From assembly GCA_002269645.1 (NCBI GenBank), contig NIVC01003765.1, positions 1-64,000 on the forward strand: 64,000 nt of DNA, given 5' to 3'. Every line of letters begins with the position of its first letter. Positions within the stretch are counted from its first letter, which is position 1. Below, piece by piece: positions 1-64,000 of the stretch. A program made the position numbers and the translations under genes. Source of the stretch: Macrostomum lignano. Its lineage: Eukaryota. The notes under the pieces are model-generated. The model saw only the letters and a program-made list of their open reading frames with translations. It did no database searches and had not been told where the DNA came from.

Positions 1-2323
1 TCCACATGGATGGACGGAGACAAATGCACATATGGATTTCATATGAAAAATCCACATGGAATCCATATCATTTTTTCACTGGGGTGCGTGCGGAGAGAAG
101 GCCAACTGTATGTTGGTGTTAGCCTTATGGGCTCCAAGTCCTCAATGGTTAATTATTAAATTAATAATCGCCGATCTAGATTATAGCTAGAGATCCCGGT
201 AGGGTTGCTCGCTTGACAACAATTAAGTAGAGGAAACTGAAAATAAACTTTTTAGTTTCTTAGACTTTTGCCAATGCATTTCGACCGCAATAGCCTAGAG
301 AGTAGGGCCTATGTTTAATAATTCAGTATTTGAGTCAGCTAGATCTAGTTTAAAATATATATGAATAGGCCTATGAACTGCTTTATTATTTTTGATTTTA
401 TATGTAGAACTTGCTATTTTGTTATTTCCCATGCTGTCAATACAATCTTGACTTTAGTTAAACTTAAATTTATATTTTCTTTTAACACGGTTTAAGGCTT
501 TTTAAAAAACGTTTCATTGACATATTCAAGTGGATAGGCCTATTTCCTATTATATTATTAGGCCCTATCTATTGGTACTGACTGACCTTTGTCTAGGAGA
601 CTGGCCAGGTTTACAACATGTTTAATACTATATAAAATACATACAGTAGCATTCTTTAAGTTGGTTTAAACATTTAAATTATATATACTGGTATAGCCTA
701 GAAAATAGTCATAAAACTAGCAATTTGATAAGGCAAATAATTCTTATATAGTTTCAACCCTAGCCCTAGGCCTTAGGTCTAGGAAAGCATTAATATCTAG
801 GCTTAAATTATGGGTTGGCTTGGCAACTCTACCCTATGGGTCCTATGTGGCCCACAAAGCCTCTTTTTCTAGTCCTTGGGTCTATTAAACTACAATAGTA
901 ATCTAGTCCACCTAAGGCTTATGTCTTATCTTATAGCTTCTTTCTCTTTTCTTTTTCCCCTCTTCTTTCCTCTCCCCTCTCCTCTCTTCTTCTCCCTTCT
1001 TCTTTTTCCTTTCTTTTCTATTCTCCATTCTCCTCTTCTGGGCCCTTAGTCTTATAGTTAAAAAGTTAGCCAAACATTGGCTTAAACTAAATGTTATAAA
1101 ATCCTTTATTATAAAAAGCTTTTATTATTTAAGACCTTTAGTTCTTAGCTAAAAATATTTTTAGATAGCAACAATAATCTAATACCTTGATACCTATGGG
1201 ACTTATTATTTATAAGCACATGAATGAATCTAGAATCTACTTTAATTGTTGGGCCTATGCTAAATGTATCCAAGCCACAATTTTATCAATAGCCTTCTCT
1301 AGATAGAGCCTAAATTTCATGAAAAAAAACATTTCAAATAGCAAAAGCATAGGTATAAAACTTTTGGATTCACTTGGCTATTTCTATTAGTATATATATA
1401 TAGGTCACTATAGCCAAACTTTAAATACAAATCACTAATAGCAACATATGTAATAGGCCTATACAAGTCAATTCAGGCAACATTTACATACAAGTAACTT
1501 GAAACATAAGTCACTATTGGAAAAAGCATGTTTATTGCTTGTTTTCAAAGCAAGAAAATCAGCTTGTTTACTTACTACAGACAAACAGATTCGGCCTATT
1601 TGTAAGTTTTTGAAGCTTACTTATCATGATATAACTAATCTATAGTTCATAATACTACTCATAGGTACTATGAGTAGATAGAGCAATATTTTTATTTTCT
1701 ACATGGGAATTTTTTAGAGCCAATATTTTCAACATTCAGTCTTTTGAAAGACTTAACAATGAGAACATGCATGTTGGATGCCTCTTGTTCATAATGTTGC
1801 ATATTGCAGTTCTGTGAATTCAACCAAGCAGTGCTGTCTGTGCATTCGATTGACATGTGTCTGTGCCGTGCTTTGCTCTGCTCATCACTAGTTTTCTGCG
1901 CGATAGCATTTTAGCCGCTATTTGCACCTTAATGAATTCCCCCTGCTGTACGAAGGCTCGATCTAATAAGGCTCTGGCCACGACCGCTGGCCTCGCTGTG
2001 GTGGGTTTCCGTTCAAGCCTCTGAATACTCGAGGCTGGAACAGCATTAAAAGGCTCTGTAGTGCCCAGCCAGCTGCCCATATAATGGCCACGTGTGAGGC
2101 TGCTACGTAAACTCGCCAGCAATTAAGAAGCTCTGGTAGTTAGAAAAACATCTGTGTTTTCGGTTGGTTTGCCGCGTTCATTTAATCAGGAACTGCGGGG
2201 CATGCACCATTGTAGAGGATGCTTGGATTAGAACTAGTAATTCAAGCTACATGTTCAGATTATTCTTGACTGCATCTAAAATGCATCGTTTATAAATTTA
2301 CTAATGTTCATTCAACAAGCTGA

Positions 2324-2342
2324 CACAGACAGACAGACAGCC

Positions 2343-2402
<60 letters not shown>

Positions 2403-2494
2403 AGAAAGACAGAGAGACAGACAAACAGACAGACAGACAGACACTAAGACACTAAGACACTAAGACAGACAGACAGACAGAAAGAGACAGACAA

Positions 2495-2535
<41 letters not shown>

Positions 2536-2596
2536 GAGACAGACACTAAGACACTAAGACACTAATACACTAATACACCAAGACAGACAGACACTA

Positions 2597-2629
<33 letters not shown>

Positions 2630-2630
2630 C
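2324..2630. repeat. (GACA)n microsatellite with GACACTAA variants
   Basis: Directly visible acagacagacag runs interrupted by gacactaa units. Confidence 0.95.
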
Positions 2631-3784
2631 AAAGAAGATAAGCAATCAAAGGCTGAAGCCTGTTTAGTTGGCAGAGTTCGCCTATCTCTGCTCTCATCTT
2701 GTCTAGTGCGCAGAAGTCTCCAGTCTCGTCGGCTCTTCGTTGGTTGCCAAGTGGCGCGTTCTCGTTTGAGAGGGCACTCGACAGAATCTTGCGGCTCTTC
2801 TACATAGACGCTTCAAAGCGTGAGCCGCCTTGAATCTGATGATTTGAATGCGTCACGCCTCTGCCGAAGCCCCCGGTCATTAAGAATTCTAGAGATCGTT
2901 GCGGGTGACAATTTGAATTGAAATTGAACGAGGGGGGGGCAGGTGAGCGACCGACTGACGGTCAAATTGAATTAGCGATCTCGCTATTTCAGTTGAGTCC
3001 GGCTGGAAAAATAAAATGTTCCCATCCAGTGTCTCGCCGCTAGCACGAGGTTTTCAGAATTGCAAAGGCAAACGAAGACTTTCCTTGTTTTTTATTATCG
3101 TTTTCAACTGTTTTTTCTCTCTTCTTTGTTGCAAAAGAATTTGAAACGGAGATGAATTTTTGGGTCTAAAAAGAGTCGCGGAAATGGGATCGGGCTTCGC
3201 TAGTCTATTCACCGGGGCTGCTGGGGACACGCAACGGGGAGAGGGAACAGCGGAGGGGCAGTAATGACCCTGGCGCGGTTACGTCACGCCCCGTCCGCCA
3301 GCGATAGAAAACTGGAGATTCTGTGGGCGCCTGGCTGCCTGTCTTTCTTTTTCTGCATTTAACTTTGTGTAGCCCTTTTCTAAGGGAGGGTTTTATTTAG
3401 TGGCATGCCTGAATTGTATTTTTCTCAGCTAAGAATTCTTTGATAATTCGTTAATTGCAGAGGTCAGTTAAGCTCTAACTGAAAACATTTTGGCTTCTAA
3501 AAGAGCGAATTTCAATTCGTAAGCAGGCGTAGCAAGATTTCTAGTTAATTAACGTGGAGACTGAAATCTGAGCTTGCCTATCGAGATTCGATTACAATTA
3601 CGTAATCACCAGGAGTTTTGCCTCTGCAGAATCCTCGAGTTCTTAGCCAGTTTTCAGTTGCCGCGGCAAAGCGCCCTGATTGAGTTTCTTCTACGACTAA
3701 CAAAATTTGCCTCCAAAATTTTGGCTATTTGATTTCGAATGATGTCCTCCCCGCGAGAGCTGAGGGAACTTAACATGTATCTAG

Positions 3785-6150
3785 GGGTGGCAGATGCAAG
3801 CTGGATCACCGGGAATTCCCAGGGTGACAAAGATGCAAGCTGGATCACCGGGGAATTCCCAGGGTAACAAAGATGCAAGCTGGATCACCGGGAATTCCCA
3901 GGGTAACAAAGATGCAAGCTGGATCACCGGGGAATTCCCAAGGTGACAAAGATGCAAGCTGGATCATCTGGAATTCCCAAGGTGACAAAGATGCAAGCTG
4001 GATCACCAGGAATTCCCAGGGTGACAAAGATGCAAGCTGGATCACCGGGGAATTCCCAGGGTGACAGAGATGCAAGCTGGATCACCGGGAATTCCCAGGG
4101 TGACAAAGATGCAAGCTGGATCACCGGGGAATTCCCAGGGTGACAAAGATTTAAGCTGGATCACCGGGGAATTCCCCAAGGTGACAGAGATGCAAGCTGG
4201 ATCACCGGGGAATTCCCAGGGTGACAAAGATGCAAGCTGGATTACCGGGAATTCCCCAAGGTGACAAAGATGCAAGCTGGATCACCGGGAATTCCCCAAG
4301 GTGACAGAGATGCAAGCTGGATCACCGGGAATTCCCCAAGGTGACAAAGATGCAAGCTGGATCACCGGGAATTCCCAGGGTGACAAAGATGCAAGCTGGA
4401 TCACCGGGAATTCCCAGGGTAACAAAGATGCAAGCTGGATCACCGGGGAATTCCCAAGGTGACAAAGATGCAAGCTGGATCATCTGGAATTCCCAGGGTG
4501 ACAAAGATGCAAGCTGGATCACCGGGAATTCCCAGGGTGACAAAGATGCAAGCTGGATCACCGGGGAATTCCCAGGGTGACAGAGATGCAAGCTGGATCA
4601 CCGGGAATTCCCAGGGTGACAGAGATGCAAGCTGGATCACCGGGGAATTCCCAGGGTGACAAAGATTTAAGCTGGATCACCGGGGAATTCCCCAAGGTGA
4701 CAGAGATGCAAGCTGGATCACCGGGGAATTCCCAGGGTGACAAAGATGCAAGCTGGATTACCGGGAATTCCCCAAGGTGACAAAGATGCAAGCTGGATCA
4801 CCGGGAATTCCCCAAGGTGACAGAGATGCAAGCTGGATCACCGGGAATTCCCCAAGGTGACAAAGATGCAAGCTGGATCACCGGGAATTCCCAGGGTGAC
4901 AAAGATGCAAGCTGGATCACCGGGAATTCCCAGGGTGACAAAGATGCAAGCTGGATCACCGGGAATTCCCAGGGTGACAAAGATGCAAGCTGGATCACCG
5001 GGAATTCCCAGGGTGACAGAGATGCAAGCTGGATCACCGGGAATTCCCAGGGTGACAAAGATGCAAGCTGGATCACCGGGGAATTCCCAGGGTGACAAAG
5101 ATGCAAGCTGGATCACCGGGAATTCCCAGGGTGACAGAGATGCAAGCTGGATCACCGGGGAATTCCAGGGTGACAAAGATTTAAGCTGGATCACCGGGGA
5201 ATTCCCCAAGGTGACAGAGATGCAAGCTGGATCACCGGGGAATTCCCAGGGTGACAAAGATGCAAGCTGGATCACCGGGGAATTCCCAGGGTGACAAAGA
5301 TGCAAGCTGGATCACCGGGAATTCCCAGGGTGACAAAGATGCAAGCTGGATCACCGGGGAATTCCCAAGGTGACAGAGATGCAAGCTGGATCACCGGGGA
5401 ATTCCCAGGGTGACAAATATTTAAGCTGGATCACCGGGAATTCCCAGGGTGACAAAGATGCAAGCTGGATCACCGGGGAATTCCCAGGGTGACAAAGATG
5501 CAAGCTGGATCACCGGGGAATTCCCAGGGTGACAGAGATGCAAGCTGGATCACCGGGAATTCCCAGGGTGACAAAGATGCAAGCTGGATCACCGGGGAAT
5601 TCCCAGGGTGACAAAGATGCAAGCTGGATCACCGGGGAATTCCCAGGGTGACAAAGATGCAAGCTGGATCACCGGGGAATTCCCCAAGGTGACAAAGATG
5701 CAAGCTGGATCACCGGGAATTCCCAGGGTGACAAAGATGCAAGCTGGATCACCGGGGAATTCCCAGGGTGACAAAGATGCAAGCTGGATCACCGGGGAAT
5801 TCCCCAAGGTGACAAAGATGCAAGCTGGATCACCGGGGAATTCCCAGGGTGACAAAGATGCAAGCTGGATCACCGGGGAATTCCCAGGGTGACAAAGATG
5901 CAAGCTGGATCACCGGGAATTCCCAGGGTGACAAAGATGCAAGCTGGATCACCGGGGAATTCCCAGGGTGACAAAGATTTAAGCTGGATCACCGGGAATT
6001 CCCAGGGTGACAGAGATGCAAGCTGGATCACCGGGAATTCCCAAGGTGACAAAGATGCAAGCTGGATCACCGGGAATTCCCCAAGGTGACAGAGGTTTAA
6101 GCTGGATCATCTGGAATTCCCAAGGTGACAGAGGTGCCAGCTAGATCAGT
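3785..6150. repeat. 39-41 bp palindromic minisatellite, about 60 copies
   Basis: Unit GATGCAAGCTGGATCACCGGG(G)AATTCCC(C)AGGGTGACAAA in head-to-tail tandem. Length varies in the G/C runs around GAATTC. There are no unique spacers. Confidence 0.97.
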
Positions 6151-7065
6151 GTTGCGGTGTTGCATGAATAGGATTTTTGAATTAGGAAATGAGTAGCAAC
6201 TCACTTTTTACCAAGCTCTTTTGCAATCTTCCAAGCTCTGAATATTTTCTCTAGAATTCCGCACAGTTCTGACGGTGATAAAAAAGTCTAGCTAGCTAGT
6301 TCGCAATTTCGCTCTCTATTCTTCCTTACTCAAGGATGTTTGAAAAAAATCACTCGGGATTCGCTACAGAGCTCCCTCCCATCTGGAATAAGCTCGCGTT
6401 TTCCTCTCACTGCGCTCTGCTCTCAGACTCTCATGGCGAGCGGTGTTGTGTGTGATTGAGGAGGCTTGCTTAGCCGCAAAATCGGAAGCTGAGTAATCCC
6501 TCCTCCTGATCTCGCCTCTTCCTCAGTTCCACCTCTCCCTCTCGCGTCTTTGAATTACAGAGCAGGCGGGAGGGGCGGCTGCTGCGGCCCGGGACCTCGG
6601 CAGTTCCCCCCGATCGACCCAATCAGTAGGCACTGTTCGTCACTCTGTCTGTCAGTCTCCGGTAGCCAAGCGAAGCCTTCGAGTCCTAAATGTGATTCCC
6701 CCTGACCCCAATCTTATCTATCGCTCGCTTGCCTCGCTCGCCAAAGTCGCAAAAGAGTAGAGGGGCAGAAATGAGCTCTAGCTGAGCAGCAGATGAAGAT
6801 GTAGACAGGGGTTGTACAGGCAGTCTGGCTCTCCTCTCGCACACTCGCCCCAGAGGGCTAGTAAGGTGACGAATGAATCGAACGAGAATAAGTTTTCTGC
6901 CTCAAGCCTTTCTGATTGGCTCTGCCGCCGATCCGTGTGGGCGCCAATCCCTGACGCACTGCCGGCCCAACCGTGGGGCTATTAAGTCATTCTCGGGCCC
7001 GCCCCTGTGTTCCAGCGGTTTGACTGTCGGCAACTTGCTGGCATGGCATGACACTCTGACGCACT

Positions 7066-8262
7066 ATGCTGCCGCTGCTGTTGCTGCTGCCGCTGCTACA
7101 CTCGCCCCCTGGCGCTAGCGGCCAGGCCAGCAACTTCACCTTCCATGTTGAGGAGAACGGAGACCGGCCGGACCTGCTTGTTGGCTCTGTGAACTCCGGC
7201 GACTGTGGCGGCGGCGCCGGCGCCCAGGTGTACAACTCCTTCAGCATCCCGCGCGACCGCTTCAGCTTGGACTCGCGCACCGGCCAGATTCGAACTCTGG
7301 CAGCCCTGGACCGCGAGGCCCAGGCTTCCTACAGCTTCGACTTCATCTGCGGCAGCCAGGTCGGTCACGTGACCGTGCTAATCGACGACAAAAACGACTG
7401 CGCCCCAACCTTCTCCAACTCCAGCCTGTGGCTGCGGCTGCTGGAGACGGTCGCTGTCCCCACCGAGCTGTCCTTGGGCTTCGTGGAGGACGCTGACTCT
7501 GCGGAGAACGGCCTCGACCGAGTGGAGATCACCGCTGGTAACGCCGAGCACCGGTTCCGCCTCCGGCTCCGCCAGCAGCCCGCCAGGCCGGCCCGCTCCG
7601 ACTTGCTGCTGGAGCTGCTCGCCCCGCTGGACTTCGAGTCGGCAGCTGAGCACCGCCTGCGGCTGGTTGCCACGGATAAGCGCGGCCTGACCGGCTCGGC
7701 CGGTGTCACTGTGATCGTGGAGAACGCCAACGATGAGCGGCCGGTGTTTGAGCAGACTCGCTACAGCCTGGACGTGCTGGAGAACGCCACTGTTGGCTCC
7801 CGGCTGCTCCAGGTGCGGGCCACCGATCGGGACGCCGGGGTGTTCGGCATTGTGAGCTACAGCATCGAGCACGGGGTGTCCGAGTCTAGCCGCCTGTTCT
7901 CAGTGGAGCCGGACACCGGGATTGTCCGCCTGGCCGGCCAGTTAGACTTCGAGACCAAGCGCGCCCACTCGCTGGTCCTGCTGGCGTCGGATGGCGCCAA
8001 TTCCAACAGCGCCAACCTGCTGGTGCGCGTCTTGGACGTCAACGACCGGCCGCCATCGATTTCGGCCACCAGACTGGGCAGCGCCGACCTGACCCAGGTG
8101 ACACCAGTGGGTCAACCGGTGTTCCGAGTGCAGGCGGCCGACCCGGACAGGCCCGGAGAACCAGTGAAATTGACGCTGGCCTGCCAGCTGGCGGGTGGCG
8201 CCGCCCAGTGTCCGGAGTACTTCAGGCTGGCGCCTCTGGATGTCAACCTCTATGTGCTGCAG
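7066..8262 (+). CDS. ds: Dachsous-like exon 1 (signal peptide and first cadherin repeats)
   Basis: ATG at 7066, cadherin motifs DKNDCAPTF, ANDERPVF, DVNDRPP. Donor CAG|GTGAGA at 8263, phase 0. Confidence 0.9.
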
Positions 8263-11200
8263 GTGAGAACCGCAATGGGCCTGACGTCTCGCTCAATGAA
8301 CTGACATCTTATCAAATGAGCTGACACCTCAATACCTCGATCAATGATCTGACACCTCGATCAATGATCTGACACCTCGATCAATGATCTGACACCTCGA
8401 TCAGTAATCTGACACCTCGATCAATGATCTGACACCTCGATCAATGATCTGACACCTTGATAAATGATCTGACACCCCGATCAATGATCTGACACCTCGA
8501 TTAATGATCTGACGCCTCCATCAATGATCTGACACCTCGATCAATGATCTGACACCCCGATCAATGATCTGACACCTCGATTAATGATCTGACACCTCGA
8601 TTAATGATCTGGCACATCGATCAAAGATTCTTGTCATTGATTGTGTTGTTGCTCAATAGATTTATTTCAATTTTCTCGGGGCAATTGCTTAACACATACT
8701 CAACCACACAAAAAGTATCTGTGCACCTATCAAACAAAGGTATACCAGCTGCTGTATAAAAAGTTTATAACCGGTCAAACTGTTTTGATGCAGCATAGGA
8801 ACCCTCCCCGAAAGTCATTGCCACTCGGAAATCAGCACTAGTCATACAACGCTGGCGCTCTTGTCTGCCAAATTTTATGTATTTTATTGGGATTCGCGTC
8901 CTTGCAAAGCATTTTAAGGCGAAGTCAAGTGCGTGCTTAAACTAAACAACTCTCGATTCCAGGTAGAGCAAGTCAAGTCAAGGGGGGGGAGCATCACAAA
9001 CCCAAAAAATCGCAACTCCAAAAACAAAAATAGCATTGCCCATCATAAACCCGAGATATCAAAACTCCGAAAGTTCTAGCAATGTCCAAAAATATTTTGG
9101 TTTTCGGAGTTATTATATTTCGCCTTTGTGATATTTCGGGTTTATGATGGGCGTTGCTAACGCTTTCGGAGTTATGATATTTCGGGTTTGGGATATTTCG
9201 AGTTAATGATGGGAATTGCTTTCAGGGTTGTGATTTTTCGGGTTTATGATGGCGACCCAGTCAAGAAAATCGGACTGAATTCGGCCTCATTAAAAAGCTT
9301 AAGAGGGCAGTTCAGCTTTGAATATCTCATCGGCAGCTCTTTTATTTATAAAGGTAGAGAAAATGACTATACCGTACTGCAACAAACAATATGTAAAGCT
9401 CATGTAAGTGGACTTATTGGTAAATAAATTTGTAGCAGTGGGTCTAATATCTATAATGCGGAATCAGAGTCGCTGCAGCTCCGCCACTGTGCCGCGAATG
9501 TGACGCACGCACGACTCCAAGCTCTTCGTTAGCGTGAGCAGCGACTGCGACATGGAGTCGATGATTTTCGCCTCCCGGCGCTCCCGCTGAGATGCGGTCG
9601 AATGGTCGATAAGAGGCTGCACAGACGGCTCTGCGAGACCGTCATTGCACTGATAGTCGCCTTCGCAGCAACAAGTTCTAAAGTTGCAGCTGCAATATTG
9701 AGTGTCGCAGGCACAAAACTCATCGCTGCAGTCGTTGTCTTCGAAGTTCGACTGGTTTCCGTCGAGTACCTGCGTGTTCTCAAGCTCAGACTCCTCGACA
9801 TCTTCGTCTTCAATCTCTAATTCATTTCTGTCATTTTCGAGGCCAAGATCGCAGGTTGCATGGCATGTCTGAAAGCTGCACGCCTTGCTCTGCTGCCTCC
9901 GGCGACGTCGTCCACTACCCGTCCCTGGACAGGAGAAAGTTGCAGAGACAGCAGAGCCGCTGTACCGCAGTCTCGCCCTCTCCAGCGTCTGCAGAAGGTG
10001 GTCGAATCCGCCTCTTGCAATGGCCGTATGCAGTACGGCTGATTCGGTCTCTGCTGACTGAGTTGAGACCGCCGAAGCTGACGGTGAATCCGAGGGAGCT
10101 CGCCGACGCTGCCGCCATCTCTTGTCTACACGTCGTTCTGGTGCTGAGTGCACATTTGAGTAGCTAACTGATGTGCAGCAGTCGCTGTCGCGAGTTCGAT
10201 GTGATGAATGTGGATCAGGTGCAGGCGGCCACTGAGGCTTCATCTGCTGACAGTCGGTAGTGCAGCCGCAGTCGCCAGTACTGGCTCCACTTGAGTAATG
10301 CAAAGCCGGATGCAGGACCTCAGTAAGAGGTGCGCACTGTGGCTCGTTGCACTGTATGCGCCATTGCTCCATTCGCCAATCCGATGACGCAGTCGGTTTC
10401 TCCCTGATGCAACGTGCAGTCATGGGGTGACATTTCAGCTTGTAAAATGCAGCCATCTGCCAGTCCGTCACAGTCTCGTCACAGTCGGAAAGCTCACAGT
10501 AGAAAAGTACTTTTTCTCGCCGAGAAACAGCCGGTTGTAGGTAAATTGACTCGCTTGTAGACTCTGCACAGCTTTGCCAGCTCTGTGGTTGCTGGTACAG
10601 CAGCTCCAGCTGAAGGTTGAATTCCTCCTTGAATTCTACGGCCAAGACAGGTGATGGGTCGTCAGAGACGCGGGTTATTTGTTGCTGGAGAGCATACCGA
10701 AAGCTGCGGTTGACGCGGCGTGTCATTGAACTGCACTTCTGCAGAATGTTTTGTTCACTCGATGGCCAATCGATGGCGTCACCAGTATGACAGTCAATGC
10801 AGTGATGCTTGCAGGGACAGTCGAGATTCGACGGGACCAAGTACGACCTTGGCGATGGTAGCACCTGTGCCGGAGTTGAGCTACAAAACACGATGCACCA
10901 ATGCTTCCTCACTGTCTTGATTACTGGTCTGTCTGTCTCCACTGGCGTTGGCATAGGTGTGCAGGACTCGAGCAGCAAATTGTGAGATACTTCCCTAGCT
11001 GGAGTAACCGGCAGACTCCTGAGGAAGATACTCTCGAAGAAGCAGTGAGTCCTCCTGCTTGCAGTCGCTTTCTCGTTCAGTGACGATACAACTGAACTCT
11101 CTGAGCGAGGCCTTGAATCCACAGCTGACCGTGACCTGACAACCGCCTGCTGCAAGTCCGGGGTCAGGCAAACTTCCGCAGTGCTGAATCGAGTAAGCTT

Positions 11201-14200
11201 ATAGGTCTTTCTGCTTCGATCTGGGGACCGTTTGCAGCTCAACGGGGTGTCAGCGTTGAAGGCGTCGACAGAGGAGCTTCCGTCATCCGGTGGAAGCCGA
11301 AAATGCGCATCGCCAGCGGCTGCACAGCGTCGAAAGTCGCACAGACTGGGCGATGATGCGGCTTCGCTGATGCCTTCGCTAGTCAAGTCCATTTCAGATT
11401 TTGCACGGAAAAAATTGTGTGAAATTTGTTTGGCTGTTATCAATAGGTTGCAAGTTCTAGTTTCGCAATTTTTGCCCTAGACGAAATGTAACTCTAGTGC
11501 TCATTCGACAAGTTAAGACAAAATCTACAAGTAGTTGTCTCTGCTAAGAAAAGCATCTGCTCTTCTAGGAAACCACTGAAAAGGCTGAAATATATTGACT
11601 CCCTATGTGATTTTAAGCTGATCTGAGTTCAATAAGTCCATACAGTTCATACTAAGGGGACAGATCATCTCTCGTAGTGGCCTGAGTCCCAGGAGGTGCG
11701 CTATGGAGTGCGGATGCTTACGGAGACACAGCACAAGCAACTTTTGCCATCCTCATCAACAAGCAAAGTACACTCATCTATGAAGAGAGATTAGCCCTCA
11801 GATTTGGGTCGCAAGACAAGCCGGGGCTGCAATCATTTTCCAGAAACAATCCTTAGCTACTCGTACTTAAGCACGGGAGCTTAGACGCGTCGCAGAGCAA
11901 GGCTGACTTTAATCCTTCAGCATTTGACCACTCAATGAGTCATCAAACAGTATCAATGTGTTTGGCGCATCAGTCAATGATCTGAATTCTCCTCTCACTA
12001 TCCTGACGCCCCTCAGGTGGCCTCGCGCCTGTCGCCCGGCCAGTTCACCCTCTCGCTCACGGCCACGGACTCCGGTGCGCCGCCGCTGTCGGCCAGCCTG
12101 CTGCTCAACCTGACCGTCCAGCTGCGCAACGAGCGCGCCCCGGTGTTCGCGCGGCCCGCCTACCAAGCCGCCGTCACCGCCGCATCGACCAGCGACGGGA
12201 CCGGCGCCAGGCGTCTCTTGCAGGTGTCGGCTGTCGACCCGGATGGCGACCCGGTGACCTACGCCATCCTGAGCGGCGGCGGTGGCGCACTGGAGATCGA
12301 CTCTGCCACCGGTTGGGTGTCGCTGGCCGACGGCGCCGGTGGCAGCTGGCTGCTGTGCGGCAGCCTCTCAGTACTGCTCGGCGCTACCGACTGCGGCAGG
12401 CCGCCGCTGACTGGGAACGCCACTCTGACAGTCACTGTCAGCAGCTCGGCCGCCTTCCCGCCCCGCTTCCACCGCCCGGTGTTCACCGCTGCCGTCTCCC
12501 TCGCCTCGCTCACCGACGGCGCCTGCGTCGCTCGGGTATCGGCCTTCGACCCAGACTGCGGCTCCGTGCTGAACTTTGACTTCGCCGTCAACCCTACAGC
12601 CAGCTGGTACGGTCGCGAGTTCGAATCCGCTTTTCGGCTGGAGCCGCGCACCGGCCAGCTGTGCGTCCTGAACGGCACGGCAGCGGGCCGGCTGATGGCG
12701 CGGGCTGGCGGCCGCCTGGACCTGTCGGTGCGAGTCACGGATCCGTCAGGCATGCAGAGCTTCGCCTTGCTGATCCTGCGGCTGCCTAGCAACGGCCTGG
12801 CAACCGAAAGCGCCTCCGCTGGCCATGGATTTTTTCCTATTGACAAGTTAGTTTGGGTAGTTAGTTTTTTTCAGATTCAATTGCGTTTCCGGATCTTTGG
12901 GATTAAAATATGAGGTTCTATGAGCTTAAAATTTTAATCAGTGTGGGATTCGAGTCGGTGTGGGATTTGAGTCAGTTTGGGATTTGATTTAATGTGGGAT
13001 TCGAATCTGTGGGATTCGAGTTAATGTGGAATTCGAATCTGTGGGATTCGAGTCAGTGTGGGATTCGAGTTAATGTGGGATTCGAGTCGGTGTGGGATTC
13101 GAGTTAATGTGGGATTCGAGTCAGTGTGGGATTCGAGTTAATGTGGGATTCGAGTCGGTGTGGGATTCGAGTTAATGTGGGATTCGAATCTGAGGGATTC
13201 GAGTCAGTGTGGGATTCGAGTTAATGTGGGATTCGAGTCAGTGTGGGATTCGAGTTAATGTGGGATTCGAGTCGGTGTGGGATTCGAGTTAATGTGGGAT
13301 TCGAATCTGAGGGATTCGAGTCAGTGTGGGATTCGAGTTAATGTGGGATTCGAGTCGGTGTGGGATTCGAGTCAGTGTGGGATTCGAGTTAATGTGGGAT
13401 TCGAATCTGTGGGATTCGAGTCAGTGTGGGATTCGAGTTAATGTGGGATTCGAGTCGGTGTGGGATTCGAGTTAATGTGGGATTCGAATCTGTGGGATTC
13501 GAGTCAGTGTGGGATTCGAGTTAATGTGGGATTCGAGTCGGTGTGGGATTCGAGTTAATGTGGGATTCGAATCTGTGGGATTCGAGTCAGTGTGGGATTC
13601 GATTTAATGTGGGATTCGAATCTGTGGGATTCGAGTCAGTGTGGGATTCGAGTTAATGTGGGATTCGAATCTGTGGGATTCGAGTTAGTGTGGGATTTTA
13701 GTCAGTGTGGGATTTTAGTCAGTGTGGGATTTGAGTCGGTTTGGGATTTGAGTCGGTTTGGGATTTGAGTCAGTGCGGGATTTGAGTAGTGGGATTCGAC
13801 CAAGGCTAAATCTCCAGTCCCAACTCGTGCCCCCAGACTCCAAGTGGACGTCAGCGAGTGGCAACCGCCAGGCCGGGAGATTTTCACCGTGGCGGCGGTC
13901 GGCGGCTGCCCCTCTGGCTACCGGCTTCTGGAGCCGCGGCCGCCCTTCCAGCTGCTGCCCAACGGCAGCCTGCTGCTGCAGCCGCCCGGCCTGGACTTCG
14001 AGACCGGGCCGCGAACTCGCGACCTTCGAGTCAGCTGCGACGGCATTGCTAGCTCCTCCGTCCTGCTGGTGAGCATCGGCCTGTTGAACGAGAACGACAA
14101 CCCGCCCGACTGCGGCCGGCCCGCATCCGCCGCCGCCGCTTCCGGCCAGTCGGTGCCGGACAACCTCCGGCCGGGCGACCGAATTGACAGCCTCGCCTGC

Positions 14201-17200
14201 GAGGACCCGGACGGCGGCCCGGTCGGCCTCACCTACGAGCTGGCGGGCCCCGCCGCCGAGCGGCTGTCGCTGGCGCCGTCCACCGGCCTGCTGACCGTCC
14301 GCCGAAGCATCAGCGACCTCGCCGGCAGCGGCATCGACCTGTCCGTCAGGGTGTGCGACTCCGACCTGCTGTGCTCGAACTTCACCCGCCGCCTGCTGGT
14401 GCGGGACACCAACGATCACCGGCCCGCGCTGTCCCAGCCGGCGGGCTACTGGTTCCTGGTCAGCGAGGCCGCCCCCGTCGGCTCGGTGGTCGGCCGCGTG
14501 GCAGCCTCCGACCCGGACCTCGGCGACAACGGGCGCGTCCGATTCCGATTTACAACGCCCAGCGACTACTTTGGCATCGACGCGGTGGACGGCGCTGTCC
14601 GAGTTCTGCAGCCGCTGGACAGGGAGGCCCAACCGGAGCATCTCCTGACTGTCGAGGCGGCCGACGCTGGCACACCCAAGTCTCTCAGCGCTATCGCCCC
14701 TCTCAGCGTGCTCGTCTCCGATGTCAACGACGCCGCGCCGACATTCGGACAGCCGGCCTACCGTCTGCTTGCGGCCGGCCACTCGCCGCTTGGTGCCGCT
14801 CTGGCGACTGTGTCCGCCACAGACGCTGACGCACCCGAATCTGGAGGCGGCGGCAACGGCGACACCCGATTTGCCGTGTCCGGTCCCGCGGCCGCTTTCC
14901 TGACCGTCCATCCGGTGACCGGCGTTGTCTCTGTAGCTGGCCAACTGGCGGACCTGGACAGTGGCGGCGTGTCCGGCCAGCTGACGGCCACCGATGGGGG
15001 CGGCCTGACCGGCTCGTCGTCCATCAGCCTGCAAACTGTGCCGTTCGACAATGTCGATGCCGATAATGACAATGTCGGTGGCGATGACCGTTCGGACGGC
15101 TGGCGCAACAGCAGCGTCAGTTTGGCCGTGAGCGAGTCCGCCAGCGTTGGTCACGTGATCGGCCGGATCTTCACGGAGTCGCAGGCGGCGGCCTACTTCA
15201 CTGTGGTGCGGCCGGCTGACTCGGCGGTGGCGGTGGCCATCGACAACGGCCGGGTGCTGGTGAACCGCCGCCTAGACCGGGAGTCGGCCCCAGTCCACGC
15301 CTACCAGGTGCTGGTGACCGAGGCGGCTCAGCGAGGCCCCGGCCGGCCCCGCTCCTGCTGGGTGGCACTCGAGGTCCGCGTTCTGGACGAGAACGACAAC
15401 TGGCCGGTGTTCGCCGATGCCGCACCCGCGGTGACCGTGCCGGAGTCACTGCCCGCTGGCTCCCCGCTGTACCGCTTCTTTGCCGCCGATCCCGACACTG
15501 GACCCAACGGCACCGTCCGGTTCCGCCTGGCATTCGACCGACTTGCCGACTTTCTCTGGCTGCACCCGGTGTCCGGTCAGCTGTACACCAAGCGCAGCCT
15601 GGTTAGCATGGCAACCGCTAACAACAGCTTCGAGGTGGCCGCGGTGGCCACCGACCTGTGCGCCGGCCCGCCCGATTGTCGCAGGCGGCGTCACGCGGTG
15701 CTTCGCGTCCAACTCGTCCGCGATGTTAACAACTGGGCGCCGCAGTTCCGGCTGGGCGAGGGCGCCTTCTTCCTGCCCAGCGACCCGGCCGGCCGCATCG
15801 TGGGCCACCTGGAGTTGGCCGACCCGGACCCGGGCCCGGCCGGACTGGCTGCTCGGTTCCGCTGGAAGGCGGACGCTTCGGCCGGTCGGGCAGTCAGCAT
15901 CGACTCGCTCGGCCTGGTGCGGCTTGCCGTGCCCGGCTCCGAGGCGGCTGCTGCGGCGGCGGCTGCAGCGGCCGCGGCTGCGTCTTCAACGGTGCAGCAT
16001 CGGCTGCAGCTGCGACTCAACGTCAGCGTCGAGGACGCCGGCGCGGTGCCCCGCTCGGACTGGCGCCTTGTCGGCCTGCCACTGCTGCCCGACGGCTCCG
16101 AGTCCGACTCGGCCGGCTTCTCCCAGCCCGCCTACCTGGCCAGCCTGTCCACTGCCGCGCCGCCCGGCCAGGAAGTCGCCCAACTAGCTGCCAGGAGCCG
16201 CTCCGCCCGAGTGTCCCGCCTGCAGCAGTCGGCCGCGGACCGGTTCGGCCTGCCCTCCGGCCTGTTCGACGACCTGTTCCTGGTTGACTCGGCCACCGGC
16301 CAGGTTCGGTTGTCCCGGACACTGCATCCGGACAGCAGGGATTTCTACTCTGTGACCGCGCTGCTGCGCGAGCCCGACGGCCAGCTGGCGGACACCTGCC
16401 TCATCACCGTGAGCCTGCAGGACGAGAATCTGCACTCGCCGGAGTTCGCCGAGCTCGAGTACTTCACCGAGGTGCCCGAGGGCCAGGCCTTCGCCGACTT
16501 GATCACCGTGACCGCGCACGACCCCGACCGCGGCCCCGCCGGCCGGCTTGTCTACTCCATCGACGGCGATGACGCTCTGAGCCGCTTCATCCTCGACCCG
16601 AGCAGCGGCCGCCTGTCCTGCTCGGCGCTCGACTACCCGAGGCCGCCGCGCGGCCCGGCTAGCCCGCGCTATCATCATCGGATTCGCGTCGTAGCCACGG
16701 ACGGTGGCGGCCGCACCGGGACCGCTCTGGTGCTGGTCCGGGTTCTGCCGGCCAACCGGTTCGCCCCGGTGTTCCGGGAGAGCCGCTACTCGGCCCGCCT
16801 GCCCGAGCTCGCCCCGCCCGGCCACCTGCTGCTCGCCGTGTCCGCCTGGGACCGCGAGGACGGCGACCGGCTCGCCTATCGCGTCGTATCGCAGTCCGGA
16901 GGTGCGGCGGCCGGTCTGTTCAGCGTCCACCCGGCCACTGGGGAGCTGCGGCTGGCCATTCCGGTCGATCGGGAGAAACTGGCCTTCGTGTCCATCACTG
17001 TGGCCGCCACCGACTCCAGCGAGGTGCGCACTGGTTTTCATAGTGACCCCCTATCCACCCATACAATCGCCCCTATCCTCCCATAGAATCTCTTCCTATC
17101 CGCCCAAAGAATCGCCCTTTCCGCCCATAGAACCACCCCCTATCCGCCCATAGAATCTCTTCCTATCCGCCCAAAGAATCGCCCTTTCCGCCCATAGAAC

Positions 17201-20200
17201 CACCCCCTATCCGCCCATAGAATCTCTTCCTATCCGCCCAAAGAATCGCCCTTTCCGCCCATAGAACCACCCCCTATCCGCCCATAGAACCGCCCCCTAT
17301 CCTACCATAGAATCTCTTCCTATCCGCCCAAAGAATCGCCCCTTTCCGCCCATAGAACCACCCCCTATCCGCCCATAAAATCGCCCCTTTCCGCCTATAG
17401 AATTGCCCATAGAATAGCCCCCTTCCAATGATCGCATTGCCTAGTATTTATCCGGAGTCTTTGTCCCCGCATACTGCGCGCAGGTAAACCCGATGTCCGC
17501 CCTGGTGAGCGTTGACGTCGAGATTGTGGACCAGAACGACCACCGGCCCGAGTTCGCGTCGGCCTTCTACTCGGCGCGGCCGGCCGGCCCCGGCCCCCTG
17601 CTGACCCTGCGCGCCACTGACCGGGACTCGAGCGCCGCGAACAGCCGCCTGACCTACAGCCTGGCCGAGCCGGACAGCGCCAGCCACGCCGTCACTGTGG
17701 ATCCGGATAGCGGCCTGGTCAGTCTCGGACAGTCGGCCTTGCCAAACTCCCGACTGATTCGAGTGCGCGCGTCCGACTCCGGCCTTCCGGCTGCCCTGAC
17801 GGCCGAGACCGCCATTCTGCTGCTGCCGGCGACATCCAAGCCGGCGCTGCTGTTCGACCGAAACTTTACCGGCAGCATCGCCGAGAACTCCGCAGCGGGC
17901 ACCTGCCTGACTGCGGCCGGCACTGCTCAGTGCCTGATGGTGACAGCTCGGGTTGAAGGTGGCGACGCTGAGGATGTTCTCTACGACATCGTTGGTGGCA
18001 ACGAGGACGGCCTGTTCTGCATCAACTCGGAGTCTGGTGAGGCTTCTTGCTGACACATTAGTGTTACAGAGTGTTGAAACAGTAGTGTTACAGGGTGCTG
18101 ACAGTAATATTACAGGGTGCTGACACAGTTGTGTTACAGGGTGCTGACACAGTAGTGTTACAGGGTGCTGACACAGTAGTGTTACAGGGTGCTGACACAG
18201 TAGTGTTACAGGGTGCTGATACAGTAGTGTTACAGGGTGCTGACACAGTAGTGTTACAGGGTGCTGACACAGTAGTGTTACAGGGTGCTGACACAGTAGT
18301 GTTACAGGGTGCTGACACAGTAGTGTTACAGGGCGCTGACACAGTAGTGTTACAGGGCGCTGACACAGTAGTGTTACAGGGTGCTGACACGGTAGTATTG
18401 CAGGGCGCTGACACAGTAGTGTTACAGGGTGCTGATACAGTAATATTACAGGGTGCTGACGCAGTAGTGTTACAGGGTGCTGACACAGCAGTTTAAAGCT
18501 CGTACTTTTACTTCATTTCAATTGTATTTGGCAAATTTTCAATTTGCTTTCCAAGTTTCGCCCGTCTATATTTCAGAGTGCAATTTATTTACTATAAAGG
18601 CCCCTGAGTGAGTCGCTTCTTTCTGCCTGAGCACACTGCAGCCCCCGCCCATATCCTGCCCAAGTTTCCCAGCGCTCTGTTCCCCGCTCCTGCAGCTTAT
18701 TGAAAAAGGGCTGCATTATCCCGCCCCGATTCCGCAGCCCAGTGGTTTCCCACGCCTCATAAGCTCTCCCGGGCTTCTCAAGTTTCCCCTCCCCCGTCTC
18801 TGTCTGTTGCTCAGACAAAGACTATTAAAAAAAAGCTCCTAGTCTGAGCCAAGGACGCCTTAGGCTAGAAATCTGGATTGGAAGTAATTAATCGCCGGTT
18901 AAGAATTTTTATCTAGCTAGTTAATATTTTAGGGTCTGCTTCTTCACTGAGTTGAACTGGATAGTGGATAGTCTTGTATAAGGTTTGTGCCTGTCTGTAT
19001 TTCTCTGTTTGTGTTTGTGTTTATCCAAAGTGGGGTGGTGGGGAGTCGGATGAGCCGGGCTCGCACTGCTGTGTGTGTGGGCCTGTTCATTAATTTGTCA
19101 TGTATCCAGCTGAGAGACGGACTCAAAATACTCAAAACAACAGTTGCAACCTTGGGGCTGATCTGAGAAAATGCCTGCGAAGTTTCGTAGTCACGCAATG
19201 TAGTGAGTGAACTCAGAGATCTAACTGCCTACTCAGCTATGCTAGGCATATGGCTGCAACCCGAAAGTTGAGAACTACTGCTCACTATTTCTCAGGTGGT
19301 TGGTAGAGATTGTGGCCAGAGTGAGTCAGGCAGTTTCAGCTTGGAAAGAGAGGAGCTGAGAAGCCTGAGCGGATGCTGGGTGGACAAAAATGGAGGAACT
19401 TGAAACCACTTCAAACAGGAACTTGGGGCGGTGGGTTGGGGTAGGGCTTGACTGACTGAATGACTCCATGCTGGTGGGACATTGGCAAGGGTCATTCTGT
19501 GGCTCCCTTTGGCTGTAGGACTTGATGTTAGATTAAGAATAGAAAATAGAAATGAAAAAATAATTTCATTCTATTTAAATTAAGTTTAACCAAGGTGCCC
19601 AGCGGTAGCGCAGCTGCTCTGGTGTGCCAGCGAAATTCCAAGCAGTCACAGGGTCTGAGGGTCTCGGCTTGGCTCTGCTCGCAAGGCCTTGGCCAACCCC
19701 CCGCTCAGTGGTGTACATGCCTAAGATTCTTCCGCTCACACTCTGTGTGAGTGTGTGCCTGCGTACGTATCCGCGCGCTTGTATGCCTGCTCAGGGGAGT
19801 CGGCCCTGAGCATCAGCTCATGAGGGTCAGCCCCCAAGGCCAGGGGTTCGGCAAACTCCGGCCCGCAAAGCCTCTCTATCCGGCCCTCGGGTCCTTTGAA
19901 ACTTTACAATAGCAATCCGGCCCGCTCAAGGTTGGTGTCTCTTCTAAGTGCTCTCCTCTCATCTCATCTCATCTTATCTCTCCTCTCCTCTCATCTCCTC
20001 TCTTCTCTCTCCTCTCATCTCCTCCTCTCATCTCCTCTCTCCTCTCATCTCCTCTCTCCTCTCGTCTCCTCTCTCCTCTCATCTCCTATCTCCTCTAATC
20101 GCATCTCATCTCCTCTCTCCTCTAATCGCATGTCATCTCCTCTTTCCTTTCATCTCCTCTCCTCTCCTACCATATAATCTCCTCTCTCATCTCATCTCAT

Positions 20201-23200
20201 CTCATCTCTCTCATCTCTCATCTCTCCTCACTTCTCTCTCTTATATTTTATCTCATCTCTTCTCTCATGTCGCCTCTTATCTCTCCAACTATTTTGTCAT
20301 CTCTCATCTCCCCTTTCTTCTCTCTCCCCCATTCCATCTCCTTTCCACTCTCATTTGGCCCGCAGCAATCATCAAGACTTTATCTGGCCCTTAAGGTAAA
20401 AAGTTTGCGACAACTGCTGTAGTCGGTGGGTGACTAATGAATCATGATCCACAGATGGGCACAGCCAACATCATTAGTACCGTGTAAATAGCTAACTAAT
20501 GATGCTCGGAGCAACCGAGCGAGCCACCTGCCAAGGTGAACAGGATGAAATTGCAGCCGGCGTGCATTCAGAATCATCCCACAAATTTCTGTGATCCGCG
20601 AGGCAGTGCAAATGCAGATGACCATGCACAATTAGCCTATGAAGCCGCTTGGCTTAGCAGCCAGGATAATAAGATGCGGTTTTACAATGCCGATATTCGG
20701 CCTGCCTGTCGGTAAGAGGCGTCCGACTTTCGCGCCACGACCCCTGGTGCGCAGGCCACATTCATTTGGGGCTTGTGTTCACGAAAATTGGCCAGCTATG
20801 AGGGCCAGCCCCAAGGCGCAGGGAGTGAACATGCCTGACGATAAAAAAGCCGTCCTCAGGCTTTTTAATCGCTCATGCAGGGTGTACATCGGCCCTCTAA
20901 TTGTTAGGTATGTGAATCGCACAACACCCCCACTCCGCTCCATCACTAATAACAGTTCTTGAGTATATCCTGTGGCTCTACTGATTGCCTCCTCCCAGGT
21001 CGCATCTCGGTAGCGGCCGGTTCAGCTCGTCCTGATTTCGAGACCCGCCAGCGGCACCTGCTGGTGGTCGCCGCTCGCCTGGCCAGCCGCCAGGAGGCCG
21101 CCCTGGCCACGGTCCAAGTTCGAGTCCTGAACGTGGACGACTGTGCGCCAGTGTTCGCCCAGCGCGAGCTGTCCGCGGTGCTGGAGGAGAAGACTCCGGT
21201 TGGCGCCCCGGTGGCGCGGGCCTCGGCTGCCGACTGCGACAGCCCAGTCAAGTACCGCCTGGCCGGCCCCGCCTCCGACACCTTCGCCGTTGACGAGGAC
21301 TCCGGCCAGGTGCTGGTGAAATCGCCGCCTGACTACAGCCACCGCAGCCGGCACGATGTCACCGTGCTGGCCGTGTCAGTGCACAACCCGCTGCAGACCG
21401 ACCGCTGCTTCCTGACTGTCCGCATCGTCAACAAGAACAACCAGAAGCCGCTGCTGCAGCCGCCGCCTCCGGTGCACCTCGCGACCGCTGTTGCCCAGCC
21501 CGGCAGTCTCTTGGCCCAGCTGCGAGCCACCGACCTCGACGGCTATCCGCCGATCTCCTACAGTGTGCACGCGTTGCCATGGCAACAGCAACACCGGCTG
21601 CCGGTTGCTATCGGCCTGTTCACTGGCCAGCTCTGGCTGACCGACCGGCCCGCGCCCGGCTTCTACCTGCTGCAGGTCACCGCCAGCGACTCGTTGCACT
21701 CAGTGTCGCAGAATCTCTCCGTCATCGTTGAGCCGCCAGCTGGTTGGCTGAGATTCTCCCGGCCGCTGTTCGCCTTCTCCGTGCCCGCCTCCGGCGAGGC
21801 CGCCGCGTCCTCCAAGCCCATCGGCCGGCTGGAGTTTGACGGTGGCGCTGGTGGCGGCGGCAGCGGCCTGCGGATTGTCGGCACCGACCGGGACGCCGAT
21901 GAGGCGCGACGGTTGTTCCGGTTGGATGAGCACGGCGGAGTCTATCTTAGGTGTGTGGGGTGTGGGACGGCGGAGTCTGACTCAGGTGTGTGGGGTGTGG
22001 GATTTGTGGTGTGGGACGGCGGAGTTTATCTCAGGTGTGTGGGGTGTGGGACGGCGGAGTCTGATTCAGGTGTGTGGGGTGTGGGATTTGTGGTGTGGGA
22101 CGGCGGAGTTTATCTCAGGTGTGTGGGGTGTGGGACGGCGGAGTCTGACTCAGGTGTGTGGGGTGTGGGATTTGTGGTGTGGGACGGCGGAGTTTATCTC
22201 AGGTGTGTGGGGTGTGGGACGGCGGAGTCTGATTCAGGTGTGTGGGGTGTGGGATTTGTGGTGTGGGACGGCGGAGTTTATCTCAGGTGTGTGGGGTGTG
22301 GGACGGCGGAGTCTGATTCAGGTGTGTGGGGTGTGGGATTTGTGGTGTGGGACGGCGGAGTTTATCTCAGGTGTGTGGGGTGTGGGACGGCGGAGTCTGA
22401 TTCAGGTGTGTGGGGTGTGGGATTTGTGGTGTGGGACGGCGGAGTTTATCTCAGGTGTGTGGGGTGTGGGACGGCGGAGTCTGACTCAGGTGTGTGGGGT
22501 GTGGGATTTGTGGTGTGGGACGGCGGAGTTTATCTCAGGTGTGTGGGGTGTGGGACGGCGGAGTCTGACTCAGGTGTGTGGGGTGTGGGATTTGTGGTGT
22601 GGGACGGCGGAGTTTATCTCAGGTGTGTGGGGTGTGGGACGGCGGAGTCTGATTCAGGTGTGTGGGGTGTGGGATTTGGAGTGTGGGACGGCGGAGTTTA
22701 TCTCAGGTGTGTGGGGTGTGGGACGGCGGAGTCTATCTCAGGTGTGTGGGGTGTGGGATATCTGAATCAATGCCGGGTTTGTGGCTCTAAGCGGTCCCAC
22801 CATCCCCGCCGGTCATCTGCAGGCAGCCGATCAGCCGGCGCGGCGACCACGTGTTCGCAGTCCGGGCCGGGCCCGACACCGCCGACTCCGCGGCCAGCGA
22901 CTTCGCCACTGTGCGCGTGACCGCCGTGTCGATAAACCGGCGGCCGCCGACTCTGCGGCTGCTGCCGGCCGGCGAGCAACTCGACAGCTCCTCGTCACCA
23001 TGGCAACTGGCCGTGCCGGAGGACGCCAAGCCGGGCAGCCGAGTTGGCCGGCTGGTCTGCTCGGACCCGGAATCCGGCCCGCTGGTTTCTATCAGCCTGG
23101 TTGCCATGGCAACGCCTGCGGATTCCGGCTCACCTCCCCTGGCCGTGGTGGCGCATACTGGGCAGCTGGTGCTGAACCGGCCGCTGGACCGGGAGCTGGC

Positions 23201-26200
23201 GGCCTCCTGGCGGCTGACGGCGGTCTGCGAGGACAACGGCCAGCCACGGCTGACTGCCTCGGCAGAGCTGACGGTGAGGAACGGCGGCACTCTGAAAGGG
23301 GGGGTTGATGAAACTCTGAGCAAATGCAGCCTGCGGATGGAGTTTCACAGCTTCACTCCGGAGTGTCGGTTACCGGGTATTGGTTTGTGGGTAGCGGGTT
23401 CCAATCCAGTAGCAAGTCTTTGGGTACTGCGTTTTTGGTATTAGGTATTTGTCTTAGGGTATCGGGCACCTGTCTTTTCAGGTATCTGTCTTTAGGCATC
23501 AGGTACTTGTCTTTGAATATCGGTTGTCTGTCTTTGGGTATTGGTTGTCTGTCTTTGGGTATTGGTTGTCTGTCTTTGGGTATTGGTTGTCTGTCTTTGC
23601 GTATCGTCTGTCTGTCTTTGAGTATCGGTCACCTGTCGTTGGGTTTCGGGCACCTGTCTTTGGGTATCGAGCGCATGTCTTTGGATATAGGGTATCTGTC
23701 TTTGGGTATCGGGCACCTGTCTTTGGGTATCGAGCGCATGTCTTTGGGTATAGGGTATCTGTCTTTGGGTATCGGGCACCTGTCTTTAGGTATATGGTAT
23801 CTGTCTTTGGGTATCGGGCACCTGTCTTTGGGTATATGGTGTCTGTCTTTGCGTATCGTCTGTCTGTCTTTGAGTATCGGTCACCTGTCGTTGGGTTTCG
23901 GGCACCTGTCTTTGGGTATCGAGCGCATGTCTTTGGGTATAGGGTATCTGTCTTTGGGTATCGGGCACCTGTCTTTGGGTATCGAGCACCTGTCTTTGGG
24001 TATCGGCTGTCTGGCTTTGGGTATCGGTTAGTTATTTTGGGCACCGATTACCAGTAGATCAACGGCTTGACAAAGTAACAAGCTTTTATGTCGCATTTTT
24101 ACGGATCGATTTCCCTGCCCTAAGTGCACGCAACCTGCATAAAAATGATTGGTCCTGTGTCTTATCTCCCAAATGCTATCCTTTTACATTTCCCATTTAG
24201 CAAGGATTAAATCTGCATTCATTTCTCGTAACTTTGACTTTGACTTTTAACCGCGAGGCGTGTTTCATGGGAGGCGGCCATTAAAAGGCGGAGCGGACCA
24301 GCCCTTGCATTTTTAGCTTTGCGCGCCTGAATGCCAAAGACGGGGGTTGGGGTAATATTTCACTCAGTCTGTGCCGTGCAACACGCAGGACTTCTAGACC
24401 TTCCCTGGACTGGGAGCAGGGCCACAGTTTCAAATATAAAGTGGTTAATGTTTTCTATGATGTGAAGTTTCGAAGTTCCGAAGGTTCCTTTTTGTGAAGA
24501 TTCTAGTTTGTGAAGATTCCAGCTTGTGAAGATTGCAGTGCATTCACAGTTTGAGAAGATTCCAGTTTGTGAAGATTCCAGTTTGTGAAGGGTCCAGTTT
24601 GTGAATATTCCAGTTTGTGAAGATTCCAGTTTGTAAAGATTCCAGTTTGTGAAGGCTCTAGTTTGTGAAGATTCCAGTTTATGAATATTCTAGTTTGTGA
24701 AGATTCCAGTTTGTGAAGATTCCAGTTTGTGAAGATTACAGTTTGTGAAGATTCCAGTTTGTGAAGATTCCAGTTTGTGAAGATTCCAGTTTGTGAAGAT
24801 TCCAGTTTGTGAAGGATCCAGTTTGTGAAGATTCCAGTTTGTGAAGCTCACTTCCAGTCCAGGTTTCGTGGAGTTTCGCAGTCCCTGCGCCATGGCACAG
24901 GGTTAGTTTATAGATAAGCTAAGCTTGAGGGTTCAAAAGAAGCAGTGCACAGTGTCCGGTTTCGGGGCCGCTCCTCTCTTGCCGATGCAGCGCCGAGCCT
25001 AAATGCGCAAGAACTGACAGGAAAATTATGGTATCGAAATAGCGGGGCCCGGAGCACCGGCTGCAGTTCTGCATTGGCGTGAATTTCTTCTCTAACCTCA
25101 CTTTCGACTGACTCAGCTCAAGCCTGCAGTGTACAGCTGGTGTGCTCGATCCCAGGCCTAATCCCGTGCTTTCTGCGCAGTCTTATCCCCTTCCTGCGTG
25201 TTTAGAGATCCCGTATTCCCATGCCTTAGCGCTGGTCCCGTGTCAGCTGTCACTCCAAAATCTGGGTCTGTCTGTGTTGAATTTGCGGCAGAAACACGGC
25301 TAAGGAAAAGTGCACCATGGACGCCTAGATTCCATGCATCTGGAGTCTGGCATGCAAACTTGTCACCGAGTTAGCCGGGTTCGGTTCCGCACAGAGTGCC
25401 AGTTCGCATCTGTTCAAATGTTTGACAAAATGAAACAGCAGCGTCTCCACCCAACTCTATACACTGTTGAGCCTCTCTGTACCGAAGAAGTTGCAAGAGT
25501 CTGCAGAGAAATGAGGGAGAGGAGATAAAGAAGAGAGAGTGGGAGAGAAGAGAGGGAGAGGAGAGAGGGAGAGGAGAGAGGGAGAGGAGAGAGAGGTGGG
25601 AGGGGAGAGGAGAGGAGAGGAGAGAGAGGTGGGAGAGAAGAGAGAGAGAGGAGAGAGAGGAGGGGGAACTCCATGTTTGCAAGTACAATGTTCGACAATT
25701 GATAGTCTTGAAATCTTAAGAATCCCAATAAGGATTAAAACGCTATTGATATTAATATTTGATGCATCATGTAACACAAACCCAGGTCTAAGGAGCTGGC
25801 ATTCCAGACCCCAGGCCGAGAGCTCCGTGGCTCGGTCGCCTCTTTCCCCTGAATCGGACGCCTCTTTCCTAGGCCAGGAATTCTTCCCTTATCCATTGTG
25901 TGCCCTGTCTAGATTTGCTGTTAGAAACTGTGTCTCCGGTAACGTCTGTGAAAGCATTTCCGAAAATGTAAAGCAAAGAAATGCAACTCGACTTCTGCCG
26001 GCGCTGTCTGCTTTTCGAAGAGAAAAGTCTGTCAGTTTTGTTTTAATTGGTAGCAGAAATCTCCATTTTTGCGGCGGTCCGGCCGATTTCGGGCTCTGGT
26101 CATTCGCGGCTCTGAAACTCGCTGCGGAAACATTGCGTCTGGCGCAATTGGCCCGCTGCTAGCTTGCTGTGATCTGCGTGTTCACCTTTATGTTGGGTTT

Positions 26201-29200
26201 TTAAACACTTAATATCTGCTTGTTAATTATCACCTCTTGCTATCGATGTCTTCATTTTTCTCGCTCCTCCATCCTCTCCCTCCTCTCTCTCTCTCCTCCT
26301 TTCCATCCTCTCTCCTCCTTTCCATCCTCTCTCCTCCTTTCCATCCTCTCCTTCCTCTCCATCCTCTCCCTCCTCTCCCTCCTCTCCTTCCTCTCCATCC
26401 TCTCCCTCTCCCTCCTCTCCTTCCTCTCCATCCTCTCCATCCTCTCCCTCCTCTCCCTCCTCTCCATCCTCTCCTTCCTCTCCATCCTCTCCCTCCTCTC
26501 CCTCCTCTCCTTCCTCTCCATCCTCTCCCTCTCCCTCCTCTCCTTCCTCTCCATCCTCTCCCTCCTCTCCATCCTCTCCTTCCTCTCCATCCTCTCCCTC
26601 CTCTCCCTCCTCTCCATCCTCTCCTTCCTCTCCATCCTCTCCCTCCTCTCCATCCTCTCCTTCCTCTCCATCCTCTCCCTCCTCTCCATCCTCTCCCTCC
26701 TCTTCCTCCTCTCCTTCCTCTCCTTCCTCTCCTTCCTCTCCATCCTCTCCCTCTTCTCCATCCTCTCCCTCCTCTCCATCCTCTCCCTCCTCTCCCTGTC
26801 CTCTCTCTTGCCTTTATTGCAGGCTTGTGATTCTTTCTGTTGTCACGCCTCAAGTTTTCCTCCTCGCTGAACGTTTTTTCAATTTTTTTAAATTCGGGAG
26901 AAGTTATAATAATTTTTTATCGTTCACATGGCCATCTCTGCAGTAGTATGTATGGCGAGCTGTAAATAAACTGTGTAGAATTTCGTCACTACAACCCACA
27001 CAGCGGTAAAGCAGAATTTCGCACCCGCTTCTGCATGGCCTCCTCTTCCCGAACTCCGCAGCTCGAAGTGACTGACGTGAACGACAACGCGCCGGAGTTC
27101 GATCCCCATCCTGGCAGCGTCTCTCTGTCCGGCCCGGCATCCGCTTGGATTGGCCGCCCGATTCCCGGCATTCGCCTGGTTGCTAGGGACGCCGACAGCG
27201 TTACCAATGGCAACGGACGCGTCTCGTACAGCGTGGCCGCTTCGCCGGAGTCGTCGCTGTTGGCCAGAGTTGACCCCGACGGTAACCTCATCCTGCTGGC
27301 TGAGCCGCCAGCCTCCGGCTCTCTCGAGCTGCTCATCGTGGCATCGGACAGCCCCGCCGCCTCGTCCGCCGGCCCGTTGAGCGCCTGCACCCTGGTGACG
27401 CTGCAGTTCCCGACTCCGACGGTCCCGCGGCAACCTGTGACTGTGCCGCTTGTGCTGCGCGTCAGAGAGGGCCTGGGACCTGGGGCGCTTGTGGGAGAGG
27501 TTGGTTGCAGATTATTCATATTGTCTGTCACATGTCAGTCATTCACATCCGCCTGTCACATGTCAGTCATTCACATCCGCTTGTCACATGTCAGTCATTC
27601 ACATCCGCCTGTCACATGTCAGTCATTCACATCCGCTTGTCACATGTCAGTCAATCACATCCGCTTGTCACATGTCAGTCATTCACATCCGCCTGTCACA
27701 TGTCAGTCATTCACATCCGCTTGTCACATGTCAGTCAATCACATCCGCTTGTCACATATCAGTCATTCAAATCTCGTGGCATGTCTTTCACTATCTTCCA
27801 TGAACGTTTGGCTCCTCAGGTGGCGCCGAACTGCAGCCTCTCGCCAAGCTCCAGCCTGTTTCACCTGAGCCTGTCTACAGGCCTCTTGACAACGCTTCGC
27901 ATCCTTGACTACGAGAGCAAGCAGCGCCACTCGCTCAGCGCCAACTGCACCAGCTTGGCGTCTCCGCTCCCGATCGAAGTTCTCATCGAAGACGTCGACG
28001 AGTTCCGGCCTGTGCTGCCGCGCCGCGAATTTCACCTGTCAGTCCCGAGTTCGAATCCGCATCCGCGCACCGGCCAGCTGCTGCCGCTGACGCTATCGGC
28101 TGTCGACGCCGACGGAGGCGCCGCCGGTCGCGTCGGCTTCTCGGCGCTTCTCAACGGCTTCCCCGCTGGCACCGACCGCCGTCACCGCAGCCGCCGCCTC
28201 AGGCTGGGCGTCAACGCCACCACAGGCCAGGTGTACATACGTCGCGGGTTCGATTCTGCTCGCCTGGTGGGCCCCGGTTCGACGCCTGCGGAACGACGGA
28301 ATTTCACCTACCGGCTGCGGGCCAGCAGCGGGCAGCTCGCCGCCGTGGCGACGCTCGTCCTGGAAGCGCCGGTGCCGCTGGCCGAAGCCAACGCGGCCGC
28401 GGACGCTGGCGGAGCCGCCCTCGCTGCTGGCATCGGCGGGGGCGTCCTCGGCGTCGTGGCTTTGATCGCCGTCGCGGTCCTGCTGGCTGTCCTCGGCTGC
28501 AGGCGGCGCTGCTGGCACCGCCGCCGACACTCGCGCCGCCGGCAGGGGAGGAAGCCGCCTTCGCCCGGTGCCGGCTCGCCGCCGCCGTCGCCCGCCATCT
28601 ACGACAGCTGCTTCGATCGACTGTCGCCGCAGGTGCCGCCGGCTTCGCTGCTGTTGCAGCAGCAGCCGCTGCCGCCGCCGCCACCGCCGCGCACGCAGAC
28701 GGACCTGTCCAGGCTGAGCAGCTCCGGCCGCGGCAGCAGCGACTGCGGCAGCGGCGTTGGCGTCGGCTTCGGCGACGGTGCCGAAGCCTCACTGCCGCGC
28801 GACCACCGGGAGTACCTGCTGCGCCTGGGCGTGCGCGAGCCGCCGCCGGATGCTGCCTCCCCGCTAAGGTGCCGGCGATGGTCCGGCGAGGATCACTACC
28901 AGGTTTGCTGCTCAGCATTGGCTGAATCCACCTCACCCCAGTCATCCACCTCACCCCAGTCATCCACCTCACCCCAGTCATCCACCTCACCCCAGTCATC
29001 CACCTCACCCCAGTCACCCACCTCACCCCAGTCACCCACCTCACCCCAGTCATCCACCTTACCCCCAGTCACCCGCCCACTGCACTCCAGTCACCCACCC
29101 ACCGCTAGTCACCCACCCCACTGCACTCCAGTCACCCACCCCACCGCCAGTCACCCACCCCACTGCACTCCAGTCACCCACCCCACCGCCAGTCACCCAC

Positions 29201-29619
29201 CCCACTGCACTCCAGTCACCCACTCCACTCCAGTCATCCACCTTACCCCCAGTCACCCACCTCACCCCCAGTCACCCACCCCACTCCAGTCACCCACCCC
29301 ACTCGTCACCCACCCCACTCCAGTCACTTACCCAGTTAGTTGAGCTGCCCGCAACCCGCAACCAAGCACTCGAATCGCCACCACCGATTCCCCTCGCCCG
29401 CAGGCCACGCCGGTGCCCAGCCTGGAGCTGCCCCGATCAACCGCCGCGGCCGCGTCCGCCTTCTCCCAGGCGGCGGCGCCATCGGGCCGGTTTCCCAGCC
29501 ACCTGGTGAGCTGGACCCCTCAGTACCAGCCTCTGGCCAGCGTGTTCGCGGAGATCGCCCAGCTCAAGGACGCTTCGGCCGCCGCAGCTGCTGCCGCTGC
29601 TGCTGAGGCAGAGGCTTGA
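7066..29619 (+). CDS. ds: Dachsous-like atypical cadherin, 9 coding exons, 2968 aa (join 7066-8262,12017-12846,13837-17023,17484-18036,20999-21950,22823-23273,27062-27499,27820-28902,29404-29619)
   Basis: Signal peptide MLPLLLLLPLLHS. Many cadherin repeats (DxNDNxPxF, LDRE/LDFE, AxDxD). One TM segment (GIGGGVLGVVALIAVAVLLAVLGC, ~28420-28500). The tail has SSSGRGS and SWTPQYQPLASVFAEIAQLKD, matching the conserved Dachsous/DCHS cytoplasmic motif (W.PQ(F/Y)QPLA.VF.EIA.LKD). All introns are GT-AG with matching phases and the exon lengths sum to 8907 nt = 2969 codons. Confidence 0.88.
8290..8625. repeat. 20-bp minisatellite in intron 1
   Basis: TCAATGATCTGACACCTCGA, about 14 regular copies from 8341 plus degenerate upstream copies. 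Confidence 0.95.
8985..9260. mobile_element. MITE-like inverted-repeat element
   Basis: CATCACAAACCCAAAAAATCGCAAC (~8993) is inverted to GTTGTGATTTTTCGGGTTTATGATG (~9227-9251). Inner arms GCCCATCATAAACCCGAGATATC / GATATTTCGGGTTTATGATGGGC. No TSD identified. Confidence 0.5.
9464..11392 (-). CDS. Intronless 642-aa ORF of unknown function, nested antisense in Dachsous intron 1
   Basis: Uninterrupted non-repetitive ORF (first ATG 11392, TGA 9464-9466). Ser/Arg-rich, with an acidic stretch, a Cys-rich patch (CSDEFCACDTQYCSCNFRTCCCEGDYQC) and a C-terminal heptad-like helix. Minus-strand AATAAA about 120 nt downstream (9341-9346). No family recognised. Confidence 0.7.
   Translation of the reverse strand: MDLTSEGISEAASSPSLCDFRRCAAAGDAHFRLPPDDGSSSVDAFNADTPLSCKRSPDRSRKTYKLTRFSTAEVCLTPDLQQAVVRSRSAVDSRPRSESSVVSSLNEKATASRRTHCFFESIFLRSLPVTPAREVSHNLLLESCTPMPTPVETDRPVIKTVRKHWCIVFCSSTPAQVLPSPRSYLVPSNLDCPCKHHCIDCHTGDAIDWPSSEQNILQKCSSMTRRVNRSFRYALQQQITRVSDDPSPVLAVEFKEEFNLQLELLYQQPQSWQSCAESTSESIYLQPAVSRREKVLFYCELSDCDETVTDWQMAAFYKLKCHPMTARCIREKPTASSDWRMEQWRIQCNEPQCAPLTEVLHPALHYSSGASTGDCGCTTDCQQMKPQWPPAPDPHSSHRTRDSDCCTSVSYSNVHSAPERRVDKRWRQRRRAPSDSPSASAVSTQSAETESAVLHTAIARGGFDHLLQTLERARLRYSGSAVSATFSCPGTGSGRRRRRQQSKACSFQTCHATCDLGLENDRNELEIEDEDVEESELENTQVLDGNQSNFEDNDCSDEFCACDTQYCSCNFRTCCCEGDYQCNDGLAEPSVQPLIDHSTASQRERREAKIIDSMSQSLLTLTKSLESCVRHIRGTVAELQRL
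12017..12846 (+). CDS. ds: Dachsous-like exon 2
   Basis: Acceptor CCCCTCAG|GTG at 12017. Cadherin motifs ATDSGAPPLS, VSAVDPD. Donor AA|GTTAGT at 12847 (phase 2) joins to give FFPIDK-LQVDVSEW. Confidence 0.85.
12938..13798. repeat. 15-17 bp minisatellite in intron 2
   Basis: Alternating GTGGGATTCGAGTTAAT, GTGGGATTCGAGTC(A/G)GT and GTGGGATTCGAATCT units. Confidence 0.95.
13837..17023 (+). CDS. ds: Dachsous-like exon 3 (multiple cadherin repeats, 13-Ala tract at 15944-15982)
   Basis: Acceptor CCCCAG|A at 13837. Repeated ENDNPP, DTNDHRP, DVNDAAP, DENDNWPVF and LDRE motifs. Donor GAG|GTGCGC at 17024, phase 0. Confidence 0.9.
17050..17420. repeat. Intron 3 minisatellite: ~22-bp monomers in a 67-bp higher-order unit
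   Basis: AGAATCTCTTCC recurs at 17085, 17152 and 17219 (67-bp period). It is built from three related AGAA...TCCGCCCA(T) monomers. Confidence 0.9.
17484..18036 (+). CDS. ds: Dachsous-like exon 4
   Basis: Acceptor GCGCAG|GTA at 17484, DQNDHRPEF motif, donor G|GTGAGG at 18037 (phase 1). Confidence 0.88.
18055..18495. repeat. 24-bp minisatellite in intron 4
   Basis: GTGTTACAGGGTGCTGACACAGTA, about 17 copies. Confidence 0.95.
19594..19805 (+). mobile_element. Degraded tRNA-derived SINE copy (same family as 45184-45533)
   Basis: GCCCAGCGGTAGCGCAGCTGCTCTGGTGTGCCAGCGA and TGTGTGAGTGTGTGCCTGCGTACGTATCCGCGCGC are shared with the 45.2-kb copy, with internal deletions. Confidence 0.8.
19841..20416. 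mobile_element. hAT/Charlie-like non-autonomous element with internal (TCCTC/TCATC)n low-complexity tract (19945-20345)
   Basis: Left end CAGGGGTTCGGCAAACTCCGGCCCGC and right end AAAGTTTGCGACAACTG form an imperfect TIR. Repeated subterminal GGCCCGC motifs resemble Charlie-type hAT ends. No matching 8-bp TSD. Confidence 0.45.
20690..20935 (+). mobile_element. SINE-like element, related subfamily
   Basis: Shares ATT(C/A)ATTTGGGGCT, GCCA(G/A)CCCC(C)AAGGCGCAG...ACATGCCT(G/A)ACGATAA and a 3' CAC..CCCCACT segment with the 45.2-kb SINE, but has a different 5' head. Confidence 0.55.
20999..21950 (+). CDS. ds: Dachsous-like exon 5
   Basis: Acceptor CCTCCCAG|GT at 20999 (phase 1), NVDDCAPVF and NKNNQKP motifs, donor AG|GTGTGT at 21951 (phase 2). 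Confidence 0.85.
21934..22762. repeat. 84-bp minisatellite (35+49 bp subunits), about 10 copies, spanning the exon 5/intron 5 junction
   Basis: GGCGGAGT(C/T)TATCT(T/C)AG recurs at 21934, 22018 and onward. The first copy begins inside exon 5. Confidence 0.95.
22823..23273 (+). CDS. ds: Dachsous-like exon 6
   Basis: Acceptor CATCTGCAG|G at 22823 (phase 2), PLDRE and EDNGQPRL motifs, donor ACG|GTGAGG at 23274. Confidence 0.85.
23440..24035. repeat. 21-bp minisatellite in intron 6
   Basis: CTGTCTTTGGGTAT(C/T)GG(GCAC/TTGT) tandem with variant types. Confidence 0.93.
24495..24850. repeat. 16-bp minisatellite in intron 6
   Basis: GTTTGTGAAGATTCCA tandem copies. Confidence 0.93.
25510..25668. repeat. 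GA-rich low-complexity tract
   Basis: Purine-only GGAGAGAGG-like repeats. Confidence 0.9.
26265..26812. repeat. TC-rich microsatellite (TCCTCTCCA/C/T)n
   Basis: Roughly 9-bp pyrimidine unit repeated over ~550 bp. Confidence 0.92.
27062..27499 (+). CDS. ds: Dachsous-like exon 7
   Basis: Acceptor CTCCGCAG|CTC at 27062 gives SAELT-LEVTDVNDNAPEF. Donor GAG|GTTGGT at 27500. Confidence 0.87.
27526..27770. repeat. 28-bp minisatellite in intron 7
   Basis: TGTCACATGTCAGTCATTCACATCCGC(C/T), about 9 copies. Confidence 0.95.
27820..28902 (+). CDS. ds: Dachsous-like exon 8 (last cadherin repeats, TM helix, proximal cytoplasmic tail)
   Basis: Acceptor CTCCTCAG|GTG at 27820. LDYE and EDVDEFRP motifs, a hydrophobic TM segment followed by RRRCWHRRR, and SSSGRGS. 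Donor CAG|GTTTGC at 28903. Confidence 0.87.
28926..29335. repeat. 18-bp minisatellite and degenerate derivatives in intron 8
   Basis: TCCACCTCACCCCAGTCA about 7 times, then CAGTCACCCAC-based degenerate units. Confidence 0.9.
29404..29619 (+). CDS. ds: Dachsous-like exon 9 (terminal, conserved cytoplasmic motif)
   Basis: Acceptor CCCGCAG|GCC at 29404, LVSWTPQYQPLASVFAEIAQLKD, TGA at 29617-29619. Confidence 0.87.
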   Translation, partial: ATPVPSLELPRSTAAAASAFSQAAAPSGRFPSHLVSWTPQYQPLASVFAEIAQLKDASAAAAAAAAAEAEA

Positions 29620-29679
29620 ATCCGCCTGCTGCTTTTATTGCAGCTGTATGGGTTTCAAAGTGGCTCCCTTAAGAGCATT

Positions 29680-29945
29680 CAATGGCACTTACAAAATATA
29701 AAATGGAACTTACAAGATCCAAAATGGCACTTACAAGATCCAAAATGGCACTTACAAGATCCAAAATGGCACTTACAAGATCCAAAATGGCACTTACAAG
29801 ATCCAAAATGGCACTTACAAGATCTAAAATGGCACTTACAAGATCCAAAATGGCACTTACAAGATCCAAAATGGCACTTACAAGATCTAAAATGGCACTT
29901 ACAAAATCCAAAATGGCACTTACAAAATCCAAAATGGCGCATAGA
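29680..29945. repeat. 21-bp minisatellite in the putative Dachsous 3' UTR
   Basis: AAAATGGCACTTACAAGATCC, about 12 copies, followed by AATAAA at 30007-30012. Confidence 0.93.
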
Positions 29946-31309
29946 AGATCCAAAGTGGCAGTTTTATGTCCACCAGCAGCGTGAGTATATAAACAAGTGC
30001 TTGCAAAATAAACAATGTACTTTACGGCGCACAAAGTGACACTTTCAATTTTAACCATACGAGTATATTACGGATCTCACGAATGTACAGTTGTTTTATC
30101 ACATCAACAGCAAACCACCTTGTCGTCCTGTTGTAGATCCATAAATCTGCACAACTCTTCAACGGCTTGCATTTCCAATGTCCCAATTAGCAAACATTAG
30201 ATACGCAATTCAATCTGCAGTTCTCTGCCCGATGCAGTGCATTTTTCTTTCCTTTCGCAACGCTTTGCTTCTAGTAGATTGTGCCGTTTTGCTGCTCTGC
30301 AATGGCCCACTACCGGCCCGATCTTCTAAGAGTACTTGGCAACCTCTATAGTGACCCTTCTGTCTATGCATTGAATCTCAGCAAACTTGAAATCGACAAT
30401 TGTATACTCACTGTAATACTGCATCAAATAGGCGAAAAGCAGTGACACATAATTCTGCTTTTTTTATACACTTAAATTTTTTTAATAAAGTTTTGTTGCT
30501 TACCGAAAAAGCAGCTCGTCATTGTTTTACAAGCGTTTATTAATGTGGGTTGGGGTATGACAGCAAGTCAAATAAACAATACAAATTTACATTTATTAAA
30601 ATCTTCGCAGACAACTAAGGAATCATTGCAGTTCAGCTATAATTATTAGCGAAAATTCATAAAATCGCTTCTGGCGCTAGCGGTGGTTCCGAAACAGCAA
30701 CTATAGCTCCGGATCACGTGAAGGAAGGCTTCATTCTCCCTTGAACGGTGAGGCTCGACGTCTTCTTCCCGTTCTCACCCAAAGGGCATGTGACACCTGT
30801 AGTCACTCGCCAAGACATGTTCTCCGACTGCAGGCATGTTTGGCCTTGTGTTTAGCGACGCTCCGTTTGTCGTTTAGAAAAAGGGCCGGTGGGCAGTACG
30901 GCATTGCTCTCGTGGCTGTCTCGTGGCAATTTTCTTTGCAGCAGGCTTTTTGTCAGCAGTTGCCTCCTGTTCACTGGCCACCTCGGAAAGGTCGTGTGCA
31001 TTCGGCCAGCTCGACGTCAGCGGCTGGAGCATTTTCATCCTGCAAAAGAATGCAGCTCGATCGAGCAGCAATGAAAATTGGGGCGAGCTTGGCGCTTGCA
31101 AGGCGGTAGCGATTCCCCTTCGAGGACGTTGAAAGTTTCGAGCTAAGAGGTTGATAAAAGACCTCGCCTCGTTCATAGTGTGAGACAAACACCAGCTCGG
31201 CGGGGCTCTTGCCACGGAATGCATGAAGATGAGACGCGATGATGGAAGCGAACCCTGTGCAAGTATGGAATGAATACCGGTCTTCATCATTTTGGCGGTC
31301 TAGGCGTTC

Positions 31310-31404
31310 GATGACGGCTTCCATTGGAGATCCGGGATTGAGAGACACCACCGGGATCCTCATCTTGCCCAGTGGACAAGAGGTGGCCGCGCTGCTGATG
31401 ACTC
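31310..31404 (+). pseudogene. Short degenerate relic of an atlastin-like G-domain segment
   Basis: GATGACGGCTTCCATTGGAGATCCGGGATTGAGAGACACCACCGGGATCCTCATCT...GGACAAGAGGTGGCCGCGCTGCTGATG aligns by eye to 32998-33120, with a 2-bp and a ~24-bp deletion. Confidence 0.85.
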
Positions 31405-32727
31405 GCTGCAATATTAGGGCTGATTGTTATCTTCTACTCGTACGAGCTAAGAGCTAGTTCTGTCTTTGTAGATGATGTCTACTGATGCCAACAGGGGATT
31501 TGCTATTGTCCTGTTGTACTCTCCAGCTAGTGCACATTCAGGCGCTCAGACCCCTAGCTCTCTCTCTCTCTCTCTCCGCTGTACAGATTTTCTAAGAAAA
31601 TTTACGCGATACTATATGCAAGTACGTTTGGGACAAGTATTTTCTGTTGGAATCTGTGGGAAGCACTCATGGAAGCTGATTTGTTGGAAATTCCAAGCCT
31701 GAGGTAAGCCATTGTTTAGCAATTTGGCGATCATTATTCACATTTTTAATGCAGAACAATATATTACTACAAACAATGCATTGTCTGTAGGATCGTCAAA
31801 CAGAAAAACAATGCAAAGAATCGGCGGTCGCAGCACGTGACAACGATTTGTCTATGGCTCGCGCCTGCCGGCGCTCGCCAGACAATCGTTGTCACGCACT
31901 GGGACCGCTGATTATTTATCCATTGTTTTACCCACGAGCTGCCACTGAACTTTCTATGTTCTAAGTAGGCAAACAGAAGTTACACAAAATCTAACATCGC
32001 AATACGTAATTTAATTTTTAAACAATTGGACTAACGAGCAACTTGCCAAAGAACTGCTCAAAGATCTTGTCAAACATCAATTTCGTTTGATTTTTTTCAG
32101 ATTTTTTTTCAAACTGATCGCTGCAACGAGTTTTAAAAGTTCGTTCACGCCACCAACAAACAAGAGAAAGTTTCACGTGAGCCACAAGGTTGTGCATACT
32201 TTTCATTGAGCACAGCTGAGGAAGAAGTACGAGCGTATTTCTGAGAAATTCCAAGAAATATCTTTGCACTCTCCCAGACTGCGGGTGCTCAAGTGCCTGC
32301 AGTTTTACAAAAGCACATTAATTGTGCATTCGATCAGTCGCGAGTATTTACTCAGTTTGAAGGACAAACTCGCAGAGAAAGACCGCGTGAGCAAATGCTC
32401 ACGAGTTTCAGCACATTTTATTTATATCGAGCTGACAAAATTCTCGTGTTTGAGTTTTTTCTCACTTTATTCATATGAGCTACATGCTCAGCTTATGGCA
32501 AGTCAAAGCGAACAGAAACTGTATGAAGATGATCTGTTTGATGTTAAGAGCACGATATTTTTAGCACAAGAGTTGGTGAGAAACTCCACAGCTTTCTATT
32601 GACAATAAAAGAAACACTGAGCAAATAATTAATCATAAAATATATAAAAAATTTCCTCAAAGCGTAGCAAGATTTTATTTCACCACTGCATTAAAACAAA
32701 CGAGATACCGATTTAACGGTGCTAAGC

Positions 32728-34515
32728 ATGGCCTCAAGCTATAATGCTGGGCGACCGCTGCCGCTTGTGGTGTCCGTGAAAGAGCGAACTGAAACTGGAC
32801 CAAGGTTTGAGCTCGATGCAGAAGTGCTGAAGCAGATGATGGATTTGGACAAACTGAGCAGCGCCAAGGTGGCCGTCATCAGCGTGACCGGAGCCTTCCG
32901 CACAGGCAAGTCCTTCCTGCTCAACTTCTTCCTGAGATACCTCCGAGCTCTCAGTCGAGGTGACACTCGTGACTGGATTCTATCTGAGGACCAGCTAGAC
33001 GACGGATTCCACTGGAGATCCGGGATTGAGAGAGACACCACCGGGATCCTCATCTGGTCCGAGCCGTTCTTCATCCGCAAGCCCGACGGACAAGAGGTGG
33101 CCGTGCTGCTGATGGACACTCAGGGCACATTCGATCACCAGTCGACTCAGCAGGACTGCACAACTATCTTTGCCTTCAGCACACTGATGAGCTCAGTGCA
33201 GATCCTCAACATTTCTCAGAAGGTCCAGGAGACGGATCTGCAGCACCTGCGGCTGTTTGTCGAGTTCGCTGGGATGGCGAAGGGCTCGAAGGAGAAGGCG
33301 CTGCAACACCTGTGGTTCCTTATCAGAGATTGGCAGAATCCTGATGATTTTGAGTACGGAGTCGCTGACGGAGCGGAGTATTTAAAGCAGATCTTAAAGT
33401 GCGACGAGCAGATGCCGAGAGAGAACCAGGAACTGAGGCAGGGCATCACGCATCACTTCGAGCAGGCGTCATGCTGTCTGCTGCCGCATCCTGGAAACGC
33501 CGTAGCCTCGTCGAAGTTCCGCGGCGAGCTTAAAAAACTTGATGCAATGTTTGTCGACGAGCTGGAAAAGTTTGTGGCCCTCATCGCGTCACCTGAGAAC
33601 ATTCCAGTGAAGCAGATCAACGGCAGAGACTTCAAGGGTGTGGACTTCTTCGCTCTGAAGGAGTACTTTGACGCCATTTGCAGCAGCAGGCTGCCAACTC
33701 CGAGAAGCATATTTACGGCCACCGTCGACATGATCAACGTTCTCGCTGCCTCGGAGGCGAAGCAGCTCTTTGAGACGAAGATCCAGGAGTTCTTCCGATC
33801 GGAGTCGTCGTTGGACATTAGCTCTGCCGAGATGGACAAAGTCCTCGCCGGCATCGAGAAAGAGGCGTTAAAGCTGTTCAACTCTCGGTGCATGGAAGTC
33901 GCGGATTTTGACGTTGACTGCGTGAAGAGGAGGCTGCAGGAGGAGCTGCGATCGATTGGCAGCAAGCAGGCGCTGCTGCTCCAAGAGACTGCAAGGAAGA
34001 AGGAGGCGGACGCGAGGGCGGACTTGCTGGCGAAGGAGCTCGAGACCCAGCGGGCGGCGTACGCTGAGGGCGTGCAGAAGATGCAGCAGTTGGAGGCTGA
34101 CTTCCAGAAGCGAGTGGAGGAGATTCGGGCGAACAGCGTGAGCAAGGAAGAGATGACTCGACGACTGAAAGTGGAATCGGATAGTTACAACATGCGGATC
34201 AGCTGTCTGGAAACCGATAAAAGGTTTATGGAAGGTCGTCTCTCTGAATTAAGCCGCAGCCAAAGCGAGAAATCCAACAGTGCTGTGCAGCGGCTTGAAC
34301 GCGAGGTCAGCAGTCTTCGGAATGAGAAGGAAAAGCTCGACAGAGAACGAAACGAGGAGCGTAGAAACGCTAACAGAGAAATTTCGGAGATCCAAAGAAA
34401 CTTGGAAGCAGTGATGTTCGCGCTGAAAAATGAAGAGGCCAACAGTAGACAGAGTGCCCAAAAGCTGAACGAGATACAAGATAGCTTCAATAAAGGCAAC
34501 TGTGTGATGATGTGA
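32728..34515 (+). CDS. ATL: Atlastin-family GTPase, TM-less, coiled-coil C-terminus, CaaX (CVMM); 595 aa, intronless (copy 1)
   Basis: P-loop GAFRTGKS, ERDTTG, LLMDTQG, LIRDW and CCLLPHPG are characteristic of atlastins. There is no TM hairpin. The tail is E/K/R/Q-rich and helical and ends in CVMM. The symbol denotes family, not orthology. Confidence 0.9.
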   Translation: MASSYNAGRPLPLVVSVKERTETGPRFELDAEVLKQMMDLDKLSSAKVAVISVTGAFRTGKSFLLNFFLRYLRALSRGDTRDWILSEDQLDDGFHWRSGIERDTTGILIWSEPFFIRKPDGQEVAVLLMDTQGTFDHQSTQQDCTTIFAFSTLMSSVQILNISQKVQETDLQHLRLFVEFAGMAKGSKEKALQHLWFLIRDWQNPDDFEYGVADGAEYLKQILKCDEQMPRENQELRQGITHHFEQASCCLLPHPGNAVASSKFRGELKKLDAMFVDELEKFVALIASPENIPVKQINGRDFKGVDFFALKEYFDAICSSRLPTPRSIFTATVDMINVLAASEAKQLFETKIQEFFRSESSLDISSAEMDKVLAGIEKEALKLFNSRCMEVADFDVDCVKRRLQEELRSIGSKQALLLQETARKKEADARADLLAKELETQRAAYAEGVQKMQQLEADFQKRVEEIRANSVSKEEMTRRLKVESDSYNMRISCLETDKRFMEGRLSELSRSQSEKSNSAVQRLEREVSSLRNEKEKLDRERNEERRNANREISEIQRNLEAVMFALKNEEANSRQSAQKLNEIQDSFNKGNCVMM

Positions 34516-35743
34516 CAGCTGAGGCTGCCCTGACTACAGAAGAATTTTTCCCATTCTGCTGTTGTAATGACAGTTTTTCATGAAATTCTGTTATACAAAA
34601 GTAGATCAACAAATGGTTTTATCGAATAGCTGTACCAGTATTCGAATTTCCCCCAAGATTTGTGACCCTAAAGAGCATCTAAAACAGGACCTGTGTACTG
34701 ATAATTGGATTGCATCATTTTCCTGATGCGTGATAAAATAAAATTGCAAGACAAACGCGTTACGCTTATGTCTATTTTAGCTTTGATTTGGCTTTGTCAC
34801 TCGCTTCAGCATTCTCTAACCCAAAGGGAATCAAATAAGGCGGTCGTTTCATAAGCTCGAAGTCCACATCGTCGGAAAGACAATTGCTTGTCATTCACAA
34901 CTAGGGAGATGCTTGACAAGCTTCGAGCTTTTAATATTTTGAGCTCATGGCGATATGAATAACCGAACTTATTGATTTCTGAATGGGTAAAAGGCTATCT
35001 CAATCCCTGCACTTGTATTATCCACTCTTTTCATCTCGTAAGAGTGCCCTAATTGTGAAGGATTTTTAAGGTATAATTTTTTATGCCTGAGCGCAAGGCT
35101 CTTTGCGAACCTCTCCGGCTGCTAAGGTGGTTTTGGTGCCCTCCGGGCCGCTGTAAATGCCTCGGAGGCGGCTACCACTCCTCACGAGCAGGCTTTGAGC
35201 AGGCTTTTACGCAAGAATTCTTAGGGTTTTTCAAGGAATTTGGGGAGCTGATTTCTGCCTGCCATAGCATAAAGCTAATAATGAATATTAAGAACATTGA
35301 GAATGAAGCACAGTTGCAGTGGCAGAACAGCTCTGTGAAGGCACAGAGCGTTGGTGAGGAAGCGGGGGAAGCCTGATACCGGAGTAACTTGGCAGACATT
35401 CAATATACGAGTAATAAAATAAATTAATTTATCTGAGGTTAAATATATTTGTGTATTTAAAATTTCTGAAGAACACGAGGCTAAACAGGAAATTTATGTC
35501 AGAAACTGACAGAATATTCCAAAATCTTGAGTAGTAGGATAATTCTGGATGGAACCCTGTTTTGATAGTACGCTCGTTCCTAAAATCAATGATGTAGCTC
35601 GTACCGCTTTCAAATAAAAATTTGTTTGAACCAGAATGTCTGCAGGAATTCAAAAAAGGCAAAATATGCGGTGAATAAATAACAAATATAGTCAATTATG
35701 ATTACATCAAACATAATGTAAAGTAAAACACAATTTTGATCAG

Positions 35744-37624
35744 CTATTTCCCATCAGCTTCCTTTCCTTTTGGATCTTCCTGCTTCTGCGAAGCTGGGGG
35801 CTGAATCATGGGAAACGGGATGAAGGTTGGGGTTGAAGCCGCGGCTGCGGCAGAGCAAGAACTGGCGCCTCTTTTCTCGCTGCCACTGAAAAAATTCGAA
35901 ATCGTTCCTTTAACAATTTCACCCCCAGCAGCCTGCAAAACTCCGAAAAGAAAATTCTCCCACTTAGCACTGCGTTCGGCTTCCTGCTCCCGACGTCTGC
36001 GCTCTTCTTCCATGTGCTTCTCCCACTGCGCCATCATCTGCTTTGCGTTGGCATCCTGCTGCCTGCGTTCCTCTTGGCTCTCGCGCACCTGGCGCTGCAG
36101 CTCCTCGTTCATCTTTAGCAGGGATTCTATCTTGGCTGCCTGCCGCGAGCTGCGCGCCTCGGACTCCTGCAGGGCCAATTGGCGTTGCATGGACTCTTTT
36201 TCTAGCAGCGACCGCATCTCCTCCTTGGACACGGACGACTCCAAGATTCTTTTCACTTTTTCCTGGAATTCCTGCTCCAGTTGCTGCATCCTTCTGTTGG
36301 TATCAACTTTCTCATCAAGGAGACGTTGAAAGTCTTGCTGCAGCAACTCTCCTTTCTTCTGCTCAGCGATCTTGTCAGACTTCAGCTGGTTCATTAGTAT
36401 CAAATCCTGCACCTCCCTCTGTAGATCGTCGTGCAGTTTTCGTCGGCACTTGTCGCAGTCGGTTGAGTCCTTCTGCATGCAGCGCTTGTCGAATTGTTCG
36501 AGCGATTCGTCGGCCAATTTCTGCAGCTGTGGCTCCAATTCGATTGCGTCAACAGCGGATGCGGAGGCTGAAATCGGCCTGGCCTTGTCAACAAACGTCT
36601 GTCTGGCGGATGCGGCAACCACAGCGTTCGTCAATTCGACGGTGGCCGAGAACAGCGACTTTGGCGAAGGTAGCCTGCCGCTGCGGAAGGCCTCGAAGTA
36701 GACTTTGGCGAAGTTCAGCAGCTCGCGCCCAGTGAGTTCTCTTCCATTAACTGCTTTAATGACAAGCTTTTCAGGTGATAGCACGAGTTCCACAAACTTC
36801 TCAACCTCCTCAACAAAGTCTTCATCTAGCTTTTCCAGCTCCCCTCGAACATTCGATCTAGTCGCACACTTCCCAGGGCTGGGCAGCAGGCAGCAAAACA
36901 TGCGAAATATTTCCTAATGCCTGCGCGGAGCTCACGGTTTTCAGCCGGCATGTTCTCATCTGACGCCACTACCTTGCGTAGATATCTCATACCGCCGGCA
37001 TGGCCGTTCTCGAACTCATCGGGGTTTTGCCAGTCCCGAATTAGAAACCACAAGTCTTGAAGGACCTTTTCGCTTTCATCCTTTGCCATCGAGGCGAACT
37101 CAACGAACAGTCGGAGGTGCTGCAGATCCGTCTCTTGAATGTTCTGCGAGATGTTGAAGATCTGCACTGAGCTCAGTAGTGTGCTGAAGACGAAGATTGA
37201 GGTGCTATTCCTGCTGAGTCGACTGGTGATCGAATGTACCCTGAGTGTCCATCAGCAGCACGGCCACCGCTTCTCCGTCGGGCTTGCGGATGAAGAACGG
37301 CTCGGACCAGATGAGGATGCCGGTGGTGTCTCTCTCGATCCCGGCTCTCCAGTGGAATTCGTCATCGAGCTGGTCATCAGATCGAATCCAGTCTCGAGTG
37401 TCTCCTCGACTGAGAGCTCTGAGGTATCTCAGGAAGAAGTTGAGCAGGAAGGACTTGCCTTTACGAAATGCCCCGGCAACACTGACTACAGCGACTTTAG
37501 ACCGAAGGAAGCGCTTAGATGAAAGAATTCGACGCTCGATGCCAGCGTTCAGTTTGAATCTCTCGACGCTCTCAGACTCACCGCTTGCTAGCTCTGCCAG
37601 GTAGACAACCTCGCCAGTCGTCAT
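35744..37624 (-). pseudogene. ATL: Atlastin-family GTPase copy 2, disrupted by two frameshifts
   Basis: ATG at 37624. A +1 insertion near 37207 (GACTGC to GAATAGC) creates TAG after 139 codons. A second shift occurs near 36902-36906 (KYF / MFCCLLPSPG). The remaining frames are open and paralog-like to the stop at 35744. Confidence 0.8.
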
Positions 37625-38504
37625 TGTCTTTGCCTGTTATCTGTTTGTCTGCAACATTTTTTCAGTTTTAATTTGTCGAACGTAGAATAGCAACAATGCA
37701 AACAGCAAAGATGCACTTTCAAGATCCATAAACTAAAACTTTTGGAGTTTCGAGACGTTACTACGAGCTATATGTATTCAAAAAGTACAGCTAGACAGAG
37801 TTTTCATTTTGAATTACCTAATTTAGATATTAGGTATTAGGGAAGATTTAAGGACAGAAATGAAAATTCATGAGATTTTAAATTTCAGTCAGTTGGTATG
37901 CGAGTAATACTTAAAATAAATCTGTGGAGTGCAACGTGAGCGTGACGTACAATTTGTATTTTTAAACTCTTGCAAAATTTGTTTTTGTGCACTCTGCTTA
38001 ACCGTCGTCATTTCTAAAATAAGATTTAACTTGCACTCGCACTATCTTAGACGCCAAAGCAGATTCGCCACGCCCCACCAGAGCGTCACACCAGCAGCAT
38101 TATGCGGGTATTGTACTAAACTGCTTTTAAACTGGTATTGTGTCTGCATGCAGTCTAGTTCGGTTTCGTTTGCTACGAGCGTACTTGTAGACGGGTAGAT
38201 ATTCACCTCGTTGAGTATGAGCATAGGTCGTGAACATTGCCAAGGAGCTACTGCTATCGTGCTATGCAAAAAAATAAAATGGAATTTTCCGTTATTTTCC
38301 GAAACAACTTGTGCGGAAAGAAGGCCTGCAAGGGACGGATACTATTCTGCTAAGAGCCAAGCTACATTAAAAAGTATTTGTACTCGTAACAACGTCGCAT
38401 GAGTTGAATAGCATATTAATTGCCTTCAAACGCAATTTCTAAAGCTATTATTTGCTAATCACCGCTGTCATTAACTCCCAACTCTTTAAGTACAAGCACG
38501 CAAA

Positions 38505-40175
38505 ATGGCTTCATCAGTACGGAGCGGACCGATCCACCTCGTCCAGCTAGCTGAAGACACAGAAGATGACTGCATGCGATTCGAGTTCAACGCTGATATC
38601 TTCAAGCAAATGCGAAACGCTCAAAAGCTAGCGACCTGCAAGGTGGTTCTCATTAGCGTGGCCGGAGCCTTCCGCAAGGGCAAGTCTTTCCTGCTCAACT
38701 TCTTCCTGAGATACCTCCGAGCTCTCAGTCGAGGTGACACTCGAGACTGGATTCGATCTGATGACCAGCTCGATGACGGATTCCACTGGAGAGCCGGGAG
38801 CGAGAGAGACACCACCGGGATCCTCATCTGGTCCGAGCCGTTCTTCATCCGCAAGCCCGACGGACAAGAGGTAGCCGTGCTGCTGATGGACACTCAGGGC
38901 GCATTCGATCACCAGTCGACTCAAAGAGACTGCGCTACGATCTTTGGATTCAGCACACTTCTGAGTTCGGTGCAAATTTTCAACATCTCGCAGAACATCC
39001 AGGAAACAGATCTGCAGCACCTCCGACTGTTTGTCGAGTTTGCTTCAATGGCGAGAGAGTCGAAGGATAAGAAAGTTCTTCAGCATCTGTGGTTCCTCAC
39101 CAGAGACTGGCAGAATTCGCACGAGCATGACTATGGTTCTACTGGTGGACAGGAATACCTGGACAAAGTCCTTGCGTGCGATAGCCGTAAGCCGAAGGAG
39201 AACCAGGAGCTCAGGCTGGGCATCAAGCGGTACTTCGAGCGCGCATCCTGCTGCTTGCTGCCGCATCCAGGAAAGGCAGTTGCAGCCAAAGACTTCCGAG
39301 GTGAAATACATCGACTGGATCCCGAGTTCGTGGATGAAATGGAGAAGTTCATTCCAGTCATTGCCAGTCCACAAGCGCTGGTAGTAAAAAAGGTGAACGG
39401 AACCGAACTTCCTGGAAAAGAGCTATTCAAGTTTTTTGACATATATTTCGAAGCCTTTAAAAACGGGAAAATGCCTACTCCAAGAAACATTTTCGATGCA
39501 ACAGTTGAGATGGCAAACATCACCGCTGCTCAGGGGGCGAGGCAGATGTTTGAAGACTCTCTGGATCCGGACCTCCATGATGACGAGTTTTTCGACATTC
39601 TAGAAGTCCTGAAGCAACAGTCACTGGAATATTTTCTTTCCAACTGCATGCAGCCAGAATCCGCGGCTACCAAGAAGACTCTGGAGAAGCTGCAAGAGGA
39701 GATCCAAGGGCTGCTTGATAACAAGAAGTTCGTCAGGAGGCTGCAGTCGAGGACTTTGAGCGCCGACAGAAAAAACCAACAATTGCAGCACGAAATCGGG
39801 AGACTGCAGCTACAGAACATGGACGTATTGCAACAGATGGAAAACATGGAGGAGAACTTTAGGAGGACTGAGGAAGAAATCAGGAGGCAAAGCGTCTCAA
39901 AGGATGAAATGGATCGCTTACTGCAAGACTTGTCAATGCAGCACCTTGCTGACAAGATGAAAATTCAGGCTGATAGCGAGAAGCTTGTGGGAAAAGTGAA
40001 CCAACTCGCGGAAATGAATTCACAATTGAAAAACCAGCTCTCTGTTCGCCAGCAAGAGGCTCAGCGCTCCTTTGAAAGGCGAGAACAGTTGAGGCAGAGT
40101 GAGGTGGCCGAACTGCAAAGTCGGATTTCCCAGCTCGAGTCGAGAAAACCAAAAAGATCGTGCGTCTTGATGTAG
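38505..40175 (+). CDS. ATL: Atlastin-family GTPase, TM-less, coiled coil, polybasic CaaX (RKPKRSCVLM); 556 aa, intronless (copy 3)
   Basis: GAFRKGKS, GSERDTTG, LLMDTQG, LTRDW and CCLLPHPG motifs. No TM segment. Ends RKPKRSCVLM. Confidence 0.92.
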   Translation: MASSVRSGPIHLVQLAEDTEDDCMRFEFNADIFKQMRNAQKLATCKVVLISVAGAFRKGKSFLLNFFLRYLRALSRGDTRDWIRSDDQLDDGFHWRAGSERDTTGILIWSEPFFIRKPDGQEVAVLLMDTQGAFDHQSTQRDCATIFGFSTLLSSVQIFNISQNIQETDLQHLRLFVEFASMARESKDKKVLQHLWFLTRDWQNSHEHDYGSTGGQEYLDKVLACDSRKPKENQELRLGIKRYFERASCCLLPHPGKAVAAKDFRGEIHRLDPEFVDEMEKFIPVIASPQALVVKKVNGTELPGKELFKFFDIYFEAFKNGKMPTPRNIFDATVEMANITAAQGARQMFEDSLDPDLHDDEFFDILEVLKQQSLEYFLSNCMQPESAATKKTLEKLQEEIQGLLDNKKFVRRLQSRTLSADRKNQQLQHEIGRLQLQNMDVLQQMENMEENFRRTEEEIRRQSVSKDEMDRLLQDLSMQHLADKMKIQADSEKLVGKVNQLAEMNSQLKNQLSVRQQEAQRSFERREQLRQSEVAELQSRISQLESRKPKRSCVLM

Positions 40176-41189
40176 ACTTCGCATTGTCTCCTTGCTGAGG
40201 CTTTTAGCTTATGAGGCGATATCTGTAGCTAATTGAATAACGATATTATTCGTTTCAAAATCAGAAAAGTACATGTAGCTTTTTGCATGCTTGTTACGCT
40301 AATATTTAATTCAATTTTTATTTAAGAAAATTTTAGTTTCTGAAATTCAAGTAGCTACCAAAAAATTATTATAATTAGTGGTTGCGAGAAATAATGATAT
40401 GACATTGTAATATTGATATTCGTTTATTAACCCTTTTTAACACATCGTATATGTTTCAAGTAAGTTTTATATCCTCATATAACAGTAGCAATGCACGAGA
40501 ATATATCAATTTGTCTATCTTATTCTAAAATTGCACTCTAATGCTCTACGTAACTTTTTAGCTCCCACAGATATAATTTCATGTGTTATTTTAAACCATC
40601 CATTGTTTACCTTGTTTGCGGTGTTTTATTTCAAGCTAATGACATCACAGATAATGAGCTATCTTTATTTTAAATTAATGATCGAATTTTTAAGTTTGCA
40701 TATCTAACAAATATATAGTTTAACTACTCAGCAATAATCTTTCTGGCTTACACCAAACTAGATGCGGATTTTTTAGTACATTAGTGGTCCTTATCCTTAT
40801 CCTTATCCTTATTTAGATTAATCCTTAACAATAAATTATTTTAATAATATTATTATTGTCTTTTATGAAATACCGTAGTTGTAGTAAAAGTAACTTCTTA
40901 GCGAAAATTTTATTTAACAAATGGGTCAATAACCTATCTCGCGGCTCATCAGGCCCTTCGGAATAGCTAGCAGACAAGGCTCTGTCAGTAGTCGGCAGTA
41001 GGCCATAGACTAATTCGTTTTCGTCTCGTGTTCCTTTTCGCCCCCCTCTGAAAGTAATATCGCAGTCATGAGCCAATAGGAAGGAACGGGGGAAAGGGAT
41101 GCTAAAAGTGAAGGTCGAGCGAGACAAAAATAACTGGCTCAGATTAGCACTCCATTCTATTCTTTCCTCCGTGGTTGGAATTGTCATAG

Positions 41190-41615
41190 TTCGTATTTAC
41201 ATATTGGTTTTGTCAGCCTTAACTGAGAATAAAGCCATCCAAATTGAGAATCCTGCCTACGCTGACTGCGAAGGGCCTGGCTGCGTGCAGCCTTAGTCTA
41301 TGGGCCATAGACAATAAAGGACAAGCAAAGTGATAAAAAGCCATCCAATGTGAGAATCGATTGGTCTTTTAAAACTTTGCTTGTCCTTTATAGTCTATGG
41401 CTCATAGACTAGGCTGGACGCAGCCAGGCCCTTCGTATTCAGCGTTGGCAGGATTTTCACATTGGATGGCTTTTTTATCACTTTGCTTGTACTTTATAGT
41501 CTATGGCCCATAGACTAAGGCTGCACGCAGCCAGGCCCTTCGTAGTCAGCGTAGGCAGGATTCTCACTTTGGATGGATGGCTTTATTCTCAGTTAGGCTG
41601 ACAAAACCAATATTG
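41190..41615. mobile_element. Foldback/MITE-like element built from inverted ~105-bp units
   Basis: ATATTGGTTTTGTCAGCC...AGTCTATGGGCCATAGAC...AAGCAAAGTGATAAAAAGCCATCCAATGTGAG (41190-41355) is the reverse complement of ~41455-41613. A further inverted unit lies between them. Confidence 0.75.
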
Positions 41616-44600
41616 TTCCCTTTTGTCTATGGTTTCCGGCATTCATACTTGCGGTAACAATTTAATTGTTTGTCGGCTTTTTTCGATTGTTGCCGGATTT
41701 CAGACGAATGTATTTGGCTATCAAAACAAGGAACAACAATAGCAACACGGCGAAAGTGTTTCATAGTCACAAAAAGTTCTTAAGAACAAACCGATCGAAT
41801 CAATTGTTTTACTTTCCGTAAAAGTTGAATGTGCAGTTGTGGAACTGACCACCACAGAGGCTTCTCGGCAGGTCTTGGCCGCCCTCGGGTGCTTTCATCA
41901 GCTCACTGAGTCACTCTCAAGTCGGTCCAACATTTCCAGATCTTCGCTACCTAGCTCAGGCAGCCCGTTGGAACTGGACGACGCATCCAGGTTGTCCATC
42001 TCCAGAACGTAGCGCGTGCTCGACTCTCGGGTGACAAAAGCCAACTCGTCCGTGGAGAGTCCACATATTTCTCCGCCAGGAATGTTTGCGTAGCGAATCA
42101 TAGCTACTTTTCCTATTTGCACTCCGAATAGGAGAATTAATTCAAGCTCAAAATCAACTAGAGAATTAACTCATGGCAGCCAGGCTAGCTGTCTTCACTG
42201 TCCTTTAAATTTGCCATAAACGATTAATTATCTGTACAACCCTTTCATTTAGAGAGCAACTAAATTTGCCATAGACGATTGATTATCTCTACAACCCTTT
42301 CAAAGCGCATTCCGGCAACAATCGCATTTCATACTCAGCATCCGCACTATGTCTGGGCCATAGACAAGGGAAGTCAAAAGGGTACAATAATGACATGTAC
42401 CGATTTTTTTCGGCAGCAATTGCACTAATCGCCGGCTAAAGTTCTATGTAATTATAATTTATACTGTTGTCTATGGTACTAAGCTTTACATTTGAAATAT
42501 ACAAGTTGTAAAAACATTAACTTGAAATTCTTATTATATGCATATTGAGTTTTCTATTTATTGATGTTGGCTATAGAAAATTGCAACGGGCGCGGGCTGC
42601 CGTGCGTTTCACCCCGTTTCAATTCAACACGTCTAGGCCAACTATGGCTAACGAAAACTCGTGCGTCATTGGCAAAAGCACGAGTGCGACTAGAATCGTT
42701 CCTAACGACCCTAAACCCTCGTGCGCTTGTGGATAAGGAATTCAGTGCAGTACATTGGCTGCTACAGTTCGGCCTTGAACTCGTCCGTTAATGCATTCAG
42801 AAGCCGCGCGTTATCTAAATGAAAGCATGGCAATCATGGGTTGCCATGGAGACTTTTCACAACACGAGACAGCAAAAGCGAGCTGATAAATTGTGAAGTC
42901 ACGGAATATTTTCATGCGCTGCCGCGTGAAAATTAAACTAAAATAATCGAGTATTATGTAGATAAGAACTCTAAAACCCCAGTAGAAATGCGAAAAATAA
43001 ACACCACCCCAAAAGCCGGCCGAAACTTTATGCACTGCGTGCAGGAAGCAGTTAGAATAGGGATCTCGCATAGGGAGAGGAAAGGAGGGCAGAAAAGCTG
43101 ACTGAAAAGTTCTTCTGGCTGGTCTATTTATCAAAAAAGATCTAGAATCTGTTCGGCTGTTATGCTCAGGTACGTACCTTGTTATGAACTATGTAAAGCG
43201 GCTGGGTATAAATGCGGCTCACTGTTCACCGAAAATCGGACCAGTTTTAATTCTTAACTAGAATTCGCTGCAACTCAGTGCACCTTCAAGGTAAGACTCA
43301 AATTTAAATTGTTTTTTCAGTTTTCGCGACTGTTTGGCAAAGTCATCAAATAAAGCCGAAACTCTCTGTAGGACGCACTAAAAGTAGATGAGCGTAAAAT
43401 ATCATTCCTGATTACGTGAAAAAGCTTAAGTTTTCTCTTAAAGTAATTTGTCGGATACGGGAAATAAGATCTAACAATTTCCACATTGAGTCAAACCTTT
43501 TTTCTATACGAATTTTTCCATTTCGCTCGTTCCTAAAAGCAACAGAATGTAAAGAGTTCGATTTAGCACACTAGAGAGAGATGGAACAGAGAGAAAGAGA
43601 GAGAGATAATTAAGTCTAGTCTAAACGCACGAACTCCCACTTCCAAGACACTGGGGAACAAGTGCCTACTCGTAGGTATGCACAAAATCAAATAACTGCA
43701 GCGGATCCTCTGGTGGTCTGTAGACGTCTGAGTCTTGTAGGTTGTCGGGCTGGTTAGCTTGTTGAGCGGTAACGGCGACCGGTTTCGGTGAACCGCGGTT
43801 GCTTCCGTGAGTCCCTTAACTTTATCTGTGGGCTGTAGCAACTTCCTTTATTTGTTTCACGTTCTGTCTTCCTCGCTCATGTTTGAATCTCTCTTCAATT
43901 CTGATTGGCTGCCTCTCAGCGCCTTATCTCTATCTTTGCCTTTCTTTGCCTTTTCGTCGCGCCTTATACCCACTCCCCATTGCACACTAATGTTTTTGTT
44001 ATTTTTTTTCGACCCCCTCGCGCTCTCGTGCTCTATTCATCCCCCGGTCTCTTACCGTGGATGCAACCCCCATCCTCTCTAATTTAGTCAATGCCTTATA
44101 AATATATGAATTTGGGCCCTGCGCCCTCTTGTCTGGTTTTGTGTGTTCAACTCCAATAAAATATTGACTAGCGTTTCCTGATATTATTTACATGGGTCGA
44201 CCAAAGTCGAGAGCGGGAGGATCAGAAGTCTTGACGGTCCTCGAGCTCGGAATTAACAACAGAACGTGCGGCCTTATGAACAATTGAATTCCCTAAGTTT
44301 CTGCTATAGGTCCTCCTGAAGGGTGTCTTCTTCGTTACATCCGAAACGTAACGGATAACTTAAATCAGTCAATAAATCTTCTAGGAATATATCCTAGGAA
44401 ACAAGGAGGCCTTCTTAAATCCCGGTGTAAAAAAGTCGTCGTTCGGACTCGTACATGTCAGGGTCCCCGGGTACGACCGCGGTACAAAGTATTTTAATCG
44501 AAAAGACGTCTTTTTCTTACCAACAGCGAACGATTTCCGGACTGTAGAAAAAGCGTTTCATACTACTTATAGTCGGATTCAGTAGGGTATACAAAATGTG

Positions 44601-44684
44601 TTTCGGATGCGTTTTGCTAAAATAATAGTTGATAGAATATTAATACGATATGTCGACAAAAACGGCTGTCGTAAACTTACTTAA

Positions 44685-45915
44685 CAGCAGGAATACCAAG
44701 CCATTTTTCCGCCCGTCGAACTACCAAGAGGGGGGAAAATCCCCCTGACAATTTTTTTTGCTGCGCCGGAACGGAGCAACGCAGGCATACGAAATTCAAG
44801 AACACGGGCTAACTTTTTGTTGCGCACCTTCTCAAACAAGAATCAAGTCGCCAGCCATCCGGACCGTCGAGATATTCGACGATTCTGCCAGAAGGTCGGA
44901 TTTTTCCCCTAAGCGCTAGTGCATTCAGTACACCCCTGTGCGCCAATCAGCACTGCACCTCAGTTCAGCCTTGCCAAGCCTCCAAATTTCATCAGCACGT
45001 CGACCACATGTGTCTGCATCAGCTCTGACTTTGTTGGTCACTAGCCTTCACCCAGGCGGAGCTTCTGGACCTTCAACAGGTGGCACCAAGTGACTATGGA
45101 CACTCTGATACGAATTTCTCGAGTTTCGCTGATCAAGCCTCGACAGTGGGCAAACCTCAACTGCTAGGTATCCTCAGCTAGTCAAGGGGGGCCGTAGCCC
45201 AGCGGTAGCGCAGCTGCTCTGGTGTGCCAGCGACCCAGGCTCGATTCCAAGTGCAGTCACATTAATTTGGGGCTGAATTGGAATCTCGGCTTGGCTCTGT
45301 TCGTGCAATTAACGGCCTTGAGAGCCAACCCCCAAGGCGCAGTGAAGTGTACATGCCTAACGATAATATAAAGTTAGGGCCGCTGTACACTCCTGTGTGA
45401 GTGTGTGCCTGCGTACGTATCCGCGCGCTCAGGGGAGTCGGCGCAATGGGCAGTAATGCCTCTCGCCGGTTGTGTGCCTATGTCGCTTAAAGTCGCTTAT
45501 GCCAGGGTGCACACAACCCCACTGCCTCTAAAAATCCTCAGCTAGTCTCTCAAGCCTTCCATCATCACCCTGACGCCGTCAGCACCTTCAACAGATTACA
45601 CCAGGTGACTACGAGTAGCCTGATAGGAATTTCTCGAGTTTCACTGATCAAGCCTTGACAATGGGCAAGCCTAAACCGTGGGACAGCCTCAGATAGTCTC
45701 TCAAGCATTCAGTCATCACCCGGACGCCGTCGGCACCTTCTGGCAGAATCGTCGAATATCTCGACGGTCCGGAGAGCTGGCGACTTGATTCTTGTTTGAG
45801 AAGGTGCGCAACAAAAAGTTAGCCCGTGTTCTTGAATTTCGTATGCCTGCGTTGCTCCGTTCCGGCGCAGCAAAAAAATTGTCAGGGGAGATTTCCCCCC
45901 CTAGTAGTTCCACTG
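44685..45915. mobile_element. Non-autonomous TIR element A (TTAA|CAG...CTG|TTAA, ~175-bp TIR, 151-bp internal units, SINE-interrupted)
   Basis: TTAA at 44681-44684 and 45916-45919. 44719-44896 is inverted relative to ~45735-45910. The left arm is near-identical to element B. Confidence 0.85.
45184..45533 (+). mobile_element. tRNA-derived SINE inserted in element A, 14-bp TSD
   Basis: Head GGGGCCGTAGCCCAGCGG (A box) ... GGCTCGATTCC (B box) and a short A tail. TSD ATCCTCAGCTAGTC at 45170-45183 and 45534-45547. The empty site is visible in element B at ~46983. Confidence 0.88.
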
Positions 45916-46491
45916 TTAATCAACTTGTTAGCGCTATAGTAGCAAAGAGCTAAATCTGGAAACGCTTATCAATCGGTCCGGATTTCGTGCCTCAGAGATG
46001 GGTCTTCTTTTTTAAGTCTTCAAAAGTCAGTCTTGAGACTGCTCCGAGTCTGATTTTTTACTCAGATTTTTGCTTATGTCATGCGCGTTTGATTAAGGGG
46101 TCATGAATGTTTGATTATTACCGTATATGGAATTAAGCAAATACAACATCTGAGAACCGGTTCCTTGCAAATAAACGTTGGTCCTACGTAGGGTTCTGAG
46201 TCACTACTGTTTACACATGACTCATTCTAAAAATAGATATTCTAAAAATAGATATGACTCATAATAACTCATTTAAAAACAGATTGCGAGTTTAAATTGG
46301 TTTTATTAGATGTTACTTTAAGTAGTGCATTAGGGTATGACTAACGGCTCTCTACAAATGGACCTGTCCTGTTCTGCTTGTGGCAGAATGATTGCGTCCT
46401 CTTCTTTCCGATAGCAGCCATAGTATGACAAAGTTGAAGTGACGGTTGGTTGGTTGTGAGCTGGGTAACGGTGCGGGGTTTGTTTGCTTAA

Positions 46492-48368
46492 CAGCAGGAA
46501 TGCCAAGCCATTTTTCCGCCCGTCGAACTACCAAGGGGGGGAAAAAAATTCCCCCCCCTGACAATTTTTTTTGCTGCGCCGGAACGGAGCAACGCAGGCA
46601 TACGAAATTCAAGAACATGGGCTGACTTTTTGTTGCGCACCTTCTCAAACAAGAATCAAGTCGCCAGCCATCCGGACCGTCGAGATATTCGACGATTCTT
46701 CCAGAAGGTCGGATTTTTCCCATAAGCGCTAGTGTATTCAGTACACCCCTGTGCGCCAATCAGCACTGCGCCTCAGCGCAGCCTTGCAATGCCTCCAAAT
46801 TTCATCAGCACGTCGACCACATGTGTCTGCATCAGCTCTGACTTTGTTGGTCACTAGCCTTCACCCAGGCGGAGCTTCTGGACCTTCAACAGGTGGCACC
46901 AAGTGACTATGGACACTCTGATACGAATTTCTCGAGTTTCGCTGATCAAGTCTCGACAGTGGGCATACCTCAACTGCTAGGTATCCTCAGCTAGTCTTTC
47001 GAGCCTTCCATCATCACCCCGACGCCGTCGGCACCTTCAACAGATGACACCAGGCGACTATGAACACCTTGATGCGAACTTCTCGAGTTTCACCGATCAA
47101 GCCTCGACAGTGAGCAAGCCTCAACTGCCGGACACCCTCAGCTAATCTCTCAAGCATTCAGTCATCACTCGGACGCCGTCGGAACCTTCAACAGATGACA
47201 CCAGGCGACTATGAACACCTTGATGCGAACTTCTCGAGTTTCACCGATCAAGCCTCGACAGTAGGCAAGCCTCAACTGCCGGACACCCTCAGCTAGTCTC
47301 TCAAGCATTCCGTCATCATCCCGACGCCGTCGGCTCTTTCAACAGATTACAACAGGTGACTATGAACATCCTATTGCAAATATGTCAGGTTTTTCTGATC
47401 AAGCTTCAATATTGGGCAAACCTCAACTGCTGGACATCCTCAGCTAGTCTCTCAAGCATTCAGCCAGCACCCCGACGCCGTCGGCACCTTCAACAGGTGG
47501 CACCAGGGGAGTAATGACACCTGAGCGTGATTTTTCATCATGCTCTTAACATTTCTGAAGCTCTCAGATTTTTTTAAGCACGAACATTGGTATAGTTAAG
47601 CTTGAACTCATGTTGCTGTATATTTATATTATTATTACACATACTTTTATGCATACGAGCTACATACATATTTTATTCGAAAAGCTGTTTAGTTTATTCA
47701 GCTATAATATTGAACCCAATGCAGAAAGGGTTATGCTTTTAAAAAGCCAGTAAATTCAGTCGGTTTTTTCATTTTTTTAATGATTCAGAAATGTTAAGAG
47801 CATGATGAAAAATCACGCTCACGTGTCATTACTCCCCTGGTGCCACCTGTTGAAGGTGCCGACGGCGTCGGGGTGATGACTGAATGCTTGAGAGACTAGC
47901 TGAAGATGTTCTGCGGTTGAGGCTTGCCCATTGGCAAGGCTTGATCAGCGAAACTCGAGAAATTCGTATCAGAGTGTCCATAGTCACTTGGTGCCACCTG
48001 TTGAAGGTCCAGAAGCTCCGCCTGGGTGAAGGCTAGTGACCAACGAAGTCAGAGCTGATGCAGACACATGTGGTCGACGTGCTGATGAAATTTGGAGGCT
48101 TGGCAAGGCTGCGCTGAGGCGCAGTGCTGATTGGCGCACAGGGGTGTACTGAATACACTAGCGCTTATGGGAAAAATCCGACCTTCTGGCAGAATCGTCG
48201 AATATCTCGACGGTCCGGATGGCTGGCGACTTGATTCTTGTTTGAGAAGGTGCGCAACAAAAAGTTAGCCCGTGTTCTTGAATTTTGTGTGTCTGCGTTG
48301 CTCCGTTCCGGCGCAGCAAAAAAAATTGTCAGGGGGGGGGGAATTTCCCCCCCTTGGTAGTTCTACTG
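46492..48368. mobile_element. Non-autonomous foldback element B (TTAA|CAG...CTG|TTAA) with long inverted arms and AT-rich central spacer (~47560-47775)
   Basis: TTAA at 46488-46491 and 48369-48372. The right arm 47775-48368 is the reverse complement of the left-arm sequences. No ORF. Confidence 0.88.
46883..47520. repeat. 151-bp tandem subrepeats inside element B
   Basis: C(C/T)TTCAACAG recurs at 46883, 47034, 47185, 47336 and 47487 (exact 151-bp period). Confidence 0.9.
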
Positions 48369-49209
48369 TTAACTTAGCTTAGTCACTTTGTTTGCATCGT
48401 GCGTTCAGCGTGTACTCAGTGAATCAGAGCGTACTCTGTGCAGTTCAATGTGCATCATTGAGCTAGCCTTGCATCGCTCCTTAAGTCTCTACCATTTCGT
48501 ACTCTCTCCACTTACTTTGCCAGTGTTCATCAGTGAAATTCAATATTATTCAAGCTTTTGCTCTCGATTTTTAACTCGTTAGACTAACTTTAGCGTAACT
48601 GCAACGTTAGATAGCTAATTTAACTATCAATAACTCGTTTAAGTAACTTTGGCTATTCTACAAATATATCGCAAGAATTCATACTCGTTATTAACAACAA
48701 TCAGTTCCTGACGTCAGAAGTGGTGGCGAAAAAGTGCTGAAAAATAAACACATACACTTAGCAACATTGAAAAGTCGCCATTCTATGCGCCAGTGAGCAA
48801 TTTCTCTTGGACTTTTTTGAAAACAAATATACGAAAAAACTGATCGGGGTAGCTTTAATCCGTCCAACCCGCGACCTCTCCCCCACTTTATTCCTCAACT
48901 CAAGTCTGCCGCGGTGTAGCTAAGTTGCGGCAAAGATAGAGAGACTTTACCTGCACTCTCAAAAGTGGCGACCACAGACTGAATCTTCTGTGATGACGAC
49001 TTTTAAATGTTGCTGAGTATATTACAGTTACGAAGGAGCTGACACATGCTGATTCGACGATTCCAGAAATGTACTTTAATTTTCCTATTCTAGCTCGTAA
49101 GGTGATGAAAAGTATTTCCTATTCGATAACACCACAACTGCAAGATATTTTGTGCGAGCTATGACAGATGAGACTAAGATCGAAATTCTTATGCAATCTA
49201 TTTTCAGAA

Positions 49210-50931
49210 ATGCCAGGAAGACCCCTCCAAGTGACGAAGCCGGTCGTTGAAGGCCAGCAGTGGGATGATGAACAGGATCGATTTCAATTTAACCGCGACT
49301 TCGCTGAACTCATTGACTCACCGGAAAGACTTGCCAAATCGCCTGTCGCCGTCATCAGCGTGGCTGGAGCCTTCCGCAAGGGCAAGTCTTTTCTGCTCAA
49401 CTTCTTCCTGAGATACCTCCGAGCTCTCAGTCGAGGTGACACTCGTGACTGGATTCTATCTGAGGACCAGCTAGACGACGGATTCCACTGGAGAGCCGGG
49501 AGCGAGAGAGACACCACCGGGATCCTCATCTGGTCCGAGCCGTTCTTCATCCGCAAGCCCGACGGACAAGAGGTGGCCGTGCTGCTCATGGACACTCAGG
49601 GCACATTTGATCACCAATCGACCCAGCAGGACTGCACCACCATCTTTGCCTTCAGCACACTGATGAGCTCAGTTCAGATCTTCAACATCTCGCAGAACAT
49701 CCAGGAGACGGATCTGCAGCACCTTCGACTATTTATTGAGTTCGCTTCGATGGCGAAGAACTCTGCAAAGAAAGTTCTCCAACATCTGTGGTTCCTCATC
49801 AGAGACTGGCAGAATCCAGACGAGTATGATTACGGAGCTAATGGCGGAGAAGACTACCTTAAAAACGTTCTTGCGTGTGATGAAAAGAAGCCTCCAGAGA
49901 ACCAGGCGCTGAGACAAGGCATCAAGCGGCAGTTCGAGGCGGCGTCCAGCTTCCTGCTGCCGTATCCTGGAAAAGCAGTCACGCGAGCGGATTTCAAGGG
50001 TCAAGTTGACAGGCTCGATAGCGACTTTGTCGAGCACCTGGATTGCTTTGTCCGCCGTATTTTGGCGCCCGAAAATCTTGTGGTCAAGAAGCTGAACGGC
50101 AAGGTGCTCACTGGTCGAGAGTTTTTCTCACTTATTGAAGTTTACTTCGATGCCTTCCGCCTTGGCAAGCTGCCGACTCCGAAGAGCATCTTCACCGCCA
50201 CCGTCGAGATGGCCAATCAATCTGCTTCGCGGGACGCAGTGAAATTCTTCGAAGATTCGATGGGCTCACTTTCGGGTCCGACAGCCATCAGCGACCAGGA
50301 GCTGAGCGACCTACTCAGTACGATGTTTGAGCAGGCGATGCAGCACTTCGATGACAACTGCATGGAGAGAGGATCGAAAGACACTGCTCAAACCAGGATG
50401 AAGCTCGAAGCTGAGCTCCGAGGACTGTTCCAGCAGCAGCAGATGCTGAACCAGCTGAAGTCGGACAAGATCGAGGCCGAGACGAAGAGCCGCATGCTGA
50501 TGGACCACATAAAGCGCATGCAGGACGAGAGCCTGGCAGCTGCACAACGAATGTGCGAGATGGAGAAGGAGTTCGCTGACAAAGTTGCTGAGATTCAACG
50601 CTCGGCGATTACAAGAGAGCAAATGGAGGAGATGCTGGTTAAGCACTCGACTGCGCAAAAGGAATTGGAAAAGCAGAATGAAAAGATGATGAAGCGAACC
50701 GTGGAGATGGCGGAGAAAAACCGGAAGTTGATGAGTAAGCTGAAGCAGAATAAAGAGGAGGCGATGCAGCAGCAGCAGGAGATGATGGAGGAGTTTATGC
50801 GGCAAATGAAGGTTGCACAGGAAAAATACAGGAAGGCGGCAGAGGATTCTTCCAACTTTTTCACAAAGTATGTTTCTCCCATTTTGTCCGCCGCCGTTCC
50901 TACAGCTTTGCGTCTTTGGTTTCAAAGTTAG
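49210..50931 (+). CDS. ATL: Atlastin-family GTPase, TM-less, coiled coil, hydrophobic/amphipathic C-terminal tail; 573 aa, intronless (copy 4)
   Basis: ATG at 49210 follows TTTTCAG|AA. GAFRKGKS, GSERDTTG, LLMDTQG, LIRDW and FLLPYPG motifs. Ends NFFTKYVSPILSAAVPTALRLWFQS with no CaaX. Confidence 0.9.
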   Translation: MPGRPLQVTKPVVEGQQWDDEQDRFQFNRDFAELIDSPERLAKSPVAVISVAGAFRKGKSFLLNFFLRYLRALSRGDTRDWILSEDQLDDGFHWRAGSERDTTGILIWSEPFFIRKPDGQEVAVLLMDTQGTFDHQSTQQDCTTIFAFSTLMSSVQIFNISQNIQETDLQHLRLFIEFASMAKNSAKKVLQHLWFLIRDWQNPDEYDYGANGGEDYLKNVLACDEKKPPENQALRQGIKRQFEAASSFLLPYPGKAVTRADFKGQVDRLDSDFVEHLDCFVRRILAPENLVVKKLNGKVLTGREFFSLIEVYFDAFRLGKLPTPKSIFTATVEMANQSASRDAVKFFEDSMGSLSGPTAISDQELSDLLSTMFEQAMQHFDDNCMERGSKDTAQTRMKLEAELRGLFQQQQMLNQLKSDKIEAETKSRMLMDHIKRMQDESLAAAQRMCEMEKEFADKVAEIQRSAITREQMEEMLVKHSTAQKELEKQNEKMMKRTVEMAEKNRKLMSKLKQNKEEAMQQQQEMMEEFMRQMKVAQEKYRKAAEDSSNFFTKYVSPILSAAVPTALRLWFQS

Positions 50932-51851
50932 CATCGTCATGCAGCATATCATAGAGTTGATTCGATTACTCGCAGTTCTAATTTTTCTATCTCCAAAAGT
51001 GCGCATGGCTCACTATATGCGCTTTGTAGTGTCAATAAAATGTTTAACGTTTTTAAAACAAACTTGAACGTTTCGGTTAGAATCCAAATGAGCACGATGC
51101 TACTCAATAATCCTAAAAAGCCGGTATGTAAGAGAAAACTCAAGTAAAAAAAATTGCTTTGACCTTTGCGTAACCTTTGCGAGACCATATTTTACTGCCT
51201 CTGCAGCTCTGCTGGCATGATTTATTAGAAAATTATCTAATTATTGTTTGCGTGCAGATGCTGTCTATTTAATATTGAATACATTACCTAGAATGTGAAT
51301 TATATCCAATAGTTCTGCACCTGAGGCCCTTGCTGCGATTATTAAAATTGCATGCTTCTGCTGTTCCTTTTTACCTTTGAATTGTACCTTTTAACTTCAA
51401 TTCACAACAATTTTAAATGTTTTCTACTTTCATATACGCAAGTTTATGTATACTGTTCGCCTGTTCGAGGATAACCTGACGCGTGTGAGCACTTCGATAG
51501 GTGGGCGGCAAACCATTGACAACTCGAGCGTAAAGCAGATGGGCGCTAATCTTGCAAATCATGCAAAATTGAAAGTTTTCAGTTCTTAGTGCTAAATTCA
51601 CAACACCTTACCTTCTGAACTTCTGAATTATAGCTCGTACGCTCGTAACTATAAAGCCAGTGTTTTTCGCTTGAGTTGCATTCACAAGTATTTCATAAAA
51701 AAGAAGAAAATATATGGAAACAGTGGAAATTTCTTCAGCACTTTGCTTGCCTGTCAGTCTCTAATCTGGTAGTTTTTGGGAATTTTGTGCTGTAAAACGT
51801 TATACTTCGTGTCTCATCAATGTGTTTAAATAGGCAAGAATCAACTAATGT

Positions 51852-54800
51852 ACAATACAGAACAGACCAACAGACAGCCACAGCACCATTAAAGGACAAT
51901 ACAGAACAGACCAACAGACAGCCACAGCACCATTAAAGGACAATACAGAACAGACCAACAGACAGCCACAGCACCATTAAAGGACAATACAGAACAGACC
52001 AACAGACAGCCACAGCACCATTAAAGGACAATACAGAACAGACCAACAGACAGCCACAGCACCATTAAAGGACAATACAGAACAGACCAACAGACAGCCA
52101 CAGCACCATTAAAGGACAATACAGAACAGACCAACAGACAGCCACAGCACCATTAAAGGACAATACAGAACAGACCAACAGACAGCCACAGCACCATTAA
52201 AGGACAATACAGAACAGACCAACAGACAGCCACAGCACCATTAAAGGACAATACAGAACAGACCAACAGACAGCCACAGCACCATTAAAGGACAATACAG
52301 AACAGACCAACAGACAGCCACAGCACCATTAAAGGACAATACAGAACAGACCAACAGACAGCCACAGCACCATTAAAGGACAATACAGAACAGACCAACA
52401 GACAGCCACAGCACCATTAAAGGACAATACAGAACAGACCAACAGACAGCCACAGCACCATTAAAGGACAATACAGAACAGACCAACAGACAGCCACAGC
52501 ACCATTAAAGGACAATACAGAACAGACCAACAGACAGCCACAGCACCATTAAAGGACAATACAGAACAGACCAACAGACAGCCACAGCACCATTAAAGGA
52601 CAATACAGAACAGACCAACAGACAGCCACAGCACCATTAAAGGACAATACAGAACAGACCAACAGACAGCCACAGCACCATTAAAGGACAATACAGAACA
52701 GACCAACAGACAGCCACAGCACCATTAAAGGACAATACAGAACAGACCAACAGACAGCCACAGCACCATTAAAGGACAATACAGAACAGACCAACAGACA
52801 GCCACAGCACCATTAAAGGACAATACAGAACAGACCAACAGACAGCCACAGCACCATTAAAGGACAATACAGAACAGACCAACAGACAGCCACAGCACCA
52901 TTAAAGGACAATACAGAACAGACCAACAGACAGCCACAGCACCATTAAAGGACAATACAGAACAGACCAACAGACAGCCACAGCACCATTAAAGGACAAT
53001 ACAGAACAGACCAACAGACAGCCACAGCACCATTAAAGGACAATACAGAACAGACCAACAGACAGCCACAGCACCATTAAAGGACAATACAGAACAGACC
53101 AACAGACAGCCACAGCACCATTAAAGGACAATACAGAACAGACCAACAGACAGCCACAGCACCATTAAAGGACAATACAGAACAGACCAACAGACAGCCA
53201 CAGCACCATTAAAGGACAATACAGAACAGACCAACAGACAGCCACAGCACCATTAAAGGACAATACAGAACAGACCAACAGACAGCCACAGCACCATTAA
53301 AGGACAATACAGAACAGACCAACAGACAGCCACAGCACCATTAAAGGACAATACAGAACAGACCAACAGACAGCCACAGCACCATTAAAGGACAATACAG
53401 AACAGACCAACAGACAGCCACAGCACCATTAAAGGACAATACAGAACAGACCAACAGACAGCCACAGCACCATTAAAGGACAATACAGAACAGACCAACA
53501 GACAGCCACAGCACCATTAAAGGACAATACAGAACAGACCAACAGACAGCCACAGCACCATTAAAGGACAATACAGAACTGACCAACAGACAGCCACAGC
53601 ACCATTAAAGGACAATACAGAACTGACCAACAGACAGCCACAGCACCATTAAAGGACAATACAGAACTGACCAACAGACAGCCACAGCACCATTAAAGGA
53701 CAATACAGAACAGACCAACAGACAGCCACAGCACCATTAAAGGACAATACAGAACTGACCAACAGACAGCCACAGCACCATTAAAGGACAATACAGAACA
53801 GACCAACAGACAGCCACAGCACCATTAAAGGACAATACAGAACAGACCAACAGACAGCCACAGCACCATTAAAGGACAATACAGAACTGACCAACAGACA
53901 GCCACAGCACCATTAAAGGACAATACAGAACAGACCAACAGACAGCCACAGCACCATTAAAGGACAATACAGAACAGACCAACAGACAGCCACAGCACCA
54001 TTAAAGGACAATACAGAACAGACCAACAGACAGCCACAGCACCATTAAAGGACAATACAGAACAGACCAACAGACAGCCACAGCACCATTAAAGGACAAT
54101 ACAGAACAGACCAACAGACAGCCACAGCACCATTAAAGGACAATACAGAACAGACCAACAGACAGCCACAGCACCATTAAAGGACAATACAGAACAGACC
54201 AACAGACAGCCACAGCACCATTAAAGGACAATACAGAACAGACCAACAGACAGCCACAGCACCATTAAAGGACAATACAGAACAGACCAACAGACAGCCA
54301 CAGCACCATTAAAGGACAATACAGAACAGACCAACAGACAGCCACAGCACCATTAAAGGACAATACAGAACAGACCAACAGACAGCCACAGCACCATTAA
54401 AGGACAATACAGAACAGACCAACAGACAGCCACAGCACCATTAAAGGACAATACAGAACAGACCAACAGACAGCCACAGCACCATTAAAGGACAATACAG
54501 AACAGACCAACAGACAGCCACAGCACCATTAAAGGACAATACAGAACAGACCAACAGACAGCCACAGCACCATTAAAGGACAATACAGAACAGACCAACA
54601 GACAGCCACAGCACCATTAAAGGACAATACAGAACAGACCAACAGACAGCCACAGCACCATTAAAGGACAATACAGAACAGACCAACAGACAGCCACAGC
54701 ACCATTAAAGGACAATACAGAACAGACCAACAGACAGCCACAGCACCATTAAAGGACAATACAGAACAGACCAACAGACAGCCACAGCACCATTAAAGGA

Positions 54801-57800
54801 CAATACAGAACAGACCAACAGACAGCCACAGCACCATTAAAGGACAATACAGAACAGACCAACAGACAGCCACAGCACCATTAAAGGACAATACAGAACA
54901 GACCAACAGACAGCCACAGCACCATTAAAGGACAATACAGAACAGACCAACAGACAGCCACAGCACCATTAAAGGACAATACAGAACAGACCAACAGACA
55001 GCCACAGCACCATTAAAGGACAATACAGAACAGACCAACAGACAGCCACAGCACCATTAAAGGACAATACAGAACAGACCAACAGACAGCCACAGCACCA
55101 TTAAAGGACAATACAGAACAGACCAACAGACAGCCACAGCACCATTAAAGGACAATACAGAACAGACCAACAGACAGCCACAGCACCATTAAAGGACAAT
55201 ACAGAACAGACCAACAGACAGCCACAGCACCATTAAAGGACAATACAGAACAGACCAACAGACAGCCACAGCACCATTAAAGGACAATACAGAACAGACC
55301 AACAGACAGCCACAGCACCATTAAAGGACAATACAGAACAGACCAACAGACAGCCACAGCACCATTAAAGGACAATACAGAACAGACCAACAGACAGCCA
55401 CAGCACCATTAAAGGACAATACAGAACAGACCAACAGACAGCCACAGCACCATTAAAGGACAATACAGAACAGACCAACAGACAGCCACAGCACCATTAA
55501 AGGACAATACAGAACAGACCAACAGACAGCCACAGCACCATTAAAGGACAATACAGAACAGACCAACAGACAGCCACAGCACCATTAAAGGACAATACAG
55601 AACAGACCAACAGACAGCCACAGCACCATTAAAGGACAATACAGAACAGACCAACAGACAGCCACAGCACCATTAAAGGACAATACAGAACAGACCAACA
55701 GACAGCCACAGCACCATTAAAGGACAATACAGAACAGACCAACAGACAGCCACAGCACCATTAAAGGACAATACAGAACAGACCAACAGACAGCCACAGC
55801 ACCATTAAAGGACAATACAGAACAGACCAACAGACAGCCACAGCACCATTAAAGGACAATACAGAACAGACCAACAGACAGCCACAGCACCATTAAAGGA
55901 CAATACAGAACAGACCAACAGACAGCCACAGCACCATTAAAGGACAATACAGAACAGACCAACAGACAGCCACAGCACCATTAAAGGACAATACAGAACA
56001 GACCAACAGACAGCCACAGCACCATTAAAGGACAATACAGAACAGACCAACAGACAGCCACAGCACCATTAAAGGACAATACAGAACAGACCAACAGACA
56101 GCCACAGCACCATTAAAGGACAATACAGAACAGACCAACAGACAGCCACAGCACCATTAAAGGACAATACAGAACAGACCAACAGACAGCCACAGCACCA
56201 TTAAAGGACAATACAGAACAGACCAACAGACAGCCACAGCACCATTAAAGGACAATACAGAACAGACCAACAGACAGCCACAGCACCATTAAAGGACAAT
56301 ACAGAACAGACCAACAGACAGCCACAGCACCATTAAAGGACAATACAGAACAGACCAACAGACAGCCACAGCACCATTAAAGGACAATACAGAACAGACC
56401 AACAGACAGCCACAGCACCATTAAAGGACAATACAGAACAGACCAACAGACAGCCACAGCACCATTAAAGGACAATACAGAACAGACCAACAGACAGCCA
56501 CAGCACCATTAAAGGACAATACAGAACAGACCAACAGACAGCCACAGCACCATTAAAGGACAATACAGAACAGACCAACAGACAGCCACAGCACCATTAA
56601 AGGACAATACAGAACAGACCAACAGACAGCCACAGCACCATTAAAGGACAATACAGAACAGACCAACAGACAGCCACAGCACCATTAAAGGACAATACAG
56701 AACAGACCAACAGACAGCCACAGCACCATTAAAGGACAATACAGAACAGACCAACAGACAGCCACAGCACCATTAAAGGACAATACAGAACAGACCAACA
56801 GACAGCCACAGCACCATTAAAGGACAATACAGAACAGACCAACAGACAGCCACAGCACCATTAAAGGACAATACAGAACAGACCAACAGACAGCCACAGC
56901 ACCATTAAAGGACAATACAGAACAGACCAACAGACAGCCACAGCACCATTAAAGGACAATACAGAACAGACCAACAGACAGCCACAGCACCATTAAAGGA
57001 CAATACAGAACAGACCAACAGACAGCCACAGCACCATTAAAGGACAATACAGAACAGACCAACAGACAGCCACAGCACCATTAAAGGACAATACAGAACA
57101 GACCAACAGACAGCCACAGCACCATTAAAGGACAATACAGAACAGACCAACAGACAGCCACAGCACCATTAAAGGACAATACAGAACAGACCAACAGACA
57201 GCCACAGCACCATTAAAGGACAATACAGAACAGACCAACAGACAGCCACAGCACCATTAAAGGACAATACAGAACAGACCAACAGACAGCCACAGCACCA
57301 TTAAAGGACAATACAGAACAGACCAACAGACAGCCACAGCACCATTAAAGGACAATACAGAACAGACCAACAGACAGCCACAGCACCATTAAAGGACAAT
57401 ACAGAACAGACCAACAGACAGCCACAGCACCATTAAAGGACAATACAGAACAGACCAACAGACAGCCACAGCACCATTAAAGGACAATACAGAACAGACC
57501 AACAGACAGCCACAGCACCATTAAAGGACAATACAGAACAGACCAACAGACAGCCACAGCACCATTAAAGGACAATACAGAACAGACCAACAGACAGCCA
57601 CAGCACCATTAAAGGACAATACAGAACAGACCAACAGACAGCCACAGCACCATTAAAGGACAATACAGAACAGACCAACAGACAGCCACAGCACCATTAA
57701 AGGACAATACAGAACAGACCAACAGACAGCCACAGCACCATTAAAGGACAATACAGAACAGACCAACAGACAGCCACAGCACCATTAAAGGACAATACAG

Positions 57801-60800
57801 AACAGACCAACAGACAGCCACAGCACCATTAAAGGACAATACAGAACAGACCAACAGACAGCCACAGCACCATTAAAGGACAATACAGAACAGACCAACA
57901 GACAGCCACAGCACCATTAAAGGACAATACAGAACAGACCAACAGACAGCCACAGCACCATTAAAGGACAATACAGAACAGACCAACAGACAGCCACAGC
58001 ACCATTAAAGGACAATACAGAACAGACCAACAGACAGCCACAGCACCATTAAAGGACAATACAGAACAGACCAACAGACAGCCACAGCACCATTAAAGGA
58101 CAATACAGAACAGACCAACAGACAGCCACAGCACCATTAAAGGACAATACAGAACAGACCAACAGACAGCCACAGCACCATTAAAGGACAATACAGAACA
58201 GACCAACAGACAGCCACAGCACCATTAAAGGACAATACAGAACAGACCAACAGACAGCCACAGCACCATTAAAGGACAATACAGAACAGACCAACAGACA
58301 GCCACAGCACCATTAAAGGACAATACAGAACAGACCAACAGACAGCCACAGCACCATTAAAGGACAATACAGAACAGACCAACAGACAGCCACAGCACCA
58401 TTAAAGGACAATACAGAACAGACCAACAGACAGCCACAGCACCATTAAAGGACAATACAGAACAGACCAACAGACAGCCACAGCACCATTAAAGGACAAT
58501 ACAGAACAGACCAACAGACAGCCACAGCACCATTAAAGGACAATACAGAACAGACCAACAGACAGCCACAGCACCATTAAAGGACAATACAGAACAGACC
58601 AACAGACAGCCACAGCACCATTAAAGGACAATACAGAACAGACCAACAGACAGCCACAGCACCATTAAAGGACAATACAGAACAGACCAACAGACAGCCA
58701 CAGCACCATTAAAGGACAATACAGAACAGACCAACAGACAGCCACAGCACCATTAAAGGACAATACAGAACAGACCAACAGACAGCCACAGCACCATTAA
58801 AGGACAATACAGAACAGACCAACAGACAGCCACAGCACCATTAAAGGACAATACAGAACAGACCAACAGACAGCCACAGCACCATTAAAGGACAATACAG
58901 AACAGACCAACAGACAGCCACAGCACCATTAAAGGACAATACAGAACAGACCAACAGACAGCCACAGCACCATTAAAGGACAATACAGAACAGACCAACA
59001 GACAGCCACAGCACCATTAAAGGACAATACAGAACAGACCAACAGACAGCCACAGCACCATTAAAGGACAATACAGAACAGACCAACAGACAGCCACAGC
59101 ACCATTAAAGGACAATACAGAACAGACCAACAGACAGCCACAGCACCATTAAAGGACAATACAGAACAGACCAACAGACAGCCACAGCACCATTAAAGGA
59201 CAATACAGAACAGACCAACAGACAGCCACAGCACCATTAAAGGACAATACAGAACAGACCAACAGACAGCCACAGCACCATTAAAGGACAATACAGAACA
59301 GACCAACAGACAGCCACAGCACCATTAAAGGACAATACAGAACAGACCAACAGACAGCCACAGCACCATTAAAGGACAATACAGAACAGACCAACAGACA
59401 GCCACAGCACCATTAAAGGACAATACAGAACAGACCAACAGACAGCCACAGCACCATTAAAGGACAATACAGAACAGACCAACAGACAGCCACAGCACCA
59501 TTAAAGGACAATACAGAACAGACCAACAGACAGCCACAGCACCATTAAAGGACAATACAGAACAGACCAACAGACAGCCACAGCACCATTAAAGGACAAT
59601 ACAGAACAGACCAACAGACAGCCACAGCACCATTAAAGGACAATACAGAACAGACCAACAGACAGCCACAGCACCATTAAAGGACAATACAGAACAGACC
59701 AACAGACAGCCACAGCACCATTAAAGGACAATACAGAACAGACCAACAGACAGCCACAGCACCATTAAAGGACAATACAGAACAGACCAACAGACAGCCA
59801 CAGCACCATTAAAGGACAATACAGAACAGACCAACAGACAGCCACAGCACCATTAAAGGACAATACAGAACAGACCAACAGACAGCCACAGCACCATTAA
59901 AGGACAATACAGAACAGACCAACAGACAGCCACAGCACCATTAAAGGACAATACAGAACAGACCAACAGACAGCCACAGCACCATTAAAGGACAATACAG
60001 AACAGACCAACAGACAGCCACAGCACCATTAAAGGACAATACAGAACAGACCAACAGACAGCCACAGCACCATTAAAGGACAATACAGAACAGACCAACA
60101 GACAGCCACAGCACCATTAAAGGACAATACAGAACAGACCAACAGACAGCCACAGCACCATTAAAGGACAATACAGAACAGACCAACAGACAGCCACAGC
60201 ACCATTAAAGGACAATACAGAACAGACCAACAGACAGCCACAGCACCATTAAAGGACAATACAGAACAGACCAACAGACAGCCACAGCACCATTAAAGGA
60301 CAATACAGAACAGACCAACAGACAGCCACAGCACCATTAAAGGACAATACAGAACAGACCAACAGACAGCCACAGCACCATTAAAGGACAATACAGAACA
60401 GACCAACAGACAGCCACAGCACCATTAAAGGACAATACAGAACAGACCAACAGACAGCCACAGCACCATTAAAGGACAATACAGAACAGACCAACAGACA
60501 GCCACAGCACCATTAAAGGACAATACAGAACAGACCAACAGACAGCCACAGCACCATTAAAGGACAATACAGAACAGACCAACAGACAGCCACAGCACCA
60601 TTAAAGGACAATACAGAACAGACCAACAGACAGCCACAGCACCATTAAAGGACAATACAGAACAGACCAACAGACAGCCACAGCACCATTAAAGGACAAT
60701 ACAGAACAGACCAACAGACAGCCACAGCACCATTAAAGGACAATACAGAACAGACCAACAGACAGCCACAGCACCATTAAAGGACAATACAGAACAGACC

Positions 60801-63800
60801 AACAGACAGCCACAGCACCATTAAAGGACAATACAGAACAGACCAACAGACAGCCACAGCACCATTAAAGGACAATACAGAACAGACCAACAGACAGCCA
60901 CAGCACCATTAAAGGACAATACAGAACAGACCAACAGACAGCCACAGCACCATTAAAGGACAATACAGAACAGACCAACAGACAGCCACAGCACCATTAA
61001 AGGACAATACAGAACAGACCAACAGACAGCCACAGCACCATTAAAGGACAATACAGAACAGACCAACAGACAGCCACAGCACCATTAAAGGACAATACAG
61101 AACAGACCAACAGACAGCCACAGCACCATTAAAGGACAATACAGAACAGACCAACAGACAGCCACAGCACCATTAAAGGACAATACAGAACAGACCAACA
61201 GACAGCCACAGCACCATTAAAGGACAATACAGAACAGACCAACAGACAGCCACAGCACCATTAAAGGACAATACAGAACAGACCAACAGACAGCCACAGC
61301 ACCATTAAAGGACAATACAGAACAGACCAACAGACAGCCACAGCACCATTAAAGGACAATACAGAACAGACCAACAGACAGCCACAGCACCATTAAAGGA
61401 CAATACAGAACAGACCAACAGACAGCCACAGCACCATTAAAGGACAATACAGAACAGACCAACAGACAGCCACAGCACCATTAAAGGACAATACAGAACA
61501 GACCAACAGACAGCCACAGCACCATTAAAGGACAATACAGAACAGACCAACAGACAGCCACAGCACCATTAAAGGACAATACAGAACAGACCAACAGACA
61601 GCCACAGCACCATTAAAGGACAATACAGAACAGACCAACAGACAGCCACAGCACCATTAAAGGACAATACAGAACAGACCAACAGACAGCCACAGCACCA
61701 TTAAAGGACAATACAGAACAGACCAACAGACAGCCACAGCACCATTAAAGGACAATACAGAACAGACCAACAGACAGCCACAGCACCATTAAAGGACAAT
61801 ACAGAACAGACCAACAGACAGCCACAGCACCATTAAAGGACAATACAGAACAGACCAACAGACAGCCACAGCACCATTAAAGGACAATACAGAACAGACC
61901 AACAGACAGCCACAGCACCATTAAAGGACAATACAGAACAGACCAACAGACAGCCACAGCACCATTAAAGGACAATACAGAACAGACCAACAGACAGCCA
62001 CAGCACCATTAAAGGACAATACAGAACAGACCAACAGACAGCCACAGCACCATTAAAGGACAATACAGAACAGACCAACAGACAGCCACAGCACCATTAA
62101 AGGACAATACAGAACAGACCAACAGACAGCCACAGCACCATTAAAGGACAATACAGAACAGACCAACAGACAGCCACAGCACCATTAAAGGACAATACAG
62201 AACAGACCAACAGACAGCCACAGCACCATTAAAGGACAATACAGAACAGACCAACAGACAGCCACAGCACCATTAAAGGACAATACAGAACAGACCAACA
62301 GACAGCCACAGCACCATTAAAGGACAATACAGAACAGACCAACAGACAGCCACAGCACCATTAAAGGACAATACAGAACAGACCAACAGACAGCCACAGC
62401 ACCATTAAAGGACAATACAGAACAGACCAACAGACAGCCACAGCACCATTAAAGGACAATACAGAACAGACCAACAGACAGCCACAGCACCATTAAAGGA
62501 CAATACAGAACAGACCAACAGACAGCCACAGCACCATTAAAGGACAATACAGAACAGACCAACAGACAGCCACAGCACCATTAAAGGACAATACAGAACA
62601 GACCAACAGACAGCCACAGCACCATTAAAGGACAATACAGAACAGACCAACAGACAGCCACAGCACCATTAAAGGACAATACAGAACAGACCAACAGACA
62701 GCCACAGCACCATTAAAGGACAATACAGAACAGACCAACAGACAGCCACAGCACCATTAAAGGACAATACAGAACAGACCAACAGACAGCCACAGCACCA
62801 TTAAAGGACAATACAGAACAGACCAACAGACAGCCACAGCACCATTAAAGGACAATACAGAACAGACCAACAGACAGCCACAGCACCATTAAAGGACAAT
62901 ACAGAACAGACCAACAGACAGCCACAGCACCATTAAAGGACAATACAGAACAGACCAACAGACAGCCACAGCACCATTAAAGGACAATACAGAACAGACC
63001 AACAGACAGCCACAGCACCATTAAAGGACAATACAGAACAGACCAACAGACAGCCACAGCACCATTAAAGGACAATACAGAACAGACCAACAGACAGCCA
63101 CAGCACCATTAAAGGACAATACAGAACAGACCAACAGACAGCCACAGCACCATTAAAGGACAATACAGAACAGACCAACAGACAGCCACAGCACCATTAA
63201 AGGACAATACAGAACAGACCAACAGACAGCCACAGCACCATTAAAGGACAATACAGAACAGACCAACAGACAGCCACAGCACCATTAAAGGACAATACAG
63301 AACAGACCAACAGACAGCCACAGCACCATTAAAGGACAATACAGAACAGACCAACAGACAGCCACAGCACCATTAAAGGACAATACAGAACAGACCAACA
63401 GACAGCCACAGCACCATTAAAGGACAATACAGAACAGACCAACAGACAGCCACAGCACCATTAAAGGACAATACAGAACAGACCAACAGACAGCCACAGC
63501 ACCATTAAAGGACAATACAGAACAGACCAACAGACAGCCACAGCACCATTAAAGGACAATACAGAACAGACCAACAGACAGCCACAGCACCATTAAAGGA
63601 CAATACAGAACAGACCAACAGACAGCCACAGCACCATTAAAGGACAATACAGAACAGACCAACAGACAGCCACAGCACCATTAAAGGACAATACAGAACA
63701 GACCAACAGACAGCCACAGCACCATTAAAGGACAATACAGAACAGACCAACAGACAGCCACAGCACCATTAAAGGACAATACAGAACAGACCAACAGACA

Positions 63801-64000
63801 GCCACAGCACCATTAAAGGACAATACAGAACAGACCAACAGACAGCCACAGCACCATTAAAGGACAATACAGAACAGACCAACAGACAGCCACAGCACCA
63901 TTAAAGGACAATACAGAACAGACCAACAGACAGCCACAGCACCATTAAAGGACAATACAGAACAGACCAACAGACAGCCACAGCACCATTAAAGGACAAT
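51852..64000. repeat. 44-bp satellite array, 276 complete units, continues beyond the window
   Basis: ACAATACAGAACAGACCAACAGACAGCCACAGCACCATTAAAGG. ACAAT at 51852 and 63996 are exactly 276 x 44 bp apart. Confidence 0.99.

What the first reader, a model, noticed from the sequence alone, without database searches (positions are those of the whole stretch)
32728..50931. Cluster of TM-less atlastins rebuilt with GBP-like architecture (coiled coil plus prenylation box)
Sequence shows: four intronless paralogs with an atlastin-type G domain and helical middle region (GAFR(K/T)GKS including the catalytic Arg, ERDTTG, DTQG, RDW, LLP(H/Y/S)PG). None has the C-terminal two-helix TM hairpin; each has a long E/K/Q/R-rich helical tail, and copies 1 and 3 end in CaaX boxes. 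Established: atlastins are ER-fusion GTPases anchored by the TM hairpin, while their sister family, the GBPs, are soluble with long helical tails and CaaX boxes (hGBP1 CTIS, GBP2 CNIL, GBP5 CVLL) and act in cell-autonomous immunity. Inference: an atlastin lineage here has independently acquired the GBP plan and expanded in tandem with birth-and-death turnover. It is a candidate membrane-attacking defence or membrane-remodelling system.
Basis: partly seen in the sequence, partly recalled or inferred. Interest (0 to 1): 0.88.

Follow-up and report, generated by a model that had tools for sequence, protein, structure and literature searches.

The report
Flatworm cluster of soluble, prenyl-tagged atlastin-like GTPases
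A flatworm (Macrostomum lignano) carries a tandem cluster of atlastin-derived GTPase genes that have swapped the usual membrane-spanning hairpin for a long helical tail, often ending in a lipid-attachment (CaaX) signal; the layout resembles immune GBP proteins, but similar genes occur in many other invertebrates and one such gene was described in silkworm.

Summary
Window 32728-50931 carries three intact single-exon genes (c1, c3, c4) and one copy with two frameshifts (c2). All have an atlastin-type G domain and three-helix bundle, none has a TM hairpin, and each has a 170-210-residue charged helical tail. c1 ends CVMM and c3 ends CVLM.

The window is the first 64 kb of M. lignano contig NIVC01003765.1. 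Two more paralogs lie beyond a 44-bp satellite; one ends CSIQ.

The G domains are atlastin, not GBP: ATL1 303 bits against GBP5 48 bits, and Foldseek TM 0.85 to ATL1. Apart from a short gene-conversion tract covering P-loop to switch II, the paralogs are old (dS saturated) and under purifying selection.

The claim of a unique local reinvention is only partly supported. TM-less atlastin-like proteins with helical tails, many ending in CaaX, occur in barnacle, amphipod, insects, ticks and nematodes. Silkworm BmAtlastin-n (TM-less, cytoplasmic, antiviral) was published in 2016.

Whether the flatworm family arose independently is unresolved: its tail matches no other lineage, but the deep tree nodes have no support. 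A defence role is only an analogy; no expression data were found.

Verdict: a real feature, a new variant of a known kind, of moderate interest.

The parts
31307..31400 (+). Short relic fragment of a further copy (switch I / G3 region, with an internal deletion)
   Evidence: tblastn with c3 residues 89-128 gives 61-77% identity. Sequence read.
32728..34515 (+). c1: intact single-exon TM-less atlastin-like GTPase, 595 aa, P-loop GAFRTGKS, ends CVMM
   Evidence: ORF. Pfam GBP N-terminal domain E 8.9e-63. No TM.
34501..34512 (+). CaaX box of c1 (CVMM; X=Met predicts farnesylation)
   Evidence: Translation. The CaaX rule is established knowledge.
32896..33180 (+). Gene-conversion tract in c1 (about codons 57-151, P-loop to switch II)
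   Evidence: DNA identity is 91-97% among copies here, against 35-60% elsewhere. Synonymous pS is 0.16-0.23 here, against 0.56-0.83 elsewhere.
35744..37624 (-). c2: pseudogene copy with two frameshifts (about 37203-37210, a +1 A insertion; about 36901-36903). No CaaX; the tail has a hydrophobic/Ala-rich extension related to that of c4.
   Evidence: Three-frame translation and junction sequences. Not called as a gene in the NCBI annotation. The older model P0006 skips the shifts.
38505..40175 (+). c3: intact single-exon copy, 556 aa, polybasic SRKPKRS followed by CVLM
   Evidence: ORF. Pfam E 1.8e-66. ATL1 E 2.9e-89. AlphaFold2 pLDDT 79.5. Foldseek.
38670..38954 (+). Gene-conversion tract in c3 (codons 56-150)
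40161..40172 (+). CaaX box of c3 (CVLM), preceded by 4 Lys/Arg within 10 residues
49168..50931 (+). c4: intact single-exon copy, 587 aa from ATG 49168. The annotated start is ATG 49210 (573 aa), directly preceded by TTTTCAG. It has LLPYPG, no CaaX, and a hydrophobic C-terminus.
   Evidence: ORF. Pfam GBP N-terminal domain E 7.8e-64 and GBP_C E 1.1e-5. 573-aa annotation. Start context.
49372..49656 (+). Gene-conversion tract in c4 (about codons 69-163)
50872..50928 (+). Hydrophobic C-terminal segment of c4 (VSPILSAAVPTALRLWFQS). It is below the TM threshold and is a possible peripheral membrane anchor replacing the CaaX.
   Evidence: The segment is not among the top hydropathy windows (all below 1.6). 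It aligns with the c2 tail extension.

Best explanation
The locus is part of a cluster of six linked paralogs in Macrostomum lignano that encode atlastin-derived dynamin-like GTPases; at least four are intact.

Shown:
- Each intact protein keeps the complete atlastin catalytic core: the P-loop with the in-cis Arg finger, switch I/II, G4 RD, and the three-helix-bundle middle domain.
- The third bundle helix runs on into a 170-210-residue charged helical tail instead of the TM hairpin.
- In three paralogs the tail ends in a farnesyl-type CaaX box: CVMM, CVLM (with a polybasic patch) and CSIQ. Two others end in a short hydrophobic stretch.
- All six Mlig copies form one clade, and the five readable tails are alignable.
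- The paralogs are old and under purifying selection.
- A conversion tract of about 285 nt keeps the nucleotide-pocket and dimer-interface region nearly identical among c1-c4.

Inferred mechanism:
- The proteins are cytosolic or peripheral.
- GTP binding drives atlastin-style head-to-head G-domain dimerisation, possibly also between paralogs, because the interface region is homogenised.
- The farnesyl or hydrophobic C-terminus holds the dimers or oligomers reversibly on a membrane. They would then tether or coat membranes rather than fuse them.

The most likely biological role is cell-autonomous defence or remodelling of particular membranes, by analogy with GBPs and silkworm BmAtlastin-n. This last step is the weakest, at roughly one chance in three.
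For: Identity as atlastin-type:
- phmmer against the PDB gives ATL1 303 bits, RNF112 129 bits and GBP5 48 bits.
- Foldseek places ATL1 first at E 2.6e-35 with TMt 0.85.
- Invariant catalytic columns are kept in an alignment with 21 canonical atlastins.

No TM hairpin.

Helical tail: AlphaFold2 helices 387-462 and 466-545, with heptad signal in 3 of 5 tails.

CaaX boxes: translations.

Single origin in this lineage: the five readable tails align, with a conserved S[VI][ST][KR][ED][EQ]M motif, and the six-copy clade has 100% bootstrap.

Selection and conversion: pS is 0.16-0.23 in codons 56-150 and saturated elsewhere, with dN/dS 0.1-0.5. DNA identity is 91-97% in the tract.

The genes are in the NCBI annotation of the assembly as single-exon gene models.

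Precedent for a soluble atlastin with a defence role: BmAtlastin-n (PMC4926086; review PMC9005921).

A fusogen role is unlikely because atlastin fusion requires its TM hairpin and C-terminal amphipathic helix. This is established knowledge (Liu et al. 2012 PNAS, cited within PMC4926086).
Against: - No data on expression, induction or localisation could be found.
- Prenylation is predicted from sequence only.
- c4 lacks a CaaX box, and the near-identical copy of c3 on contig NIVC01000951.1 reads CPLM, where Pro at a1 is unfavourable.
- Coiled-coil periodicity is absent in c1 and c2.
- pLDDT of the second tail helix is only 62-71.
- Heterodimerisation is inferred only from the conversion tract.
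- Tandem arrays with turnover are common in M. lignano and are not specific to immune genes.
Confidence: 0.6

Rival explanations
1. The proteins are housekeeping or cell-type-specific membrane tethers or remodellers with no immune role, for example in secretory glands, sperm or rhabdite-forming cells. They would use GTP-driven dimerisation plus a lipid anchor to organise a particular organelle.
For: The molecular evidence is the same as for the best explanation. The paralogs are old and under purifying selection rather than showing obvious diversifying selection. M. lignano has many tandemly expanded reproduction-related genes (PMC7336406, listed).
Against: No expression data were found in either direction. 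The one studied TM-less atlastin (BmAtlastin-n) showed antiviral and anti-microsporidian effects.
Confidence: 0.28
2. The proteins are soluble modulators of the canonical ER fusogen. They would heterodimerise through the G domain with the TM-bearing atlastin and tune or inhibit ER fusion, acting as natural dominant-negatives.
For: The G domain and three-helix bundle are 43-46% identical to canonical atlastins with all catalytic residues kept. Soluble atlastin cytosolic domains are known to inhibit ER network formation (established knowledge).
Against: A CaaX box, a polybasic patch and a long stalk are unnecessary for a simple inhibitor. Six diverged paralogs kept under selection are hard to explain this way. 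The canonical M. lignano atlastin could not be located with these tools, so interface compatibility is untested.
Confidence: 0.08
3. The array is a decaying set of retrocopies without function.
For: All copies are intronless next to a multi-exon cadherin gene. c2 has frameshifts, a relic fragment lies at 31307-31400, and the sixth copy has a frameshifted tail.
Against: Three ORFs of 556-595 codons stay open although synonymous sites are saturated. dN/dS is 0.1-0.5. Catalytic motifs and CaaX boxes are conserved. The genes are annotated.
Confidence: 0.03
4. The proteins are true members of the GBP family, mis-read as atlastins.
For: The Pfam hits are to the 'GBP' N-terminal model with a weak GBP_C hit. 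CaaX boxes occur as in GBP1/2/5.
Against: PF02263 also covers atlastins. ATL1 scores 303 bits against 37-49 bits for GBPs. Foldseek ranks all atlastins and RNF112 above the GBPs. GBP_C matches only profile positions 2-120 of 297. The tails show no similarity to the hGBP1 helical domain, E >= 0.8.
Confidence: 0.01

Closest known systems
Canonical atlastins (ATL1-3, Drosophila atl): ER-fusion dynamin-like GTPases
   Same: The G domain has the P-loop Arg finger, all G motifs and the three-helix bundle. These are the best sequence and structure matches. GTP-dependent head-to-head dimerisation is therefore expected.
   Different: There is no TM hairpin and no post-TM amphipathic helix. Instead there is a 170-210-residue charged helical tail with a CaaX box or a short hydrophobic end. 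The genes are intronless and arranged in tandem. Membrane fusion is therefore unlikely.
BmAtlastin-n and silkworm Atlastin3/4 (PMC4926086): TM-less atlastin-family proteins
   Same: Both have an atlastin-type GTPase plus a coiled-coil region and no TM. In silkworm the protein is cytoplasmic and was proposed to act like GBPs, with antiviral and anti-microsporidian effects.
   Different: Orthology is not shown: deep nodes are unresolved and the Mlig tail profile finds no similarity in the Bombyx representative or any other lineage. The Bombyx representative recovered here (P0176, 751 aa) has no CaaX. The flatworm proteins are shorter and three of them are CaaX-tagged.
Prenylated guanylate-binding proteins (hGBP1 CTIS, GBP2 CNIL, GBP5 CVLL)
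   Same: The overall plan matches: a large GTPase of the same superfamily branch, a long helical C-terminal region, a CaaX box (with a polybasic patch in c3, as in hGBP1), and a tandem multigene family with turnover.
   Different: The G domain is only 24-26% identical to hGBP1. The helical tail is not homologous to GBP alpha7-13. No interferon system is known in flatworms. Infection-inducibility is untested.
Unstudied 'atlastin-like' predicted proteins of arthropods ending in CaaX (Amphibalanus CTIL/CVIM, Hyalella CSTL, Zophobas CTIS, Contarinia CQIL, Planococcus CGLM, Amblyomma CTLM)
   Same: They share the architecture: atlastin-type G domain, helical tail, no TM hairpin and a C-terminal CaaX box.
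   Different: The tails are not detectably homologous to the flatworm tails. Each lineage is closer to canonical atlastins than to the other non-canonical lineages. These proteins exist only as automatic annotations, and no paper was found linking atlastin-like proteins with CaaX.
RNF112/ZNF179 (PDB 9jju-9jjx)
   Same: It is the third branch of the atlastin/GBP G-domain group and gives intermediate scores: 129 bits, Foldseek 2e-23.
   Different: No RING finger is present (Pfam), and similarity is much lower than to atlastin.

Membership tests
Atlastin (canonical ER fusogen) | GBP/atlastin-type G domain with P-loop GAFRKGKS (Arg finger), switch I T, DTQG and RD | tested here: met
   Translations. 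Invariant columns in a 26-sequence alignment. Pfam PF02263 E about 1e-63 to 1e-66.
Atlastin (canonical ER fusogen) | Closer to atlastins than to GBP or RNF112 in sequence and fold | tested here: met
   ATL1 303 bits, RNF112 129 bits, GBP5 48 bits. Foldseek ATL1 E 2.6e-35 with TMt 0.85. Identity 43-46% to canonical atlastins against 24-26% to hGBP1.
Atlastin (canonical ER fusogen) | Three-helix-bundle middle domain after the G domain | tested here: met
   AlphaFold2 helices 304-319/326-351, 359-380 and 387 onward. The model aligns over about 410 residues to ATL1 1-447.
Atlastin (canonical ER fusogen) | Two closely spaced TM segments (hairpin) after the bundle | tested here: not met
   Maximum hydropathy 1.41, in the G core only. 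The hairpin block is absent in the alignment. No hairpin-like coding sequence anywhere in the window.
Atlastin (canonical ER fusogen) | C-terminal amphipathic helix following the TMs; ER membrane fusion activity | not testable with these tools
   No homologous segment is present. Activity needs a biochemical assay.
Guanylate-binding proteins | G domain grouping with GBPs | tested here: not met
   hGBP1 was used as the outgroup.
Guanylate-binding proteins | Homologous helical domain (PF02841, alpha7-alpha13) | tested here: not met
   Only profile positions 2-107/120 of 297 match, at E 0.005 to 1e-5, as in canonical atlastins. Tails against hGBP1 310-592 give E >= 0.8.
Guanylate-binding proteins | C-terminal CaaX box (in a subset of members) | tested here: met
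   c1 CVMM, c3 CVLM, P0005 CSIQ.
Guanylate-binding proteins | Induction by infection or immune signalling; coating of pathogen membranes | not testable with these tools
   No expression data could be retrieved.
TM-less atlastin paralogs (BmAtlastin-n type) | Atlastin-type GTPase, helical/coiled-coil region, no TM | tested here: met
   compared with the description in PMC4926086.
TM-less atlastin paralogs (BmAtlastin-n type) | Common descent (orthology) with the insect proteins | tested here: inconclusive
   In the NJ tree, deep nodes have under 40% bootstrap and non-canonical lineages form a long-branch grade. The tail profile finds nothing above reversed-sequence decoys.
TM-less atlastin paralogs (BmAtlastin-n type) | Antiviral or antiparasitic activity | not testable with these tools
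   Needs experiment.
RNF112/ZNF179 | N-terminal RING finger plus atlastin-like G domain and TM segments | tested here: not met
   No RING hit in Pfam, no TM, and a lower score than atlastin.

The most novel reading that the evidence does not exclude
Prenylated, TM-less atlastin derivatives are a widespread but unrecognised protostome counterpart of the vertebrate GBPs. On this reading the GBP plan (large GTPase, long helical stalk, CaaX with or without a polybasic patch, tandem multigene family) was reinvented from atlastin several times: in flatworm, crustaceans, insects and ticks. These proteins would be the cell-autonomous membrane-coating immune GTPases of animals that lack classical GBPs, and the M. 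lignano cluster would be an experimentally tractable example, since RNAi and transgenesis are available in this species.
Probability: 0.25. Interest if true: 0.75.

Novelty: new variant of a known kind. Interest (0 to 1): 0.5.

Why it matters
A published review (PMC9005921) leaves open whether atlastins took over GBP-like defence functions in invertebrates that lack GBPs. This cluster shows atlastin-derived GTPases carrying the membrane-targeting device of GBP1/K-Ras: a farnesyl-type CaaX box, with a polybasic patch in c3. The database survey here shows the same device on atlastin-like proteins of many arthropods.

M. lignano allows RNAi and transgenesis. The questions of prenylation, localisation, GTP-dependent oligomerisation and a role in infection are therefore directly testable.

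The locus is also a clear case of a short gene-conversion tract confined to the catalytic and dimer-interface region of otherwise anciently diverged paralogs.

If the proteins turn out to be ordinary organelle tethers, the interest is limited to dynamin-superfamily evolution.

Tried and rejected
1. P0002 (N-terminus of c1 fused to the rest of c3) looked like a product of unequal crossing-over. Its gene span (7448 nt) equals c1 start to c3 end on this same contig, so it is a chimeric gene model or transcript assembly made through the identical conversion tract. It is not a deletion allele.

2. P0128 shares 'LWF.IRDW' and 'FV..A' with the flatworm copies and was suspected to be a flatworm relative. 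It is a nematode (Ditylenchus) non-canonical atlastin.

3. The first NJ/bootstrap run timed out. The rerun gives no support for any deep node, so the tree cannot decide between one ancient TM-less clade and repeated origins.

4. A profile of the five flatworm tails was searched against all collected proteins with reversed decoys. No real hit appeared (best E 0.12). Tails against the hGBP1 helical domain gave nothing.

5. Expression data were sought in two ways. Full-text searches were run for the Mlig gene IDs and for atlastin plus Macrostomum. Supplement searches were run in four M. lignano papers. All were empty.

6. The canonical TM-bearing atlastin and any GBP of M. lignano could not be located. 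The protein searches list only the best 120-150 hits and no eukaryotic genome search is available. No flatworm canonical atlastin appeared in the listed hits.

7. A literature search for atlastin-like plus CaaX returned no paper.

Full report
**Source of the window.** Window positions 22728-50175 are 100% identical to positions 22728-50175 of contig NIVC01003765.1 of the Macrostomum lignano assembly GCA_002269645.1 (locus). The window is therefore the first 64 kb of that 77.8-kb contig. The best protein hits are M. lignano 'hypothetical proteins' BOX15_Mlig009339g1, Mlig034242g1 and Mlig021448g3.

**Check of the observation.**
- c1: 32728-34515, 595 aa from the ATG, P-loop GAFRTGKS, ends CVMM.
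- c3: 38505-40175, 556 aa, ends ...SRKPKRSCVLM.
- c4: 49168-50931, 587 aa. The annotated product has 573 aa and starts at ATG 49210, which is directly preceded by TTTTCAG. It ends ...SPILSAAVPTALRLWFQS with no CaaX.
- c2: 37624-35744 on the minus strand, in three frame pieces. It carries a +1 A insertion near 37203-37210 and a second shift near 36901-36903. It is not called as a gene in the NCBI annotation, so it is a pseudogene.

Pfam finds the GBP/atlastin N-terminal domain at E 1e-63 to 1e-66. It also gives a weak hit to only the first third of GBP_C, the same pattern as in canonical atlastins.

**Atlastin or GBP.** Three lines of evidence agree.
- phmmer of c3 against all PDB sequences gives ATL1 303 bits (E 3e-89), Drosophila atlastin 302, ATL3 299, RNF112 129, GBP5 48.7 and GBP1 44.
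- An AlphaFold2 model of c3 (pLDDT 79.5) has the G domain and three-helix bundle. It superposes on ATL1 1-447 with TM 0.85 and E 2.6e-35. RNF112 (2e-23) and the GBPs (about 1e-18) rank well below.
- Over 323 aligned G and middle-domain columns, the flatworm proteins are 43-46% identical to canonical atlastins of 24 animals and 24-26% to hGBP1.

**Absence of the TM hairpin.**
- The highest 19-residue Kyte-Doolittle mean in c1, c3 and c4 is 1.41. It lies in a buried G-domain strand and helix.
- In an alignment with 21 canonical atlastins, the flatworm sequences follow the family to the start of the third bundle helix. The canonical block 'ARTPA - TM1 - TM2 - WxYxRYSGEYR' is then replaced by charged helix.
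- tblastn with the last 150 residues of 24 canonical atlastins finds nothing in the 64 kb (best E 0.06, inside a minisatellite). No TM-encoding exon is therefore waiting downstream.
- The annotated spans of the c3-like gene (1671 nt), the c4-like gene (1722 nt) and P0005 (1662 nt) equal their codon counts. The genes are single-exon, unlike the neighbouring multi-exon cadherin gene at about 7-29 kb.

**The tail.** AlphaFold2 predicts two very long helices, 387-462 (a continuation of bundle helix 3) and 466-545, with an unstructured last 11 residues.
- The tails are 41-45% E/K/Q/R and contain almost no Pro or Gly.
- A 3.5-residue hydrophobic periodicity above 200 shuffles is seen in c3, c4 and P0005 but not in c1 or c2. 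'Coiled coil' is therefore plausible but not uniform.
- The five tails align with each other and share a conserved ...M.E.F....I...S[VI][ST][KR][ED][EQ]M... motif. The tail thus predates the duplications.
- The tails show no significant similarity to the hGBP1 helical domain (E >= 0.8). The resemblance to GBPs is architectural, not homologous.

**C-terminal ends.** CVMM, CVLM and CSIQ all have X = M or Q, the farnesyl-transferase class by the established CaaX rule. c3 adds four basic residues in the ten before the Cys, like K-Ras4B and hGBP1. c4 and c2 share a different, hydrophobic/Ala-rich ending.

**Size and history of the family.** The cluster continues beyond the window.
- After c4 comes a 44-bp satellite that runs from 51852 to beyond the window end, with 276 copies inside the window.
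- Next comes P0005 (553 aa, ends CSIQ) on the minus strand at about contig 67.1-68.8 kb.
- Beyond it lies a sixth copy whose tail is frameshifted.
- A 94-nt relic of a further copy lies at 31307-31400.
- Near-identical versions of the cluster sit on two other contigs. This fits the polyploid genome. One version has CPLM instead of CVLM in the c3 copy.

The six copies form a clade with 100% bootstrap. They are old: synonymous differences are saturated (pS 0.56-0.88) everywhere except codons 56-150. There pS is 0.16-0.23 among c1, c3 and c4, and DNA identity is 91-97% among c1-c4. This is a gene-conversion tract covering the P-loop, the atlastin-specific insert, switch I and switch II. dN/dS is 0.1-0.3 in the G domain and roughly 0.4-0.5 in the tail where it can be measured. 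The intact copies are therefore under purifying selection, while c2, the relic and copy 6 show turnover.

The chimeric 'protein' P0002 (c1 head, c3 body) is a gene model that spans c1 start to c3 end through the identical tract. It is not a recombinant allele.

**Is the architecture unique?** It is not. An exhaustive HMMER search of 1.84 billion cluster representatives with c3 returned many atlastin-type proteins that lack the hairpin among its best 150.
- At least ten end in a CaaX box. Named examples are Amphibalanus amphitrite (CTIL, CVIM), Hyalella azteca (CSTL), Zophobas morio (CTIS), Contarinia nasturtii (CQIL), Planococcus citri (CGLM) and Amblyomma aureolatum (CTLM). Three unnamed metatranscriptome or read-assembly (Logan) proteins end in CTIL, CGIF and CCIL.
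- Other TM-less or tail-anchored forms occur in nematodes (Pristionchus, Diploscapter, Ditylenchus), ticks, the mite Halotydeus and Bombyx.

In the literature, Liu et al. 2016 (PMC4926086) described BmAtlastin-n: atlastin-family, GTPase plus coiled coil, no TM, cytoplasmic, and restricting BmNPV. They noted that silkworm Atlastin3/4 also lack TMs and suggested GBP-like function. The review PMC9005921 asks whether atlastins adopted GBP defence roles in invertebrates. No paper was found linking atlastin-like proteins with CaaX, or atlastin with Macrostomum.

**Independent origin?** This is unresolved.
- The NJ tree has no support for any deep node. It places the non-canonical lineages as a long-branch grade between the GBP outgroup and the short-branched canonical atlastins, a pattern typical of long-branch artefacts.
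- Each non-canonical lineage, including the flatworm one, is more similar to canonical atlastins than to the other non-canonical lineages.
- A profile of the flatworm tails finds nothing in the other lineages above reversed-sequence decoys.

These results fit repeated, lineage-specific derivation from atlastin. They are equally expected for one ancient, fast-evolving clade.

**How it most likely works.** Shown: an intact atlastin catalytic core and bundle, no TM anchor, a long helical stalk, farnesyl-type CaaX boxes in three paralogs, long-term purifying selection, and homogenisation of the nucleotide-pocket and interface region.

Inferred:
- GTP-driven head-to-head dimerisation as in atlastin, possibly also between paralogs.
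- Reversible membrane attachment through farnesyl, with or without the polybasic patch, or through the short hydrophobic end.
- Tethering or coating rather than fusion, because atlastin fusion needs its TM hairpin and amphipathic tail (established knowledge).

The biological role is inferred only by analogy with GBPs and BmAtlastin-n. It may be defence or ordinary organelle remodelling. I give defence about one chance in three.

**What could not be done.** No expression, induction or localisation data were retrievable. The canonical TM-bearing atlastin and any GBP of M. lignano could not be searched for, because no eukaryotic genome search was available and the hit lists are truncated.

**Verdict.** The feature is real and the description accurate. 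It is a flatworm-specific, CaaX-bearing variant of an already reported but barely studied kind, the TM-less atlastin paralogs. It comes with a clear gene-conversion signature and a testable GBP-like hypothesis.

Noticed in passing
window 51852-64000 (continues to about contig position 65630): A 44-bp satellite (unit ACAATACAGAACAGACCAACAGACAGCCACAGCACCATTAAAGG) has 276 copies at 99% identity and extreme AT skew (0.75). It separates c4 from the next paralog. The homologous contig NIVC01000951.1 has only about 39 copies, so the array is either collapsed there or polymorphic.
   Followed up: partly
window about 7066-29343 (+): A large multi-exon cadherin (FAT-like) gene is annotated with a 2968-aa product. 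Pfam Cadherin scores E 2.8e-70 on one 1080-aa exon ORF. Its introns, and possibly its exons, are full of mini- and microsatellites, for example an 84-bp unit x 9.9 at 21932-22759 that stays in frame inside a 653-aa ORF.
   Followed up: partly
window 3792-6148: A 40-bp tandem repeat has 59 copies at 94% identity, upstream of the cadherin gene.
   Followed up: no
window 44729-48353: A nest of inverted repeats (up to 531 nt, 92-95% complementary) and direct repeats, including a 151-bp tandem array at 46882-47522, lies between c3 and c4. It is probably a foldback-type or other transposable-element remnant. Small repeated ORFs are present on both strands.
   Followed up: partly
window 32728-40175; NCBI protein P0002 (BOX15_Mlig034242g1): The public annotation joins the 5' part of c1 to the 3' part of c3 across 5.7 kb, over the c2 pseudogene. 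The switch lies inside the near-identical conversion tract. It is probably a transcript-assembly or annotation chimera and should be corrected.
   Followed up: yes
L004 4267-5937 (contig NIVC01000951.1), compared with window 38505-40175: The near-identical second copy of c3 differs by 5 synonymous and 6 non-synonymous changes. One of them turns the CaaX box CVLM into CPLM, which may weaken prenylation of that copy.
   Followed up: partly
window 49203-49212: TTTTCAG lies immediately before ATG 49210, the annotated start of c4. It looks like a 3' splice or trans-splice acceptor, so the upstream 14 codons of the ORF are probably not translated.
   Followed up: no
L002 4919-6196 (contig NIVC01000951.1; equivalent lies at about 71-72.6 kb of the window's contig): A sixth paralog (MEVPHPVQL...) has an intact G and middle domain, but the frame breaks at the start of the tail (...CRRVLKKTFSSSRNITDS*). 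Public models P0003 and P0004 fuse it to P0005.
   Followed up: partly
proteins P0141, P0160, P0177, P0253 (Halotydeus destructor): Mite atlastin-like proteins combine an N-terminal signal-peptide-like hydrophobic segment with long helical repeats and, in P0141 (P0160 has a weaker hydrophobic C-terminus), a C-terminal anchor. This would be an odd topology for a cytosolic GTPase family.
   Followed up: no
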